Positions 1 to 64,000 of a stretch of 64,000 nt of DNA are shown here, one piece after another. The DNA is from Albugo candida. Its lineage: Eukaryota. Location: contig JBDOQK010000059.1 in assembly GCA_040437565.1 (NCBI GenBank), positions 124,001-188,000 on the forward strand. The letters are read 5' to 3'. The notes below the pieces were generated by a model. That model ran no database searches. It had not been told where the DNA came from and worked only from the letters and a program-made list of their open reading frames with translations. Position 1 is the stretch's first letter; every line of letters begins with the position of its first letter. Position numbers and translations under genes: made by a program.

Positions 1-3000
1 AAGTTTTTTACAAAAACCAGATGGTTCCCACGACGCGCACAGACGCTCTCGGCATCCGAGAGGCATCTGGCGGAATCTAACTCGCAACGTTATCAGCTTC
101 TTCGACAAATCGATCAGGTCGACGAGATGGAACGGACTGGAACCGCTTCAATATTTATTAGCGTCTTTGACATGCAATGGCAACCACTTCCGACCAATTT
201 GGTACGTTGATACCATAAAAACGTAAGGGGAGCTTACCTGGCGATTATAGAGCGATTGGATTGTTCCAGCGAATGATTTGTACATCATTTCTCTACAGCA
301 TTGCTCAGGACTTTCTGAGACGGAGAAAGCATTCCGACATTATTTAGAGTGTGTCAATGCACCTATGCGATATCGTGGAATTCTTTCCATCTCTGACAGC
401 AATGATCGCAGTAATGAAGTATGTGTAACTTCATCGAATGAATCCTGATCACTGAACGATTCTCTGTAGGCTTGTGTCTGCCAAATCATTTTTGTGAACG
501 ACTATGACATACAAAGCGGTAATGTGCTGTTTCCCGGGTCCCATGAGCATGGCTGGTCGCAACAAACGTCCATGAGAAATACCATTGGCATTCCAGTGAG
601 ATATTATGACGCATCGATGGCCTTCGTGTCGACCAACTTGACCTCGACCTCTATGCGCTATCCCGCCGGATTCTCATTATCTCGTGGTATTTCATACGGA
701 TACGACGCAATGGCGATCGCACTTGCAGATTATAATTCAACCTCTCATTTCGAAGTGGACGCAGGTGGTACCGATCTTTTGGTCAAGAAGGCTAATGCGA
801 TGCAGCTCATACAAGCTTTCGGTATGGACTCGGACTACGCAACTATTGATTTCCCGTACCTGTATCATCATACGTTTGTCATTGGGAATCTCAACTTTGA
901 GCTTAATGTGCCACCGTCCACAACGCCTATCAGTGAAATGGTACAAGCCTACAAAGCAGAATGTCTTAAACGCTCGACAAATCAGATGATTGAACAAGCT
1001 ATTCGGGCTCGTTTTCGTGGGAATGACAATGACGATCAGCGTACAGGTAAACTGACGCAAAAAGAGCAAGAATCAAATTCAATGGAGCGGTTTACAATCA
1101 CAGACTCGTCATCAAAGAGTTTGGAGCAAAACAGAGATGAAGAGGATACTTACGTCACAGTATGGAGTGGCGAAGAAGACGGGATCGAATTCGCCATGGT
1201 CGAATCTCGATCGGAGCGACGATCCTCAAGCTCGAGACTATCGGAATGGAATTTTGATGAGGAGAGCAAACACAACTCTGATGATTACCAGAATGTACTG
1301 CTCTTCCCCACTTCTTGGGAAGCGTTCCTTGATTGGAATTTATCCAGACAAGTAGCACCATGCTCCAATGTTATCGCTGAAAAGAATGAAGGTACCCGCA
1401 CGACTCGCAAGCTAATGGATTTGCTGTCCAAATCGAATTTCCTTGAGGAAACCACTGATCGGAAATGGAATGACCTTCTCCGCTTGGATGAATTACGCAT
1501 GGCGATGGAATCGAAGGAAATATTTTGTGGCTTTGAGGAACCATTGATTAAATTCCTTCCTCCATTTCCACGATTGATTGGCAGTGCTGTCGAATACAGC
1601 GCATTGAATTCGTCATCATGTACCAAAGCATTTGTAAATGAAGGAAAATCGGATACCGATGGCCGATCGGCTCGAACTACGTGCCGCTCGTCGACGTCGG
1701 AGGAGAGGGTGCAACCTGCTTTCAAAGATCGGATCCTATCACATTCACTGCAGGATACGAAAGCGCGGCTTCGTAATCGTCAGTACTGGATCTGTGAGAA
1801 GATTCTCACCTCATCTCATAAACCTGTTTGCAGCATTTATGAGCTCGATATTGATCGACTGTATGCNNNNNNNNNNNNNNNNNNNNNNNNNNNNNNNNNN
1901 NNNNNNNNNNNNNNNNNNNNNNNNNNNNNNNNNNNNNNNNNNNNNNNNNNNNNNNNNNNNNNNNNNGAATGAAGGTACCCGCACGACTCGCAAGCTAATG
2001 GATTTGCTGTCCAAATCGAATTTCCTTGAGGACACCACTGATCGGAAATGGAATGACCTTCTCCGCTTGGATGAATTACGCATGGCGATGGAATCGAAGG
2101 AAATATTTTGTGGCTTTGAGGAACCATTGATTAAATTCCTTCCTCCATTTCCACGATTGATTGGCAGTGCTGTCGAATACAGCGCATTGAATTCGTCATC
2201 ATGTACCAAAGCATTTGTAAATGAAGGAAAATCGGATACCGATGGCCGATCGGCTCGAACTACGTGCCGCTCGTCGACGTCGGAGGAGAGGGTGCAACCT
2301 GCTTTCAAAGATCGGATCCTATCACATTCACTGCAGGATACGAAAGCGCGGCTTCGTAATCGTCAGTACTGGATCTGTGAGAAGATTCTCACCTCATCTC
2401 ATAAACCTGTTTGCAGCATTTATGAGCTCGATATTGATCGACTGTATGCGTACAAAACCAAGGAACTCGAGTTTAGTCAAGCTTTACGCGACAGAAAAGA
2501 TGTCAAAGAATATAGGATTCAGCTCGGTAATCTGGATGCGAATCTCTGGACGTACACTGGTCCACGTGATAAAGAACACAACCGACGACTACGAAGTGAT
2601 AGTTTATCGTTTGTCGCATCTGACCGACCCATACTTTTATCAGACCGATATTCCTGGTCTTCAGCTTCCAGCCGAGCCTATCATGACGTCTCCACGGCCG
2701 ATAGTGCCAGCTCCAATCATACACATTACAGAGCACGCACGAATCACCCGCACCGTCCGATTTCTCTGACGAAAAGAGTCGGTCAAGTATTTCGACACGG
2801 AGCCGATATCTTTTCCCACTCTGCCAAAGGCTTCTTGGAAGGAAATGCTTCTTCACGGAAGGAAAATACAGACAACGATTTGATCCCTGTCGAGCCTGTG
2901 CAAGTGTCTACCATCTTTCCATTACCATCCGAAGACCCATATGCGTCACAACGCAAAGTGTATGAGGTCGCCCATGCAGTGCAAGTCGGTTTCCAGCGCA

Positions 3001-4194
3001 CACGTCGAGACAAAGATGAGGAAGAAGCCGAGCTCGCGTACATGAATCAACAGACATGCTCATGGCGTGAAGCTTCTACGCGAGGAATTCGGCATTGTAC
3101 GATCGCACGTGCTGTGAACGGTGTTCTTCACATCGCTATCAAGATCCAAGCTGAGAAGGATTGTGGTGGTCAGGGCGTACTTTGCATCCGTGAAAGTCAA
3201 TTCATACAACCAACGTGTGCTGGAAAAGATGANNNNNNNNNNNNNNNNNNNNNNNNNNNNNNNNNNNNNNNNNNNNNNNNNNNNNNNNNNNNNNNNNNNN
3301 NNNNNNNNNNNNNNNNNNNNNNNNNNNNNNNNCAAGGAACTCGAGTTTAGTCAAGCTTTACGCGACAGAAAAGATGTCAAAGAATATAGGATTCAGCTCG
3401 GTAATCTGGATGCGAATCTCTGGACGTACACTGGTCCACGTGATAAAGAACACAACCGACGACTACGAAGTGATAGTTTATCGTTTGTCGCATCTGACCG
3501 ACCCATACTTTTATCAGACCGATATTCCTGGTCTTCAGCTTCCAGCCGAGCCTATCATGACGTCTCCACGGCCGATAGTGCCAGCTCCAATCATACACAT
3601 TACAGAGCACGCACGAATCACCCGCACCGTCCGATTTCTCTGACGAAAAGAGTCGGTCAAGTATTTCGACACGGAGCCGATATCTTTTCCCACTCTGCCA
3701 AAGGCTTCTTGGAAGGAAATGCTTCTTCACGGAAGGAAAATACAGACAACGATTTGATCCCTGTCGAGCCTGTGCAAGTGTCTACCATCTTTCCATTACC
3801 ATCCGAAGACCCATATGCGTCACAACGCAAAGTGTATGAGGTCGCCCATGCAGTGCAAGTCGGTTTCCAGCGCACACGTCGAGACAAAGATGAGGAAGAA
3901 GCCGAGCTCGCGTACATGAATCAACAGACATGCTCATGGCGTGAAGCTTCTACGCGAGGAATTCGGCATTGTACGATCGCACGTGCTGTGAACGGTGTTC
4001 TTCACATCGCTATCAAGATCCAAGCTGAGAAGGATTGTGGTGGTCAGGGCGTACTTTGCATCCGTGAAAGTCAATTCATACAACCAACGTGTGCTGGAAA
4101 AGATGAGTTTAAGCGCGTCCCGTTCGATCTGAAGCTCACGTGGGGTGGCCGCCACGTTGGCTATCTTCATGGTGATATTGTTAGCATTTTCTAA
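1..4194 (+). CDS. Inositol polyphosphate 5-phosphatase-like protein with C-terminal C2-like domain (SHIP-like layout), catalytically degenerate; 5' end probably outside the window
   Basis: Spliced frame: 1-201, intron 202-250, exon 251-418, intron 419-469, then 470-4194 after removing two gap duplications. It yields SIFISVFDM, DLYIISLQH, FVSTNL, YHHTFVIGNLNFEL, LLRLDELRMAMESKEIFCGFEEPLIKFLPPF, PAFKDRIL and SSHKPV in 5-phosphatase motif order. Confidence 0.75.
1384..2449. repeat. Gap-flank duplication: 1384-1866 repeated at 1967-2449 around 100 N
   Basis: The 483-bp copies match except GAGGAAACC vs GAGGACACC (E/D). Confidence 0.9.
2459..4106. repeat. Gap-flank duplication: 2459-3232 repeated at 3333-4106
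   Basis: 774-bp copies either side of N 3233-3332, giving identical ORF translations. Confidence 0.9.
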
Positions 4195-4249
4195 TTTGAC
4201 CCACCAGCCCTCTGTGACCTTTTGAGATCGCTCCATCAACGTCTGCTTC

Positions 4250-5334
4250 ATGGTCCTTACGGAAGGTGGTGAAGCTACAAATGCCAATGGAGAGAGTGAA
4301 GAGATTCGCCAAGCAATCCTTCTTCGTGAAAAATTATCGCAAAACAATAGCAAGTAGGCAGATTTTTCTTTCTCTTTTTTCTCTCATGTCGCCTTGCTGG
4401 TAGGCTCCAACGCAAACTCAGTGCTTTTCTGCATGCGCAACAAGGAAATAATAACAGCGCAGTGACGTCTATCTCCTCTTCCTCCGAGAAAGAGATTTCT
4501 TCCTGCGGTAATGGGAATAGTATCGCGAATGAGAAGCGGTATTATGAAAACCTCGATTGTTTGCACGACACACAGACACATACATATTCATTAAAAAGGG
4601 ATTATGATCGAGTTGCCACAGAACTCAAAATGAAAGTCGACGAGAAAGAGGTCAAAGTGATTGAGATCTACGAATCCTTCCTGAGGTTCAAGCGCGAGGT
4701 TGCAGGAAATGCGGAAAGTATGCGCACAGGACGGACGCTATCGAAACGGGTCATTGTGGAAATGGAAAACAGCGAAGTGAAAAAAGATCAAGAAATCGAG
4801 AAATTTCGGCTCAAGTTTATTCATTTGAGAACGAAAGTGAAGCGATTGGAGCAGCAATTGCATGCAAAGGAACAATTAGCAGAAGGTTTACATTTGATCG
4901 ATTTTGAACAACTTAAATTTGAGAATCAAACATTGAGTGAGAAGATCGAAGAGCGTACTGAAGAACTTACAAAGTTAAGAAAGAAAACTACGTCCACAGC
5001 GCAAGTTCTCACACACGTGAAAGAGAAGCTTCATTTTGTGCTTGTAGAGAACCAAAAACTCAAGAAGGAGCTTGTACAAGTTGATGACATGGTCCGAGCA
5101 AATCGCGAGATCCTTGCCAGATCAAAAAAAGACCGGGAGTCAAAGCGACGCCATTTGACTCAGCTGAGGGAAGCAGATGGTGCTTTAAACTCGGATGCTT
5201 TGATTCAAGACTACAACGAGAGAAAAGTTGAGTACAGAGAGCTCGAAAGTCGGCTATCGGGATTGAAAAAACACCTTGCATTTTTAAAGCAGCTTTTGAC
5301 GCCCACGGACCCCAGTGCTTATGAAAATATATGA
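4250..5334 (+). CDS. CCDC96: CCDC96/CFAP184-family (DUF4201) flagellar coiled-coil protein
   Basis: Contains LAEGLHLIDFEQLKFENQTLSEKIEER and QVLTHVKEKL. Exon 1 is 4250-4353 and a GT-AG intron at 4354-4403 joins it in frame to the 4462 ORF. Confidence 0.85.
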
Positions 5335-5804
5335 GAATTGCCGCGTAGCATTCATATGTTTAGTGGCGTGCGCTTGGTCACTTTTATGTAGTCAAAACAG
5401 GAGGAGGTCGAAGAGGAACGGTTCATTTAGTTGAAAACACCTTTTGCTTCTAATCTGGAGTGTCAACTTCTTGTATCCACGCAAGCGAGATAGTATAAGA
5501 TCATTGGAGTTCTTTGAAGGTATAAGACCATTTGCATTTTCCATAAAAAGTCAGAATTTGGAGGCACAGAAGTGATCAGCTGTAAGGAACAGAGGCTTGA
5601 TTGCCACTGATGTCACAGATGTTTGATTCTATCTAAGGCGTGTGATAAGCTCGAAATTCACGTATCCAATAGGCTTCCATGAAGAGGAAGGGAACATACA
5701 ACGACAAAGACTTTTGCGCAATTTTATCTCATTCTCGGGATCAAATTATAGAAGCACGCAACCAAACGCTCACAAGCCGATGCGAAGCACCTTATACTTT
5801 CAAC

Positions 5805-6173
5805 TTAAACGCCTACTTTATCGTCATTTCCTTCTTTTGTCATCACTGCGGTCAGCAGATCCATGATCGAATCGCGAAGCATACTCCGGTCCCCTCGGGC
5901 GGCATCGACAACGGCTTGTGCACGGGACAACGCCAACATATTGGGACTTTGGTGTCATACGGCGCGGATGATATTTTTTGAAACGGTGGCAGTGTCTTGG
6001 TCGGGAGTATTCGCAATTACGTCTTCAATGCTTTGTCCAAAATGAAATATGTCGTTCTGAGTAGCTAAGATATTCCTTCGTAATCCTGAAGATGTACGAT
6101 GTTTTTCTTCTTCACATTGTACCGGAATGGATGTGTAGAGTGCAGCGACGATCGAGATGGTGATGATTTGCAT
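5805..6173 (-). pseudogene. Small secreted protein candidate with an in-frame premature stop (or a 72-aa secreted peptide)
   Basis: Signal-peptide-like MQIITISIVAALYTSIPVQC. TGA at 5955-5957 is followed by 49 more open codons to TAA at 5805. Inr-FPR-like CATTCTACAATTTG lies just upstream. Confidence 0.45.
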
Positions 6174-6742
6174 TGTGGAGATTGAATCAAATTGTAGAAT
6201 GTGTTCATCGTACTCGTTGAGATTGCATAGAGCGCTTTCGACTCTTTATCTATGCGAGAAATTGTCAGCGTGAGTCGAAGAAAGTTCAAGAGCATTCTAG
6301 TTGTATTCCTGTGTGGATATTATCGTCAGAAAAGCTGCAGGTTATTTTAATTTGATTCACGACAACACATAGATCAAAAGCTACTGTAGTTTGTGCGTTT
6401 ACATTAGCAATTTGTGGCTAATGGATGTTAGGTCGCAGCTAACTATAAACTTTGATAGTATTCACTAGTGCCTGCGTTCTGGTCGCTACAAATGATCATC
6501 TGGCGGAGTTAAGCAATAACTCCAGTACTCGTGCAACGTTAGCGTCAACTGGTATGCTTGACACATGCAGGTTGAATGTCTGAAACAAAGCGAACGGGTG
6601 TGAAGAAGAACTAAATACAAACCATGAAGACTTGCTACTCAACTCGAGATAGCTGAACAGGAATTTTACCCAGTCTACGTCGTACAACAATCTCTTTATT
6701 TGGAATATAGAAAACAAGCAAACACAAAAGTACTACACGTAT

Positions 6743-7870
6743 TCATTGACACTTCACCCCGTTCTTCGGATCTTTTGGTATATTCTGGCATTTGGCAAGT
6801 CCTTCCGCCGTACCACCCGTAATTTGTATATTGCTCCATTGCCAATCAGAACACGAGCCATCTCCGCAGTAAACAAGGACCCGCTGTGCCTTTTCTCTAA
6901 CGGTACCTTTGAAATTGCTGATTTTCAGTCCTCTGATTTCAACTCCATTGGTCGCAGCCCTTTGTGGCACATTGCCTTTTGCGTCCAAGTAATCTTGACG
7001 AATGAGAATGCCAAAATCCTTGATGTTATTTATTACGATGTCGGTTACTTTGATGTTAATCACACTTCCCGACGCGCCTTGTATAGTCTTGATGCGAAAA
7101 CCGTTGAGGCTATCTGTGATATTAATGTAGGATATAGTTACGTCGCTAACGTCATTAACCCGCTTTTGACCGATCGACCCGATAGATGCGCCATTGCCTC
7201 CCAGACATTGTGATTTTGTAAACGTAATATTGCTTCCAGAGGTAGCCGTGAAGCAATCGTCTTGATTATGTACGTAGCAGTCTCTGATTATGATACCCGT
7301 CGATTGCGTCACGTGAAACCCATCCGTATTTTTGGCAAGGCCGTCGCCGGCTTGATTGTCGATATTGATATTGTTGAAGATTGTGTTTTGTGAATTGGAT
7401 ATCATAAAGACATGAGCAGGTGCATTCAAAACGGAGAGACCTTCGACGTGAGAGTCGACTAAGTGGAATAGGAAAAATTTCGGATTCAGTTTGCCATCAT
7501 TATTATTCTTATCCCAGTAGCATGCTCCGCTCCCATCAAACTTATTACCAGTCGCGCCGGTGATATGCACATTTTTTCCTTCGATATATACGAAATATTC
7601 CAAAGCGTGCCTATTTTGTGGATTGCATTTGAAAACAATCGTTCCGGTAAAAACGAGTTCTATGCCCTGTGGGAGCACGCGCAAATCAAGCTTCTTCCCA
7701 GCGGGTACCGTTAAATCTCCGAAAGTGACAATGGTGCATTTCTTTTGGACTATTACTTCCAATATTTTATCGACGTCTTGATCGACAGGAATAGTGCAGC
7801 GAACTGGAGATCGTGCAAGTGCGCACTTTAGCAGCACAAATATATAGAATGCTTGATGTTTCGACAACAT
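6743..7870 (-). CDS. Secreted GH28 polygalacturonase-like protein PG1 (intronless), first assembly copy
   Basis: Signal peptide MLSKHQAFYIFVLLKCALA; motifs NTDG, QDD, GGNGASIGS, RIKT; C-terminal CGDGSCSDWQW. Confidence 0.93.
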   Translation of the reverse strand: MLSKHQAFYIFVLLKCALARSPVRCTIPVDQDVDKILEVIVQKKCTIVTFGDLTVPAGKKLDLRVLPQGIELVFTGTIVFKCNPQNRHALEYFVYIEGKNVHITGATGNKFDGSGACYWDKNNNDGKLNPKFFLFHLVDSHVEGLSVLNAPAHVFMISNSQNTIFNNINIDNQAGDGLAKNTDGFHVTQSTGIIIRDCYVHNQDDCFTATSGSNITFTKSQCLGGNGASIGSIGQKRVNDVSDVTISYINITDSLNGFRIKTIQGASGSVINIKVTDIVINNIKDFGILIRQDYLDAKGNVPQRAATNGVEIRGLKISNFKGTVREKAQRVLVYCGDGSCSDWQWSNIQITGGTAEGLAKCQNIPKDPKNGVKCQ

Positions 7871-8565
7871 ATTTTGATGCTTTTTGATGTTCGAAAGGCC
7901 GCAAATCGTAATATGATCGATCAAGAAGGAAAGGTGCTATTTAAATATTTCTGCTATCAGTAGTGCGTCACTAATGTTGGGTCTTTACGGAAGGTAACCA
8001 GACCTGTCGCCATTTCCTCATGGCATTCGGATTTCTTGCTTAAAAGACGAGAAAGAGTGAATTCAAGCCTCCTGAGTTCTCTATTTTTGGGCGTGCGTCC
8101 CCTTTCCTGGAGAACAGACACATATAGTGGTGTGCTTCCTGATCTTTAAAACATCTGGACACTTACGCTACTACTCGCCCTGCGAGCGTTCAATGACACG
8201 GATCAGTTACGGATCAGTATCAGAGAACATATGTGGTGATGCAAGTGCACATGTAGAAATACTTAATTGGAATTGCATACGTTTACTGATAGTGTATATA
8301 GAATAATTCATTGAAGGAGCGTGCGTATACTGATGCCACNNNNNNNNNNNNNNNNNNNNNNNNNNNNNNNNNNNNNNNNNNNNNNNNNNNNNNNNNNNNN
8401 NNNNNNNNNNNNNNNNNNNNNNNNNNNNNNNNNNNNNNNACAAACCATGAAGACTTGCTACTCAACTCGAGATAGCTGAACAGGAATTTTACCCAGTCTA
8501 CGTCGTACAACAATCTCTTTATTTGGAATATAGAAAACAAGCAAACACAAAAGTACTACACGTAT

Positions 8566-9693
8566 TCATTGACACTTCACCCCGTTCTTCGGATCTTTTG
8601 GTATATTCTGGCATTTGGCAAGTCCTTCCGCCGTACCACCCGTAATTTGTATATTGCTCCATTGCCAATCAGAACACGAGCCATCTCCGCAGTAAACAAG
8701 GACCCGCTGTGCCTTTTCTCTAACGGTACCTTTGAAATTGCTGATTTTCAGTCCTCTGATTTCAACTCCATTGGTCGCAGCCCTTTGTGGCACATTGCCT
8801 TTTGCGTCCAAGTAATCTTGACGAATGAGAATGCCAAAATCCTTGATGTTATTTATTACGATGTCGGTTACTTTGATGTTAATCACACTTCCCGACGCGC
8901 CTTGTATAGTCTTGATGCGAAAACCGTTGAGGCTATCTGTGATATTAATGTAGGATATAGTTACGTCGCTAACGTCATTAACCCGCTTTTGACCGATCGA
9001 CCCGATAGATGCGCCATTGCCTCCCAGACATTGTGATTTTGTAAACGTAATATTGCTTCCAGAGGTAGCCGTGAAGCAATCGTCTTGATTATGTACGTAG
9101 CAGTCTCTGATTATGATACCCGTCGATTGCGTCACGTGAAACCCATCCGTATTTTTGGCAAGGCCGTCGCCGGCTTGATTGTCGATATTGATATTGTTGA
9201 AGATTGTGTTTTGTGAATTGGATATCATAAAGACATGAGCAGGTGCATTCAAAACGGAGAGACCTTCGACGTGAGAGTCGACTAAGTGGAATAGGAAAAA
9301 TTTCGGATTCAGTTTGCCATCATTATTATTCTTATCCCAGTAGCATGCTCCGCTCCCATCAAACTTATTACCAGTCGCGCCGGTGATATGCACATTTTTT
9401 CCTTCGATATATACGAAATATTCCAAAGCGTGCCTATTTTGTGGATTGCATTTGAAAACAATCGTTCCGGTAAAAACGAGTTCTATGCCCTGTGGGAGCA
9501 CGCGCAAATCAAGCTTCTTCCCAGCGGGTACCGTTAAATCTCCGAAAGTGACAATGGTGCATTTCTTTTGGACTATTACTTCCAATATTTTATCGACGTC
9601 TTGATCGACAGGAATAGTGCAGCGAACTGGAGATCGTGCAAGTGCGCACTTTAGCAGCACAAATATATAGAATGCTTGATGTTTCGACAACAT
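8566..9693 (-). CDS. GH28 PG1, second assembly copy (probably not a separate gene)
   Basis: Identical translation to 6743-7870 and lies inside the gap-flank duplication. Confidence 0.85.
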   Translation of the reverse strand: MLSKHQAFYIFVLLKCALARSPVRCTIPVDQDVDKILEVIVQKKCTIVTFGDLTVPAGKKLDLRVLPQGIELVFTGTIVFKCNPQNRHALEYFVYIEGKNVHITGATGNKFDGSGACYWDKNNNDGKLNPKFFLFHLVDSHVEGLSVLNAPAHVFMISNSQNTIFNNINIDNQAGDGLAKNTDGFHVTQSTGIIIRDCYVHNQDDCFTATSGSNITFTKSQCLGGNGASIGSIGQKRVNDVSDVTISYINITDSLNGFRIKTIQGASGSVINIKVTDIVINNIKDFGILIRQDYLDAKGNVPQRAATNGVEIRGLKISNFKGTVREKAQRVLVYCGDGSCSDWQWSNIQITGGTAEGLAKCQNIPKDPKNGVKCQ

Positions 9694-10070
9694 ATTTTGA
9701 TGCTTTTTGATGTTCGAAAGGCCGCAAATCGTAATATGATCGATCAAGAAGGAAAGGTGCTATTTAAATATTTCTGCTATCAGTAGTGCGTCACTAATGT
9801 TGGGTCTTTACGGAAGGTAACCAGACCTGTCGCCATTTCCTCATGGCATTCGGATTTCTTGCTTAAAAGACGAGAAAGAGTGAATTCAAGCCTCCTGAGT
9901 TCTCTATTTTTGGGCGTGCGTCCCCTTTCCTGGAGAACAGACACATATAGTGGTGTGCTTCCTGATCTTTAAAACATCTGGACACTTACGCTACTACTCG
10001 CCCTGCGAGCGTTCAATGACACGGATCAGTTACGGATCAGTATCAGAGAACATATGTGGTGATGCAAGTG

Positions 10071-10225
10071 CACATGTAGAAATACTTAATTGGAATTGCA
10101 TACGTTTACTGATAGTGTATATAGAATAATTCATTGAAGGAGCGTGCGTATACTGATGCCACTTGTTAAAGTACTTCATTGGAATGACGTGCGTTTACTG
10201 ATGCCACGTGTTAAAGTTCTTTGAA
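10071..10225. repeat. Degenerate ~45-bp tandem repeat, about 3.5 units
   Basis: Units start at 10071, 10116, 10160 and 10205. Unit 3 is CACTTGTTAAAGTACTTCATTGGAATGACGTGCGTTTACTGATGC. A partial copy also lies in the duplicated flank at 8248-8339. Confidence 0.8.
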
Positions 10226-13019
10226 AACTGACTCTATGATTATATTATACATTACATGCGGTGGGAGCCCTAACTTTGCCATGTGGCTACCCTGCTAGCA
10301 CCCAGGGGATGATGCGTTGCTGGCGACACCATTTGGATTATAAGCTTCTGGAGAAAGTCAAAATAGGGGACAGAAACGCATGATATATTTGTGTGAATTT
10401 GTGCGATCAGCTTACAGCGTCTGATTATCCTTATGTCTTGAACAAAGAATCAGTAGCACATTCAAATTCCATCGTCAAATCCACTCTCTCCAGCGTTTCG
10501 CCGATCAGAAGAACCGAGCAGCAGAGTCAGACAAGTGCCTATATAGCGTCAGACAAAGCAATCAACGATTACTTCGTGTTGAATAGTAGTATGTCGTAAC
10601 ATTGTATGGGTTTGACATGCTTTGAATTCAAACACGATGCAAAAGGAGAAGCTGCTAGCGATCACATTCATAGAATCAAGAGATTTTAAGGCGTCTTCTC
10701 GAAGACATGGAGTCAACTTTAAAATGGGGTTGTATTCTGAGAGAAGACGTCAAGATGGAGTCCTGGGAGACAATTACGACCTCGCGACGCTATGTATATG
10801 TGGATGACTGTGACGCATGGTTCATCTTATTCTAGCGACAGTGAGCGCTTCGATAGCATTCTTGCGGTAAGAATCCTAGTCTCAATAATAAAAAGAAGGG
10901 GGAAGATAACATATCGACGCGATTATTCAAGTCCCGACTCGTCTGGGCTTTCCAAGAGGGGAATTAGGCCACGCTTACAAGCCACCGATTCTGTATGAAC
11001 AAAACTGATCGACACCGTCGATTTCTTCGAGGTTCAGCTCGGACGCCAGTGTGAGCTAACGAGGTTTGTTCATCACCAATACTTTCTGACACGCACAATT
11101 CATTTACCAAAACAAGATTAGTAATGCTTGTGGACTAGATATTTTGTAACGAATTTGTAAGTAGGTTCAAAGTTGAGGCACGCAAAGACGAAAACCCAAT
11201 GAAATGTCTATGAGGATTTTGACCACACCTCAGCGAAGCCAGATTAAGTCTAAATGTTTCCTTCTCAAGATTGTGGGTTATTGCATAGGATGCATGATTA
11301 CAGCCCGAAGAACAGAATCTGTTGGCAATTTTTTACCAGTAAACAGAGAGAATCATGTATTCAATATAAAAGGACCGAAGAACACTGGCAACGAGATCTC
11401 AGTGTCTCTGACTATGATAATCAGCATTTTGATGTTCTCCCTTTATCAGCTGTATGCGTTTCTTGCTTGTGTGAGTCGGTACCTTGGTTTATCTAAGATC
11501 GACAACTTGAGCACTGAGAACGATGCATTCTTACTGAGTCTAGGAAAGTCTACATAGACGCATGCCGCATCTTTGATAGAATACAATTGTGTCAACTGAG
11601 ATCCACAAATATGCTGCATGAGAAGGGCGTGAGATACATTTCTTATTTGTCTTGCTGCCGGGCAAAGAATAAATTTGGCTTGCAATTTTGTTAGTATACA
11701 CCGCGAGCAAGCCTCACACATTATATGACGGTTTGAGATTGCGATTCCATCAAAGCGAAGCATCACCCAAAATAAATCACTACTGAGCCGTGTACAGTGC
11801 AGATATCGTGATAATACTGAAGTGGGGATTCGTATCTCATTACACTTGAGACGCGTGCATTAGTTCAGTGCAAAGCCGCACTAAGATGTACATTGTCAAA
11901 TGATCGATGTACCTTTTTATTCAGCACATGCCAGGTGGCCACTAATTGTCTAACTCGATGTTGTTTATCCAAGTGTCGACCTCTGACATCTCAGCGAGAC
12001 CAATCAGAATATCGCCATTTTCGATGATATAGTATTCGGGCCACAAAATGAGATATAGCTGCTGGGAAAATGACTGCCTCAATATATTGAGTTAGGACCT
12101 AGAAAGCCATACAACACAATACGCTTGCATAAGACATCCCGAGCAAAAGAAAATCTAGATAGGACTAAAATGAAATCATGGAATTACAATGACTCTTGCA
12201 AGATTGGATCGAGACTTCTCGTTATAAAAAATCTATATCCTGAATGTGCTGTTGCCTCCAAATTATCCCTACATACTGCTAGAAATCATTGATATAGCTC
12301 CTAGAGATAGAGTGTGACCACCATCTGCCTGTGGTAATACCCTCTCTCCTCAATTAATCTGAGTTTTTGTCTGCATATTCAGTCGTCCTTTAGTTTGATT
12401 CCATTCCAGACAAACCCTATCGTCCGAGTATTTCTCAGCTTTTTAAACGTCATAGTTTGTTTTCGATTTATCTATCAATACATTCTTGAATGTACTGTTG
12501 TGTGCATTGTTTTTTTATTTGAGAGATGTACACAGATGTCTTTTTTAAAAGATGGTACGATTATTGACTTGTATGAGGCATCTGCAGTGAATCGCAGCTG
12601 ACAAGTACGAGATCACCACATTCTAAACAACTTCAAAGGGAAGACTCCAATGACCGGCCTTGAGACGCTCCACCACAAATTGCGGAATGTGTATATGATC
12701 GGTCCTACTGGCCGAGCTGGAAAGCCTTAATAAAAAATACTACGGCGAGGTAAATCACCTTTCCTTAGCGGGTTTGTGATGCAACAATCCGTTGCACATA
12801 TATTGCACCCGCACATGGCGATGTGCTTTGGATACTCGAGTCTAACCATATACCCTCTCTAAAAAATATTATCTCGTATGCTTCGAAAACAACTGTGATG
12901 TAATCGATGTATGGTCATCACTCGACATCTGAAGAAACGTGGAGGTGCACAATACAGCGCAATGAAGTGTGTTCCTCAACAAGCTAAAATTCTAGAAAGC
13001 TCGATTTACATCGTCATAC

Positions 13020-13930
13020 CCAGCACATGCTTCAAAAACATGGAGGCGAGAGGATTTGTGCCGCTATATATTGCACTAGGAGCTTACTAAGGCTACAACG
13101 TTGGCTTCGTCTTTTTTTGGTATCATCATGTGCTGAATGCAAGCGCACCTTGTCACTTGATATTAAAGTACGACAAGATGCACCACGACGTGCATATACT
13201 CGCAAGTTTGCGCCCTATTCTTCCATGAAACATGTTCTCTGGACATGTTCTATGATGCATGCTCTTTTTAGGAAGTACTGGTCAGTACAATTTTCTTCAA
13301 TTGCGTGAATGATGCTAAAGCCGTGCGGAAATGCAGCTACGAGGTCCGGCATCTATATCTATACATGTGGATCCATGCATAGGATTTTTGCTACTATGAA
13401 AAGAATCACTTCTCTGAAGCTGCCCAGACTACAGAAACCAGGTGATAGTGTTCAAAGCACGATAATGCGGCTACGCATATACTCGAAAATTTTGATTGTT
13501 CATGTTGCGGCTGAACTTTTTTTCTGACATGAGAAGAAATCTTGAATCTGCATATATCTGGCGAGTTACAATGGACACGCCGTGTTGGCTTCGACTGGTG
13601 TATCTAGGGTCAGCTGGAGTTCATCGCGATCCAAGAAAACCTGATTGCAGAGAAGTTTTAGCTTAATTGATCAAAAATTGCAGGAATCAACGAATAATAA
13701 TTCTGTTTAAAAAGTAGAGTCCTGCACAATGGTGCGAATACTGATCGAGAAATGGGACAATACAAATGCAACGATCCTTTAAAGTCTTCCAGCCATACCA
13801 TAATCATATTCGCCATGACTTCGCAGCAGGACTGGTATGAAAGATCAAAATAGGTGATGCTATTTGGACTTCAACACCGTCTTTTCATTATTTGGAATTT
13901 TTGAATCATCACTTCGTACGAGTTCTTTCA
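13020..13930 (+). mobile_element. Possible highly degraded Tc1/mariner transposase relic
   Basis: Frameshifted remnants in the expected order: KLPRL, TTTTCTGAC..GAGAAGAAA..AATCTG (resembles FSDEKKFNL), and GTCTTCCAG (VFQ, as in FQQDN). Many stops; no TIRs seen. Confidence 0.35.
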
Positions 13931-14676
13931 GCGCGGTATTGATTGAAAAGCGACAGATTGGCTTGAGTCGAGCGTACAGTCAGCCTGAATGGTCTAATAC
14001 AAAGACGTATCTTCACATAGTATAGACAACTTCATTGTGTTCCCGACATTATCAATATATATACGAGAAAACTCTCCATGAGAGAGTACGGCTATGGAGA
14101 AAGGCTGTCTGAATCGTGATTACCGCAAAAAGTGGTCGGCGAAGTGAGCCTTGATAAGGCTTTTTACTCCATGGCAAAACCATTTTCGTTAACAAATTGA
14201 TCTGAGATAGAACATATCAGAATTAGAATGAATAAAAGTCGAGAATACCTTATCGTATAGTGATTCGCGGGAAGATAAATGAAGCCACCTGATGAGTCAT
14301 GTATTGAAATCTAAAAAAGTATGAGTTTTGTTGTAGCTGTCATCTGATCAGGGTCATGGACCAGGTGCTAAAGTTTTAATCAAATTCGTGACTAATGCAT
14401 GACAAGAAGTATGTGAGTAATTGAAGCGGCAACCCTCTAAGAATGTGAGCTGTCACTTCTTTGGATAGATGACAAAAACGTGCGAGTATATACAAAATGT
14501 TTAATCATTGCATAAGTTGTGCCATTAACTATCTTCACATAAGTCAATTCTACCGTGGTTTTATCCGTTTTTCTCAATGATTGTAGAAATCAGCACAAAG
14601 AAAGATATGTGGTCGTTCTCATCACTTGATGGGGAACAATAAACCAACACCGATAAAAATGAATTGGTGATTACTT

Positions 14677-14693
14677 CTCACTTAAAATTTTGC
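14677..14693 (+). promoter_or_regulatory. Oomycete Inr + FPR core promoter-like motif for PG2
   Basis: CTCACTTAAAATTTTGC about 30-45 nt upstream of ATG 14723. Confidence 0.55.
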
Positions 14694-14722
14694 ACACGCT
14701 AGCACCCGGTCACTTTATAAGC

Positions 14723-15897
14723 ATGAAATTCATCCGTTTAATCCATTTCTACGCATTTGCTGCCATCATTTCCAGCATCAGGGCGGCACCGCCGTCAAGA
14801 TTGGATTGCGAGGTGAAGGGAAAGTATAACCCCAAAACAACAATCGAGAAGTTGGCTACATGCAAGACACTAGTTTTTCAGGATGTGCAGCTTTCTTCGA
14901 ATCAACAACTCAATCTCACGAATCTGAATGGGATAACGATCGAGTTTAACGGGAGTATCACTTTCGCTGTCAGGGTGAGACTACATTCCATCTGTTCAAA
15001 TCTATGATCCGCGTATCTTGCTAACATCGCCTCGTGATATTCTAGCATGATCGGATCAAATTAATGCATATAAGCGGAACACAGTTAAACATCACGGCTT
15101 CACCGTCCGCATGGTTCATCGCGTTTGGTGAGAAGTACTATGATGGTGGAGGCTATTACACCGGACAAATCAAACCCATGTTTGCTATGATTGAAGTCAC
15201 AAATTCCACGCTTACAGGTTTAAAAGTACTTGGCACTCCAGCTCACGCGTTTATGCTCGCAGAATGTCATAACTCCAAGTTCATAAAGTTTGAAGTCGAC
15301 GACTCGGCTGGTGATAAGAATCATCTAGCTAAAAATACGGATGGAATTCACATTTTGCAGTCGTCAAATATCACGATTACAGGCGCCATAATCCACGTTC
15401 AAGATGACTGCGTGTGCATAACATCGGGTTACGATGTGATTATTACTAATATCACATGCACTGGAGGTGGTTTCTCGATAGGGTCAATCGGTAAAAACAG
15501 GATTAATACGGTGGAAAGAGTCACCTTCAGTGCTTCAACTATCACACGTAGTCTGTATGGCCTTCTTATCAAGATATGGCCGAACACTAAAGGCACCGTC
15601 GATCGTGTCACGTTCGAAAATATAGCTCTGAAGGACGTGAAACAGCAAGGCATTGCAATCACAAAAGGTTACACTTTTAAAGGTCTTTATTCCGAACCAA
15701 CACCAGGAGTTACTATCACCAAGTTGGTCATAAGAAATATATCTGGAAACGTCGAGGATAAGGGACAGAGTGTCATGATCAATTGTCCTCGAGGAGAATG
15801 CGGAAATTTCACGTGGAAGAACGTCAAGATCTTGGGCGGAAAAGCGACCCTGATGAAAAGCTCCCTTGCTTTAACCGAGGCCCACTACACACACTAA
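14723..15897 (+). CDS. Secreted GH28 polygalacturonase-like protein PG2 (367 aa, 2 exons)
   Basis: Exon 14723-14974, intron 14975-15045 (GTGAGA..GCTAAC..TAG), exon 15046-15897. Signal peptide; motifs NTDG, QDD, GGGFSIGS, LIK. Confidence 0.9.
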
Positions 15898-18800
15898 CAT
15901 CTGCATTTCTTCATCTTCCCAAAGTTCTTTCATTTGATGGTGCATAATAAATAAAGCGTAAGGCACTGTCTTTCATCCATAAATTATTATAAGTGAGTAA
16001 ACTGAGCTTATCGAGGTAGTGCTCTAGATTGGATCTTCCGAACATGTTTTCAGTATCGGAATGTGCAGAACGTGGGTTTTCATCATGTAGCACACTCATA
16101 CACAGTACAACATCTACATCCGGAGATTCAAAGTGTATTAGTGTAGCAAGCATATGCATAGCCGTAGAACTTGAGGCATTTTCATATGCACGATGAGTCA
16201 AATGGGACGTAATATCTTACAGAAGAGCTGCCGCAACTTTGAACATTCTTGGTGTGTTTTTTATCATCCAAATTTGCGCTTTCCGAAACAATAATTTCGG
16301 ATGAGCATATCAAATTTATCGCACTTTCATCAAAAACAATAGATTTGACTGCATCAGCGCGCAATAAGGTACACCAGTTCAAGAGATACAGCTAGATTAA
16401 TGAGCTTCATATCTTCTGCCACAATTTCATCGTAACGTGGCCAGATTAATCGAATACTTTGGAGATCCGAAGCAGGTCTACACGATGGTGATTCTCTCTT
16501 TAGAATTTTGTCTAGAACCTCTAGTTACTTTTACCGGCGTGTGTGCTTGATGTTGGATGATGAGGAGGCAGACTTTATGACGAAACTTTCCGTACCTGAC
16601 TTCTTAGCTGACTTGGAACTATACGAAATATTCCAGCTGACCAAACAGTGTGTTGCAGTCCTTTACGGTAAACAAATGGGCACGATAAGTTGTACTTTAT
16701 CAACGAGCTATCTGAGATTACATGAATTAGATTACACACAATCGTTTGGTTTTATGAGGTGAGAAAAGTAAAGCCCGATGCTAGGAACGCATTCTAAACG
16801 TGAGCAGAGATCGCTACAGATACCAAGTAGTGCCCCGCTCAATAATACTAAACTATACTAGATAAGAAGTCTCGGTAAAAATTATTTTCGTGGCCTAATG
16901 GCTTTGGAATGAGAACAAAAGTCAAATGTCAGTACGATTAATCCGACTTGTTGAAGAAATGCACTGCTCGAGTAGTGGTATCTCACAGATTTGTTTAAAG
17001 CTGGTCATATTGAGCTGAGTTAAAAGTCGCTGTATTGTAGGAACAGGATACAAATCAAAATATAGATCGGAAGTCAAATCGCCAAAGGCTATCTCACTTG
17101 TCACAGTGTGGCAGATTATGCCAGGCGAAATTGACCCACTCGGCATTTTGCACATATTTCAACCCAGCCAACCTCGATATCCATATGATTGTAATTCCGA
17201 GTGTGAAACGATCGAGCACCATGGTAGTAGTGCTCCCGACGCAAGCAATAGAAATACGGAGCCAACTTAGGCGTATTTTTAAGTGAGTACTTGTAGGCTC
17301 AACGATGAAGTAGCCAATAGCCCTCGTGGTTACCATGATGCTGAGCACACTTTGTATCGCGCTATATCATGCCGATGCAAAAACCTATCATCTGTCACAA
17401 AATGATGCGAGTCAGCCGCCAGGTTGCTGTCTCATTTGTCGTCTTCGCCGATGGATACGATAGAACTTCACGATTATTGGCGACAGCACTAGAAAAAGTA
17501 TGCTGCTCCTTATGTCTCTGCAAACCATCATAGCGATTATCGTAATCGCACACGTGGCAAGACTACATCAATTCCGTCTGTGTTGGAGGCATGTTCATTC
17601 ACGTGTCATTGTTGACGTTCAACAACGTTCTTGGTGCTTCATGATCGCTTAAAACCAAAAGACATGGATATGTGCACTCGAGGCGTTGAGATTGTAGAAC
17701 TGAGAGTCGACTCGACGAAAAGAAAGATGAAAGCTACTCCACATCAGATCCTTTTTCACTAAGTTGCATTCAAATACGCATGCAAGTGAAATGATGGCCA
17801 CTGGCAACGTGTGCCAATCATGTTCCTACTTTAGCAAATAATGGATAGAATGCAACGTTCCCGCACACTTGTACCTTGCATGATCAATTTGTTACCCACC
17901 AGGTATCATCAAATCTGTAAATGTTAAGTTGAGTACGAAAAGAGTTTCGATTGTGTTTGTTTCAGCACCCAAGATTCCAGAATGAGACATTCGTCTTAAG
18001 CTTGTGCTTGTGTGTAATTTATCAGCAAAACCAAATACTGCTCTGAGACGCAAATCATGGTATGTAATTGACTCCAAACAACTGTCTCTGCTTCCTTATC
18101 CTTCGGTACTTTCAGTTTTAATGTAGCAGGATGAATCCAGCACGGTCGATGTTTTGCAGCGTTTAACTTTATGATTGTAGCCTCGTTGTTTTGACCGAAA
18201 AGGTATGCAGGGTTATGCTAATTTCTTCATTCTTGGGTGAGTCAGCAGGAAAAAAAACTTTGGCTTATGCGGAAGAGATCTTAGCTCACCTCAATTCTAG
18301 CTAAAGACATCACCCGTGGTTAACAAATCATATCCTCTAGGGTATGAATCACAAAAGTGCAAATTGGTAAGTTAGTCAGCCCCTCGTGTGCTTTTTACTT
18401 TGACCTTAATCATTAAGAGAAGACTCTGTCTGTGCTGTAATTTATAGTCTCGAAGATGCCATCGAATGAGTGATAGGCGCTTACCACATCTTATGGACTA
18501 ACGAATCTCATGATTTTCACCCATGCGACCATGTGCGTGCATCAAACGTAAGCGAGTATAAAGCCATTCGCGAGAAAAACTAATGGTAAGGGAAGAAGAT
18601 GTACACAAGAAATATTAAAAGCGGAAGATATCGATGTATGTGATGAAAATTACAACAGGATTCGTCATAGGTTGGCAGTGGTAATGGTGTAGACGAAAAT
18701 GGTGATGTCATGGCTCCTGGTTTTGCGGAAACTATCATAAACGCTTGTAAGGCTGTCTTATGTGCCCGCACCACGTACGGAGAATCCAAAAACATGCATT

Positions 18801-20121
18801 CCAATGATGCATATAATCAATATGTTCTTTGGAAGGCATGTCAAAATGTCGTATCTCACTTGTTGGCGAGACTTTTGCACCCCGTCCAACAACTCGCAGT
18901 AATGCGAGCATTATCCCTCGGCTTTCATATGCTTCAATTTCAATAAATATTAGAACCACTTGGGAAACGAGCACATCCCTTGATAGAGAAGCTACCAGCA
19001 CACACAAACGGGTGGGAAAGCGAAAATATAAAGCAGTTTATAAAGTGACATTGTAGAAAAATTAGCAACAGTTGATATTGGACGAGAGTATCATCACTGC
19101 CCCGACGGAGTCGTAGAGTGCATCTCAACATCAGAAACAAGAGAGAGCTATATCTAATTCTCGGATCCATGACACAATGCATATAGTACACTTCAGACTT
19201 TTGTTACTTATTCATACAACGTGACTGGAGGGATAACGTTTCCCAAGATGAAGTGATAGGAGACAATCGTATATCACTGAGTCAATCTCGTTCAAGACAT
19301 GCGGAAGCATCCAGCCCGTTTCAGAATATACGTGATTGCTCGAGTATTGCTGTCTTCTATTATCTCCTACAGGATACGATTGTTCCAGTACCAGTTGAAC
19401 GTGATGGACGGCCTGTCTACATCCTTCATCTCAGTTTTGGCGATTGATGCTAAGCAAAGTCAATCACGCAGTATGTCGCAATGGCAGAAGCTCAGTCAAT
19501 TTATCAAATCATTCAGGGACGCCTCGCACACTCAATGAATTAGGTTAAAACCGCTACATTATCAGTTACCCTGGTCAATGCGACCATATCTAAGACGTCA
19601 ATCGAGCCACATTATCAGTTGATTAAACGGAGTGACTATAGAATTCACTCTGCGCAAGAAACACGAGGAGCAGAAAACATTACCGGTCTAATTAGAAGAT
19701 AAGTATGCCAATGCTGTGCGTCGAAGGAGACTGAATGATATGGTAGATAATGATGCAAGGTGCGATAACATGGACTGCAATGTCTGCAAAATGTGATGCA
19801 CCTATTTGAAAGTTGTATATTTCCTCGGCTTCTTTGTCTTGTACGCTAAATTTTCATGCGACATCAGTAATATCATAAAAGGTTTTTATTGTGTCCAATT
19901 CTAAATCCCGAAATGAAGCAATCTGGCAAACTCTTTGAATAGTAGAATGTTCTACCGATAAACAGTGCGTGTTAAAACCACCCTACTAGTCGCGCTTGCA
20001 TTCAAACACTGGCAGCTTACATCACTACTGCTACACCGCACTTGCTAGTCTAAATTCACACAGAAAAGGTCGATTATGATACTTACCAGCTGAGTAGGTA
20101 TTCGCTAATGCGCATTTTATC

Positions 20122-21637
20122 ATGCAAACCGTCAGATGATTGTATATCTTCGTGTCAATAAGTTCAGCCTCAGCGGGGATCAGTCCGAATGCGTATGGAG
20201 GGAATGCGGCATAGATATAGTATCGGATGAGAGTAAGAGAGGCTCTGGGTAGACGTATGTCGCCTGTAGCGAATTAAAAACATGTCACCAGTTAGCCTTG
20301 AAATAGCCAGCGTGAAGGACTCGCTCTTTTCAATAAATGAAATGATGTAAATGGTGTCTGGCATGCAGTTCTCTTCGAAAGAAGTGGCATTACAATATTA
20401 AAAAACAGTCTGCATGAACACATGAGCATCAACACATGGCGTCAAGCATCAGCATTACGATATCTCTGTAGAGGTATATATCAATAAATCGCAGAGTCTA
20501 GCAGAATGAACGATTATGCTGTATTCTTCTGACTTGAAAAAGCCTTCTCCAAGCTGTATCAGCTGTGTCGCTTGAGTTGGTCCATCATTCTGATATACTA
20601 TTTGCATAGTCAATCCATCATGTAAATAAGAAATCTTTCGTCACACAATGTTCCGAGTCAATCAGCATCTGTCCACATTGAAAGCGGCACACATCAACTC
20701 TGCTCCTGTGACTCCCTTTCTTGTATTACGTACGTCTTTCTACTTTCGATATTTGTCTTTAATAGAGTTACTGCTCATACACTCCCGCTTGTAGCTATTC
20801 TGACATCTTTTGTACTCAATCATTTCATCNNNNNNNNNNNNNNNNNNNNNNNNNNNNNNNNNNNNNNNNNNNNNNNNNNNNNNNNNNNNNNNNNNNNNNN
20901 NNNNNNNNNNNNNNNNNNNNNNNNNNNNNATGCAAACCGTCAGATGATTGTATATCTTCGTGTCAATAAGTTCAGCCTCAGCGGGGATCAGTCCGAATGC
21001 GTATGGAGGGAATGCGGCATAGATATAGTATCGGATGAGAGTAAGAGAGGCTCTGGGTAGACGTATGTCGCCTGTAGCGAATTAAAAACATGTCACCAGT
21101 TAGCCTTGAAATAGCCAGCGTGAAGGACTCGCTCTTTTCAATAAATGAAATGATGTAAATGGTGTCTGGCATGCAGTTCTCTTCGAAAGAAGTGGCATTA
21201 CAATATTAAAAAACAGTCTGCATGAACACATGAGCATCAACACATGGCGTCAAGCATCAGCATTACGATATCTCTGTAGAGGTATATATCAATAAATCGC
21301 AGAGTCTAGCAGAATGAACGATTATGCTGTATTCTTCTGACTTGAAAAAGCCTTCTCCAAGCTGTATCAGCTGTGTCGCTTGAGTTGGTCCATCATTCTG
21401 ATATACTATTTGCATAGTCAATCCATCATGTAAATAAGAAATCTTTCGTCACACAATGTTCCGAGTCAATCAGCATCTGTCCACATTGAAAGCGGCACAC
21501 ATCAACTCTGCTCCTGTGACTCCCTTTCTTGTATTACGTACGTCTTTCTACTTTCGATATTTGTCTTTAATAGAGTTACTGCTCATACACTCCCGCTTGT
21601 AGCTATTCTGACATCTTTTGTACTCAATCATTTCATC
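20122..21637. repeat. Gap-flank duplication: 20122-20829 repeated at 20930-21637
   Basis: 708-bp copies around N 20830-20929. Confidence 0.9.
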
Positions 21638-21898
21638 GTATTCGGTACTTACATTTCTATATCGGTAAAGCGAGAAGGATACCCAAAGCGATTCCTTATG
21701 CGAAAAGGAATCAATAATGCTGCGGCACACGAACGGCCATGCATCTCAAACCCAAAGTCATCGTTTAACAAGAACATTATGACATCAAGACGTGTATTAG
21801 CTCATTAGAGGTATTTCAAAACATAAAAAGATACCCTGTAGCTTGTAATGAACAGCATTCTGGAATCATGACATGTAAACCAGGCTGAAACAATACAC

Positions 21899-23081
21899 TC
21901 ACTTACGAGGGAGTCCGAGCCCGGGTGGAGCATTTTTGTTTGGAATCTTGTTTACACCACCTGTAACTGTGACACCCGACCACTGAAAGTGCGTACAAGA
22001 TGTTGGTGACCCACAAGAGATCAGTACATTCTGTGCTTTCGGAACCACATTTCCAGTTACTTTTGTCAAAAATATGTTCGTGATGGTGACTCCATCGGTA
22101 GGGGTTCCAGTGATGTCAGCACCCGTGAAGCCTTGCGTAACAGCAATGCCGAACATTTTGATATCCTTCAATGTGATATCTTCGAATGTAATGCCGTCGA
22201 CATTTCCCTTCCCTCCAATAGACGTCTTGATAAGAACACCATACAAGCTATCTGTGATAGTCGACTGACTAAACCTGATATTGCGAACTTCATTTGCGTT
22301 CTTATTTTTTCCTATTGAACCGACCGAGAGTCCACCACCAATAGAAGTGATATCGGTTATGTTCACGTCGTATCCCGATGCTATGACCACGGCGTCATCT
22401 TGATTATTGATTACGGCCCCTTGGATGTTAATATGATTCGATTGCAAAATGTGGATCCCATCCGTGTTTGCAGCTTTTTTATTAGGGTTGAGATTACCTT
22501 CTGAATCGTCAACCTTGAAGTTTTTGAAGGTGGAATGGTTCGAGCATGCGATCAAATACGCGTGAATTGGAGTATTACGTACTTTCAGACCATCCAGTAT
22601 GGAATCTTGGACTTCAATCATAGCAAACATAGGTTTTATAATCTTGCTCTCACACCCTTCGCCATCCCAGTATTGAGGGCCATTTGCGTCAAACCATGCA
22701 TTCCCAGAAGCCGAGATGGTCACTTTGCTTCCCTTAATATGCAACAATTTTTCTTGATTATGCTACAGAAACAAAAGTCAATAAGAGGGACGTGTAATGG
22801 CCAATGTAATAAGGAAGAAGTCTCACCCTGACATCGAAAGTTATGTTGCCATTGAATTGGATATCTTGCCCGGGTCGTAGAGTCGTAAGATTGAGTTGAT
22901 GCTTCGCTAAAACTCGCAAATAATTGAATTTCACTGTCATGCAATCTTGCAGTGCTTTGTTTGTCTTTGTGGGGTTGTAAATTCCCTCAATGACACAAGT
23001 TCCGGTCGATTTCGCATTGTTGGCGTTGTTCGATGTGATTGCCATTGAGGCGAAAACATGTAAAACTCGGATCAAATTCAT
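21899..23081 (-). CDS. Secreted GH28 polygalacturonase-like protein PG3 (372 aa, 2 exons)
   Basis: Exon 23081-22827, intron 22826-22763 (GTGAGA..TAG, same position as in PG2), exon 22762-21899. Motifs NTDG, QDD, GGGLSVGS, LIK. Confidence 0.9.
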
Positions 23082-23112
23082 CTCTCTTAAGCGGTCGGAT
23101 GCCTAGTGTCCA

Positions 23113-23129
23113 GTAAATTGTAAAATGAG
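23113..23129 (-). promoter_or_regulatory. Oomycete Inr + FPR core promoter-like motif for PG3
   Basis: CTCATTTTACAATTTAC on the minus strand about 30-50 nt upstream of ATG 23081. Confidence 0.6.
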
Positions 23130-23747
23130 GAGTAAAAAGTGAAAAGCAGAAAGTAAAGTGCAGGATACATTAGTTCCAAAAACAGCTGAAAGTAAGCTAC
23201 TCCCAGCAAGTTGGTACGTGTGTCTACTTTTGCGCGTTTTCTATGAAAATCTGAGGAAGATCATGCACGTCAGCATAGTGTGTAGAAAGCTGTTCTAAGC
23301 TGTAAATAGAGTACAGTGTGGTCGGGATACGACATGCATCAGATGCTCGTGCTTTTTTTTAACGCACGTAAGACTACGCCACGGCTGACAACCTTACAGA
23401 ATGGTCAGTTATCGAAACAGATGGCAGTAGTTTCCCGCCTTGTGCTACTGACGCATGTCTAATAACGATGTAAAGTGCACCGCAAACGCCATTTTAGATC
23501 AGTAAATATTTTCATAATTTATCATATGCTCGGGGGGTACCTGATACCAAACTGTATCAATCAATAAAGGAGTATGCATATCAGAGTTTTTGTGCGAGGA
23601 CTTTGCGATCATCATTAAGTCAGTCATAATTCAAATAGTTATTAAAAAAGCTTTATTGTGGCGTCACGATGGAAAGTGCTGTACAGTGAGAGAAAATAAT
23701 GTTATGTATGGTCGATGCCACAGTCAAAGTACGTTCTTTACTTGATG

Positions 23748-25430
23748 TTATTCTTCCTCGAGTTTAGCTAGCTTCTCCTTTCCACTTTTTCGCGAACGCT
23801 TCTTTTTAGATTTCTCTTTCTTACCTTCTTGTTCATCAGCTCCTCCTTCCGAGTCTTCTTCGCCACTTAAGCTTTCATCGCTGTAGTCTGCAGAGGATAC
23901 GTCTGAGACTTCACCAGGACCAAAATCAGAATCTTCTTCTTCATCTTCATCCTCAATCTCCCCTTCTTCTGGTCCCAGCTGTTGCAAATATTCATCGAAA
24001 CCTCGCTTCTTCGAGGGTGTGTTTGGCTGTGTGGTTTCTTTCAGATTACGAATTCGAAGCTTTTTAGAGCTAAGAAACTGACTCAATTCAGGAAACTCAC
24101 GACGATCGATTGCAGAAAAGAGAATTTCACGAGCTGGTTCACTTCCAACTGACTTGCAGGAGACCAGTAAGTCAAAATTTCGACTTGCTGTTGATCCTGT
24201 TTGCCCCGCATACCGCTGAAACTCCACAAATTCGATCTCCTCATACCGAATGAAGGTTGTTGGCTTATGTATAAACATGAAAGACTTCTCAAGCGGGAAA
24301 AGCACTCCACTTTGTGCTTTCACTGCACACTTTAACGCTCTATCGCCACTATGGGTCTTGAACTTACCCGACGTGTACACCTTCTTCCCAATCACAAATT
24401 TGAAGATCGTGGCGACAATTTGTGGAAGTGCCCCCGACATACGCTCGTGTATATTCCCATTGTACTTTTGTATTTCTTGTGTGCTCAAATTCACATCGAT
24501 ATGAACGTCTTCTTTACTTAATTGTAGCACCAAATGCGGGTATCCTTGTTTTCCCTGTCGAATTGGCTCCTCCAAGCTTATGACAAAGGCTGTATTAAGA
24601 CCGTTCGGAAGTTCCAGCAAAAAACAGCGATTGATGTTGGAGTACATAATTTTATAGTCGAACGTTTTTCCGTGCATCCGCAAGAAGGAGCCATATATCT
24701 CGACACCATAACGACCACGAGGGGTCAAAAATGTTCCTATACTTTCATCCAATTCCACGATCGATTTTCCAGTAACGTTTCGAATATTGGCACGATGCAA
24801 TACTTCATCTCGGAACGCTTCGGCACTGTAAAGCATCTCAGACTGTGAAGAATCTTTCTTTGCTGGATTTTCTGATCCATCAACATCTTCGTCCTGCATG
24901 GAGCTACTGAATGCGCTAGAGGGAGGAAGATATAATCGCATTTCTACCAAAGTCTCTTCATCTCCAGCCACAGTATCATCCTCATGAAATTGTAGCTCCA
25001 CCTCATTTTTACCAGGCAAAGCACATTGAGAGATTGACTCTAATGGAATTTCCAGAATACTTGCAGCTTTAATGTCTTGGAATGTCAAATTTGGCCCTTC
25101 AAATTTCATTTGTCCCCAGTTTCCACCAAGACTTGCGACCTTATCTTGTTCGAGAGCTCGATCAAAGTATTTTTCTACATGTCCTTGCAATTTGTCAATG
25201 TCTTGAGCTTTTAAATTCGTAAATCGGACATATTTGCCTCCTTTTTGGTAGACCTTTAAATGATGCGCCTTCTCTCCCATCGGCGTATAGAGCAGCGTTA
25301 CAATTTCATCTTTTGTTACTTTCTTTTGCGCTTCTGTTCTTATTGATCTCCAAATCAAACCAGAAGATGATAGCACCAAAACTCCATCGCTATGGCCCCA
25401 AAACACGTTGCTAAGCATCATTTCCGTCAT
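23748..25430 (-). CDS. SSRP1: FACT complex subunit SSRP1/Pob3 (no HMG box)
   Basis: Contains GGNWG, KNEVELQFH, FLTPRGRYGV, GKTFDYKI, PIRQGKQGYPHLV and LFPLEKSFMFIHKP, then an acidic tail followed by a basic tail. Confidence 0.95.
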   Translation of the reverse strand: MTEMMLSNVFWGHSDGVLVLSSSGLIWRSIRTEAQKKVTKDEIVTLLYTPMGEKAHHLKVYQKGGKYVRFTNLKAQDIDKLQGHVEKYFDRALEQDKVASLGGNWGQMKFEGPNLTFQDIKAASILEIPLESISQCALPGKNEVELQFHEDDTVAGDEETLVEMRLYLPPSSAFSSSMQDEDVDGSENPAKKDSSQSEMLYSAEAFRDEVLHRANIRNVTGKSIVELDESIGTFLTPRGRYGVEIYGSFLRMHGKTFDYKIMYSNINRCFLLELPNGLNTAFVISLEEPIRQGKQGYPHLVLQLSKEDVHIDVNLSTQEIQKYNGNIHERMSGALPQIVATIFKFVIGKKVYTSGKFKTHSGDRALKCAVKAQSGVLFPLEKSFMFIHKPTTFIRYEEIEFVEFQRYAGQTGSTASRNFDLLVSCKSVGSEPAREILFSAIDRREFPELSQFLSSKKLRIRNLKETTQPNTPSKKRGFDEYLQQLGPEEGEIEDEDEEEDSDFGPGEVSDVSSADYSDESLSGEEDSEGGADEQEGKKEKSKKKRSRKSGKEKLAKLEEE

Positions 25431-25527
25431 TTTGATCGACTGATTATTTATTGGTCGAAATGTCACCGTGCCACTTGATCCTGTCGAATAAAGCGCTCCA
25501 CGATAGGCGATGAATTTCTATCACGAT

Positions 25528-26975
25528 TATCCGATTCTTGCCTATATATCAACTAGCTTCATGTCTGTAATACGTACAATTTGAGCATATGGAAGGTTTA
25601 GTCCTTTCATCTGGCTGATGAATTCGCAACAAATCGGACGTTTGATCAAAAGTATCCTTAGATATTGTGTAAAGATCATACTGTTGTTGGGGTCACTGTT
25701 GTCAGCTGTGCATGGTATCATTTTTATGTTAGTAGCGATCACTGAAAAGACCCGGTGGTTGATTAATGATTAGCTAAACACTATGGACACCTATGGAACG
25801 TATGTAGCATGTTCGCCTTCAGTTGATGTGGATCACATCGAGTAGATAATAGACGCTAAGTTGGATGCTATTCTATAAGTCTTGAGCATAGTCTTAATCT
25901 CGTACTTAGTATGACTTGCCACTCGTTCCCATCGGCACATCATTATGATACTTAGACTTCGTATCACAATACCATACTATAATATATGCGATATCATGCT
26001 ATAAACGAGCCAAGTCCATTCGATCAAATTCTGGTAGGAAGAAGTCTTAATGTGTGCCTTTTGATCGAAATCACATTCGCCTCAATGCAACTGAGAAATG
26101 CGATCGCAACATCGCTTGCATCGATATCGCCTCGTGTGCACCGCCTCTCGGCCACATGTACAGCAGAAAATCAGCTCAATTGCGCGTATTTCGATGCGAA
26201 TNNNNNNNNNNNNNNNNNNNNNNNNNNNNNNNNNNNNNNNNNNNNNNNNNNNNNNNNNNNNNNNNNNNNNNNNNNNNNNNNNNNNNNNNNNNNNNNNNNN
26301 NTATCCGATTCTTGCCTATATATCAACTAGCTTCATGTCTGTAATACGTACAATTTGAGCATATGGAAGGTTTAGTCCTTTCATCTGGCTGATGAATTCG
26401 CAACAAATCGGACGTTTGATCAAAAGTATCCTTAGATATTGTGTAAAGATCATACTGTTGTTGGGGTCACTGTTGTCAGCTGTGCATGGTATCATTTTTA
26501 TGTTAGTAGCGATCACTGAAAAGACCCGGTGGTTGATTAATGATTAGCTAAACACTATGGACACCTATGGAACGTATGTAGCATGTTCGCCTTCAGTTGA
26601 TGTGGATCACATCGAGTAGATAATAGACGCTAAGTTGGATGCTATTCTATAAGTCTTGAGCATAGTCTTAATCTCGTACTTAGTATGACTTGCCACTCGT
26701 TCCCATCGGCACATCATTATGATACTTAGACTTCGTATCACAATACCATACTATAATATATGCGATATCATGCTATAAACGAGCCAAGTCCATTCGATCA
26801 AATTCTGGTAGGAAGAAGTCTTAATGTGTGCCTTTTGATCGAAATCACATTCGCCTCAATGCAACTGAGAAATGCGATCGCAACATCGCTTGCATCGATA
26901 TCGCCTCGTGTGCACCGCCTCTCGGCCACATGTACAGCAGAAAATCAGCTCAATTGCGCGTATTTCGATGCGAAT
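25528..26975. repeat. Gap-flank duplication: 25528-26201 repeated at 26302-26975
   Basis: 674-bp copies around N 26202-26301. Confidence 0.9.
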
Positions 26976-27108
26976 ACTCAGTCGGGGAGGATTGTGGTCA
27001 TTCAGATGAATCTGATGTACCATCATCAAAAGTAGTATTTCTATTATTGCAAACAGCTCTCTCCACTCGTTCATAGCCGTAAGACCGCTTCTCGATTTGA
27101 TTTACTTG

Positions 27109-29463
27109 TCAATGTCGAGTTGGATTCTGATATGATGGAACAGTCGATCGTTGATAAACAGAATGAGCATTTGATTCTTTTCGAGAGTCTTGACGATCGT
27201 ATTGAGACCGATTCAACGAGCACGGGCCATCTCGATTGTAATGTGTGCCTTTTTGATGAAAAAAATTATTTCGATGGTTGTGATGTGTCGACGGACGCGG
27301 ATATCTTCCAGGCATCTCTCCTCGGCGATCGTATCGTTCTTGAGATCGAGAGCGCGATTTGGACCTAGGGTGAGGTAAATTTTTACCCATTCGTCCCGCA
27401 TGACGGCCACCAATGTCTCGACCATTTCTCCACCCTAAAGTGCTTCGAGTTCCTCGCCCGTGGGCATTCCAAACGCGACCATTGTTTTGAGCCGCTGGAT
27501 CGATACTTCGATCCGTGTTACGTACTAATGGCGGTATGCATCCATCTTCAGATGCTCTTTCATGGTCGTGTTTCAGCGGAGTTACTGTGGGGCTTGCATC
27601 CCTACCATTTACTCGACCAAATCGATGCTGAATGTCTTGTTTGTCACGAGATCGAGAGCGATATCGCGAAGCAGAAGCTCTAGAAGACGAGCGGGATCGC
27701 GACCGTCGAATCGGATTCGAAACACCAAAATTTGGATGTGCATCGCTTCTTTTCATATGCATCTGAATATCTGACATTTTTGTTCGAGAGTCCTGTTGAA
27801 AGACGTTTGCATTCTTGAGCAGCAAGAGCTGCCCTGTATCGTCATAGAGAGTCTGGGAAGCAATAAGCGCATCTTCACGATTTCGATACTGCAAGTACAC
27901 GGTTGAAGGTTGTGACTTCATCATAAGCTGCCAGTTTCGTGGCGGTATGTCAACGCGTGGAATGCTTCCATTCACTTGATATCGTTTCTGGATTATCTGA
28001 ATTAATTCCTCTTTATCGCGCTTTGTATTGAACCGAAATCCTGTCGATTTTCGGACAAACAACATTTTGCGAGCCAAAAGTGTCGAAGGTTGCCGCAAAA
28101 AAAGCGGAGTGAAACAGGTTCCATACATATTCTTTTGATACCATTCCCGATCTTCTCGACTTGGGAATTCGAGCTTTTGATAGGCAGCAATCACTTCAAT
28201 AGATTCTGATCCTGAGTCCACCTTTGCATGTTCTTCTACGTTCAATAGAGTCGAAGCTTTTTCGCTGGCTGATTGACTACTTGCAGTCGTTATATCCGTA
28301 TGTGTGTCAACAATACCAAAGAAAGATGAAGGAAATTTATCTTTCGACGCTTTCATAGTGAGAAGGGAAGTGCAGTGCATTTGCCGTTTGCTTGGTTCTG
28401 GCGACAATTTACCGGCTTCGTCAATAACCGCATACTTGAATGAAGCAAAAGTTCGTTCTTTTTCATGACAAGCGCTCCAAAAAGAATTGTACCTTTTCGC
28501 AAGAGTCAAGAACTGCCTATCCTCTTCCTCGAGACAAGACTTGCCTAGAAATGAAGTCGTATCGTTTTGATCAAGACAGTCAGATGAAAGAGCATCGTGT
28601 TCTCCTTGTTCTGTTGGATCGGATTGGCTTTCATTGTGATGATTCTGCGTCAGCTGAGACTCCATACCATTCACCGGGCGAACATTTTTCTTCGGAATCA
28701 TAAACGAAGCCTTAGCGTCTTTTTCTTGAGGTTTGAAACTCTCAGTCTTTTTTTCAGTCACATTCTGACTTGTGAATGGTTTCATCTGCGTCGGCTTGTT
28801 TTTGACTACCATCCTACTCTTTTCATTATTTGGAGCAGCGTACTGTGTAGATTTCTTGTGTTCCACTTTAGGCGCTGCAACAACTTCAACTGGTACTGGG
28901 TCTTTTGCATCTAAAGTCATAGTGGAGGATGCACAAGCGGACTTTTCATTGCTTTCTATGTGCAGCCTTTCTGATACATGCACGAGACTTTTCTCATCTC
29001 CCGTTACTATTTTGACCGTCTTTCGCTCTTTGCTTATTTTCGCATTTGCGTCCGATTGCAACTTTCTTTTCCTCTTTTTGTGTATCACACTATCTGATTG
29101 CTCACCGGTGAGAGAACCTTGCTGTGTGCTATGCTTCTTTTCTTTCTCCTTTACACTTTTGGTGCGAGAAGTTAAAGATTTTTTCTTTATCATTTTTATC
29201 GTTTTAGAAGTGGCAGTAGCATTCCCCGTTATTTGGGGAACATTCCTCATTTCCAGTGATTTCGGCTCCCCAATAATCGTTTTTTCTGGCCCTATGAAGG
29301 TTTCAAAAACCTTCTTTTTACATTTTAATGCACGAAACTCATCTCCACTGCTGTCGTCGTCTCCTTCCTCACATGCTTCCTCCTTCTTTAGCATTCCTTG
29401 TAACCGATTGAGCCACGCCAATTGCTGCTTCTTTTTGAGTGCTTTTTCCATGCTTATCGACAT
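27109..29463 (-). CDS. Hypothetical nuclear protein: Lys-rich N-terminus, possible RRM-like segment, RS-rich C-terminus
   Basis: 784-aa uninterrupted ORF with KKRKRK, VYLQYRNREDALIA and RSRSRS tracts. Confidence 0.75.
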   Translation of the reverse strand: MSISMEKALKKKQQLAWLNRLQGMLKKEEACEEGDDDSSGDEFRALKCKKKVFETFIGPEKTIIGEPKSLEMRNVPQITGNATATSKTIKMIKKKSLTSRTKSVKEKEKKHSTQQGSLTGEQSDSVIHKKRKRKLQSDANAKISKERKTVKIVTGDEKSLVHVSERLHIESNEKSACASSTMTLDAKDPVPVEVVAAPKVEHKKSTQYAAPNNEKSRMVVKNKPTQMKPFTSQNVTEKKTESFKPQEKDAKASFMIPKKNVRPVNGMESQLTQNHHNESQSDPTEQGEHDALSSDCLDQNDTTSFLGKSCLEEEDRQFLTLAKRYNSFWSACHEKERTFASFKYAVIDEAGKLSPEPSKRQMHCTSLLTMKASKDKFPSSFFGIVDTHTDITTASSQSASEKASTLLNVEEHAKVDSGSESIEVIAAYQKLEFPSREDREWYQKNMYGTCFTPLFLRQPSTLLARKMLFVRKSTGFRFNTKRDKEELIQIIQKRYQVNGSIPRVDIPPRNWQLMMKSQPSTVYLQYRNREDALIASQTLYDDTGQLLLLKNANVFQQDSRTKMSDIQMHMKRSDAHPNFGVSNPIRRSRSRSSSRASASRYRSRSRDKQDIQHRFGRVNGRDASPTVTPLKHDHERASEDGCIPPLVRNTDRSIDPAAQNNGRVWNAHGRGTRSTLGWRNGRDIGGRHAGRMGKNLPHPRSKSRSRSQERYDRRGEMPGRYPRPSTHHNHRNNFFHQKGTHYNRDGPCSLNRSQYDRQDSRKESNAHSVYQRSTVPSYQNPTRH

Positions 29464-29672
29464 AGAATAGATGGTGAAGGAAGCGTGCTTGTCACTAGTT
29501 CTTTTTTACAAAAAATCGCGTGCGATGTCGAATTATGTCGTAATCTTGTAGGAGACCGGAGAATGTGCTAGCGTTTACGCATTCGTTTTGACCTTCAGAG
29601 AGGTCTATCGAGAATTTCCGTTTTGATATCCTAAAATTCAAAAGATCGGGTATCGAATACCTTCATGCGACA

Positions 29673-31429
29673 TCATCGACGTCGAGCCTTTGTGCAGGAA
29701 GTAATAGCAGATGCGCATCTCGGTGTGTTTGAACGTACCAGTGCTTGCATGAGATCTTGTTCGCGCTGCTGGAGCTGCCTTACTTGACGCTTCAAATAAT
29801 CGATAGCGTTTCCATGACTGCTTGTCACGCTTTCAGTCGCTGCATGTGCGTTTAAAGAAGACTCTGAACTCTCCAGATGCCGGATTCTATCCTCCAAAAG
29901 CAGTACTTTTCCATTCACAGCAGCGTGATCTCGAAGTAGTTGATCATACGCGAGCTGTAGTCTATACATTTCGCTCCTTTGATCAGTATTTGGTTGTTCG
30001 CGCTGAATGAAAGGCTTCGACGATGAAAGCAGCGGAAGTTTAATCTCTGAAAATGATCCATGAGACTTCCCTTCCTTTCCAGACATTGTCATGGTTGTCT
30101 CACTCAGATTGCGAGATCGATCGGAATGCTGATCGACTAAAAGACCGAGTCTAAGCTCGAGCGCCTCTTTTTCGGCTCGCAATTGTGCGTTCTGGCGCTG
30201 TAGATTCATAACCAGCATGTCTGCCGCATTGACTTGTACTGTCGGTTTATTTTTTATATTTCTTGCACGAGTTGCATAATGAAGCGTACTGAGTGTTTCT
30301 TCCAAATACTCGCTTGATGGTGAGATACACGCAATCATCAGAGTGAAGCTGGAGCCTCCGAGCGAGTCCATCAGTAGTTTTGTCAGCTTACTGTCCCTAT
30401 AAGGTATGAACGCAGCGTTCGACGCAGTAGAAGCTGCCGAGATCACTGTTCCCAGTGTTAGAAGACTCTTGTTGATGCTGCAGGTTTCTTCAGTGTTGAC
30501 CGATTTTGTCTCTTTCAAACGCTCGCTGTAATAAGCGATTAGAACCGTCTCAGCAGGCAAACAGTAAAATACTATTCATACCTTCCAGCCAAATCGACAA
30601 AGGTTATTTTCCCATTTTTCCCAAGTGCCTGAGCACAATTTTTCGACTTGGTGATCCTGTCGATGTAGATTGTCATCATGGAATGACTACGACTCGAGTC
30701 ATTGTTCATCTCGTGAGACCCGACCCGGCGATTTTTGTGGCCTTCATGAACGACGGCCATGACGTCGTCAATAGAATCGCATCGTACTACCAGTAAATCT
30801 TGCACGTAAAAACCTCGATGATCATTCCATCGAACGGATAATCGCTTCCTTTTCGATGAATTTAGCAAATCGTATACGTGTTCATTGTATATTTCCAAGC
30901 TCGAAGCACGCACATCGAAAGTCACTTCCTCGTCTACAGCTTCGTTTGACGCTTTTTCCATCAGATTGTACAGATAGCGGATCGATCGTAAGAGAATACC
31001 GTCTGTGCCTTGATCGTCTTCAATATTGGAACGAAGGGTGTTTTTCGCACGATATGCTCCATCTAAGAGCTCATCCAGCCCGGACATGCTGTACGTCTTA
31101 CCAGAGCCAGTTTGCCCGTAAGCAAAAACAGTCCCCAGATATCCCTGAACAACGTTTTCGAGAATTTCAACGATGCCGCAATGCTGGAAAAAATCGATTT
31201 GACTTGTATTCTCCGACGCACACCAGTCAAAGTGGAAACTTCGAATCGTTTCTCGATTTGATATCGGGTCCAAAGTAACAATTTGCAGCTCATTCGATTC
31301 TGTCGGTAGAAATCGACAACACTTTGCATCATCGCGGTCTTTCTCCACGGAATGTAGTGGACGACCTCGAACAACGACGCGAAGTTGTGTGTTTTCAGGA
31401 CGCGCTATAGATTCGGCTCGCGAACCCAT
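29673..31429 (-). CDS. Kinesin motor protein, KIF12-like
   Basis: Contains [22 protein letters not shown] and [16 protein letters not shown] is split by intron 30581-30526. Coiled-coil tail; the 3' end may have one more intron (GTACGT after MQAL). Confidence 0.9.
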
Positions 31430-34201
31430 TTCGTTGCTGGCGATTATAAACACTCGATACAGCCCACAGGATATTTATTTATAAGTTAATGCTATAAAGC
31501 TACGAGATGGATAATAACGCGATAGATAGGAGCGCCCACCACCACAAAGACCCAAGCGTTTGGCTACTGTTTGGTTGCGTCCTTGTCGAAGTATGGACAG
31601 TCACAGCGTCGGGTTGTTTTGATGATTTCGACGTACAATCTTCTCCGAACCATCCATCAAAGCAAGTGCATTTTGCGGTTGCTGTGTCACATATTCCATT
31701 CCCAGCGCACGATCTAGGACATTCTCTCTCACACACAACATCTGGATCGGGGCAGGTTATAGTTCCACTAAAGCCAGGTACAGTTTTCACTTGGTTTGCA
31801 CGATCACATACCACATCGATCGTGTCTGATGTCGCTATTCGAGGGATTGTGAGAGTCACTGTTCCGTTCGAGCCACAGGAAAGTGCGTAACAGCCAGTTT
31901 GGCGTCGAGCGCTGACTGTCCAAGCTCGGGAATCACTACTTCGCAAAGTTGTTTTGGTGCATCGACAATTTGGGCAATACGTTTCTCCCAATATATTGAG
32001 ATTTGTATTCAGAGGACGGATCAAATTGCCAGGAAGACGACAATCGCCGTATTTGTACCCTGTATTGATCGGACAAAAGTCTGCAAACTGATTGAGACTT
32101 CCCTTGGACGGATCTGTGAAATACTGATACTGCGATGGGATCGTTTCACCATTTGTGATACTGCACACTGAGCGAGATATTCCATCAACAGAACAGCTCT
32201 CCTGAGTGTTGGAAGTGCAGTAATGATCTTCCGCAATGGAAGTCTGTTTAGAGGTGATACATTTATCTGTGGCAAAGCTGCATCCTTTTTTGGCGCCGAA
32301 TGTAAGCTTTTGTGCCTTCAACAAATTCGATCGATACCATCCCGAGTCTTCAAAAAAAGCTAACGTGAGGCCGGAATATATATTCCGAAAGCTTGATGCT
32401 GGGCTCATGTATTCGGATTCAAAAAGACGCTCTTCCCAGTGTGAGCCCATACATCCATCTTCATCCTGACTTTCCAACTCTGCACCGGTCACAGAGGAGC
32501 AATTGAAATGATTTTTCACAAACTCNNNNNNNNNNNNNNNNNNNNNNNNNNNNNNNNNNNNNNNNNNNNNNNNNNNNNNNNNNNNNNNNNNNNNNNNNNN
32601 NNNNNNNNNNNNNNNNNNNNNNNNNCGCTTTTTCCATCAGATTGTACAGATAGCGGATCGATCGTAAGAGAATACCGTCTGTGCCTTGATCGTCTTCAAT
32701 ATTGGAACGAAGGGTGTTTTTCGCACGATATGCTCCATCTAAGAGCTCATCCAGCCCGGACATGCTGTACGTCTTACCAGAGCCAGTTTGCCCGTAAGCA
32801 AAAACAGTCCCCAGATATCCCTGAACAACGTTTTCGAGAATTTCAACGATGCCGCAATGCTGGAAAAAATCGATTTGACTTGTATTCTCCGACGCACACC
32901 AGTCAAAGTGGAAACTTCGAATCGTTTCTCGATTTGATATCGGGTCCAAAGTAACAATTTGCAGCTCATTCGATTCTGTCGGTAGAAATCGACAACACTT
33001 TGCATCATCGCGGTCTTTCTCCACGGAATGTAGTGGACGACCTCGAACAACGACGCGAAGTTGTGTGTTTTCAGGACGCGCTATAGATTCGGCTCGCGAA
33101 CCCATTTCGTTGCTGGCGATTATAAACACTCGATACAGCCCACAGGATATTTATTTATAAGTTAATGCTATAAAGCTACGAGATGGATAATAACGCGATA
33201 GATAGGAGCGCCCACCACCACAAAGACCCAAGCGTTTGGCTACTGTTTGGTTGCGTCCTTGTCGAAGTATGGACAGTCACAGCGTCGGGTTGTTTTGATG
33301 ATTTCGACGTACAATCTTCTCCGAACCATCCATCAAAGCAAGTGCATTTTGCGGTTGCTGTGTCACATATTCCATTCCCAGCGCACGATCTAGGACATTC
33401 TCTCTCACACACAACATCTGGATCGGGGCAGGTTATAGTTCCACTAAAGCCAGGTACAGTTTTCACTTGGTTTGCACGATCACATACCACATCGATCGTG
33501 TCTGATGTCGCTATTCGAGGGATTGTGAGAGTCACTGTTCCGTTCGAGCCACAGGAAAGTGCGTAACAGCCAGTTTGGCGTCGAGCGCTGACTGTCCAAG
33601 CTCGGGAATCACTACTTCGCAAAGTTGTTTTGGTGCATCGACAATTTGGGCAATACGTTTCTCCCAATATATTGAGATTTGTATTCAGAGGACGGATCAA
33701 ATTGCCAGGAAGACGACAATCGCCGTATTTGTACCCTGTATTGATCGGACAAAAGTCTGCAAACTGATTGAGACTTCCCTTGGACGGATCTGTGAAATAC
33801 TGATACTGCGATGGGATCGTTTCACCATTTGTGATACTGCACACTGAGCGAGATATTCCATCAACAGAACAGCTCTCCTGAGTGTTGGAAGTGCAGTAAT
33901 GATCTTCCGCAATGGAAGTCTGTTTAGAGGTGATACATTTATCTGTGGCAAAGCTGCATCCTTTTTTGGCGCCGAATGTAAGCTTTTGTGCCTTCAACAA
34001 ATTCGATCGATACCATCCCGAGTCTTCAAAAAAAGCTAACGTGAGGCCGGAATATATATTCCGAAAGCTTGATGCTGGGCTCATGTATTCGGATTCAAAA
34101 AGACGCTCTTCCCAGTGTGAGCCCATACATCCATCTTCATCCTGACTTTCCAACTCTGCACCGGTCACAGAGGAGCAATTGAAATGATTTTTCACAAACT
34201 C
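30950..34201. repeat. Gap-flank duplication: 30950-32525 repeated at 32626-34201 (kinesin 5' part and leishmanolysin 3' part)
   Basis: 1576-bp copies around N 32526-32625. This explains the partial ORFs 31500-32519 and 32461-33129. Confidence 0.9.
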
Positions 34202-35191
34202 GGCGACTCGAGGAGTTACCATTTTGGCGACGGTGTGATCACGTTCTGAAGAGTAGGCGACTGTGTTACCCGATGGATTCGGGAAATAATCAACTGCGGC
34301 CCCATTTGGACACTTTCCATTGATAATCGCAGGCGGCTCACCTGTCGCCGTTCGCAATGTTCGCGGACTTCCGTCCGGACCTCTCATGTACGCAAAAAAC
34401 TGAGATGAAAAACCCAATGCGTGTGTGATTTCATGCATTGCGGTGCTCAATTGCGCCTCATACGCATCCGGATCAGCATCAATTTTGGTGGGACAGATAT
34501 TGATCATCCCAAAAGTTGGTCGATCAAACTGTTCTTTCTGACAAGCGGAGGCGTACGCAAGGACAGATGGCGTGCAATAGGAAGTCGGAGCCGCTCGAAT
34601 GTACAATGCAAAGTCTGTGTCCGGTATACCTGTGCCCTCAAGTACTTTACAAGCTCCTTGAGCGCATCCATCCCCGTAACAGGAAGAACAAACACGAGTC
34701 GGTCCAAAATGAGATGGCGGAATTGGCATTTCCAGGCACATTTCATTGCTCACAACACTCTTACACGTGGGTGGGTCTGTCTGCCATTGTCTCGAACACG
34801 ATCGATGTGCCATCAAATTTCCTTGAACACGAACGACTCGTAATGTTTCAGAAAAACGTCGGATTGCATCGTGCACGATTTTATACACAGTAGAGCGATC
34901 TTCGGGAGTAAGAGTGTGCAGTGTATCGTTATCAAAAAACGGTGTGATACGGATCGATTTATACAACGCATCTGTTTGTGCTGCTGCGCTATCGACGTTG
35001 GCCCATTCTCTGAGGTTGGAAGTACTTAAACGACGTCGTCGTAAGTCTTCAGCGACGACGAAAGGATGCTCTTGAGGGTATTCTTGCTCTTTTTGTATCA
35101 CTCGATGATTTATGGAGTCGTGAATACAGCCATATAACAATGGGATATTAATAAAGGCTAAAGACAAAATCAGAAGATTGTGTTTGCTCAT
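33176..35191 (-). CDS. Leishmanolysin/GP63-like M8 zinc metallopeptidase with EGF-like domain, probably GPI-anchored
   Basis: Signal peptide, CIHD propeptide, HEITHALGF, SHWEER, EGF-like CPRSCAGNGIC..CTCFDGWFGEDC, and a hydrophobic C-terminus. Confidence 0.95.
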   Translation of the reverse strand: MSKHNLLILSLAFINIPLLYGCIHDSINHRVIQKEQEYPQEHPFVVAEDLRRRRLSTSNLREWANVDSAAAQTDALYKSIRITPFFDNDTLHTLTPEDRSTVYKIVHDAIRRFSETLRVVRVQGNLMAHRSCSRQWQTDPPTCKSVVSNEMCLEMPIPPSHFGPTRVCSSCYGDGCAQGACKVLEGTGIPDTDFALYIRAAPTSYCTPSVLAYASACQKEQFDRPTFGMINICPTKIDADPDAYEAQLSTAMHEITHALGFSSQFFAYMRGPDGSPRTLRTATGEPPAIINGKCPNGAAVDYFPNPSGNTVAYSSERDHTVAKMVTPRVAEFVKNHFNCSSVTGAELESQDEDGCMGSHWEERLFESEYMSPASSFRNIYSGLTLAFFEDSGWYRSNLLKAQKLTFGAKKGCSFATDKCITSKQTSIAEDHYCTSNTQESCSVDGISRSVCSITNGETIPSQYQYFTDPSKGSLNQFADFCPINTGYKYGDCRLPGNLIRPLNTNLNILGETYCPNCRCTKTTLRSSDSRAWTVSARRQTGCYALSCGSNGTVTLTIPRIATSDTIDVVCDRANQVKTVPGFSGTITCPDPDVVCERECPRSCAGNGICDTATAKCTCFDGWFGEDCTSKSSKQPDAVTVHTSTRTQPNSSQTLGSLWWWALLSIALLSIS

Positions 35192-35935
35192 TTATAAAGA
35201 TCCTGCAAGCTGGGGCCTCTGCAGGGAAGGAAATGGATTGTGCCTGACGTAGAAATTCATGTGTACTTGCATTTATTTTCGCTTTAGCTGCAGTCTTATA
35301 AAGTTATTCTCGGACAGTGTCGCTATTATTAAGCGGTTCTGAGAGTATCTTCGTCGAATTAACTCGAGACGCGGTTGTTTCCATTGTCAATATGCTGAAT
35401 GCTGCTTCAATTTGAATTAAATTTGTGTGCCAAACTCTTGAGAAATGATGTACGACTGCCACATGCAGTGCAATTGATAAAATGTATAGTTACAGTTGCT
35501 GGATGCACTGTACGAAGTTTTGAGATATTGATCGACTTGGTTATGAGTATGGAGTACAAGTTTGTGCCGCCTCAAATTTGACAAATGTTTATTAGTACGT
35601 CTGTGGTTCTGTATGAGCGTATAGCGCTAATTGTCTGATAAGTGGATCTCAACCCCCACATTTGCGACTACGTGGACTTATCTTCTTTTTTGTGCATTAA
35701 GAGTGGGGTAGTGAGCATTTGATAGAATCGACACGCCCTTCTTGGCGGTTACCTCTATAATTAGTATTGGACTAGGACCCACCAAAAGCACGCATTATAG
35801 GCGAAAATAAACGGGTTGCGAGGAACATTCAATAGACGCAACATGCACATAATCAGTATACCTTTATTATCTAATAGTGATAAAGACACAAACAACACCA
35901 TCAATCTCTATTTGAACTCTCTGTCGCCTCACAAT

Positions 35936-36262
35936 TTACTTGATTAATAATTGTATTAGAGAACGTAGTTCATCCATCTTCGTTTCTGCTTCTAATAGTT
36001 GATATTCTAATGTCTGCACGCTATTCTTCAGATCCGCGAGTTTTCTGCGCTTCTCGATATTCTCCTTCTTTGAAAATATGTTATGACGCTTCTTGTAATG
36101 CGTGTTGTAAGCCTCACTATCCGATGCCGACCAACCTTCGATGTTAATGTCTGCTGCGTGCAACTGCTGACTGGCAACACACATGGATGCCTCCTGACGA
36201 CTTCGCTTGCGTGATGAACACTTTTCGTCCACATTTACTGGCGATAAACTGCAGGATTTCAT
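35936..36262 (-). CDS. Small basic/coiled-coil hypothetical protein (108 aa)
   Basis: ATG-started ORF with a basic region and leucine heptads. Inr-FPR-like GTCACTTCACAATTCC at 36305-36320 upstream. Confidence 0.6.
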   Translation of the reverse strand: MKSCSLSPVNVDEKCSSRKRSRQEASMCVASQQLHAADINIEGWSASDSEAYNTHYKKRHNIFSKKENIEKRRKLADLKNSVQTLEYQLLEAETKMDELRSLIQLLIK

Positions 36263-38637
36263 TACGCTTTCTCAAGGAGTTAAAGTGATATGATCGGATG
36301 CGATGGAATTGTGAAGTGACGTCGCTCCATGGTCGAGTTTTGAGTCAGGTTTACTATACACTCAACTCGGTTGGTCGGCTACACTGTAAGCAAATATATT
36401 GAATTTGGTATGCTTTTAATACCACAAAACAGAACGGTTGGAAATGGGTCGGAAAAGAACACTTGTCCCAAACCCAACCGTGAATACGGGGAATTCCATA
36501 GGCTTCTCCCCAACCCTCGGTAATTTGACGAACGGATTTTATGTCGGAAGTCAACTATGACACCTAAAATCCTGTATCTGATTGGATAAATTGCTCAATA
36601 TGTCCTAATTTCAAATAATTGACTCCTCTGTTTACGACCGTCCGACCTTGGACAGCCTCATTGCTTATTTTGATCCATATCAGTGCTGCATGTAGAACGA
36701 CCAGCCGACACTCGGGTCCCAGACTTTAATAGATGGCAGCTGTTCCGTTGACTCGACATTTTGAAAATTCGCGCGTGCTCTTTAGAATCATACTTTGAAC
36801 GAGATATCTTAAATTAACACTTTACTGTCAACATAACGGCGACGAATAAAGATGTCTCAAAATATTGATTATGCATCACAGGAAAAATAAAATAGTAAAA
36901 GTCTCGAATTTAATCATATGTATCATGAAGTTGCAAAATATTTTTCTAATCGTGCATCTACGCACATTTATCGTCACTCTACCTGCGATTTATGATGTGT
37001 ATACTGTAGCAGCTATACTTGCCTAACTGTTCATTGGATAACAGAGCCCAATCGCATTAATTGATTACATTTGCTTCAAGACAGCAGAGAGACACCAGGC
37101 TTTGATCCTGACACACATTTGCTACATATTCATCCACTTATTTTGGAACTGATAAAGGAACGCTATTAAAGCCCGGCGACCATCCAAAATGCGCCAGAAA
37201 GGAAAGTAAAAAGGCGCAGAACATCTCATGCATTTAATGGGTTACATTCAGGACACAATGTGGGCCTCTGCGGCTGCCTTAGTCTAAGTGGCCCTAGATT
37301 ATTCATAAAGAAGACAATCTGCATAGACTCTATAATTTATAGAAAAATAAAGACAACTGCCCATCTATAAATAAGACTTAACAGGAAACAAAATAAGAGA
37401 AGTCCTCTGCACGATATGATTATAGATTTTTAAATTCTTCTCTTGCTCAACTTCTCTGTGCAATTGGACGCAGAACTTTTAGAGTGTACACCGAAGCTCA
37501 AAATAGAGATATTTGATGCAATCTATCAAGGTCCTGGCTAACAGAGCGTTTGCATATTTGAGTAAAATGTGTCGGTCGTCAGTCTCACGAGCTGTTCAAA
37601 GCTCGGCCCCGAAAAATGCATGTGAATGCTTAGCATAAACGAAGTACAATGGTTTTATAGGAACACGATACTGTATAGCTATAAGATGATTTGCATACCG
37701 CATCAGCATTTCATGCGACAGCTCATTTTATATGACACACGCGACATTCCTGATTTATTGACTTTGCAACGCCTTCATGCTATCAGATAACGTTGCTCAA
37801 TCGGATTTTACACACGTTACTATACTGACGAAAGTATGCTCCTGATGTCAAGCTTGTATACTAACGACACTAAATGAACAAACTGGAAGGACGAATGATG
37901 TCGACAAGCAAAAGAAAGTCTGTAAGTGTACTGGCGCTAAAATCGAACATTATAATGCGTACATTCTCCTTGTATACATCACATCTTGTATCGTTTCCTT
38001 AAATTAAAAGAATTGAAGTTGCTTGTCCAATCCGTTTTGCCTTTAAAAACGAGTCTTTGTGGCGCGAGTCGATGGTTTGGGAACGATGGCTTGCAATGTA
38101 AGCATTCTCACGTCCCAAAAAGTAGCGCAGAAGACAAACATTGATTGCAGGAGAAAATTGAATCAGCTGTAACAACGCAGCAAATAGAAAGGCCAAGTCC
38201 ACATACATCTGCCTATCAGTCAGATTCACACATACTCGAATGATTGCGGCTAGATTTGAATGTGCTAACACGACTTTCGATAAAGTCGCAGTTTCGTATA
38301 AGACTCTGTCGCTGAGCGAATGATTTTTTTCCTCATATAAGGTGCTGAAAACTGTATCATCGCTTTTGAATAGGACATTATGTGATAGCTCTAATTCACG
38401 AATTCCATGTAGAATCTCGGAGCGAGAGTGTCATCACAAGTAGTATAATCGTCATGACTGGATTTATGAAAAGCATTTAAACTTCAAACAAATTGACTTG
38501 CCTCGAGCACTTTATTTCAACACCGCTGACAGTATCATTTATGTGCCATGCTGACTGATGGGTTCAAGTCGGTAGTGGCTTCAAGAAGAATTTAAGCCAC
38601 GTAGGTTTTTCTTTCGGGTCGTTTATGTTTACATTTA

Positions 38638-39125
38638 GGGAACCTTTAGAATCCCCTCAGTGGGTTTCGAAAAATCCCCTCAGTTTGATATGATTGGCTA
38701 ACGTTCGAGACGCTTCAATTGATTTGCTAAATCCCTAGACTGAGAATTTAACCATATCGACTACGCAAGATGCTATCATTTTCACCAAGAAACCATCTTT
38801 AAAGACCAAAGTTATGAAACATTAGGTTCTTATGTCACGGATGACCCGTACACAGTGAAATATTAGAACTCAGCTGAAAGAATAGACCATTTTTGTTATC
38901 AACAAGCGCGATCTGCGAAATAGTCTAACAGCAATGAGCTACACGAACAAACGCGAAGGCTTACTGAGCTGAATGACTGCAAAACTGAGCGCACAAGAGT
39001 TCACGTCGTTAAGTAGCGGGCAGTTTTTTTTGCTATCATTTTGTCCCTTACCTAATCGTACGTTAGCGCTATGCAAGCATAAAATTAGCCAATCATATCA
39101 AACTGAGGGGATTTTAACGGTTTCC
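38638..39125. mobile_element. 488-bp non-autonomous DNA transposon (MITE), Merlin-like termini
   Basis: Exact 8-bp direct repeat TACATTTA at 38630-38637 and 39126-39133. Termini are GGGAACC...GGTTTCC. A perfect 31-bp inverted repeat lies at 38671-38701 / 39085-39115. Confidence 0.85.
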
Positions 39126-39319
39126 TACATTTATAGAACTATGATGCGGTAAAGTAATTTGTAATGACTTCACAGAAATTGCGGAAAAACAAGCGTACTT
39201 TCTCTCGCAGTAATGCACAGGCCAAAACAAAGCTACAGCTGGTTTCGATCTATGCCTCAACAAGAAAAACTAAATTGGTTCATAATTGAATATCCTTTAC
39301 AAAAAATCATCTCAAACAA

Positions 39320-39736
39320 ATGAAGCTTTACGGGTTATTTGGTGCATTATTGTTCACGTCCTATGGGTGTTTGGCTCAACAGACATACGATTTTAAGCCT
39401 TATACGAAACAGGATGATAAAACGTATTTACTGAAGAACATTCTGGAAGATCCGATCCCTTGCAGTCTAAGCGGTGTGTGTAAGACATACCTAGTCTCCG
39501 TTAATGACTTTTACGCGTGTTACGATAATGTGGAGGAAATAAGCTACGACAGCCCGACATCAACGTTTCAGTTCATTGCCTATGGATCAATATATGCAAC
39601 CAAAGAAGAAGCTGGTCAATGTAATGGATCTACTAAACATAAACCGGATAGAAACATGGAGCAGCTGACTGTTTTGATCCAAGACTCAGAGTCTAATCCG
39701 AGATTAATATCTCTGGAAATGGCCACATCATTGTAG
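39320..39736 (+). CDS. Small secreted protein (138 aa), candidate effector
   Basis: Signal peptide MKLYGLFGALLFTSYGCLA; four Cys in the mature part; no recognised domain. Confidence 0.7.
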   Translation: MKLYGLFGALLFTSYGCLAQQTYDFKPYTKQDDKTYLLKNILEDPIPCSLSGVCKTYLVSVNDFYACYDNVEEISYDSPTSTFQFIAYGSIYATKEEAGQCNGSTKHKPDRNMEQLTVLIQDSESNPRLISLEMATSL

Positions 39737-40074
39737 AATTGACTTCAGGTGATGCATGCGTGCTTTAATTGTCGATCCAAATACATGTCCATTTTGCAGC
39801 TATATTTTGCATAAAACGCATTTTAAACTCGTTCCCTATCCATCCTATCGATTCGTCTTAGTCGATAACGCTGACATGATGCAACCTAGCGTGACTATAG
39901 CTGAGAATACAATTTACAACATCAAGGGCTTTATGACTTTTCATTTAAAAGGCAGCACGTCGAGCTTTCTGACAAATGCTTTCCTGTTTGAAAAACGGAC
40001 CCAAATATTCTCTACTGACGATATTGCTCTCTAGACCACCACTTAACATAAAATCCTCACCCGGATGGGTATAT

Positions 40075-40917
40075 TTATAATGTTCTTTGAATTGCATCAA
40101 GCCATTCAATTGTTTCATCGAGTGTATCAGTGTAAAAATAAACATCTTTATCACGTTCCAATTTCACATGTAATGCATTCTCGTGACCAATCCAAAATGT
40201 CACCGATACTGCATAGTCAATTTGTGAATGTTTATACCGACTACGCCCACTGGGATGCTTTTCAAAGTATATTTGGCAATCAATCAACCTCAGATACCGA
40301 CGTCGCCATGTCTTGAAGACGGAACTGCGGACATAAACCCAGCCTCCCCTACTGCCAAAACCAGATGATCGATCTTGTATTGTGCAAACTGTGCTGTTGC
40401 ATGACTCTAGACGAAATGTCTCCTCTGAATAGCTACTCGAATGATCAGAATGGGTGGGATACTGATCACACTGTTTACAGGCATCTTGTAATGCTACGAG
40501 CCATTGCTCGCGTGAAGCCAAGTCACCAGCTTGGAGTTGTAGATGCTTATCACTCATACCAATGACTTCCAAACCGAACTCGGTCCTTTTCGAAATTTGG
40601 GCATATTTGACACGTACCCCAGCTTCGGCCGTAACATCTAGCAGACGCGCACCTAACTGAACAGAGTCGATTACACAGGGTCTGGTGTAGTACGATAAAG
40701 TTGTCCCACGCAGCACGAAAAATCGTTGCACCCATTTTTTCGTTCCTACAGTCTGTTTCCATAACCAACCGCTGTATACCAGAGAATGCAAAGGACGAAC
40801 AAACGTTATGCAAGTGGATTCTCTCAGAGACTTTCGCCCACAATAGTGATGGAAGAAGCCGTTATCCCCACGATTCCCACCGCATACGCAATGCTTGGTG
40901 CGAGTGCTGGAAGCCAT
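40075..40917 (-). CDS. Tandem PH-domain protein
   Basis: First PH: YSGWLWKQ..KKWVQRFFVL..REQWLVAL. Second PH: GGWVYV..TWRRRYLRL..EWLDAI. Confidence 0.85.
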   Translation of the reverse strand: MASSTRTKHCVCGGNRGDNGFFHHYCGRKSLRESTCITFVRPLHSLVYSGWLWKQTVGTKKWVQRFFVLRGTTLSYYTRPCVIDSVQLGARLLDVTAEAGVRVKYAQISKRTEFGLEVIGMSDKHLQLQAGDLASREQWLVALQDACKQCDQYPTHSDHSSSYSEETFRLESCNSTVCTIQDRSSGFGSRGGWVYVRSSVFKTWRRRYLRLIDCQIYFEKHPSGRSRYKHSQIDYAVSVTFWIGHENALHVKLERDKDVYFYTDTLDETIEWLDAIQRTL

Positions 40918-41460
40918 AAGTGGCTTCTGATGATATTTTTCCTAACACAATCGCCTGTTTAATCACTCGAAACGTTGCTCTGTAATCGATCTCAAGCACG
41001 AGGCGATTGATATGTCATTCCGGTGGAGACTTTTTTTTCGGGTAAATTCTGGGAATCCACTTCAATTTTCTCAGTGGTACCTTTCGCTATTGCTGTCTCA
41101 GATGGTCGAACCCGAATAGCGACAATAATATGACAACGTTCACACATTCTACACGTAGAGATAGTTTTCTCGTGGCCAGAAGGGTTTGGAAGAATTCAGT
41201 TTCTACAATTTGTAATCTCTGCAGTAAAGATATCGATTGACAATCTAGTGGTGCGATACTTAACGCAGTAGCATTTGGTGGCTTACTCTACTGTCACAGC
41301 AAACTTAAGCTGTGTGTAACACTGACAAGCAAGAATAATAGCAGGCAAAAGGTTCGTGACTCTATAGACTGTGAAATTTGTTGTGTACATCATTATTACA
41401 CTGTGGGGAAAAGTCATTTTAGGTTGCAATTCACTGACTGGATAATTCGTACGATACTGC

Positions 41461-42965
41461 TCACAATAGTAATGTCTCTCTCGCTTCATCCTTACCGCCT
41501 TGAAAAAAACGCCATACAATGTACACTGCAGATACGACTAGATTGAACAATCCACAAAGCATCCACACACGTGAGCTTTGTGCTATCAATACACCCAAAA
41601 GCACAATGACTTTTGGAATTGTGATAGTCCAGGCTCCTTTATTGCCAAATGGAACCGTAAAGGGTCGTGGTGTATCGGGCTCCACATACTTGAGTCGAAG
41701 ATACGCGCAAAATTCCAGCAAAAGTGTGAGACTACAAAACACTCATAAGCTTCTTCTATACACTTGACAAGTGCGTGTACTTACTTGTTGAAGAACGTGT
41801 CGAGAACGACTAATGCTTCAAAAGAGAAACTCATAAGCACTGCAGTTGTGATTGTTTGGAAAAGGATAGCAGCCACTGGCGTCCCGTATCGCGTCCATTC
41901 AAGTCGTAGGATAGACGGTAGCATTCTGTAGTTTGCTGTAGCCCATAATGCGCGTGAACTGCAAGCCATGACAACATTGAATTCTCCGAGTGTTGCTACC
42001 ACGGCCGATGCACCAATCCATACGCCCAACCAAGGCGCAATTTGCATCCCAAATGTTTCTAAAGAACCTTCTCGCCACTTTGTGATATCGGGCTCCACCA
42101 TGATTCCAGTTGCTACTGGGAAGGCGTAATTGGCTGTAATCAAGCACAAGGCGATGAGAATGCCCATAGGATAGGCTTTGCCTCCATCACGAACCTCGCC
42201 TGCAATACACCCCAGCGAGTCCCAACCTTGATAGTTCCACAAAATCGTCGACAAAAATACAGACCAGTTGATTTCACTGGCTACCGATCCCCACGCGGTC
42301 ATGTCGAAATCAGCCAGTGATACTGGCTCTAATAGAAATGGTGCGAGCACGAAGATAGACATGACGATAGAAGTAAATCCTACCACCTGCATGCCCACCA
42401 GATTCACCCCGCAAACAAGCAATAGAGCAAATACTTTTATCAGCCATTGTTCCGAGCTTGATAATGAGTACTTGTATGCTCCTAAGACAAATGCCTCCAC
42501 ATAACTACAGAAAAGGACTGGATACGTCGGAAGGTCGCACACATTACTCGCGATGGAGTTGAATGCATTTACCCAGCCTGCATACTCACCCAGGCCACGT
42601 CGAACCCATAGAACGTATCCCCCATTTTCATCAATCATGGTACTCAGTTCTGCTGTCATTAGAGCTTGTGGTAATCCCCATGTGATTGGAAGAATCAGCA
42701 CAGCGATGAGGACTGGAAAAGCGCCTGCGGCTCGTACAGCATTTTCCACACCGAATGGACCAGCGGCAACAGCAAAAAAAGCGATAAAACCTAGCGTGAT
42801 GGGAGTTATGGATCGCTTCGATTGTGATTTTGAACGATAACGTTTCTGACAAGCATTTGAGGGATCTTCACTTGACTTGCCATTTTTTTCGGGATATGCT
42901 TTACTTGGTGTACATACGAGTGCACTGTGATTGCATGATGTACCGAAAGGATTTTGACTCTTCAT
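41461..42965 (-). CDS. APC-superfamily amino acid/polyamine transporter (PUT/RMV1-like)
   Basis: Contains GPFGVENAV, NGGYVLWV, WNYQGWD, SSRAL and RPFTVP, with many TM helices; intron 41784-41732. Confidence 0.9.
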
Positions 42966-43178
42966 CTTATTATTGTCGTTAATATATCTTCTTATGTCGT
43001 AGTCAGTAAGTTATGCACAGCAAAAGTTTTGTCGCAGTTGATCGTTCTTATCGGTTCGCATTCGATCGTGACTTTATATACAAATTACATTCCTAACCAG
43101 CGATTATGAGTGGCTCACGAGTGTATTAATTTATCTATCGAATACATTTCAAGAACGATGTTCCATTGCAAAATGATA

Positions 43179-44099
43179 TTATGATTCCTCGAGCGAAACC
43201 AACGTTTCCGGCAGAGGTACAATTGAATTTGCAGCGTGTTTGGCCGCAGTGATAGATGGACCTTTTATTGGGAAAGACAGCTGTGATAATGTATCAACAG
43301 TTGATCCGTAGGGAGCTGCCTCCAAAGTTGTGTTGACATTGACTGGTGACGATGTCTTCCTACTCACTTCCGATACGTTTCTCGCAGAAAGCATCGAAGT
43401 GTCTTGAGTCTGGTGAGAGGCTCCTGTACAGGAAGCATCCTTTATGCCGAAATGGTCTCCAGGAGTTGCAGAGGAGACGCGAACTGAAGTGCTGATTGCA
43501 GGCGTGTAACAGCGCTCTTGGATCCATCGCACGATTTGAGGCACATTTTCTCCACTAGCGGCACTCACTTTGATAGCTGCTGATGTCTGTATGAATTCTG
43601 ACTGACCAAGAATTATGTTGAGCAGCAAATACGAGTCCAGTATATTGTCAGGGATCAATTGAATGGAATCTAATTTATTGAGCACAATCATTTTATGTTT
43701 TTGCCTCATTTCTGAGTCGCTGAGAATGTTAAATAACTCGGATGCTGCACCGGGAAGCTGAGAAGGATTCGTGAGGTCAACTATGTAGATCCAAAAGTCA
43801 CAGGAGCGAAAGTAAAGATGCCACTTGGAGCTCAATTCTCCACCAATTTCACACAATGTCACTGTTCTGCTATTATCACACTGGAGCACTTGATGTTCAA
43901 CACCAATTGTCGGCTGTGTTTCTACATCGATCGAGTCCAGTTTTCCGCCCTGTGCGTAATTTGCATTAGAAGAGGGTAGTGCCGATAGTAAGCGACGAAA
44001 TGCGCTTTTATGCTGTTTTTGTCGCGATAGAAGGCTACATTGGCGTATTAGAACGGACTTGCCGACTCCATTCAAGCCCAAAATGAGACACGTTTTCAT
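43179..44099 (-). CDS. ARL16: ARF-like small GTPase, ARL16-like, with Ser/Thr-rich C-terminal extension
   Basis: GLNGVGKS, PTIG, EIGG (ARL16-type G3 variant), NKLD, VSA. Confidence 0.75.
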   Translation of the reverse strand: MKTCLILGLNGVGKSVLIRQCSLLSRQKQHKSAFRRLLSALPSSNANYAQGGKLDSIDVETQPTIGVEHQVLQCDNSRTVTLCEIGGELSSKWHLYFRSCDFWIYIVDLTNPSQLPGAASELFNILSDSEMRQKHKMIVLNKLDSIQLIPDNILDSYLLLNIILGQSEFIQTSAAIKVSAASGENVPQIVRWIQERCYTPAISTSVRVSSATPGDHFGIKDASCTGASHQTQDTSMLSARNVSEVSRKTSSPVNVNTTLEAAPYGSTVDTLSQLSFPIKGPSITAAKHAANSIVPLPETLVSLEES

Positions 44100-44524
44100 A
44101 CTAAAACACTTTCAGTGGACGACTCTGCAAAAGATTGTAACGTTACAAGGAAACGACTTGTAGTACACGCATTGTCAGTCGGAATTTATAGAAAGCAGCC
44201 CGCCTGTGTCTGATTATCGTCATGATTATAGTATAGTGCGAAAGGCACAAGTGCGTACTGATTTATTGACTCTTAGAAGTGATAAGACTGTGCCCGTAAT
44301 GGAATGCAATTCTAGGTGATACTGTACGATAACTTAAGTACGAATAAGACGTTTTTCGTGATTATGCTTTCCTAGAGAATATTTAGTTCCACGGTACTTG
44401 TGANNNNNNNNNNNNNNNNNNNNNNNNNNNNNNNNNNNNNNNNNNNNNNNNNNNNNNNNNNNNNNNNNNNNNNNNNNNNNNNNNNNNNNNNNNNNNNNNN
44501 NNNAGTTCCACGGTACTTGTGACC

Positions 44525-45784
44525 ATGAAGGCACTGATATTGGTCGGAGGATTTGGAACACGTTTGCGTCCACTAACGCTCTCATGCCCGAAACCTTTGG
44601 TGGAATTCTGCAATAAATCAGTTGTAGTTCACCAGATTGAAGCCCTTGTGGCTGTTGGCGTTACGGAAGTAGTTTTAGCCGTAAATTATCAGCCACAAGT
44701 GATGCTGCAAGCACTCTCTACAATGGAAGAAAAATACCACATCAAAATATCATGTTCACACGAATCAGAACCATTGGGAACAGCTGGTCCGCTGGCTCTC
44801 GCAAGGGATCTTTTAGATGATGGAGATCCATTCTTCGTTTTGAATAGCGATGTAATCTGTGAATACCCGCTGGAGGCCTTTTTAAGATTTCATCAAAGTC
44901 ACTCAGGAGAAGGCACGATCATGGTCACTCGAGTCGAGGAACCTTCCAAATATGGTGTAATCGTATCGGATGGAGACGGTCAGATTGAGAAGTTTATGGA
45001 GAAACCCCAAGAGTATGTCGGCAATCAGATCAATGCTGGTATCTATATATTTGATCGTACAATTTTAGATCGAATTCAGGTTTTTTTTACTATTTTTTTG
45101 GCATAAGCTTCCATTGCTTTATATTTGATTGATAGCTTCGACCAACATCAATTGAAAAGGAAGTTTTTCCCCAGATGGCCGCCGAAGGAAACCTATTTTC
45201 TATGCTGATGCCTGGCTATTGGATGGACATCGGTCAGCCGAAAGATTTCTTATCTGGAATGTGCTTGCATCTGGATTATTTACAGCGCATTAGCTCACAT
45301 GAGCTCACGAGTGGACCCAGATTCATTGGTAATGTTCTTGTGGTACGTATGTATCGTATGCAGATATTGATCGTCAAACCTTAACATGCATCCAACACGA
45401 AATAGGATCCCAGTGCTGTTGTCGGTGAAGCTTGCCTTATTGGACCGGATGTTGTCATCGGACCAAATTGCGTTATAGAAGATGGTGTGCGATTGTGCCG
45501 CACAACACTTTTACGAGGCGTCACAGTACGTGCCAATTCTTGGATTCATTCAACAATCGTCGGCTGGGGCTCCACAATTGGTCGATGGGTACGATCGCAT
45601 TATTGGAAGACGTACTCGCTTTTTCTGACTCAATCGTTCTTCTTCACAGTGTCGTCTGGAAGGAATTACCGTTGTGGGTGAAGATGTTCAGGTGAAAGAT
45701 GAAAAATTCATCAACGGAGGTCTCATTTTACCGCACAAAGCCATTTCCACCAACATTCCGGAGCCAGGGACCATAGTAATGTAG
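44525..45784 (+). CDS. GMPPB: Mannose-1-phosphate guanylyltransferase (GDP-mannose pyrophosphorylase), 4 exons
   Basis: Contains [36 protein letters not shown] and ILPHK. Introns at 45080-45135, 45343-45405 and 45589-45649. Confidence 0.95.
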
Positions 45785-45860
45785 ATAATCACATAATTTG
45801 TTACTTCATCCTATTATAAGTTTCTAATAAGAGCCACACTACTTGCGCGCTAGTCAAACA

Positions 45861-47914
45861 ATGTCTAGCGCACGGAAATCCGTAAAGGGAGTCGAAAATA
45901 AAGGTGGTTTGACTGGTCGGCGCAAGCGCCAGGAGACTCTTCTGGGTATACGTAAAGCGAAAAAAGAAGACGTCTACGCGACAAGACGAAATTTGAAGGC
46001 AAATCGACCGAAAGGCACCATCGACGAAGAGAACAATGCTGTGAATCCAACCGGATCGGACGCAAATTCGAAGAAAGATCTGCTTGACAACATCGCTGCT
46101 CGGTCTCAATCCTTGCTCATCGGTACTACAGCTACTTACAATGATGAATTTTCGTTGTAACGCTGCTATACGTGTCACCAGGAATCCAGCATGCAGATCC
46201 AGTGACGCGTCAGAAATCCGTCAGAGGGTTTGTGTACCTCTTATCAAGTGGTGTTCCTTCTTTGTTTGATGAATCGGACTCGCAACATTCCGGACTTTGG
46301 AACACTATTTTGACAGCATTACCGTGGTTTCTTCAGGTACTTAATGAACCTATCCAAAATACAAGGTCGCTGGAAATTCACTCGGATGCGGCATTTGCGC
46401 TGCGATTTATTTCGTCAATGGAAAAAGCGACGTTTGTCATTCAAGCAGGCGCCGTTCCCCGACTGGTGCAATTGTTTCAATCAGGTATATCCGATCTGCA
46501 GATTCAAGCAGCTTGGTGCCTTGGGAATATCGCTTCAGAATCGTCTCAATGCTGTACGGAGGTAATTCAGCAGTTTCCTCCGTCACTCGTACTACCCCAT
46601 ATACAAATGGCTACACCCTCACTTCGAAGAGCTGCAGTGTGGTTACTGCGAAGTTTGATTGAGTACCCCGATGTACTAGAAAAACATAATGCATTGAGCA
46701 ATACCGTCAAAAAGGAGATTGTGAATGTCATATGTAATGTGATCCTTCATTTAGCTCGAGATAAAATCAATGCGGTAAAACAAAGCAGCTTGCAAGGGCA
46801 AAGCGCAGCATCAGTTGTCGCGCCAGCTTTGATCTCTCCTTGGCGGCTATTCGAAATATCGACTGGGAAGCCATCTCCAAATGACGTTGCGGTTGTTCGA
46901 TACTTACGACCAGTGGATGAGAGCAGGGTTGAAGTCGTCGATGTCGATGTGAATTTCGAAACTGGAGAAAATATGGTTTTTACCGCCCAGATATCGGATC
47001 TTCGGCCAATGCCGGTGGTTGATGAATCACTGAGTAATGATGGCAATGATTCTGACGAGGAAGATCCTGAACTAACAGAAGAAGTTGTTTTGACACTTTG
47101 CGACAGTTGCTGGTCTCTTGTTGAGCTGACTGTATTTGATCAAGAAATGACCGAAGTTATCGTCGCATCAGGCGTTTGTAATTATATAGTGGAATTATTA
47201 TATATCACCCAAAGCGCTGTGGTAGTATCTCCTGTACTGAGATTATTGGGAAACATCGTTTCTGGTGAATTGAGTTGCTGTCAGGCAGTCATCGATGCAG
47301 GTTTACTATCCGCCATGCCTGTGGTCTTGTCCAACGTAAGTCGATCAGTCAGAGAAGAAGCTTGCTGGATACTCTCAAATATTGCCGGTGGTCAAGAGCA
47401 GCAGGTGACTGCTATGCTACACGCTCCAAATGTCCTCGCCGCGCTGGTAGAACAAATGTCTTGGGCAGAATATCGTGTTCGAAGAGAAGCTACTTGGGCG
47501 CTATGCAACATAATCGTGCAAAGCAGCGCTGATAGCATCCTGGATCTTATCGGACTTGGTGTTTTGCGATCGTTTTGTCCTCTCTTAGATGAGTGGGAGG
47601 ACCCAATGCTAGAAATGGTGATTCTAGAGACTATGGAAAATCTATTGAGCAAAAACCCACACGAAGGACGCGTTGTCTTGGAAGAGAGTGGCTGTCTTGG
47701 AAAATTGGAAGAGCTGTGCTACGATCAAAATCAGGATGTTAGTGCAATGGCTTCTTCACTTATTGACACGTTTTTCAGCTCAGAAAGCAATGATCACGAC
47801 GAAAGTGAGTCGATAGGTCCATCCATCGTGAGTCAAAATGGTTTAAATTCTGAAGGCAGCAGTAAAGCCTTCAATTTTCGGCCAGTGGAGCAGGGAGTTG
47901 AATTCAAATTTTGA
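45861..47914 (+). CDS. Importin-alpha-like ARM-repeat protein (divergent)
   Basis: IBB-like RRKRQETLLGIRKAKKE; ARM motifs AWCLGNIA, ACWILSNIAGG and ATWALCN; C-terminal FKF; intron 46123-46181. Confidence 0.85.
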
Positions 47915-49607
47915 GTTTTTGTCTTTCAGCGAATGATGCAAATTAATTACTTATATAAAAATCTCTTCAAGTGATGAAAGCATAGAAAAGTATCGATTCC
48001 GTTAGAAAAAGTAGAGTCAATTTGCAGTCAAAGATTCCAAAAGTGATGCAATTTATCAATCGCGTCAAATTGGGTAAGCTCTGCGTCTGTCGCCTTTTGT
48101 CAAGTCATGTTGTAATCATGCGTCAAATACAACAGACTTTGCGCATGAGGTGAATATATGATATTCGGTGACGCTACGCTTAACACAGCTCTCTTCAGAC
48201 CAATCGCAAGATCCCACGTCGCAAAGAGAGCACCGTGTAGTGAAGCTTAATGCAAATAAAAACGCTTGTAAATGATAGAAAATATTTGTCAGCCTACGAC
48301 TTGAAGGCTGAATCGAAGACGAATCTTTTCTATTTGAACAAATTTCACGTAAGTGGAATGGAGTTATAATAGTACGAAGACTGTGAAGCGATATATAGTC
48401 CTGTCTTTCAACTACAATCAGATAAACCTCGCTAGATAATGTGACCTAGCATCCAATTTGTGTGTATCATTAAAAAGACTCGCATTGCCTTAAACAGTCG
48501 TACGAATTCAATAAAGGTGTCCGTACCGTATCATTTACTGATAGTTTCAGCAATCGCTTGTACAACAAATGTAGCTCAGAGTAGCGCAGTTCTTGACTAT
48601 CGTCAGGTATTGTAAGCTCCTAATGATTTGCACGTTCGGCTGACTGCATTATAGAGATTAACGTCGAAACCCACGACGTACTGAGCGACTTCTCAAGTTT
48701 GATGATTCGAAGAGGTGATCTCAAGGAGGCAACACGCGATCATCCAAGTCTCACAACACAATTTCAGCATTGATCCAGAACTATTCTTCGAATTATCGTT
48801 TCCGACTTTTTCCAACGACTCGATACCGCGGCGCACGTGTTGCGACGTAGCGCATATCTACAATGTCGGTGCACTGCATCGCCGAGGTGTGCATTACTTT
48901 CCGGTTGATCTCGTTTCTGCGAGGCGTCAAGTGCCCGAATAGTGTTCCAGCCTTCGCTGCCTGTCATCCATGTCTCTGAGGTGGTTGTTCATACCAGGCT
49001 ATATAGGTGTCGTCTAATCCGCTGTACTTAAGCTTTTGTCGACCTTGACATCTCAGACGTTGCTAGTAGCGTTTCGCGGACCACAATTTGTTTAGTAGCA
49101 ACTGATATGAAGTAGTATAAAAATGCATTATCATTCTGAATGAGAATACCACAATTGGGTGTGATAATTCTGCCATGCTCTCACCGCTAAAAAGATGCAA
49201 CAAACATGGACGAATGGGGAACAGACGTGAGCACAGTCTATTACTTGGGAATTTTAAATCTCCTTTACTTGCCTTGCGCTGAGTTTTCTCTGTACCTGAT
49301 AAAAAGCGTGTGCATTCGTTCCCCTTGTTTAAATGATTGATCAAGTTACTTGGAGGATGTCAAATTTCAAAGTGACACTTACACAACGCATTTTCACTAT
49401 AGCAAGCATTGATTGAGCCCACTGATACAAGCGAAAGGTTCTTTTACACCTCATAGCCTTAAAAGTTTATCAGGAGTATTCGATCGCGCATTGGAGACTT
49501 CATGACCTACGAAGTCTATTGAGTTTCTAAAAGCTCTCCGCTCTATGCTGAAAAGCGATATCGATGTCACAAACACACTGAACGTTATTGATATGAATGC
49601 AACTTTC

Positions 49608-50024
49608 TCAAACTATGTGTTGCAGGTCACAGATGCGACAATGATATTTATTGCATTGGATTGATTCACAGCGCCAAAATCGCCAAACGGATTCTCCACA
49701 AATATCACAAATTGAACATTTTTTAAGATAGTCCCAATTCGTGGCACAGTTATGAGAATACCGTCTCAATGTGTCTATGACTCCATGAGAGGCGGAATCA
49801 CACTGTCGGGATCGACGAGTTGCTCTGTGTCACTCCATCAATAGTTACGATTGCCTTCATGGGGAACTCCTTCACGTACAACATAACAATGGAAGCTTAG
49901 TAAATAATGACCATGCTGATACTGGTGTAGGGTCATTGGGAGATCGGATCACTAACAGCAGCTCATGGATGAAGCAGAAGTGACTACTACATGTGTTGCA
50001 TCCCTCGGATTTTGTGGGCGACAT
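49608..50024 (-). CDS. Putative small Cys/His-rich (zinc-binding) protein; tentative 3-exon model
   Basis: Last exon 49802-49608 reads ...KKCSICDICGESVWRFWRCESIQCNKYHCRICDLQHIV*. Upstream exons can be joined by 53- and 46-nt GT-AG introns. Confidence 0.35.
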
Positions 50025-50025
50025 T

Positions 50026-50823
50026 CTAATTCCGATGGAGAAGCTTGGCTCCTCGAAGGCGTTTACGTTGACGAAGCACCGGATCGGCAACGGAAGAGCG
50101 TTTTGGTAGCTGCGTGCTCTCGTGCATGAAAGTCGGAGCTTGATTGATTGCGGTGGGTTTATCTTTGCTCTTCTGATCCACATTGACTTTATCCTTCGAT
50201 CTTTCCACCTCCTCAGTGAATATAGATATATGCTTCTCACGATGTATTCCAATAAGAAGCGACTGGAGAACATTTGTGCATGTATCCGATTTGGGCTCCA
50301 ACAATATCAGGTCGACACGACCTACAATAATGTGCTCATCCCCAATGCATCAAAATCATTTGTCCGTTGCTACCTTTGCGGATAATTGTTTCAGCGAATT
50401 GATATTTGATGATGAACTGAACGCTACATTCTCCGGCTTCGAATGATGCACCCAGCATATCCGGCTTTTTCAGGGACTCCTAAAAGGCTCCGTTTAAAAC
50501 TGATACACAACGAGCGGAAAGTACCTCTAAGATGACCGAGAAATCCTCCAAATTCATTGTAATTCCAATTGTGTCCATCTGTGCGACAAAATAACAAACA
50601 TATTGCGTTGTTTGCGATAATTGCTTACGTGTCGTGACCATTGATCAGTATCCATAAAGCATTCATATAGGCCTTCATGAATCGTTCTGTTTTCCCGCTC
50701 CGTATAAATGAGAGCTGTAAACTGATATTCCAATCTCCGATTTGGAGAATTTCTTACGTATAAGAGGCATTGCTGACTCTTTGTCGATCCATTGAATCGA
50801 TACGAGAAAATCATCTTCCGCAT
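50026..50823 (-). CDS. PAXX/XLF/XRCC4-superfamily-like protein (216 aa, 4 exons)
   Basis: Exons 50823-50629, 50578-50525, 50479-50374 and 50321-50026 are joined by 50-, 45- and 52-nt GT-AG introns into one frame. Beta-rich head with HMDTIGITMNLEDF; tail RKRLRGAKLL. Confidence 0.65.
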
Positions 50824-50962
50824 CCAATTCCCAATATAGTGTCTACCGGTACAGCAACTCGGTATGGATTGCCCGACGCTCTTATGACATATTTTGAGCG
50901 TGCGCGTTCAGTTCCCGTCCTCGTAAGCGTTCGAATGTCATATACACTTATTACTTTATCAA

Positions 50963-51478
50963 ATGGCAATGGGTATGAATTCTTTTGGTAGTTATCGAAT
51001 GCACTAAGACGAGAATTTTTATGTAGATAATTTACCTTGTGGTGCTGGCTTCCGCGTACCTCTCGTCAGTACTCTAACGAAACGATCAAAATCGCTAGCG
51101 CTTTCATCGTCTAACAGCGCTACTGCAGCGTCTAATCTCGTGAAAAAGCCTCAGGAGACGAAAGCGCAGGGTTTTCGGCAGCAATTGACAGAACGTAGCA
51201 CCAGAACGCACTCGAAAGAGCTCAATAAAGCGTTGAGGACTAGAAATGCGGCAATTTCGAATAGCATCCATATTCCAAATCGCGTAGAAGTGGAGAAAAG
51301 TATCATGATAGAGCAAGCAAAATCGCAAAGAAGAGCCGAGATTTATGCATTAAATACCATCTTGCGACAACTTCAGCAGGAAAAAATAGCTCAATACATA
51401 CACCAACAACGTTTGATGCGAGAAATGCAGCACATATCTTCGACTGAGATGAATTTGGTCGCTGCCATAGGAGTTTGA
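50963..51478 (+). CDS. Small protein with an SVBP (small vasohibin-binding protein)-like helix (153 aa, 2 exons)
   Basis: Exon 50963-50972, intron 50973-51026. QRRAEIYALNTILRQLQQE resembles the SVBP core RQRAEIYALNRVMTELEQ. Confidence 0.65.
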
Positions 51479-51737
51479 TTCATTATTATTAAATAAATCA
51501 AAGGAACAATATTGCCCGGGCTTTTACTGATGTACCCTCAATGACCCAATTTCGCTGTTACGCTTTTACCTGACGAAAATCCAATACAAGTACCACTGAC
51601 TCTGATGTATGAGTCGATCCTACCACGTGTCGTGGTACCTGCGATAACGACAGCTACGCAGGAGTGACAAATTCATCATAATTACTCATCCAAATAAAGA
51701 CAATTATTCCTATCAAATCACGCCGCTGATCGATACG

Positions 51738-53591
51738 ATGACTTGGACCAACAGTCCGATTCGGACCACAAAGCTGACCGTATGTCGAAGAAACTCGATC
51801 GGTAAAGCATCAGTGCTCTATATGATGTGGCAGCTGATTGTCTTAATCGTTGGCACATGCTTTCTCACGCTTATCATTTTGCATCAATGGCACCTCGAAA
51901 AGCTCCAACACCCAACGCATCGATTTTTAGAAATGATTGCAAGAAGTAAAGGTGTTCAAGTCACATTGACCCCACGCATAGGATCCACATCGAGCCCAGA
52001 GAACACAAAGTTTAAGGCCATCTTGTTTCCTGTCAAAACCAAAGTTGATGATCGCACTATCCGATTCGATGGACAGCTTTCGTACAGTGTCGGGCATCGA
52101 GAATTTAAATTCACATTACTGGAGAACCGGGGCTTTGTCACAATACGCAACCAAACGTCGGGAGCCGTACTTATCACAAAATGCCTGGAACCAGCAAACG
52201 TACCTCCACTTCATCTCATCACAGATGCCGTTCGTTCGGCACGAGTTATAGACGAGATTTCGTCACATGAATTTAGCATCGAGTGTGGTGATGGAAAGCT
52301 CGTCGAAGTATTATTTACGGATGAGCCATACGTGTTCTGTGCTGGGAACACATCTCATGTGGTCGATAAAATCCACGGTGAGGACCTAGAAGCAGCTATA
52401 GAGCTTTTTTATGAGCACACAGAAACAACTCCGTCGAGAAGTATTCTGACAATCCCAGAAAACCTTCATTTTGGATCATGTCGTCATCTTGATCAGGACA
52501 ACTATGACTCGGATGACCTCGATGAATCCTCGTTAGCTGATTTTGGTTTGAATTCTGAAAACTCGCCGAGTGTCGCGGGGGCTGTTAAATCACACATCAA
52601 CAAAGCTCATCGTCGTCTTCGCTCGCTGTATCAGAGAACCATCCAACCACACATTCAAAGACTTCAAAATCGTGCTTTGGATGTGATGGCTATCTCAAGA
52701 GGTCAGCGAAGATTAGGCGCCTTCAAAACATTACGATGCAAAAATTGCAAAGGTGGAAAGAAAGTGTGCGTGTTCGTTCACGGATATAGACGAAAGGGAC
52801 TCAAGCCTGGAATCTCTGAACAGACCTCTTTCAAAGAGTATTGGGGAAGTATTCAAAAACATGTCCCGTGTTGCTCCTCGAGCACGTTTTTGCGTCTCGA
52901 TACAATGCGCCATGCATGGATGAGCAGAAATCTCACTTCAAAAGTATGTGAAGCTGCAATCCGACTGACAGGTAGTAAGAATCCAATGAGTCTGGAAAAT
53001 ATCGCTTTGATCGGTCACTCGATGGGCAATTTGATCATAGCTGCAGCGGTTCTCAATAATGAATGTGCGATCGGTCCAACATCAATGTGGATATCGTTGC
53101 AAGGTCCTTTCGTTGGTACAGAGACTGCCAGTGTATCGAAAAAGTTGTGTGCCTCTGAGGGACCCGCCCGACAAGCTCTAGAAGCATTAAGGCTTTGTCC
53201 ATACACAGTAGCAGCTGAGTCGCTTCAATATATCACGTCGAGATACATGACACCGGATATACGACATTGGTATGCAAAGGCGCTGAATGTTCATCGCAAA
53301 ATGGCTACATCTTGTCTGTGTGGTGTGAACACAGTGGGGCTCTTGAGTCCGCATTCGGTGATGTATGGGATGCTGAGTTCAGTCACACCACATCACACTC
53401 CTAGTGACGGTGTAGTGGAGATTCGGAGCTGCAAAGGGCTTTTCACTTACGATATGTTTGCGAGAACATACTACAAAAACAGATTTTATGAAGCTAGTAT
53501 CAATCATGGCGATGGACGTTTTCTCCATGGAGACGGATGGTGGGGAGCGAATCGAAAACCAATAGCCTGGCTTCAGTGTCAATTTGCCTGA
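51738..53591 (+). CDS. Membrane-anchored alpha/beta-hydrolase-like protein
   Basis: N-terminal TM helix, FVHG, GHSMG nucleophile elbow, SDGVV and NHGD. Confidence 0.8.
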   Translation: MTWTNSPIRTTKLTVCRRNSIGKASVLYMMWQLIVLIVGTCFLTLIILHQWHLEKLQHPTHRFLEMIARSKGVQVTLTPRIGSTSSPENTKFKAILFPVKTKVDDRTIRFDGQLSYSVGHREFKFTLLENRGFVTIRNQTSGAVLITKCLEPANVPPLHLITDAVRSARVIDEISSHEFSIECGDGKLVEVLFTDEPYVFCAGNTSHVVDKIHGEDLEAAIELFYEHTETTPSRSILTIPENLHFGSCRHLDQDNYDSDDLDESSLADFGLNSENSPSVAGAVKSHINKAHRRLRSLYQRTIQPHIQRLQNRALDVMAISRGQRRLGAFKTLRCKNCKGGKKVCVFVHGYRRKGLKPGISEQTSFKEYWGSIQKHVPCCSSSTFLRLDTMRHAWMSRNLTSKVCEAAIRLTGSKNPMSLENIALIGHSMGNLIIAAAVLNNECAIGPTSMWISLQGPFVGTETASVSKKLCASEGPARQALEALRLCPYTVAAESLQYITSRYMTPDIRHWYAKALNVHRKMATSCLCGVNTVGLLSPHSVMYGMLSSVTPHHTPSDGVVEIRSCKGLFTYDMFARTYYKNRFYEASINHGDGRFLHGDGWWGANRKPIAWLQCQFA

Positions 53592-53626
53592 ATCTGTATG
53601 AATTTGATAATTATACTTTCTGTTTG

Positions 53627-54859
53627 TTAGGACCTGTTGTTCACTCCAGCAATATTACGAATTTCCTCTTGCAATCCGCTCGAAGTGTCTTGTGTGCCTA
53701 AAAATCGCTCTTGCATGTCCATAACGTGCTCATTGTCAACTATGCTGTCTTGAGCAACAGCACACTTCCAATCAACGCTTGTGAATACGTAACCATTGCT
53801 CTTATCAATTGCTAAAATGAGTGCTTTAAGCGATGTTGTATCGTGTATTTGTATAGGATGGAATGACACAAGGCTGAAATCTTCAATCACATCGATCAAA
53901 GCTTCATTCAGCCGCCGAAATTTGGATGATACAACAGTCTTTGACTCGTTTATTGATGTGTCCTCATCCAGTATCAGCTTTTGATTCCCATTTTCATCTA
54001 CCTCATCAACCTGTAAGCCGAGCCGCTCGGCATCCAACCAATTGAGTAAATATCGTAAATCCAAAACGTCCGTATAATAATCGAGATTGTAAGCTATAAA
54101 CTCGATATCAGAGCAGATGAGATATATCACATCAGCACGCATACCCAATTTTCCATACTGCTCCATCAAGTCAACTTTTGATAAAACATTAATATGCGGT
54201 AGTTCCAGGCGCACCATTGACGCCAGACTCATCAATACGACCGAAATGAATTTGGAGCTATCCGTGCAGTGATGAGCATCGACCAAGTGAACTACTGATA
54301 ACTGTACAAAGACGCTGTGTCAGGGTACCGAAAGATTCTCAAGACGACAACGTACTCGAACATTTAATTTTCCGAGCTTTTCGAGTATTTTATGAACGCT
54401 CGTCTCGTGAGTGTACAACTCAACTTGACCGGGGAAGTCGAAAAGCAAGTATTTATCTAAGATGAAATATTAGTGTGAAGGAATGGAGACTGAGATGCCG
54501 ACCTTGGAAGGCCTCTAATTGTCGTACGAGCCATTCGAAATTGCTATCGATGTAATTCATACAGTAGACGAGTCCTCCATTAGGACCGAGTTCCAAAGTG
54601 TCCATAACATTTTCCAAGCAAATTAATTCTGCGACATTAATAGCGCAGTTATATGTAAATGCATTGTTAAGGAGCTATGGTAAGTAGCATTGGAAGTAAA
54701 TGTTTATTATGGAAAAGGATATGTAATGTTCTCATTGGCTGGGTCCATATTGATGATGATTGTATCGCGACCATTCTGCTGGAGAAACTGTTGCATTCCA
54801 GCGCAGTAGGTGGTTTTGCCAGAGCCCGGAGGCCCGACAACTACTTGACCAAATGGCAT
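53627..54859 (-). CDS. GPN2: GPN-loop GTPase 2 (5 exons; first intron is AT-AC)
   Basis: Contains [42 protein letters not shown] and [12 protein letters not shown]. Introns at 54722-54655, 54502-54457, 54355-54302 and 54144-54094. Confidence 0.92.
54655..54722 (-). other. U12-type (minor spliceosome) AT-AC intron, 68 nt
   Basis: 5' site ATATCCTTT, branch site TCCTTAAC (54673-54666), 3' end TTAC. Removal restores the frame [15 protein letters not shown]. Confidence 0.92.
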
Positions 54860-55760
54860 TATCAGTAGAAAATAGGGTCTATTAATGTGGCTTTGTACAG
54901 TAAGTCGTTGACGCTGGAGTAAATGTAGCAATAATACTGTAGTAGTAGTTACGATAATGTGATCAGATACCATGCTTATACTCTCTTAAAGCTGCATGAT
55001 TGACTTGGCTCCCGGGAGCGTTTCAACTATATCACTTCTTCACTCTTTAGTACGACACTACTCCAGCATTATGAACATTAACATATAGTTCCATATTGCT
55101 AGCCAGCATGAGTAGCCGCTCTTGATGCTCTTAACTGCTCAAATATGGATATTCTCACTGTGTATGACATTGATAGCGGTGTTTGTCAAGCAGAGCGACT
55201 ACCGACTGACATAATAGCGGTGATCCACACCGAGGCCTGTTGATAGCTTACCCTTTTGCTGCAAATTGAACGCCACATCAGACGAAAGACAAAGATATAT
55301 GTCATACATACTTCCAGCCCAGTCTCTGTTTCAATCACACTCTCATCCACTGGCATGTTGTCTCATATTGGTTGGGTTTCTTATCGTTCAGAATTTTTCG
55401 GATGACCCGCAACGCAGTTCCTACTATTTGAATTACTAAAGCTGCTTGCTGCCGACTTGCCCACCCAAAAGCAAAGCACTGGAGGTTTAAACAAACAGCG
55501 TGCCAAACGACTGTTTATTTGGAATGATGGACGAAAGCTTCTATAAAATGAAACGCGTCCTACAATTTGTTGGACTGTGACTGCCACTTAATTATGGAAC
55601 CTTCTGGCTGCANNNNNNNNNNNNNNNNNNNNNNNNNNNNNNNNNNNNNNNNNNNNNNNNNNNNNNNNNNNNNNNNNNNNNNNNNNNNNNNNNNNNNNNN
55701 NNNNNNNNNNNNCTTTTTTTTCGATTTCCTACCTGCCGCCCTCATTTCTTGAAATCCAGA

Positions 55761-58277
55761 ATGGCAACAAGTCCAAATCATCGAGAAACAACGCCGCTAT
55801 TACATGCGCTTGGATGGCAAGCTCGATTCTCCAGACCCTTTGCCGTGTACGCCATTCTCCCACTAATCGTGACTCTGGTTATCGTCCTCTCGATCTATGT
55901 TTCCCTGAGACCTTCCTCGACAATCACTCAGTCTTCACCTCACTTTTCACCGCTACCGATAAACTCTTTTGACCGCTCCCTCCCTCCATTCTTAGTCGCA
56001 AAGCATAAGATACCACCAAAACTGATTGATCGACGCAAATTCCCCCAGGCAATCCCAACCAACTCCTTTTGGTCGAATCTACTAGTCGGAGATTCGCATG
56101 GACTCAACGCGGGCGCTGGAGAAATAACATTGAGTCCATATACGGTCCGAAATCTCCCTCAACGAGTGGAAATCTCTTATGGAGACTCACGACGTGCTGT
56201 GACGAATGTGAGCATCTCTGAAGTCTTTCAAATGGATGTTGGCATCACTGGTTTTCGCAATGTAATGACACAAAAAGATCAAGCAGTCACTTCGCAAGAT
56301 ATCCGACATGCTACTTCTCGAGAGATCCTCGCTTTTGACGCGCTGTCGGTAACCGTGCAATATGGCTTTGACGTGATGCAGAGTGTGAGTACCGACTCTC
56401 CGCCGCTCCTTCCTCCCTCAGTATATATGAATGCTACCCTCAGTAGAGGAGCTCCTTATTTGACTGTGATGTACCATGAAGTCGTTCCAGTGGTGGAATT
56501 TAACGGTACAATTGTAAGTCTCAACGGGCAACAAGTGAAGGAATCATCAAACCCGACTCAATGGACTGGAAGAAAATTCGTGGTTCAGGTATTGGTATAT
56601 GGGGCGACAAATGGCTTGCTTGTGCCTCAAAAATGGATTATTTACTTTGAGAAAACTCGAACTCTCTCTCTCGTGAGCTTGGAGAAGATTTCTCAGTTTC
56701 TTCCCTATCATGCGGATGGATCCCTCACCACTCCGACACAAGCCCGATTGATCGATTCGAGCGTGTATTCTGGCGTTGTTCGGGTCGCTTTGGTCGCAAA
56801 TGATGCTATGGAAGCAGTTTTGGACCAGTATGCACACATTTATCCCAAATCGTCCAATCTCAACATCTCTGCCCATGAGAATAAAAGCTATGTGCAATTC
56901 AGCTGGGAAATTGACAGCTTTGAACCAATTTCGACCAAGAATCAGAAGGTGAATTCAACCTCTGATCTTCTACTGATGGCCAACCCTCATCAGCTGATGA
57001 CATTTAGTGAGGTGCATATCAGCTCAAATGTCTTCCAAGTTTTTGACATTGAGACCGGATATCGCACGCTCAAATCGAACATGACCGCTGTTGTGGGAAA
57101 AACATGGGTTCTGGAAGAAAACTTGACCGATATTGGATTTGGATCGCATCAAGACATCCAGCTAGAGTCCATCCCTTTACATAAAGAAGCGATTCGGGAG
57201 TCATTATACAACGATTCAAAATTTGTTCCACAAGCTCAAGACCCATACTTTTTCGGTAAAGAGGTTAATCGTCAGGCAAAGTTGGCACTCATCGCCAATA
57301 CTTTGGGGGAACGCAGTGTCCGAGACGATATTTTGGATCAGCTTCAAGTCTGGATGACAACGTGGCTAACCGGAAGCAACTCGGATCCGTTCGTGTACGA
57401 TACTATTTGGGGTGGAATTTGCTCCAAGAATGGCTTAAATGGAATTTTCTGGATGACGGATTTCGGAAATGGATGGTACAATGATCACGTACGTGCAGTC
57501 TTCCCATTTCTCTCTTTACGTTCTCATTTGAGCTTTTAGCACTTTCACTATGGCTACTATCTTAACACACTCGCGATCATCTTGAAATTCCGTCCTCTTT
57601 ATTTCAAGCAACACGAGGCCGCTATTCTAAGCTTGGTGCGAGATATCGCGAATCCAGAGCAAAATGACCCGTATTTCCCATTCACTCGTCATTTTTCTTG
57701 GTTTGATGGTCATTCCTTCGCAAGTGGCGTCTACACTTTGGATGGTGGAAAATCTCAGGAAAGTGTGAGCGAAGCGATCAATGCGTATTACGGAGTTTAT
57801 TTGCTCGGTCTAGCTCTAAATATGACGTCGCTCAGAGTAATGGGTCAAGTGCTATTAGGAATGGAATCCCGGGCTGCTCAGGTGTATTGGCAAATGCCTT
57901 CCTGGTCGACCATCTATGAGCCTGAATACGCTGCAAACAAAATGTCTGGGCAAATCGCTTGCACCAAAGTTCAGTACTCAACATGGTTTGGTCCAAAGCC
58001 TGAGCATATGCACCTCATCAACATGATTCCATTCACACCCGCTTCGAATTTGTTCCTCAAACGCCGATATATCGCCGAGGAATATCAAGTCTTGCTTGAT
58101 CAAGCACTTCGACGACCAAATTATTCCGTGGAAGAGCTCTGGAAAGGGTACGCGATCTTGGCATTAGCTCTTCTGGATCCATCAGCCGCGTGGGATCAAT
58201 TGCAGCAAATTCAAACGTTTGACGACGGGAATTCCCGGACCAGTTCGTTGTATTGGATTGCGGTGCAAAAGCCTTAA
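55761..58277 (+). CDS. GH81 endo-1,3-beta-glucanase with N-terminal TM anchor
   Basis: Contains IPTNSFW, DPYFFGK, DFGNGWYNDH|HFHYGY (intron 57489-57539) and QESVSEAIN. Confidence 0.93.
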
Positions 58278-58375
58278 TTCAAACCAATTCGGGTGGCGTA
58301 AGAGGCAGCAGTAAGGTTCTGATAATAAAGCACCTTTTATTCAGTGCCACAAGATACTTTCGTCAATGTTTGGAT

Positions 58376-60730
58376 TCAAGCTTGATTACGCCGTACTCGG
58401 AAGCTGCTAGATGATGAGTCATTCGGGCTGTGTTGTGGCCTGATGGATGTAGGCTGCAAGGGCTGAGAGCACTGCTTGCGAGCCTGAAGAGCATTGATTT
58501 TTCCATTTTCAAACACGAATTCCGGGAGATCATCCCATTTTAAAAGCACTGAAGTGGTTTGCATCCTTTTCGATACTGATCCACCCGACTGAGCATTCTG
58601 GTGTAAATCAGTTGCAATGAAGAAGGAGATTGTGCGATTCACACTGGTCAGAAACTCATCATCTCCAGGTCTTCTCCTTAAGCCAAGAAAAAGCGATGAC
58701 CCTGAACCATTGGCCAGGTACTGAGGATATCCGTGCACAAAATCGATCATCGGTAAATCTTGCAACATCTTGACCAGTTTGTGGAGACGTGAGCAGACAA
58801 ATGTCTCCCATCGATAGAGTTCGCCCGAGTCGATTTGGATAGTGAGAGCCACGTACCAGTCATAACGAACAAAGAAGCTTGATGGCTGGTACAAGACATC
58901 CCACGAAATGATCGCACCCGTTTCAGACCTTTCAGATCCACTTGCCTCTCTACTTTTGTCTCGAGCCTCTTGGTGATTTACTATCGATGCAACAAGCTCT
59001 CGTTCAAGCAGATTTCGGGCTAGCCGAAGCTCTTCTTTGATGACCGATAGCGTTGAAGCCGTAACTTGAGCTGAAGAATTCATTTGCGGGTACGCTGGCG
59101 TGATGATCGGCATCACATGTGTTCGATCACGCACTTGAAAGCTCCAGCATTCCAAGCCCAATTTTGCATCATACGGAATATTAAGCATGATGGGTTTTGG
59201 CCATTCCCATTCTGAAAGAACGTAGAAAAAGTGTACAAAGACATAAGACGCCGATTGTCCCGGGAATAATTGGCATACAAATGCCGTCAAAAGCGCCCAA
59301 TTGATTCCACTCAGGTAGCCGAGCTTTGATGAGTATATTCCACGTCGTCGAGCCCACGCTCGAACTGCTCGGGAGACTCGCCGAAACACTTGACGATTCG
59401 GGACTAATGCGAGGATCATGGTGCTCACGCGTGGAGCATTCAGACTTTTCACTGATGCTGAGCTCACACCTGCCAGTATGTGATCAGAATGAATGTCGAG
59501 GTCAGCTCCAACTGATAATAGCGGAAGTTGGGCGAAAAGAAGATCCAATTTGATACTTTGATACGATAATGAAATGAGTGGAACGGAAGCATTCGGCACA
59601 GTGACCAGTTGTGTGACTTGAGACATACGCGAAAGAACGGAAGAGAACCCAGCGAAGAAATCGTGATGCGATACATGATACGGCACAGCACATACAACAT
59701 CAATATCGGAATCCGGGTCGTGTAAACCCAAGCGATACGATCCAGCTACAAAAAGCGCTCCTTGTGTGATCGCGATTTGCTCTTGAGTCAATCCGACTTC
59801 ATACCCCAGTACTTTGATCCATCGATTTAAAGCATCGGAAATGGATTTCAGCATTTTCGTTTTATGAGGTTTTGCTTCTTCTGTCTCAACGGGAGCGAAG
59901 CGATCGATAAAGGAAACAAACGATCCCTCTGACTCGACCAAATGTACTTGAATATGGTCTGGAATAGAATTCTGTAGGACTTTTCCACGCACGGCTGTGT
60001 TGAGATGACACTTGTGGTACAAAACATCACGCACTTGATCGCATTCGCCAGACCACAAAAGCGATATCAAATTCTTTTCCAGCTGTTTAGAAATGGCACG
60101 TTGTTGAAATGCTTTCTCAACGGAAGAACACAGCGCATGAAACTCAAAAACATCACAAAATTGCTGATGTCTTATGTCAAATTCCACAATCCGATTGCAT
60201 AAATCCATCGCTTCTCTGTCCAAATCCGATATTTCTCGTGACTCCAATTCGGCTAATACGCATCGAGAAGAGACATTGGACGTCGCATCACTTTGTGTGT
60301 CGGTTTCAGACTCCAATTCCGTTCCGGAACCTTCAGTCTCTTCCTCGTCTCGAGAGCTATTGCATTCACTTTTATTCGTCCTGAAAAGCTTCTCAACAGC
60401 GTGATGTGGTAAGAAATGGCTTTTTGCTCGATTTCGGCACTTTTCCTCACTTTTCGAAGCCTCGACTCGATTCTTACCATGCGAACAGTGTGATTTAAAA
60501 CCTCGTGGAAGGCTTTCTATGCAATTTAAAGAGCATGCGCGTCGCCTTTGAAGGCCGCTGCTCCATGGAGCAGCGGTGAAAGGAGTGGAAGAAACGCGAC
60601 GAGCGCTAAATTCAGCACGTCGATGTGCTTTAAGAGACTTTTGTTTCATGAGATCATCCTTCCAGCCGAGTGAGCATTTCTGAGGGATGGATTTTGAGGT
60701 GGAAGGCTCAGGCGTTTGAGAAGCACGCAT
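58376..60730 (-). CDS. Canonical poly(A) polymerase with long N-terminal extension
   Basis: Contains GSYRLG..DSDID, WARRRGIYS, WEWPKP and MPIITPAYP. Confidence 0.92.
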   Translation of the reverse strand: MRASQTPEPSTSKSIPQKCSLGWKDDLMKQKSLKAHRRAEFSARRVSSTPFTAAPWSSGLQRRRACSLNCIESLPRGFKSHCSHGKNRVEASKSEEKCRNRAKSHFLPHHAVEKLFRTNKSECNSSRDEEETEGSGTELESETDTQSDATSNVSSRCVLAELESREISDLDREAMDLCNRIVEFDIRHQQFCDVFEFHALCSSVEKAFQQRAISKQLEKNLISLLWSGECDQVRDVLYHKCHLNTAVRGKVLQNSIPDHIQVHLVESEGSFVSFIDRFAPVETEEAKPHKTKMLKSISDALNRWIKVLGYEVGLTQEQIAITQGALFVAGSYRLGLHDPDSDIDVVCAVPYHVSHHDFFAGFSSVLSRMSQVTQLVTVPNASVPLISLSYQSIKLDLLFAQLPLLSVGADLDIHSDHILAGVSSASVKSLNAPRVSTMILALVPNRQVFRRVSRAVRAWARRRGIYSSKLGYLSGINWALLTAFVCQLFPGQSASYVFVHFFYVLSEWEWPKPIMLNIPYDAKLGLECWSFQVRDRTHVMPIITPAYPQMNSSAQVTASTLSVIKEELRLARNLLERELVASIVNHQEARDKSREASGSERSETGAIISWDVLYQPSSFFVRYDWYVALTIQIDSGELYRWETFVCSRLHKLVKMLQDLPMIDFVHGYPQYLANGSGSSLFLGLRRRPGDDEFLTSVNRTISFFIATDLHQNAQSGGSVSKRMQTTSVLLKWDDLPEFVFENGKINALQARKQCSQPLQPTSIRPQHSPNDSSSSSFRVRRNQA

Positions 60731-61004
60731 TATGTTGTGCGCCTTTAATGAAGAACTGAAGAATAGCGTGAAGCCAGTTCGTCAATATAGAGGTTAAAGC
60801 ACAAGGAACAGGTTTTGATTTGAGATTAGAAAGTCTATCTATAGTGTCCGAGGTACGCGAGTAAAAATGTGAGGAAAATTGTAGAAACTATGTACGGGAT
60901 ATGACATACGTTTCTGACTCGTCAAAAATAAGACATACAATGCTCTGATTTGCCTAAACTCGTCGAAACATTTTATCCAATCGACCATGCGCATGTCATA
61001 TGCG

Positions 61005-62230
61005 TCAAAGAATACGATTTCCAAGTGCGGAAGAGATCAATAGAATACCCATATCCACGGTAATAGCGGAGTCTTTGTTGGATGATAGGGTGGGATTCAC
61101 TTCGACCAGATCGAGGCCACATAGAAGATTTGTTTCTGCGACCGCTTCAGCTGCGTAATGAGCTTCTCGCCATGTTAAACCGCCACGAACTCGGGTGCCT
61201 GTGGACGGAGCGATCAATGGATCCACTGCGTCAATATCATAGCTCATATGCAGCGGACGTCGTTTTTCCCCGCATAAATGATCTAAAGCCATTTCCATTG
61301 TCTTTCCAATGCCATAACGATCAACTTGTTGCATTGTAAGCGCTTTGATTCCGAGCTCCTTGATGATATGGCGTTCTCCTGCGTCCAAATCTCGAAGACC
61401 GATGTATACAAGCTGTTCAGGAAGTAAATGCGGACCACTTGCAAGCCATTCCATTCCAGGTATTTTCCCCTTATCGACCATTCCTTTCATCAGAAAAGCT
61501 AAAGGCATGCCGTGCATGTTACCCGACGATGAAGTCTCGGGTGTGTTGATATCAGCATGCGCGTCGACCCAAATGATACCTGCATCCGGATGTGTTCTCA
61601 ACATTCCTGCTACTGAGCCACAGCCAATTGTATGGTCACCACCCAGCACCAACGCCAATTTACCTTCTCCTGTTTTCTTTGCAACAATGTTGGAGATTTT
61701 TTCAAGCCCATTACCTACCGCAAAAGATTGCTTCGCGTGTCCAAATTTAGAGTCCAAAGTAGGATCTGTTCGTGTGGGAGGATCGAACCGCAAATTTCCA
61801 GTTTCTTCCACACTCCAGCCTAATTTAACCAAGTATTTATGAAGACCTAGAATATGCTCAGTGGATGAGACGATTTGAATGGCACGATACGCTCAAGTGA
61901 AATTACCGGCCTCGCGTAGCAAGTCAGGACCGGTATCTGTGCCAAGCAAAGGCTGTCCGTCTATATTTATACAAGAAGAGGGGTGACTATCGACTGAGGA
62001 CACAATCGCAAGATCTTACACGTCATTGGTGCTCCAATGACAGCGACAGTGGGTGGAGTTGACAGAAATTGATTGCAAATCTGAGGAGGATGGTAGTTGA
62101 AGCGTATGGTGTCCCAGAAACATGCGTGTGTGGAAGAGATACATCTCGTTGCTGCGGAAGACATTGATTTCTTACTGAAACGATTGATTGAGCTATTAGA
62201 AAAGCCGAGAATCGACATGACTTTTGTCAT
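61005..62230 (-). CDS. Arginase, probably mitochondrial (3 exons)
   Basis: Contains GGDH, DAHADINT, SGNMHG and SYDIDAVDP. Introns at 62019-61961 and 61906-61847. Ser/Arg/Lys-rich N-terminal leader. Confidence 0.93.
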
Positions 62231-62431
62231 CTGATCCTGTTCAGTAACAGGGAAAGTGTGATGTAAGATCCCACTCTAAACTAGTGTTCTTCTTCAACTA
62301 GCGTAGATCAGGGCCGGATCGTGACAGTATTTTTCACTTGTAGTATTGTCGAATTTGTCAGAAAGTATCTTGATTAGGTTAAGGTATTACATCACTTATT
62401 TTGTATGTAGTTGTGTGTGGGCTTATTACAC

Positions 62432-63037
62432 GCCCAATTCGTGTGCGACCGCATCGCAACGTACAAAATGGAGTTTGAAGCGATTATGGGTCAGCTTAAA
62501 TATTCACTTTCATTGATGGACTGTGAGTACAAAGACAAGTAGATGTGGATCTCATTAATCATAAGAAAAGACGGTTTTCCACGAAAGTAAAGTCTAGCCA
62601 GCTCTCACAGCCTACATTGTCTGAGTGGCATAGAGGATCCCCCCTAAAGCCACTATCGAGTAGAAAGGGCACAAGAAGAGGCGGNNNNNNNNNNNNNNNN
62701 NNNNNNNNNNNNNNNNNNNNNNNNNNNNNNNNNNNNNNNNNNNNNNNNNNNNNNNNNNNNNNNNNNNNNNNNNNNNNNNNNNNNGCCCAATTCGTGTGCG
62801 ACCGCATCGCAACGTACAAAATGGAGTTTGAAGCGATTATGGGTCAGCTTAAATATTCACTTTCATTGATGGACTGTGAGTACAAAGACAAGTAGATGTG
62901 GATCTCATTAATCATAAGAAAAGACGGTTTTCCACGAAAGTAAAGTCTAGCCAGCTCTCACAGCCTACATTGTCTGAGTGGCATAGAGGATCCCCCCTAA
63001 AGCCACTATCGAGTAGAAAGGGCACAAGAAGAGGCGG
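62432..63037. repeat. Gap-flank duplication: 62432-62684 repeated at 62785-63037
   Basis: 253-bp copies around N 62685-62784. Confidence 0.9.
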
Positions 63038-64000
63038 CTGCAGTACAAAAACGAAGTGATCTAAAGTGGTCATTGCCCAGGATGCTCTACAATAGACTTA
63101 ACGTAATTAATCTAGGATCTAAACAGTACAGTGCTTGCTATTTTTCTGCATTTTGGCTCTTCATATTCCACAATACTTGGAATTTGTGTGTGCAGAGAGT
63201 ATATGGATAATATACGGGTTTTTGATAGCCACATAACGAACTGAATGGACGATACAGCAATGACACTATGAAGAGTCAATGACACGAAGAATGACCTGTA
63301 GCGCAGCAAAGTTCATTAGACTTTAAAGTAAGAAACTTCTTATTATAATTTGTATGCATGGGTGAAGCTTGCCGGATCAATTACTTGCACTTTATCGATG
63401 GTCATGTAAAGTGCGAAGATGTAATCCCACGAAATGAGAATGAGTTGAAATTTTATCGAGGAAGCTTAGCAGGCAATGATAAAAACTTTAATAATGGGAG
63501 ATCTGCATCAACACATTTAATAGAGAGAAGTTTTATGTGCTCAGAAGTCCATTCAACAGATTGCATTTGCGACGTCGATTAAAGGAAATCAAGAGAGGCA
63601 ATAGACACCAACCTTATTATGTACATGGAGATGCGAGGGACGATCAGCATACCTGTGGTTTTCTATGAATGTCTTAAATGATATTGATAATGGCTGAGAA
63701 TGTGCCTGGTTCGACCCAATCTGCGCAAGCTATTATACATATGATTTAAACAACTACGGAGTCAAAATGGCGCTATAAGGACAACAGAGAAGATATCGAG
63801 GAAGAAAATTCATAACAATGTTCGAAGCCTAAAGCACAGATAAAAGTGGAAATGTCTGAAATGCAGACATTTGAGCTTTCGATGCCCGTGTAAGAAGAAT
63901 TAGCGTTTAGAAAGATAAACGAATTTAGGAGTTACGAAAAATCAGAATTTTTATCATTAGATGATCTTGGAGGGGTACATTGCTATAAGCAGTTGATGTT

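What the first reader, a model, noticed from the sequence alone, without database searches (positions are those of the whole stretch)
6743..23081. GH28 cluster in which all members lack the conserved His and two lack the Arg of RIK
Seen: all three keep NTD and DD. The GHG motif is GNG in PG1 and a shortened GG in PG2 and PG3, and RIK is LIK in PG2 and PG3. Known: this His and Arg (H223 and R256 in Aspergillus niger PGII) are important for endo-PG activity, and GH28 rhamnogalacturonases have a similar GG and hydrophobic-IK pattern. Inference: these may be attenuated enzymes that release fewer oligogalacturonide danger signals, enzymes with shifted substrate, or decoys for plant PG-inhibiting proteins (PGIP) that protect PG1.
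Basis: partly seen in the sequence, partly recalled or inferred. Interest (0 to 1): 0.7.

Follow-up and report, generated by a model that had tools for sequence, protein, structure and literature searches.

The report
White rust pectinases with rebuilt sites
All the pectin-cutting enzymes of this white rust plant parasite have lost an amino acid that nearly every such enzyme keeps, while holding on to the catalytic core, which suggests they were retuned (weaker, or aimed at less charged pectin) for life inside living leaves.

Summary
Observation confirmed and wider than reported. The window is from an Albugo candida-like white rust (PG1 99% identical to an A. candida protein). It holds three GH28 genes; the second PG1 copy is most likely a gap-flank assembly duplicate. 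All 7 Albugo GH28 genes in the genome lack His223 (A. niger PGII numbering): 3 by His→Asn (clade A, RIK kept), 4 by a one-codon deletion plus Arg256→Leu (clade B, shared with A. laibachii). The tree implies two separate losses. This is not routine: His is kept in 117 of 120 other oomycete PGs and 241 of 254 other GH28 domains, and none has the deletion or Leu. Asp180/201/202 and Lys258 are invariant and pairwise dN/dS is below 1. Sequence and fold are endo-PG, not rhamnogalacturonase. His and Arg both lie at subsite +1, and no pectin methylesterase was found in the genome. Best reading: live but retuned hydrolases, with clade B possibly tolerating an uncharged (methyl-esterified) +1 residue. 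The PGIP-decoy idea is the weakest. No activity or expression is shown.

The parts
6743..7870 (-). PG1: intronless secreted-type GH28, 375 aa, clade A (NTD, DD, GGNG, RIK, Y)
   Evidence: hydrophobic N-terminus
7193..7195 (-). PG1 Asn codon (AAT) at the His223 position
6617..8339 (.). Left copy of an exact 1,723-bp duplication flanking the N gap 8340-8439
8440..10162 (.). Right copy, with an identical PG1 ORF at 8566-9693; probable assembly artefact
   Evidence: 7 of 9 gaps show the same pattern
14723..14974 (+). PG2 exon 1 (hydrophobic N-terminus, first coils)
   Evidence: donor AG|GTGAGA preferred over an in-frame donor at 14969; splicing inferred, not shown by RNA
14975..15045 (+). PG2 intron, 71 nt, GT..AG, phase 0
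15046..15897 (+). PG2 exon 2 with all active-site motifs, clade B
15463..15471 (+). PG2 Gly-Gly-Gly; the His codon is deleted
15565..15573 (+). PG2 Leu-Ile-Lys in place of RIK
22827..23081 (-). PG3 exon 1
   Evidence: alternative in-frame donor at 22832
22763..22826 (-). PG3 intron, 64 nt, GT..AG, same position as in PG2
21899..22762 (-). PG3 exon 2, clade B; also Tyr291→Phe and both cysteines of the disulphide next to DD lost
22331..22339 (-). PG3 Gly-Gly-Gly; the His codon is deleted
22226..22234 (-). PG3 Leu-Ile-Lys in place of RIK

Best explanation
These are secreted endo-polygalacturonase-derived GH28 hydrolases that keep the inverting three-aspartate machinery but have rebuilt subsite +1. 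Shown: Asp180, Asp201, Asp202, Lys258, Gln200 and Ser229 are invariant; His223 is lost in two ways; clade B (PG2, PG3) also has Arg256→Leu, Lys127→Met/Ile, loss of the T3-loop Asn, and Tyr291→Phe/Trp in 3 of 8. Inferred: removing the basic residues at +1 lowers activity on de-esterified polygalacturonic acid. In clade B it gives an uncharged, hydrophobic pocket that would accept a methyl-esterified GalA at +1, letting a parasite without a pectin methylesterase loosen native wall pectin slowly and locally with little release of elicitor oligogalacturonides. Clade A (PG1) would be a milder, attenuated endo-PG.
For: Catalytic residues invariant in 8 of 8 clade B and 4 of 4 clade A sequences. Only 17 of 62 columns with a charged or amide majority are invariant in clade B, so a naive chance of keeping all four is about 0.006; rows are related. 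dN/dS 0.36-0.48 in 6 of 6 clade B pairs and 0.32-0.76 in 3 of 3 clade A pairs. Clade B is shared with A. laibachii (P0123, P0124). His and Arg are both placed at subsite +1, and H237K or R271Q abolish activity of Arabidopsis PGLR on PGA; R256A 14% and R256Q 6.5% in A. niger PGII. Xylella PG with QMK for RIK is still active, so a natural Arg loss can be a retuning. Methylation next to the scissile bond hampers normal endo-PGs. No CE8 candidate in this genome (control rang in 4 of 14), and A. laibachii is listed with 0 pectin esterases. His loss elsewhere in oomycetes is confined to downy mildews: 3 of 11 named downy-mildew PGs, 0 of 94 other named, 0 of 15 unnamed. Model of PG2 exon 2: pLDDT 94, TM 0.88-0.94 to fungal endo-PGs.
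Against: No activity, product or expression data. Pythium-type oomycetes also lack CE8 yet keep GHG and RIK (P0385, P0368, P0344), and host PMEs could de-esterify the substrate, so lacking a PME does not demand this change. The CE8 blank comes from a fragmented assembly. Peronosporalean PGs have a short T3 loop without the Asn and some are active endo-PGs, so that loss alone is not diagnostic. Double loss of His and Arg may leave almost no activity. dN/dS of 0.3-0.76 is high for an enzyme and untested statistically. That His and Arg grip the +1 carboxylate is recalled from the Stereum endo-PG I complex, not seen in a call. The three downy-mildew losses sit in one subclade and are not independent.
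Confidence: 0.38

Rival explanations
1. Plain attenuation: same substrate (de-esterified homogalacturonan), much lower rate, selected in a biotroph to limit wall damage and oligogalacturonide release.
For: His and Arg mutants lose 86-100% activity. His→Asn or Tyr recurs in Peronospora destructor and P. effusa and in no named Phytophthora, Pythium-type or Aphanomyces PG. Fits clade A best.
Against: Lower expression would reach the same end. Clade B fixes hydrophobic residues (Leu256 in 8 of 8, Met/Ile127 in 7 of 7) instead of drifting. 8 of 11 named downy-mildew PGs keep His.
Confidence: 0.2
2. Immune-epitope escape drove the changes: Brassicaceae receptors recognise PG peptides that cover the active site, and Albugo PGs differ at the residues that matter.
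For: In bioRxiv 2020.12.10.418392, pg20(Aa) needs H231 (the His223 equivalent), G232, G236 and G240, and pg9(At) needs N186, D188 and F190, with H185 and D191 contributing. All 12 His-less Albugo sequences lack the H185 and D191 equivalents; 11 of 12 lack G240, which 118 of 120 other oomycete PGs keep; 8 of 8 clade B read NTDGIH like Arabidopsis ADPG2, whose peptide was inactive. His was lost twice.
Against: Gln-Asp needed for pg36(Bra) is kept in 13 of 13. Arg256 lies outside the mapped epitopes. Hyaloperonospora brassicae keeps His in 3 of 3 shown, while His is lost in Peronospora species whose hosts (recalled: onion, spinach) are not Brassicaceae. P0005 keeps His yet already differs at the pg9 and G240 positions. 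The sensors are patchy (16 of 52 accessions). Phytophthora pg9 is already about 160-fold weaker.
Confidence: 0.15
3. Clade B proteins are inactive pectin binders or PGIP decoys that shield PG1.
For: Two key residues lost together; PG3 also lost Tyr291 and a disulphide. GH28 pseudoenzymes matter in the mustard leaf beetle. The PsXEG1 decoy precedent was seen only as a citation.
Against: Catalytic Asps are invariant, unlike beetle GH28-3. No His-bearing PG exists in the genome to be protected. The beetle pseudoenzyme was not bound by classical PGIPs. The Arg and the His177 equivalent, both absent in clade B, are residues linked to inhibitor binding in Fusarium PG (review passage; primary data recalled), which points to escape from PGIP, not baiting it.
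Confidence: 0.1
4. Clade B converged on rhamnogalacturonan-I hydrolase activity (neutral rhamnose at +1).
For: RGs lack His223 (Gly220); the hydrophobic-IK motif of RGs and the cleavage side are recalled. No GH105 candidate in the genome.
Against: RG specificity positions absent: Gln200 not Lys, DD not DE, Thr/Ala207 not Lys, His150 not Phe/Trp, Lys125 kept. phmmer with PG3 hit 13 PDB sequences at E up to 0.001, not 1RMG. Foldseek TM 0.70 to 1RMG against 0.88-0.94 to endo-PGs (the model was built on an endo-PG alignment).
Confidence: 0.08
5. Activity is near normal because other Albugo-specific residues compensate.
For: All 13 Albugo-type sequences carry His at positions 150 and 183, and clade A has a Lys-rich T3 loop. 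Xylella QMK is active in its own context.
Against: His150 and His183 are also present in P0005, which keeps His223, so they predate the loss. Residue 183 is a subsite -2 position.
Confidence: 0.09

Closest known systems
Fungal endo-polygalacturonases (A. niger PGII 1CZF, A. aculeatus 1IA5, C. lupini 2IQ7), GH28
   Same: Best sequence and fold matches (E 1.3e-70 for PG1, 8.8e-49 for PG3; TM 0.88-0.94 for PG2); NTD, DD, Lys258, Ser229, Gln200.
   Different: His223 replaced or deleted; Arg256→Leu, Phe182→Ile, loss of the C-terminal cysteine pair in clade B.
Peronosporalean, pythialean and saprolegnialean endo-PGs
   Same: Oomycete secreted GH28; one clade with Albugo is not rejected (AU p 0.74); Lys often at position 177.
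   Different: They keep His (117 of 120) and Arg (119 of 120) and form a separate, well-supported group.
Rhamnogalacturonase A (A. aculeatus, 1RMG)
   Same: No His223; a non-basic residue before IK (the latter recalled).
   Different: RG specificity positions absent; much weaker sequence and fold match.
Xylella fastidiosa PglA (QMK motif)
   Same: Natural loss of the RIK arginine in a plant-pathogen PG that stays weakly active.
   Different: Bacterial; keeps the HG motif; single gene.
GH28 pseudoenzymes of Phaedon cochleariae
   Same: Brassicaceae-associated GH28 paralogues with active-site substitutions.
   Different: The beetle keeps canonical active PGs beside them and GH28-3 lost a catalytic Asp; here every paralogue is altered and every Asp is kept.

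Membership tests
GH28 | Pfam PF00295 above cut-off; right-handed beta-helix | tested here: met
GH28 endo-polygalacturonase | NTD and DD with Asp180, Asp201, Asp202 | tested here: met
GH28 endo-polygalacturonase | G/S-H-G motif (His223) | tested here: not met
   Asn in PG1, deleted in PG2 and PG3
GH28 endo-polygalacturonase | RIK motif (Arg256, Lys258) | tested here: not met
   met in PG1; LIK in PG2 and PG3
GH28 endo-polygalacturonase | Tyr291 and Lys125 | tested here: inconclusive
   Tyr kept in PG1 and PG2, Phe in PG3; Lys125 kept in PG2 and PG3, Asn in PG1
GH28 endo-polygalacturonase | Endo-hydrolysis of homogalacturonan | not testable with these tools
   needs enzyme assay
Endo-rhamnogalacturonase | Absence of His223 | tested here: met
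Endo-rhamnogalacturonase | Asp-Glu pair, Lys at 200, Lys at 207, Phe/Trp at 150, Gly/Ala at 125 | tested here: not met
   DD, Gln, Thr/Ala, His, Lys (positions from PMC8952511; residues)
Endo-rhamnogalacturonase | Closest sequence and fold to 1RMG | tested here: not met
Endo-xylogalacturonase | His223 kept, Arg at 125, closest to 4C2L | tested here: not met
   TM 0.78, E 1.2e-13; His absent, Lys125
Pseudoenzyme decoy | A canonical active paralogue to protect | tested here: not met
   7 of 7 Albugo GH28 genes lack His; the only canonical-type fragment is 99% identical to a Hyaloperonospora PG
Pseudoenzyme decoy | No catalysis and tight inhibitor binding | not testable with these tools
   needs assay and pull-down

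The most novel reading that the evidence does not exclude
Clade B is a new GH28 specificity: an endo-acting hydrolase with a charge-free +1 subsite that cuts methyl-esterified homogalacturonan without a methylesterase, and the same changes remove the residues that Brassicaceae PG sensors and PGIPs recognise. It would be a natural test of why His223 is conserved and of how GH28 enzymes handle methylation, both named as open in PMC8952511.
Probability: 0.2. Interest if true: 0.8.

Novelty: new variant of a known kind. Interest (0 to 1): 0.58.

Why it matters
A whole pathogen pectinase repertoire without His223, lost twice and kept under constraint across two Albugo species, is a ready-made natural experiment. 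It bears on two questions that a 2022 family review calls open: why polygalacturonases keep His223 while rhamnogalacturonases do not, and how GH28 enzymes cope with methyl esters. It also makes directly testable whether an obligate biotroph trades enzyme power for stealth, because the lost His is a required residue of a Brassicaceae immune epitope. For breeding, it predicts that PG-sensing receptors and PGIPs may give little protection against white rust. An esterase-independent PG would be of industrial interest.

Tried and rejected
Four PG genes in the interval: rejected, the second PG1 is a gap-flank duplicate. A canonical PG elsewhere in the genome: the 501-bp contig C3152 is 99% identical to a Hyaloperonospora brassicae PG, taken as a co-infecting contaminant and dropped from the count of 7; it ends before the His position. 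C81 end and C266 overlap by 204 identical bases and were counted as one gene. Pseudogene at C59:73364: the TGA lies in an intron. Separate horizontal origin of Albugo GH28: suggested by the free trees, but the AU test did not reject one oomycete clade and the constrained tree scored higher, so not claimed. RG or XG membership: rejected. Expression: no RNA holder listed on record. Three runs guessed as RNA and one DNA run were laid on 8440-20800, which excludes PG3; no splice of the PG2 intron was seen, and contig depths cannot rank genes. PL4 search uninformative, controls silent; no PL1 candidate, one PL3. My first label of the KPK lysine as K125 was wrong; it is K127. Literature: three searches on Albugo with polygalacturonase terms and term searches in five Albugo papers showed only gene counts (5 polygalacturonases), no mention of these motifs; the library lacks most subscription journals, and supplements were not read. 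A search for the Stereum +1 contacts returned 0 papers. Earlier scan notes: none. No complex prediction was run.
Full report
Setting. The window is gene-dense, about 42% GC, with eukaryotic housekeeping genes. PG1 is 99% identical to a protein labelled Albugo candida, so the organism is taken to be that white rust oomycete. The own genome G000 has 36.6 Mb in 7,503 contigs.

Observation. Three GH28 genes are present: PG1 (6743-7870, minus, no intron), PG2 (14723-15897, plus, intron 14975-15045) and PG3 (23081-21899, minus, intron 22826-22763). Each intron has a second in-frame donor 6 nt upstream; I preferred AG|GTGAGA by consensus, and splicing is inferred. Alignment to A. niger PGII confirms Asn for His223 in PG1 with RIK intact. 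PG2 and PG3 have a one-codon deletion at that position and CTT (Leu) for the Arg codon. PG3 also has Phe for Tyr291 and lacks both cysteines next to the DD motif. An identical PG1 ORF at 8566-9693 lies in an exact 1,723-bp repeat across a 100-N gap; 7 of 9 gaps show this, so it is most likely an artefact. In one DNA run of another isolate the two PG1 contigs stood at depth 62-66 against 50-60 for neighbours, which fits one copy but is not a copy-number measure.

Genome census. Three searches gave 11, 10 and 10 matches. After removing the duplicate, merging two exons of one gene, merging C81 end with C266 (204-bp exact overlap) and dropping the C3152 fragment (99% Hyaloperonospora brassicae), seven genes remain. 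Three are clade A (G-N-G, RIK): PG1, C59:94749 and C59:73364. Four are clade B (GG-G, LIK): PG2, PG3, C81:72115 and C81/C266. All seven lack His223. One clade A gene has an intron at the position of the clade B intron. Two A. laibachii proteins and two unnamed proteins are clade B; one unnamed protein (P0004) is clade A. An exhaustive search with an A. laibachii clade B protein found 1,231 hits at E up to 0.001; of the best 150 only the Albugo ones carried the pattern.

How unusual. Among 254 non-Albugo GH28 domains spanning D180-K258, His is kept in 241 (Tyr 4, Asn 3, Arg 2, Ser 2, Gln 1, Thr 1; no deletion) and Arg256 in 225 (His 22, Gln 3, Ser 2, Asn 1, Tyr 1; no Leu). Among the best 120 of 156 oomycete hits, His is kept in 117 and Arg in 119 (one gap). 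The three exceptions are two Peronospora destructor proteins (Asn) and one P. effusa protein (Tyr). By my hand count labels that is 3 of 11 named downy-mildew proteins, 0 of 94 other named and 0 of 15 unnamed (Fisher p 0.0009 on named rows; the three sit in one subclade, so the p value overstates).

History. In a 58-row tree (58 picked from 388 proteins plus the three window genes; LG+G4) the 13 Albugo-type sequences are one side of a branch (100/100) with two subclades (100/99 each). P0005, an unnamed protein that keeps GHG and RIK, is sister to the four G-N-G sequences (99/94) (same in a 38-row tree). The simplest reading is two losses; a reversion in P0005 is not excluded. One clade of all oomycete GH28 was not rejected (AU p 0.74).

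Constraint. Asp180, Asp201, Asp202, Gln200, Ser229 and Lys258 are invariant in 13 of 13. In clade B 70 of 215 filled columns are invariant, and 17 of 62 columns with a charged or amide majority. Nei-Gojobori dN/dS on single exons is 0.36-0.48 for the 6 clade B pairs and 0.32, 0.36 and 0.76 for the 3 clade A pairs; between-clade dS is near or at saturation. These are maintained genes, though not tightly constrained.

Which subfamily. PG1 and PG3 match fungal endo-PG structures best, and 1RMG did not appear at E up to 0.001; a mixed profile scored endo-PGs at 1e-77 to 1e-136 and 1RMG at 2.5e-19. The AlphaFold2 model of PG2 exon 2 (pLDDT 94, 78-row alignment of mostly endo-PGs) gave TM 0.88-0.94 to eight fungal endo-PG entries, 0.80 to Stereum endo-PG, 0.78 to xylogalacturonase and 0.70 to 1RMG. 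RG specificity positions listed in PMC8952511 are not met. They are endo-PG descendants that fail two endo-PG motif tests.

Mechanism. Safran et al. (bioRxiv 2022.06.22.497136) place the His and the Arg at subsite +1 and report no activity for H237K and R271Q. PMC4646678 cites 14% and 6.5% for R256A and R256Q, and shows a Xylella QMK chimera still active. PMC8952511 reports near-complete loss for the His mutant and notes that methylation beside the scissile bond hampers endo-PGs. In clade B the T3-loop Asn, a +1 contact in PMC4556634 (I mapped it through 2IQ7), is also gone in 7 of 7 against 58 of 65 controls, but other oomycete PGs lack it too. So the changes cluster at +1 while the catalytic residues stay. 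That His and Arg bind the +1 carboxylate, and that RGases have neutral rhamnose at +1, is recalled. No CE8 candidate was found, in line with 0 pectin esterases for A. laibachii; Pythium also has none and keeps canonical PGs. I therefore give 0.38 to retuned hydrolases with ester tolerance in clade B and 0.20 to plain attenuation.

Immune epitopes. Zhang et al. (bioRxiv 2020.12.10.418392) mapped three Brassicaceae-sensed PG peptides. pg20(Aa) needs the His223 equivalent and three glycines; pg9(At) needs Asn, Asp and Phe of the NTD segment; pg36(Bra) needs the Gln-Asp pair. Albugo sequences lack the His, mostly lack the last glycine (11 of 12) and in clade B replace the Phe by Ile, reading NTDGIH like Arabidopsis ADPG2. 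Against this: Gln-Asp is kept in 13 of 13, H. brassicae keeps His, Peronospora species on other hosts lose it, and Arg256 is outside the epitopes. The peptide figures and supplements were not visible, so exact epitope ends are unknown to me. Probability as main driver 0.15; it can coexist with the best reading.

Decoy. No canonical PG exists to protect, the aspartates are kept, and a beetle pseudoenzyme was not bound by Brassica PGIPs (PMC8213348; PMC6549527). Probability 0.10.

Papers seen. bioRxiv 2020.12.10.418392: parts 1-4 of 5 of the text. PMC8952511: abstract, passages, section 5 part 1 of 2, section 18. Passages only: PMC4646678, PMC12620375, bioRxiv 2022.06.22.497136, PMC4556634, PMC6549527, PMC8213348, PMC4176579, PMC3206522, PMC3130010, bioRxiv 2022.05.16.492175, PMC13585763, PMC4913113. 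Recalled, not seen: the Stereum ligand complex, the primary Fusarium PG-PGIP mutagenesis, hosts of the Peronospora species. I found no description of these motifs in Albugo (and the five Albugo papers), within a library that lacks most subscription journals.

Verdict. Real, genome-wide and lineage-specific; a new variant of GH28 endo-PG. Function rests on inference from sequence alone. Interest 0.58.

Noticed in passing
window N gaps at 1867, 3233, 8340, 20830, 26202, 32526, 62685: Seven of nine 100-N gaps are flanked by exact duplicates of 253-1,723 bp; apparent tandem genes here, such as the two leishmanolysin-like M8 ORFs at 31500-35191, are probably artefacts.
   Followed up: partly
G000:C3152:1-501 (L010): Small contig 99% identical to a Hyaloperonospora brassicae PG: the assembly carries downy-mildew contamination.
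   Followed up: yes
P0005 (unnamed): Albugo-type GH28 that keeps GHG, RIK and the T3 Asn but reads STD for NTD; the key outgroup for dating the His loss. Its organism is unknown.
   Followed up: partly
P0287, P0307, P0296, P0329: One Peronospora subclade shows His→Asn, His→Tyr and an Asp201→Gly paralogue: parallel active-site erosion in downy mildews.
   Followed up: partly
P0044: A Hymenoscyphus fraxineus PG also reads G-N-G.
   Followed up: no
window 9757-9816, plus strand: One contig of run X18 skips 60 nt with GT..AG ends just upstream of the PG1 start, on the opposite strand: possibly a spliced divergent or antisense transcript; no ORF of 50 aa or more there.
   Followed up: partly
window 20521-23200: In run X20 (RNA by guess) a 1,858-nt contig carrying PG3 letters has depth 213 while nearby non-coding DNA is at 0-6; X18 looks alike. 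One study, contigs only, not used as evidence.
   Followed up: partly
window 9700-14700 and 15900-21900: PG2 sits in about 11 kb without ORFs over 150 aa in an otherwise dense window, and its flanks share 66-78% identical segments with flanks of paralogue loci, pointing to segmental duplication.
   Followed up: partly
window 55761-57539: GH81 endo-beta-1,3-glucanase-like ORF.
   Followed up: no
G000:C29:279978-280586 (L015): One PL3 pectate lyase, the only other pectinase family found among five searched.
   Followed up: no
window 27109-29463: 784-aa ORF with no Pfam hit, downstream of kinesin motor exons; probably the kinesin tail.
   Followed up: no

Follow-up and report, generated by a model that had tools for sequence, protein, structure and literature searches.

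The window analysed here, a 64-kb stretch of the Albugo candida genome, carries on its minus strand a gene for a GPN-loop GTPase, for which we derived a spliced model of five exons encoding 337 aa. Exon 1 (54723..54859) starts with the ATG at 54859, encodes the P-loop GPPGSGKT and ends in ATTAC, in phase 2; translated singly, its residues 7-44 match positions 1-38 of the PF03029 profile (E=1.6e-13). It is followed by a candidate AT-AC intron of 68 nt (54655..54722), the best-scoring of 62 in-frame options. Exon 2 (54503..54654) contains the GPN motif in the form LGPNGG and, read from its first full codon, corresponds to PF03029 positions 41-87 (E=3.1e-11). The remaining introns are of the GT-AG type, namely intron 2 (54457..54502, 46 nt), the site of which is also read through in the protein models P0030, P0017 and P0006, intron 3 (54302..54355, 54 nt, phase 0) and intron 4 (54094..54144, 51 nt). 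They delimit exon 3 (54356..54456; profile positions 92-121), exon 4 (54145..54301; profile positions 126-170) and exon 5 with the stop codon (53627..54093). When each is translated alone, all five exons match PF03029 in colinear order, and both the P-loop and the GPN motif are present in the translated model.

The best protein match of exon 5 is the GPN-loop GTPase 2 of A. candida itself (P0001, 97% identity), and proteins of other oomycetes follow at 42-58%. Wherever a named match bears a family name, this is GPN-loop GTPase 2, and it is from these names that GPN2 is distinguished here from GPN1 and GPN3. No second A. candida GPN2 is present among the protein-search matches, and the gene looks single-copy. 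Around it lie a 617-aa ORF on the downstream side (51738-53591, plus strand) and, on the upstream side, two adjoining ORFs with GH81 glucanase domains (55749-58277, plus strand) and a poly(A) polymerase (58376-60730, minus strand); these neighbours have no bearing on splicing.

Sequence features of the first intron

On the minus strand the region of the first intron reads GAGAACATTAC/ATATCCTTTTCC...CTCCTTAACAATGCATTTAC/ATATAAC, where slashes mark the junctions, and the frame picks up at ATATAACTGC. The 5' splice site ATATCCTTT (54714..54722), with the donor AT at 54722-54721, fits the pattern RTATCCTT, which PMC2846911 gives as the U12 "5' rule". The branch-point sequence TCCTTAAC (54666..54673), the sole copy of this octamer in the window, has the form TCCTTRAY. 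From it to the end of the intron there are 11 nt, the terminal AC counted, so that about 12 nt separate the branch adenosine from the 3' splice site AC (54655..54656). U12 branch points share the consensus TCCTTRAY and are usually found about 10-15 nt from the 3' splice site. The stretch between branch point and acceptor consists of AATGCATTT and then AC, and is devoid of a pyrimidine tract. The 5' site, the branch site and its distance, the AT-AC ends and the missing pyrimidine tract all agree with the sequence pattern of U12-type introns. The first-pass annotation had described a textbook U12-type AT-AC intron in GPN2 at 54655..54722, and this description fits the signals, spacing and ends seen here; its coordinates and quoted sequence are exact on the minus strand.

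The effect of the intron on the reading frame points in the same direction. If the intron is retained, the protein runs into ...ENITYPFP followed by two stop codons, just as the earlier prediction of a YPFP-stop product had it. When it is removed, residue 45 of exon 1 and the split codon occupy PF03029 positions 39-40, between positions 1-38 of exon 1 and 41-87 of exon 2; none is lost or added, and the removal is therefore seamless. The claim that excision restores the exon with the GPN loop is thus upheld by a profile match contiguous over the junction, as well as by the top rank of this solution among the 62 candidates. Taking these features together, we regard it as very probable that the GPN2 gene of A. 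candida, which looks single-copy, contains a U12-type AT-AC intron at 54722..54655 of the minus strand.

The junction shows a further peculiarity in that an 8-nt direct repeat, TTACATAT, covers both ends of the intron. In consequence an mRNA product could not by itself fix the boundaries to within +/-4 nt, and only the splice consensus does so. We considered whether this repeat might be the target-site duplication of a recent insertion and rejected the idea, as the splice consensus accounts for one half of the repeat and coding for the other. Its exon-side "AC" lacks conservation, since a Pro codon takes this place in other oomycetes. A recent insertion is also opposed by the apparent presence of the intron in Saprolegniales, to which we return below.

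The mechanism proposed for its removal follows what is established about U12 splicing. The 5' splice site ATATCCTTT would base-pair with U11 and at a later stage with U6atac, and the pairing of U12 with TCCTTAAC would bulge out a branch adenosine that precedes the terminal AC by about 12 nt. Removal of the 68 nt would then join the codon AC/A and give the 337-aa protein with P-loop and GPN motif whole, whereas in a transcript that retains the intron translation would end five codons into it. Given this early stop, functional GPN2 is proposed to depend on minor-spliceosome activity. We infer both the excision itself and its dependence on U11, U12, U4atac and U6atac from the signals in the DNA.

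Chance expectation and alternative splice solutions

Neither octamer is remarkable by itself. The window has 7 copies of RTATCCTT where 3.41 would be expected, a count reached in 5 of 100 shuffles, and the single TCCTTAAC compares with an expectation of 1.35. Among the nine sites in the window that match [AG]TATCC[TC]T, only the one in GPN2 has the branch motif CCTTAAC downstream. The other eight RTATCCTT/RTATCCCT sites are without a credible branch motif, and no second U12 candidate was found in the window. These eight sites include two duplicated pairs. A strict composite signal, defined as ATATCCTT...TCCTTAAC followed after 7-13 nt by AC, appeared anywhere in 9 of 2000 windows simulated with a first-order Markov model of the window, and a relaxed version in 347 of 2000. 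The chance that such a composite would in addition be sited exactly where its excision restores a conserved protein is negligible.

Alternative introns were assessed by listing exhaustively, from the ATG to the end of exon 2, all in-frame and stop-free introns with GT-AG, GC-AG or AT-AC ends and by scoring the resulting proteins against a profile of 13 GPN2 proteins (alignment A2) that contains no Albugo sequences. The proposed AT-AC intron ranks first among the 62 candidates with 171.9 bits. The first-pass annotation had found "no GT-AG solution", and this was slightly overstated, as one in-frame GT-AG candidate does exist (54771..54629, 143 nt; 107.7 bits); it was right in substance, as this intron costs 25 conserved residues and 64 bits. 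The major spliceosome might be imagined to remove the 143-nt intron and so produce a shorter GPN2 without the DPAN segment, the more so as it is the only in-frame, stop-free GT-AG candidate and its AG at 54630-54629 was picked as an acceptor by the gene predictor behind the public model KAL0583605.1. Yet the residues it would discard include the N-M-D-P-A-N block, which is near-invariant in the alignments, its score lies well below that of the AT-AC intron, and it leaves the perfect U12 signals unexplained, so that we consider its use very improbable.

The best of the GC-AG candidates (54739..54675, 65 nt) comes closer in score, being in-frame and stop-free and reaching 159.6 bits. Apart from remaining 12 bits lower than the AT-AC solution, it swaps the conserved A-N-E segment for unrelated residues, and GCCAAT, its donor, agrees poorly with what a GC donor should be; the prospect that it is spliced in place of the AT-AC intron is vanishingly small.

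Public gene models of A. candida GPN2

The protein cluster contains two A. candida GPN2 records, CCI41885.1 and KAL0583605.1, and the P-loop exon is missing from both. CCI41885.1 (P0001, 275 aa) takes a Met within exon 2 as its start, and 271 of its 275 residues are identical to our spliced model. KAL0583605.1 (P0031, 311 aa) is identical over residues 30-311 to residues 56-337 of the spliced model and opens with 29 unrelated residues. The latter come from a spurious first exon (55272..55356, minus strand) that is joined to the AG at 54630-54629, with the true exon 1 skipped. Scored with the A2 profile, the complete spliced model reaches 498.9 bits, and the public A. candida models reach 387.1 and 372.9. 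The absence of the P-loop exon from both models makes the mis-modelling real that the first reading of this DNA had foreseen for standard gene predictors. Functional, phylogenomic or orthology studies that use the public A. candida GPN2 proteins carry over the error. The intron is in neither public model, and it is well supported as a new, if ordinary, case of a known class.

The same intron in other oomycetes

Of the 17 named oomycete GPN2 models, which were compared as proteins only, six are aberrant exactly at the intron site, namely the two of A. candida and those of Saprolegnia parasitica, Achlya hypogyna, Thraustotheca clavata and Globisporangium ultimum; no such fault is seen in the other 11. 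The GPN2 proteins of Phytophthora, Pythium and Peronospora are intact at this place. Two of the six are diagnostic. The model of Achlya hypogyna (P0017) has a 24-aa in-frame insert at exactly the codon of the Albugo intron, between L-P and Y-V-A-E. This insert starts with Y-P-F and ends with T, which is the predicted read-through of a phase 2 intron of 72 nt with the form N/ATATCCTTY...AC/N. The T-L-T near its end would agree with ACCTTAAC placed about 13 nt before the 3' end, but codon degeneracy allows no more than that. Likewise, the Saprolegnia parasitica model (P0019) reads LPYPF... at the intron site.

We mined 280 GPN2-family proteins, including 150 cluster representatives, for read-through of this kind. 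Inserts of at least 5 aa at the profile position of the intron were found in 16 cases, and Y-P-F is present only in those of Achlya and Saprolegnia. Among the 280 proteins there is no read-through evidence outside the oomycetes, and the other inserts are low-complexity loops. The protein-level traces lead us to infer that the same AT-AC intron is present in Saprolegniales. An AT-AC intron shared with them would be older than their split from the Albugo lineage, which suggests that it may predate the radiation of the oomycetes.

These observations also bear on whether the locus is functional. Stop codons are met when the 68 nt are read through, and the scaffold has nine 100-N gaps and duplicated contig ends; from these facts it could be argued that the gene is a pseudogene, or that the 68 nt are an insertion or an assembly artefact, in which case there would be no working splice and the product would be truncated or absent. 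On the other side, each of the five exons has an open reading frame that matches PF03029, about 750 nt separate the ATG from the nearest gap, the downstream structure recurs in a second A. candida record, P0001, and the protein searches yielded no further A. candida GPN2. Moreover, the Achlya and Saprolegnia models are disturbed at the same site with the same Y-P-F signature. We thus give the notion of a defective gene or artefact very little credence and retain the reading of 54655..54722 as an intron of an intact GPN2 gene.

The blind spot in annotation that affects A. candida visibly damages GPN2 in Saprolegnia, Achlya, Thraustotheca and Globisporangium as well. Truncation at the internal Met of exon 2 is also seen in a whale record (P0273) and in others. 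Such truncations elsewhere could at most hint at an upstream intron that is hard to predict.

The minor spliceosome in Albugo and other oomycetes

Scanned with Rfam at gathering scores and at E<=1, the whole 64-kb window yielded no matches, which means that no minor snRNA gene lies within the window. Olthof et al. (2024, PMC11347168) report in their supplement, for the sister species A. laibachii, 11 minor and 180 minor-like introns, as well as one U11 and one U6atac of high confidence, with coordinates; U12 and U4atac reach the "putative" threshold only. The order of the columns behind these entries was deduced from the Achlya and Arabidopsis rows.

The putative status of two of the four snRNAs could be taken to favor removal of the AT-AC intron by the major (U2-type) spliceosome. 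U2-type AT-AC introns do exist and are rare. They have the same AT and AC ends as the intron in Albugo GPN2, but are without the ATATCCTT 5' site and the TCCTTAAC branch site near the 3' end, both of which the latter possesses. The exact agreement of its 5' site and branch site with the U12 consensus, a branch placed about 12 nt before the 3' end and the lack of a pyrimidine tract after it are features of U12-type and not of U2-type AT-AC introns; splicing by the major machinery is accordingly a most improbable alternative to splicing of this intron by the minor spliceosome.

Among the stramenopiles, it is in the oomycetes that both intron types have long been known (PMC5608401). In Phytophthora sojae and P. 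infestans two AT-AC introns and one GT-AG U12 intron each were reported from ESTs (PMC2846911), and a pan-eukaryote survey of 2023 (PMC10639083) confirmed few U12 introns in Phytophthora and added dozens in Saprolegnia. The U12 introns of these oomycetes are of the same class, and from the same lineage, as that of Albugo GPN2. Albugo itself is absent from the main text and the supplement text of that survey, and in the accessible portion of PMC5608401 the mentions of Albugo and of U12 are unrelated. A literature search returned nothing that pairs Albugo or GPN2 with minor introns, nor ATPBD1B with U12, and papers found for GPN2 together with U12 were irrelevant by title. In sum, the A. laibachii supplement and the literature on oomycetes strongly imply, as distinct from giving as a result, that A. 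candida runs a working minor spliceosome. Published support for a minor spliceosome in Albugo consists of the supplement table on its sister species, and the perfect U12 intron in GPN2 is good indirect evidence for such a machinery at work in this genus.

GPN2 introns of plants and animals

GPN2 is an essential gene in yeast. Its Arabidopsis ortholog of the GPN2 type, QQT1 (At5g22370), is likewise essential (PMC5853960), and, like Albugo GPN2, has one U12 intron; it is mis-spliced in mutants of U11/U12-31K and U11-48K, as described in PMC5853960, PMC3422263 and PMC4892727. These papers bear out the statement in the first-pass annotation that QQT1 has a U12 intron. As to its position, a fused Taraxacum model (P0035) has a second copy that restarts at Y-D-C-A-I-N, a weak sign that plants may have an exon boundary at the Albugo site or no more than one codon away. 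GPN2, QQT1 and AT5G22370 have no entry in the supplement of PMC7367187, and AT5G22370 is absent from the PMC11347168 supplement.

Table S6 of PMC11347168 assigns one "minor" intron each to GPN2 of human (ENSG00000142751), mouse and zebrafish, and these are responsive to inhibition of the minor spliceosome. In Table S8 of the same work, where GPN2 is column 168, the entries give the counterpart of the human minor intron in each species, with orthology defined by reciprocal best match and at least 40% identity across the 20 residues flanking each intron. The entry is "major" for A. laibachii, and for Arabidopsis, Phytophthora ramorum and Hyaloperonospora arabidopsidis it is "protein_ortholog", denoting an ortholog with no orthologous intron. 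No A. laibachii GPN2 protein was among the matches of our protein searches, and its "major" entry may derive from a mis-annotated gene model.

Mammalian exon boundaries can be read from an isoform of Myotis myotis (P0250) that jumps from ...AVDVSEL to LTAVHLVD. Of the boundaries so implied, the first follows the Albugo AT-AC site by ten codons and the second falls on Albugo intron 3; neither equals the AT-AC site. Together with the Table S8 entries they make it probable that the minor intron of human GPN2 lies elsewhere. On the simplest reading, the human intron would correspond to one of the GT-AG introns of Albugo GPN2 and not to its AT-AC intron. Thus, the comparison of intron position with animal GPN2, which had been recommended as a check, finds the published orthology table arguing against identity with the human minor intron. 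As that table leaves the human intron unlinked to any QQT1 intron and labels its A. laibachii counterpart "major", deep antiquity is unproven. The earlier suggestion that the intron may be ancient therefore stands only as far back as the oomycete ancestor, on the strength of the read-through in Achlya and Saprolegnia.

Conclusions

General knowledge of U12 introns is unchanged by this case. The main value of the intron lies in the correction of annotation, and the coordinates given above put right the public A. candida GPN2. It also offers a convenient single-amplicon assay of minor splicing in an oomycete that is an obligate biotroph.

It is conceivable, though on the present comparisons rather unlikely, that GPN2 carries U12 introns in animals, plants and oomycetes with no one position shared among them, the AT-AC intron of Albugo, Achlya and Saprolegnia lying elsewhere in the gene. 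If this were true, an ancestral GPN2 might have contained at least two U12 introns, which were differentially lost or turned into U2-type introns; or else gain or movement of minor introns may have happened time and again within a single essential gene. The GPN2 gene of Albugo would then be among the roughly one dozen genes that lock the minor spliceosome into the reduced genome of an obligate biotroph.

Genomic setting and published model of GPN2

The N-terminus of the public Albugo candida GPN2 model KAL0583605.1 consists of 29 residues drawn from 55272-55356 (minus strand) that bear no similarity to GPN2, and its splice spans 643 nt to join 54628, thereby leaving out the true P-loop exon. 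Among the genes neighboring GPN2 are a poly(A) polymerase (58376-60730, minus strand) and two adjoining ORFs with GH81 glucanase domains (55749-58277, plus strand). The two ORFs are probably a single gene that a small intron around 57540-57581 interrupts. A 617-aa ORF at 51738-53591 had no Pfam match at E<=1e-5.

The window contains nine gaps of exactly 100 N, and two pairs of segments in it are identical at 100% over at least 300 nt in each copy, namely 25528-25827 with 26302-26601, and 30950-31249 with 32626-32925. In both pairs the second copy begins right behind a 100-N gap (26202-26301 and 32526-32625), and both look like overlapping contig ends that were left unmerged.

Sequence repeat at the junctions of the AT-AC intron

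The 8-nt sequence TTACATAT is present at both junctions of the AT-AC intron of GPN2, at 54719-54726 and 54651-54658 on the minus strand, such that TTAC/ATAT (the slash marking the boundary) reads across the 5' junction and likewise across the 3' junction. As the repeat covers both junctions, boundaries moved by up to 4 nt in either direction would yield an identical mRNA. We judge this repeat to be a chance overlap of splice consensus and coding sequence; a target-site duplication as its source is disfavored relative to such a coincidence.

Intron positions in the GPN2 family

At the site of intron 2 (54457-54502, GT-AG, after ...EAFQ) the protein models P0030, P0017 and P0006 (an Albugo-like ENA record, Achlya hypogyna and a JGI record) show an in-frame read-through. 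The position of this intron is therefore common to many oomycetes. Immediately behind the G-P-N-G-G motif both P0010, from Phytophthora palmivora, and P0004, from Globisporangium ultimum, carry an insert. It may stem from intron retention; the Albugo gene has no intron at this point.

The phase-0 GT-AG intron 3 of Albugo (54302-54355; R/L-S-V-V-H-L-V-D) falls at the same place as a mammalian exon boundary, to which the GPN2 isoform P0250 of the bat Myotis myotis points by skipping to L-T-A-V-H-L-V-D. The position of this intron looks common to oomycete and mammal. In the orchid Dendrobium catenatum the N-terminus of the GPN2 model P0188 looks like an out-of-frame translation of the genuine first exon, with the correct frame regained from K-V-A-V-V onwards. 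Such a shift would point to an intron wrongly predicted around codon 30, a possible place for the plant U12 intron.
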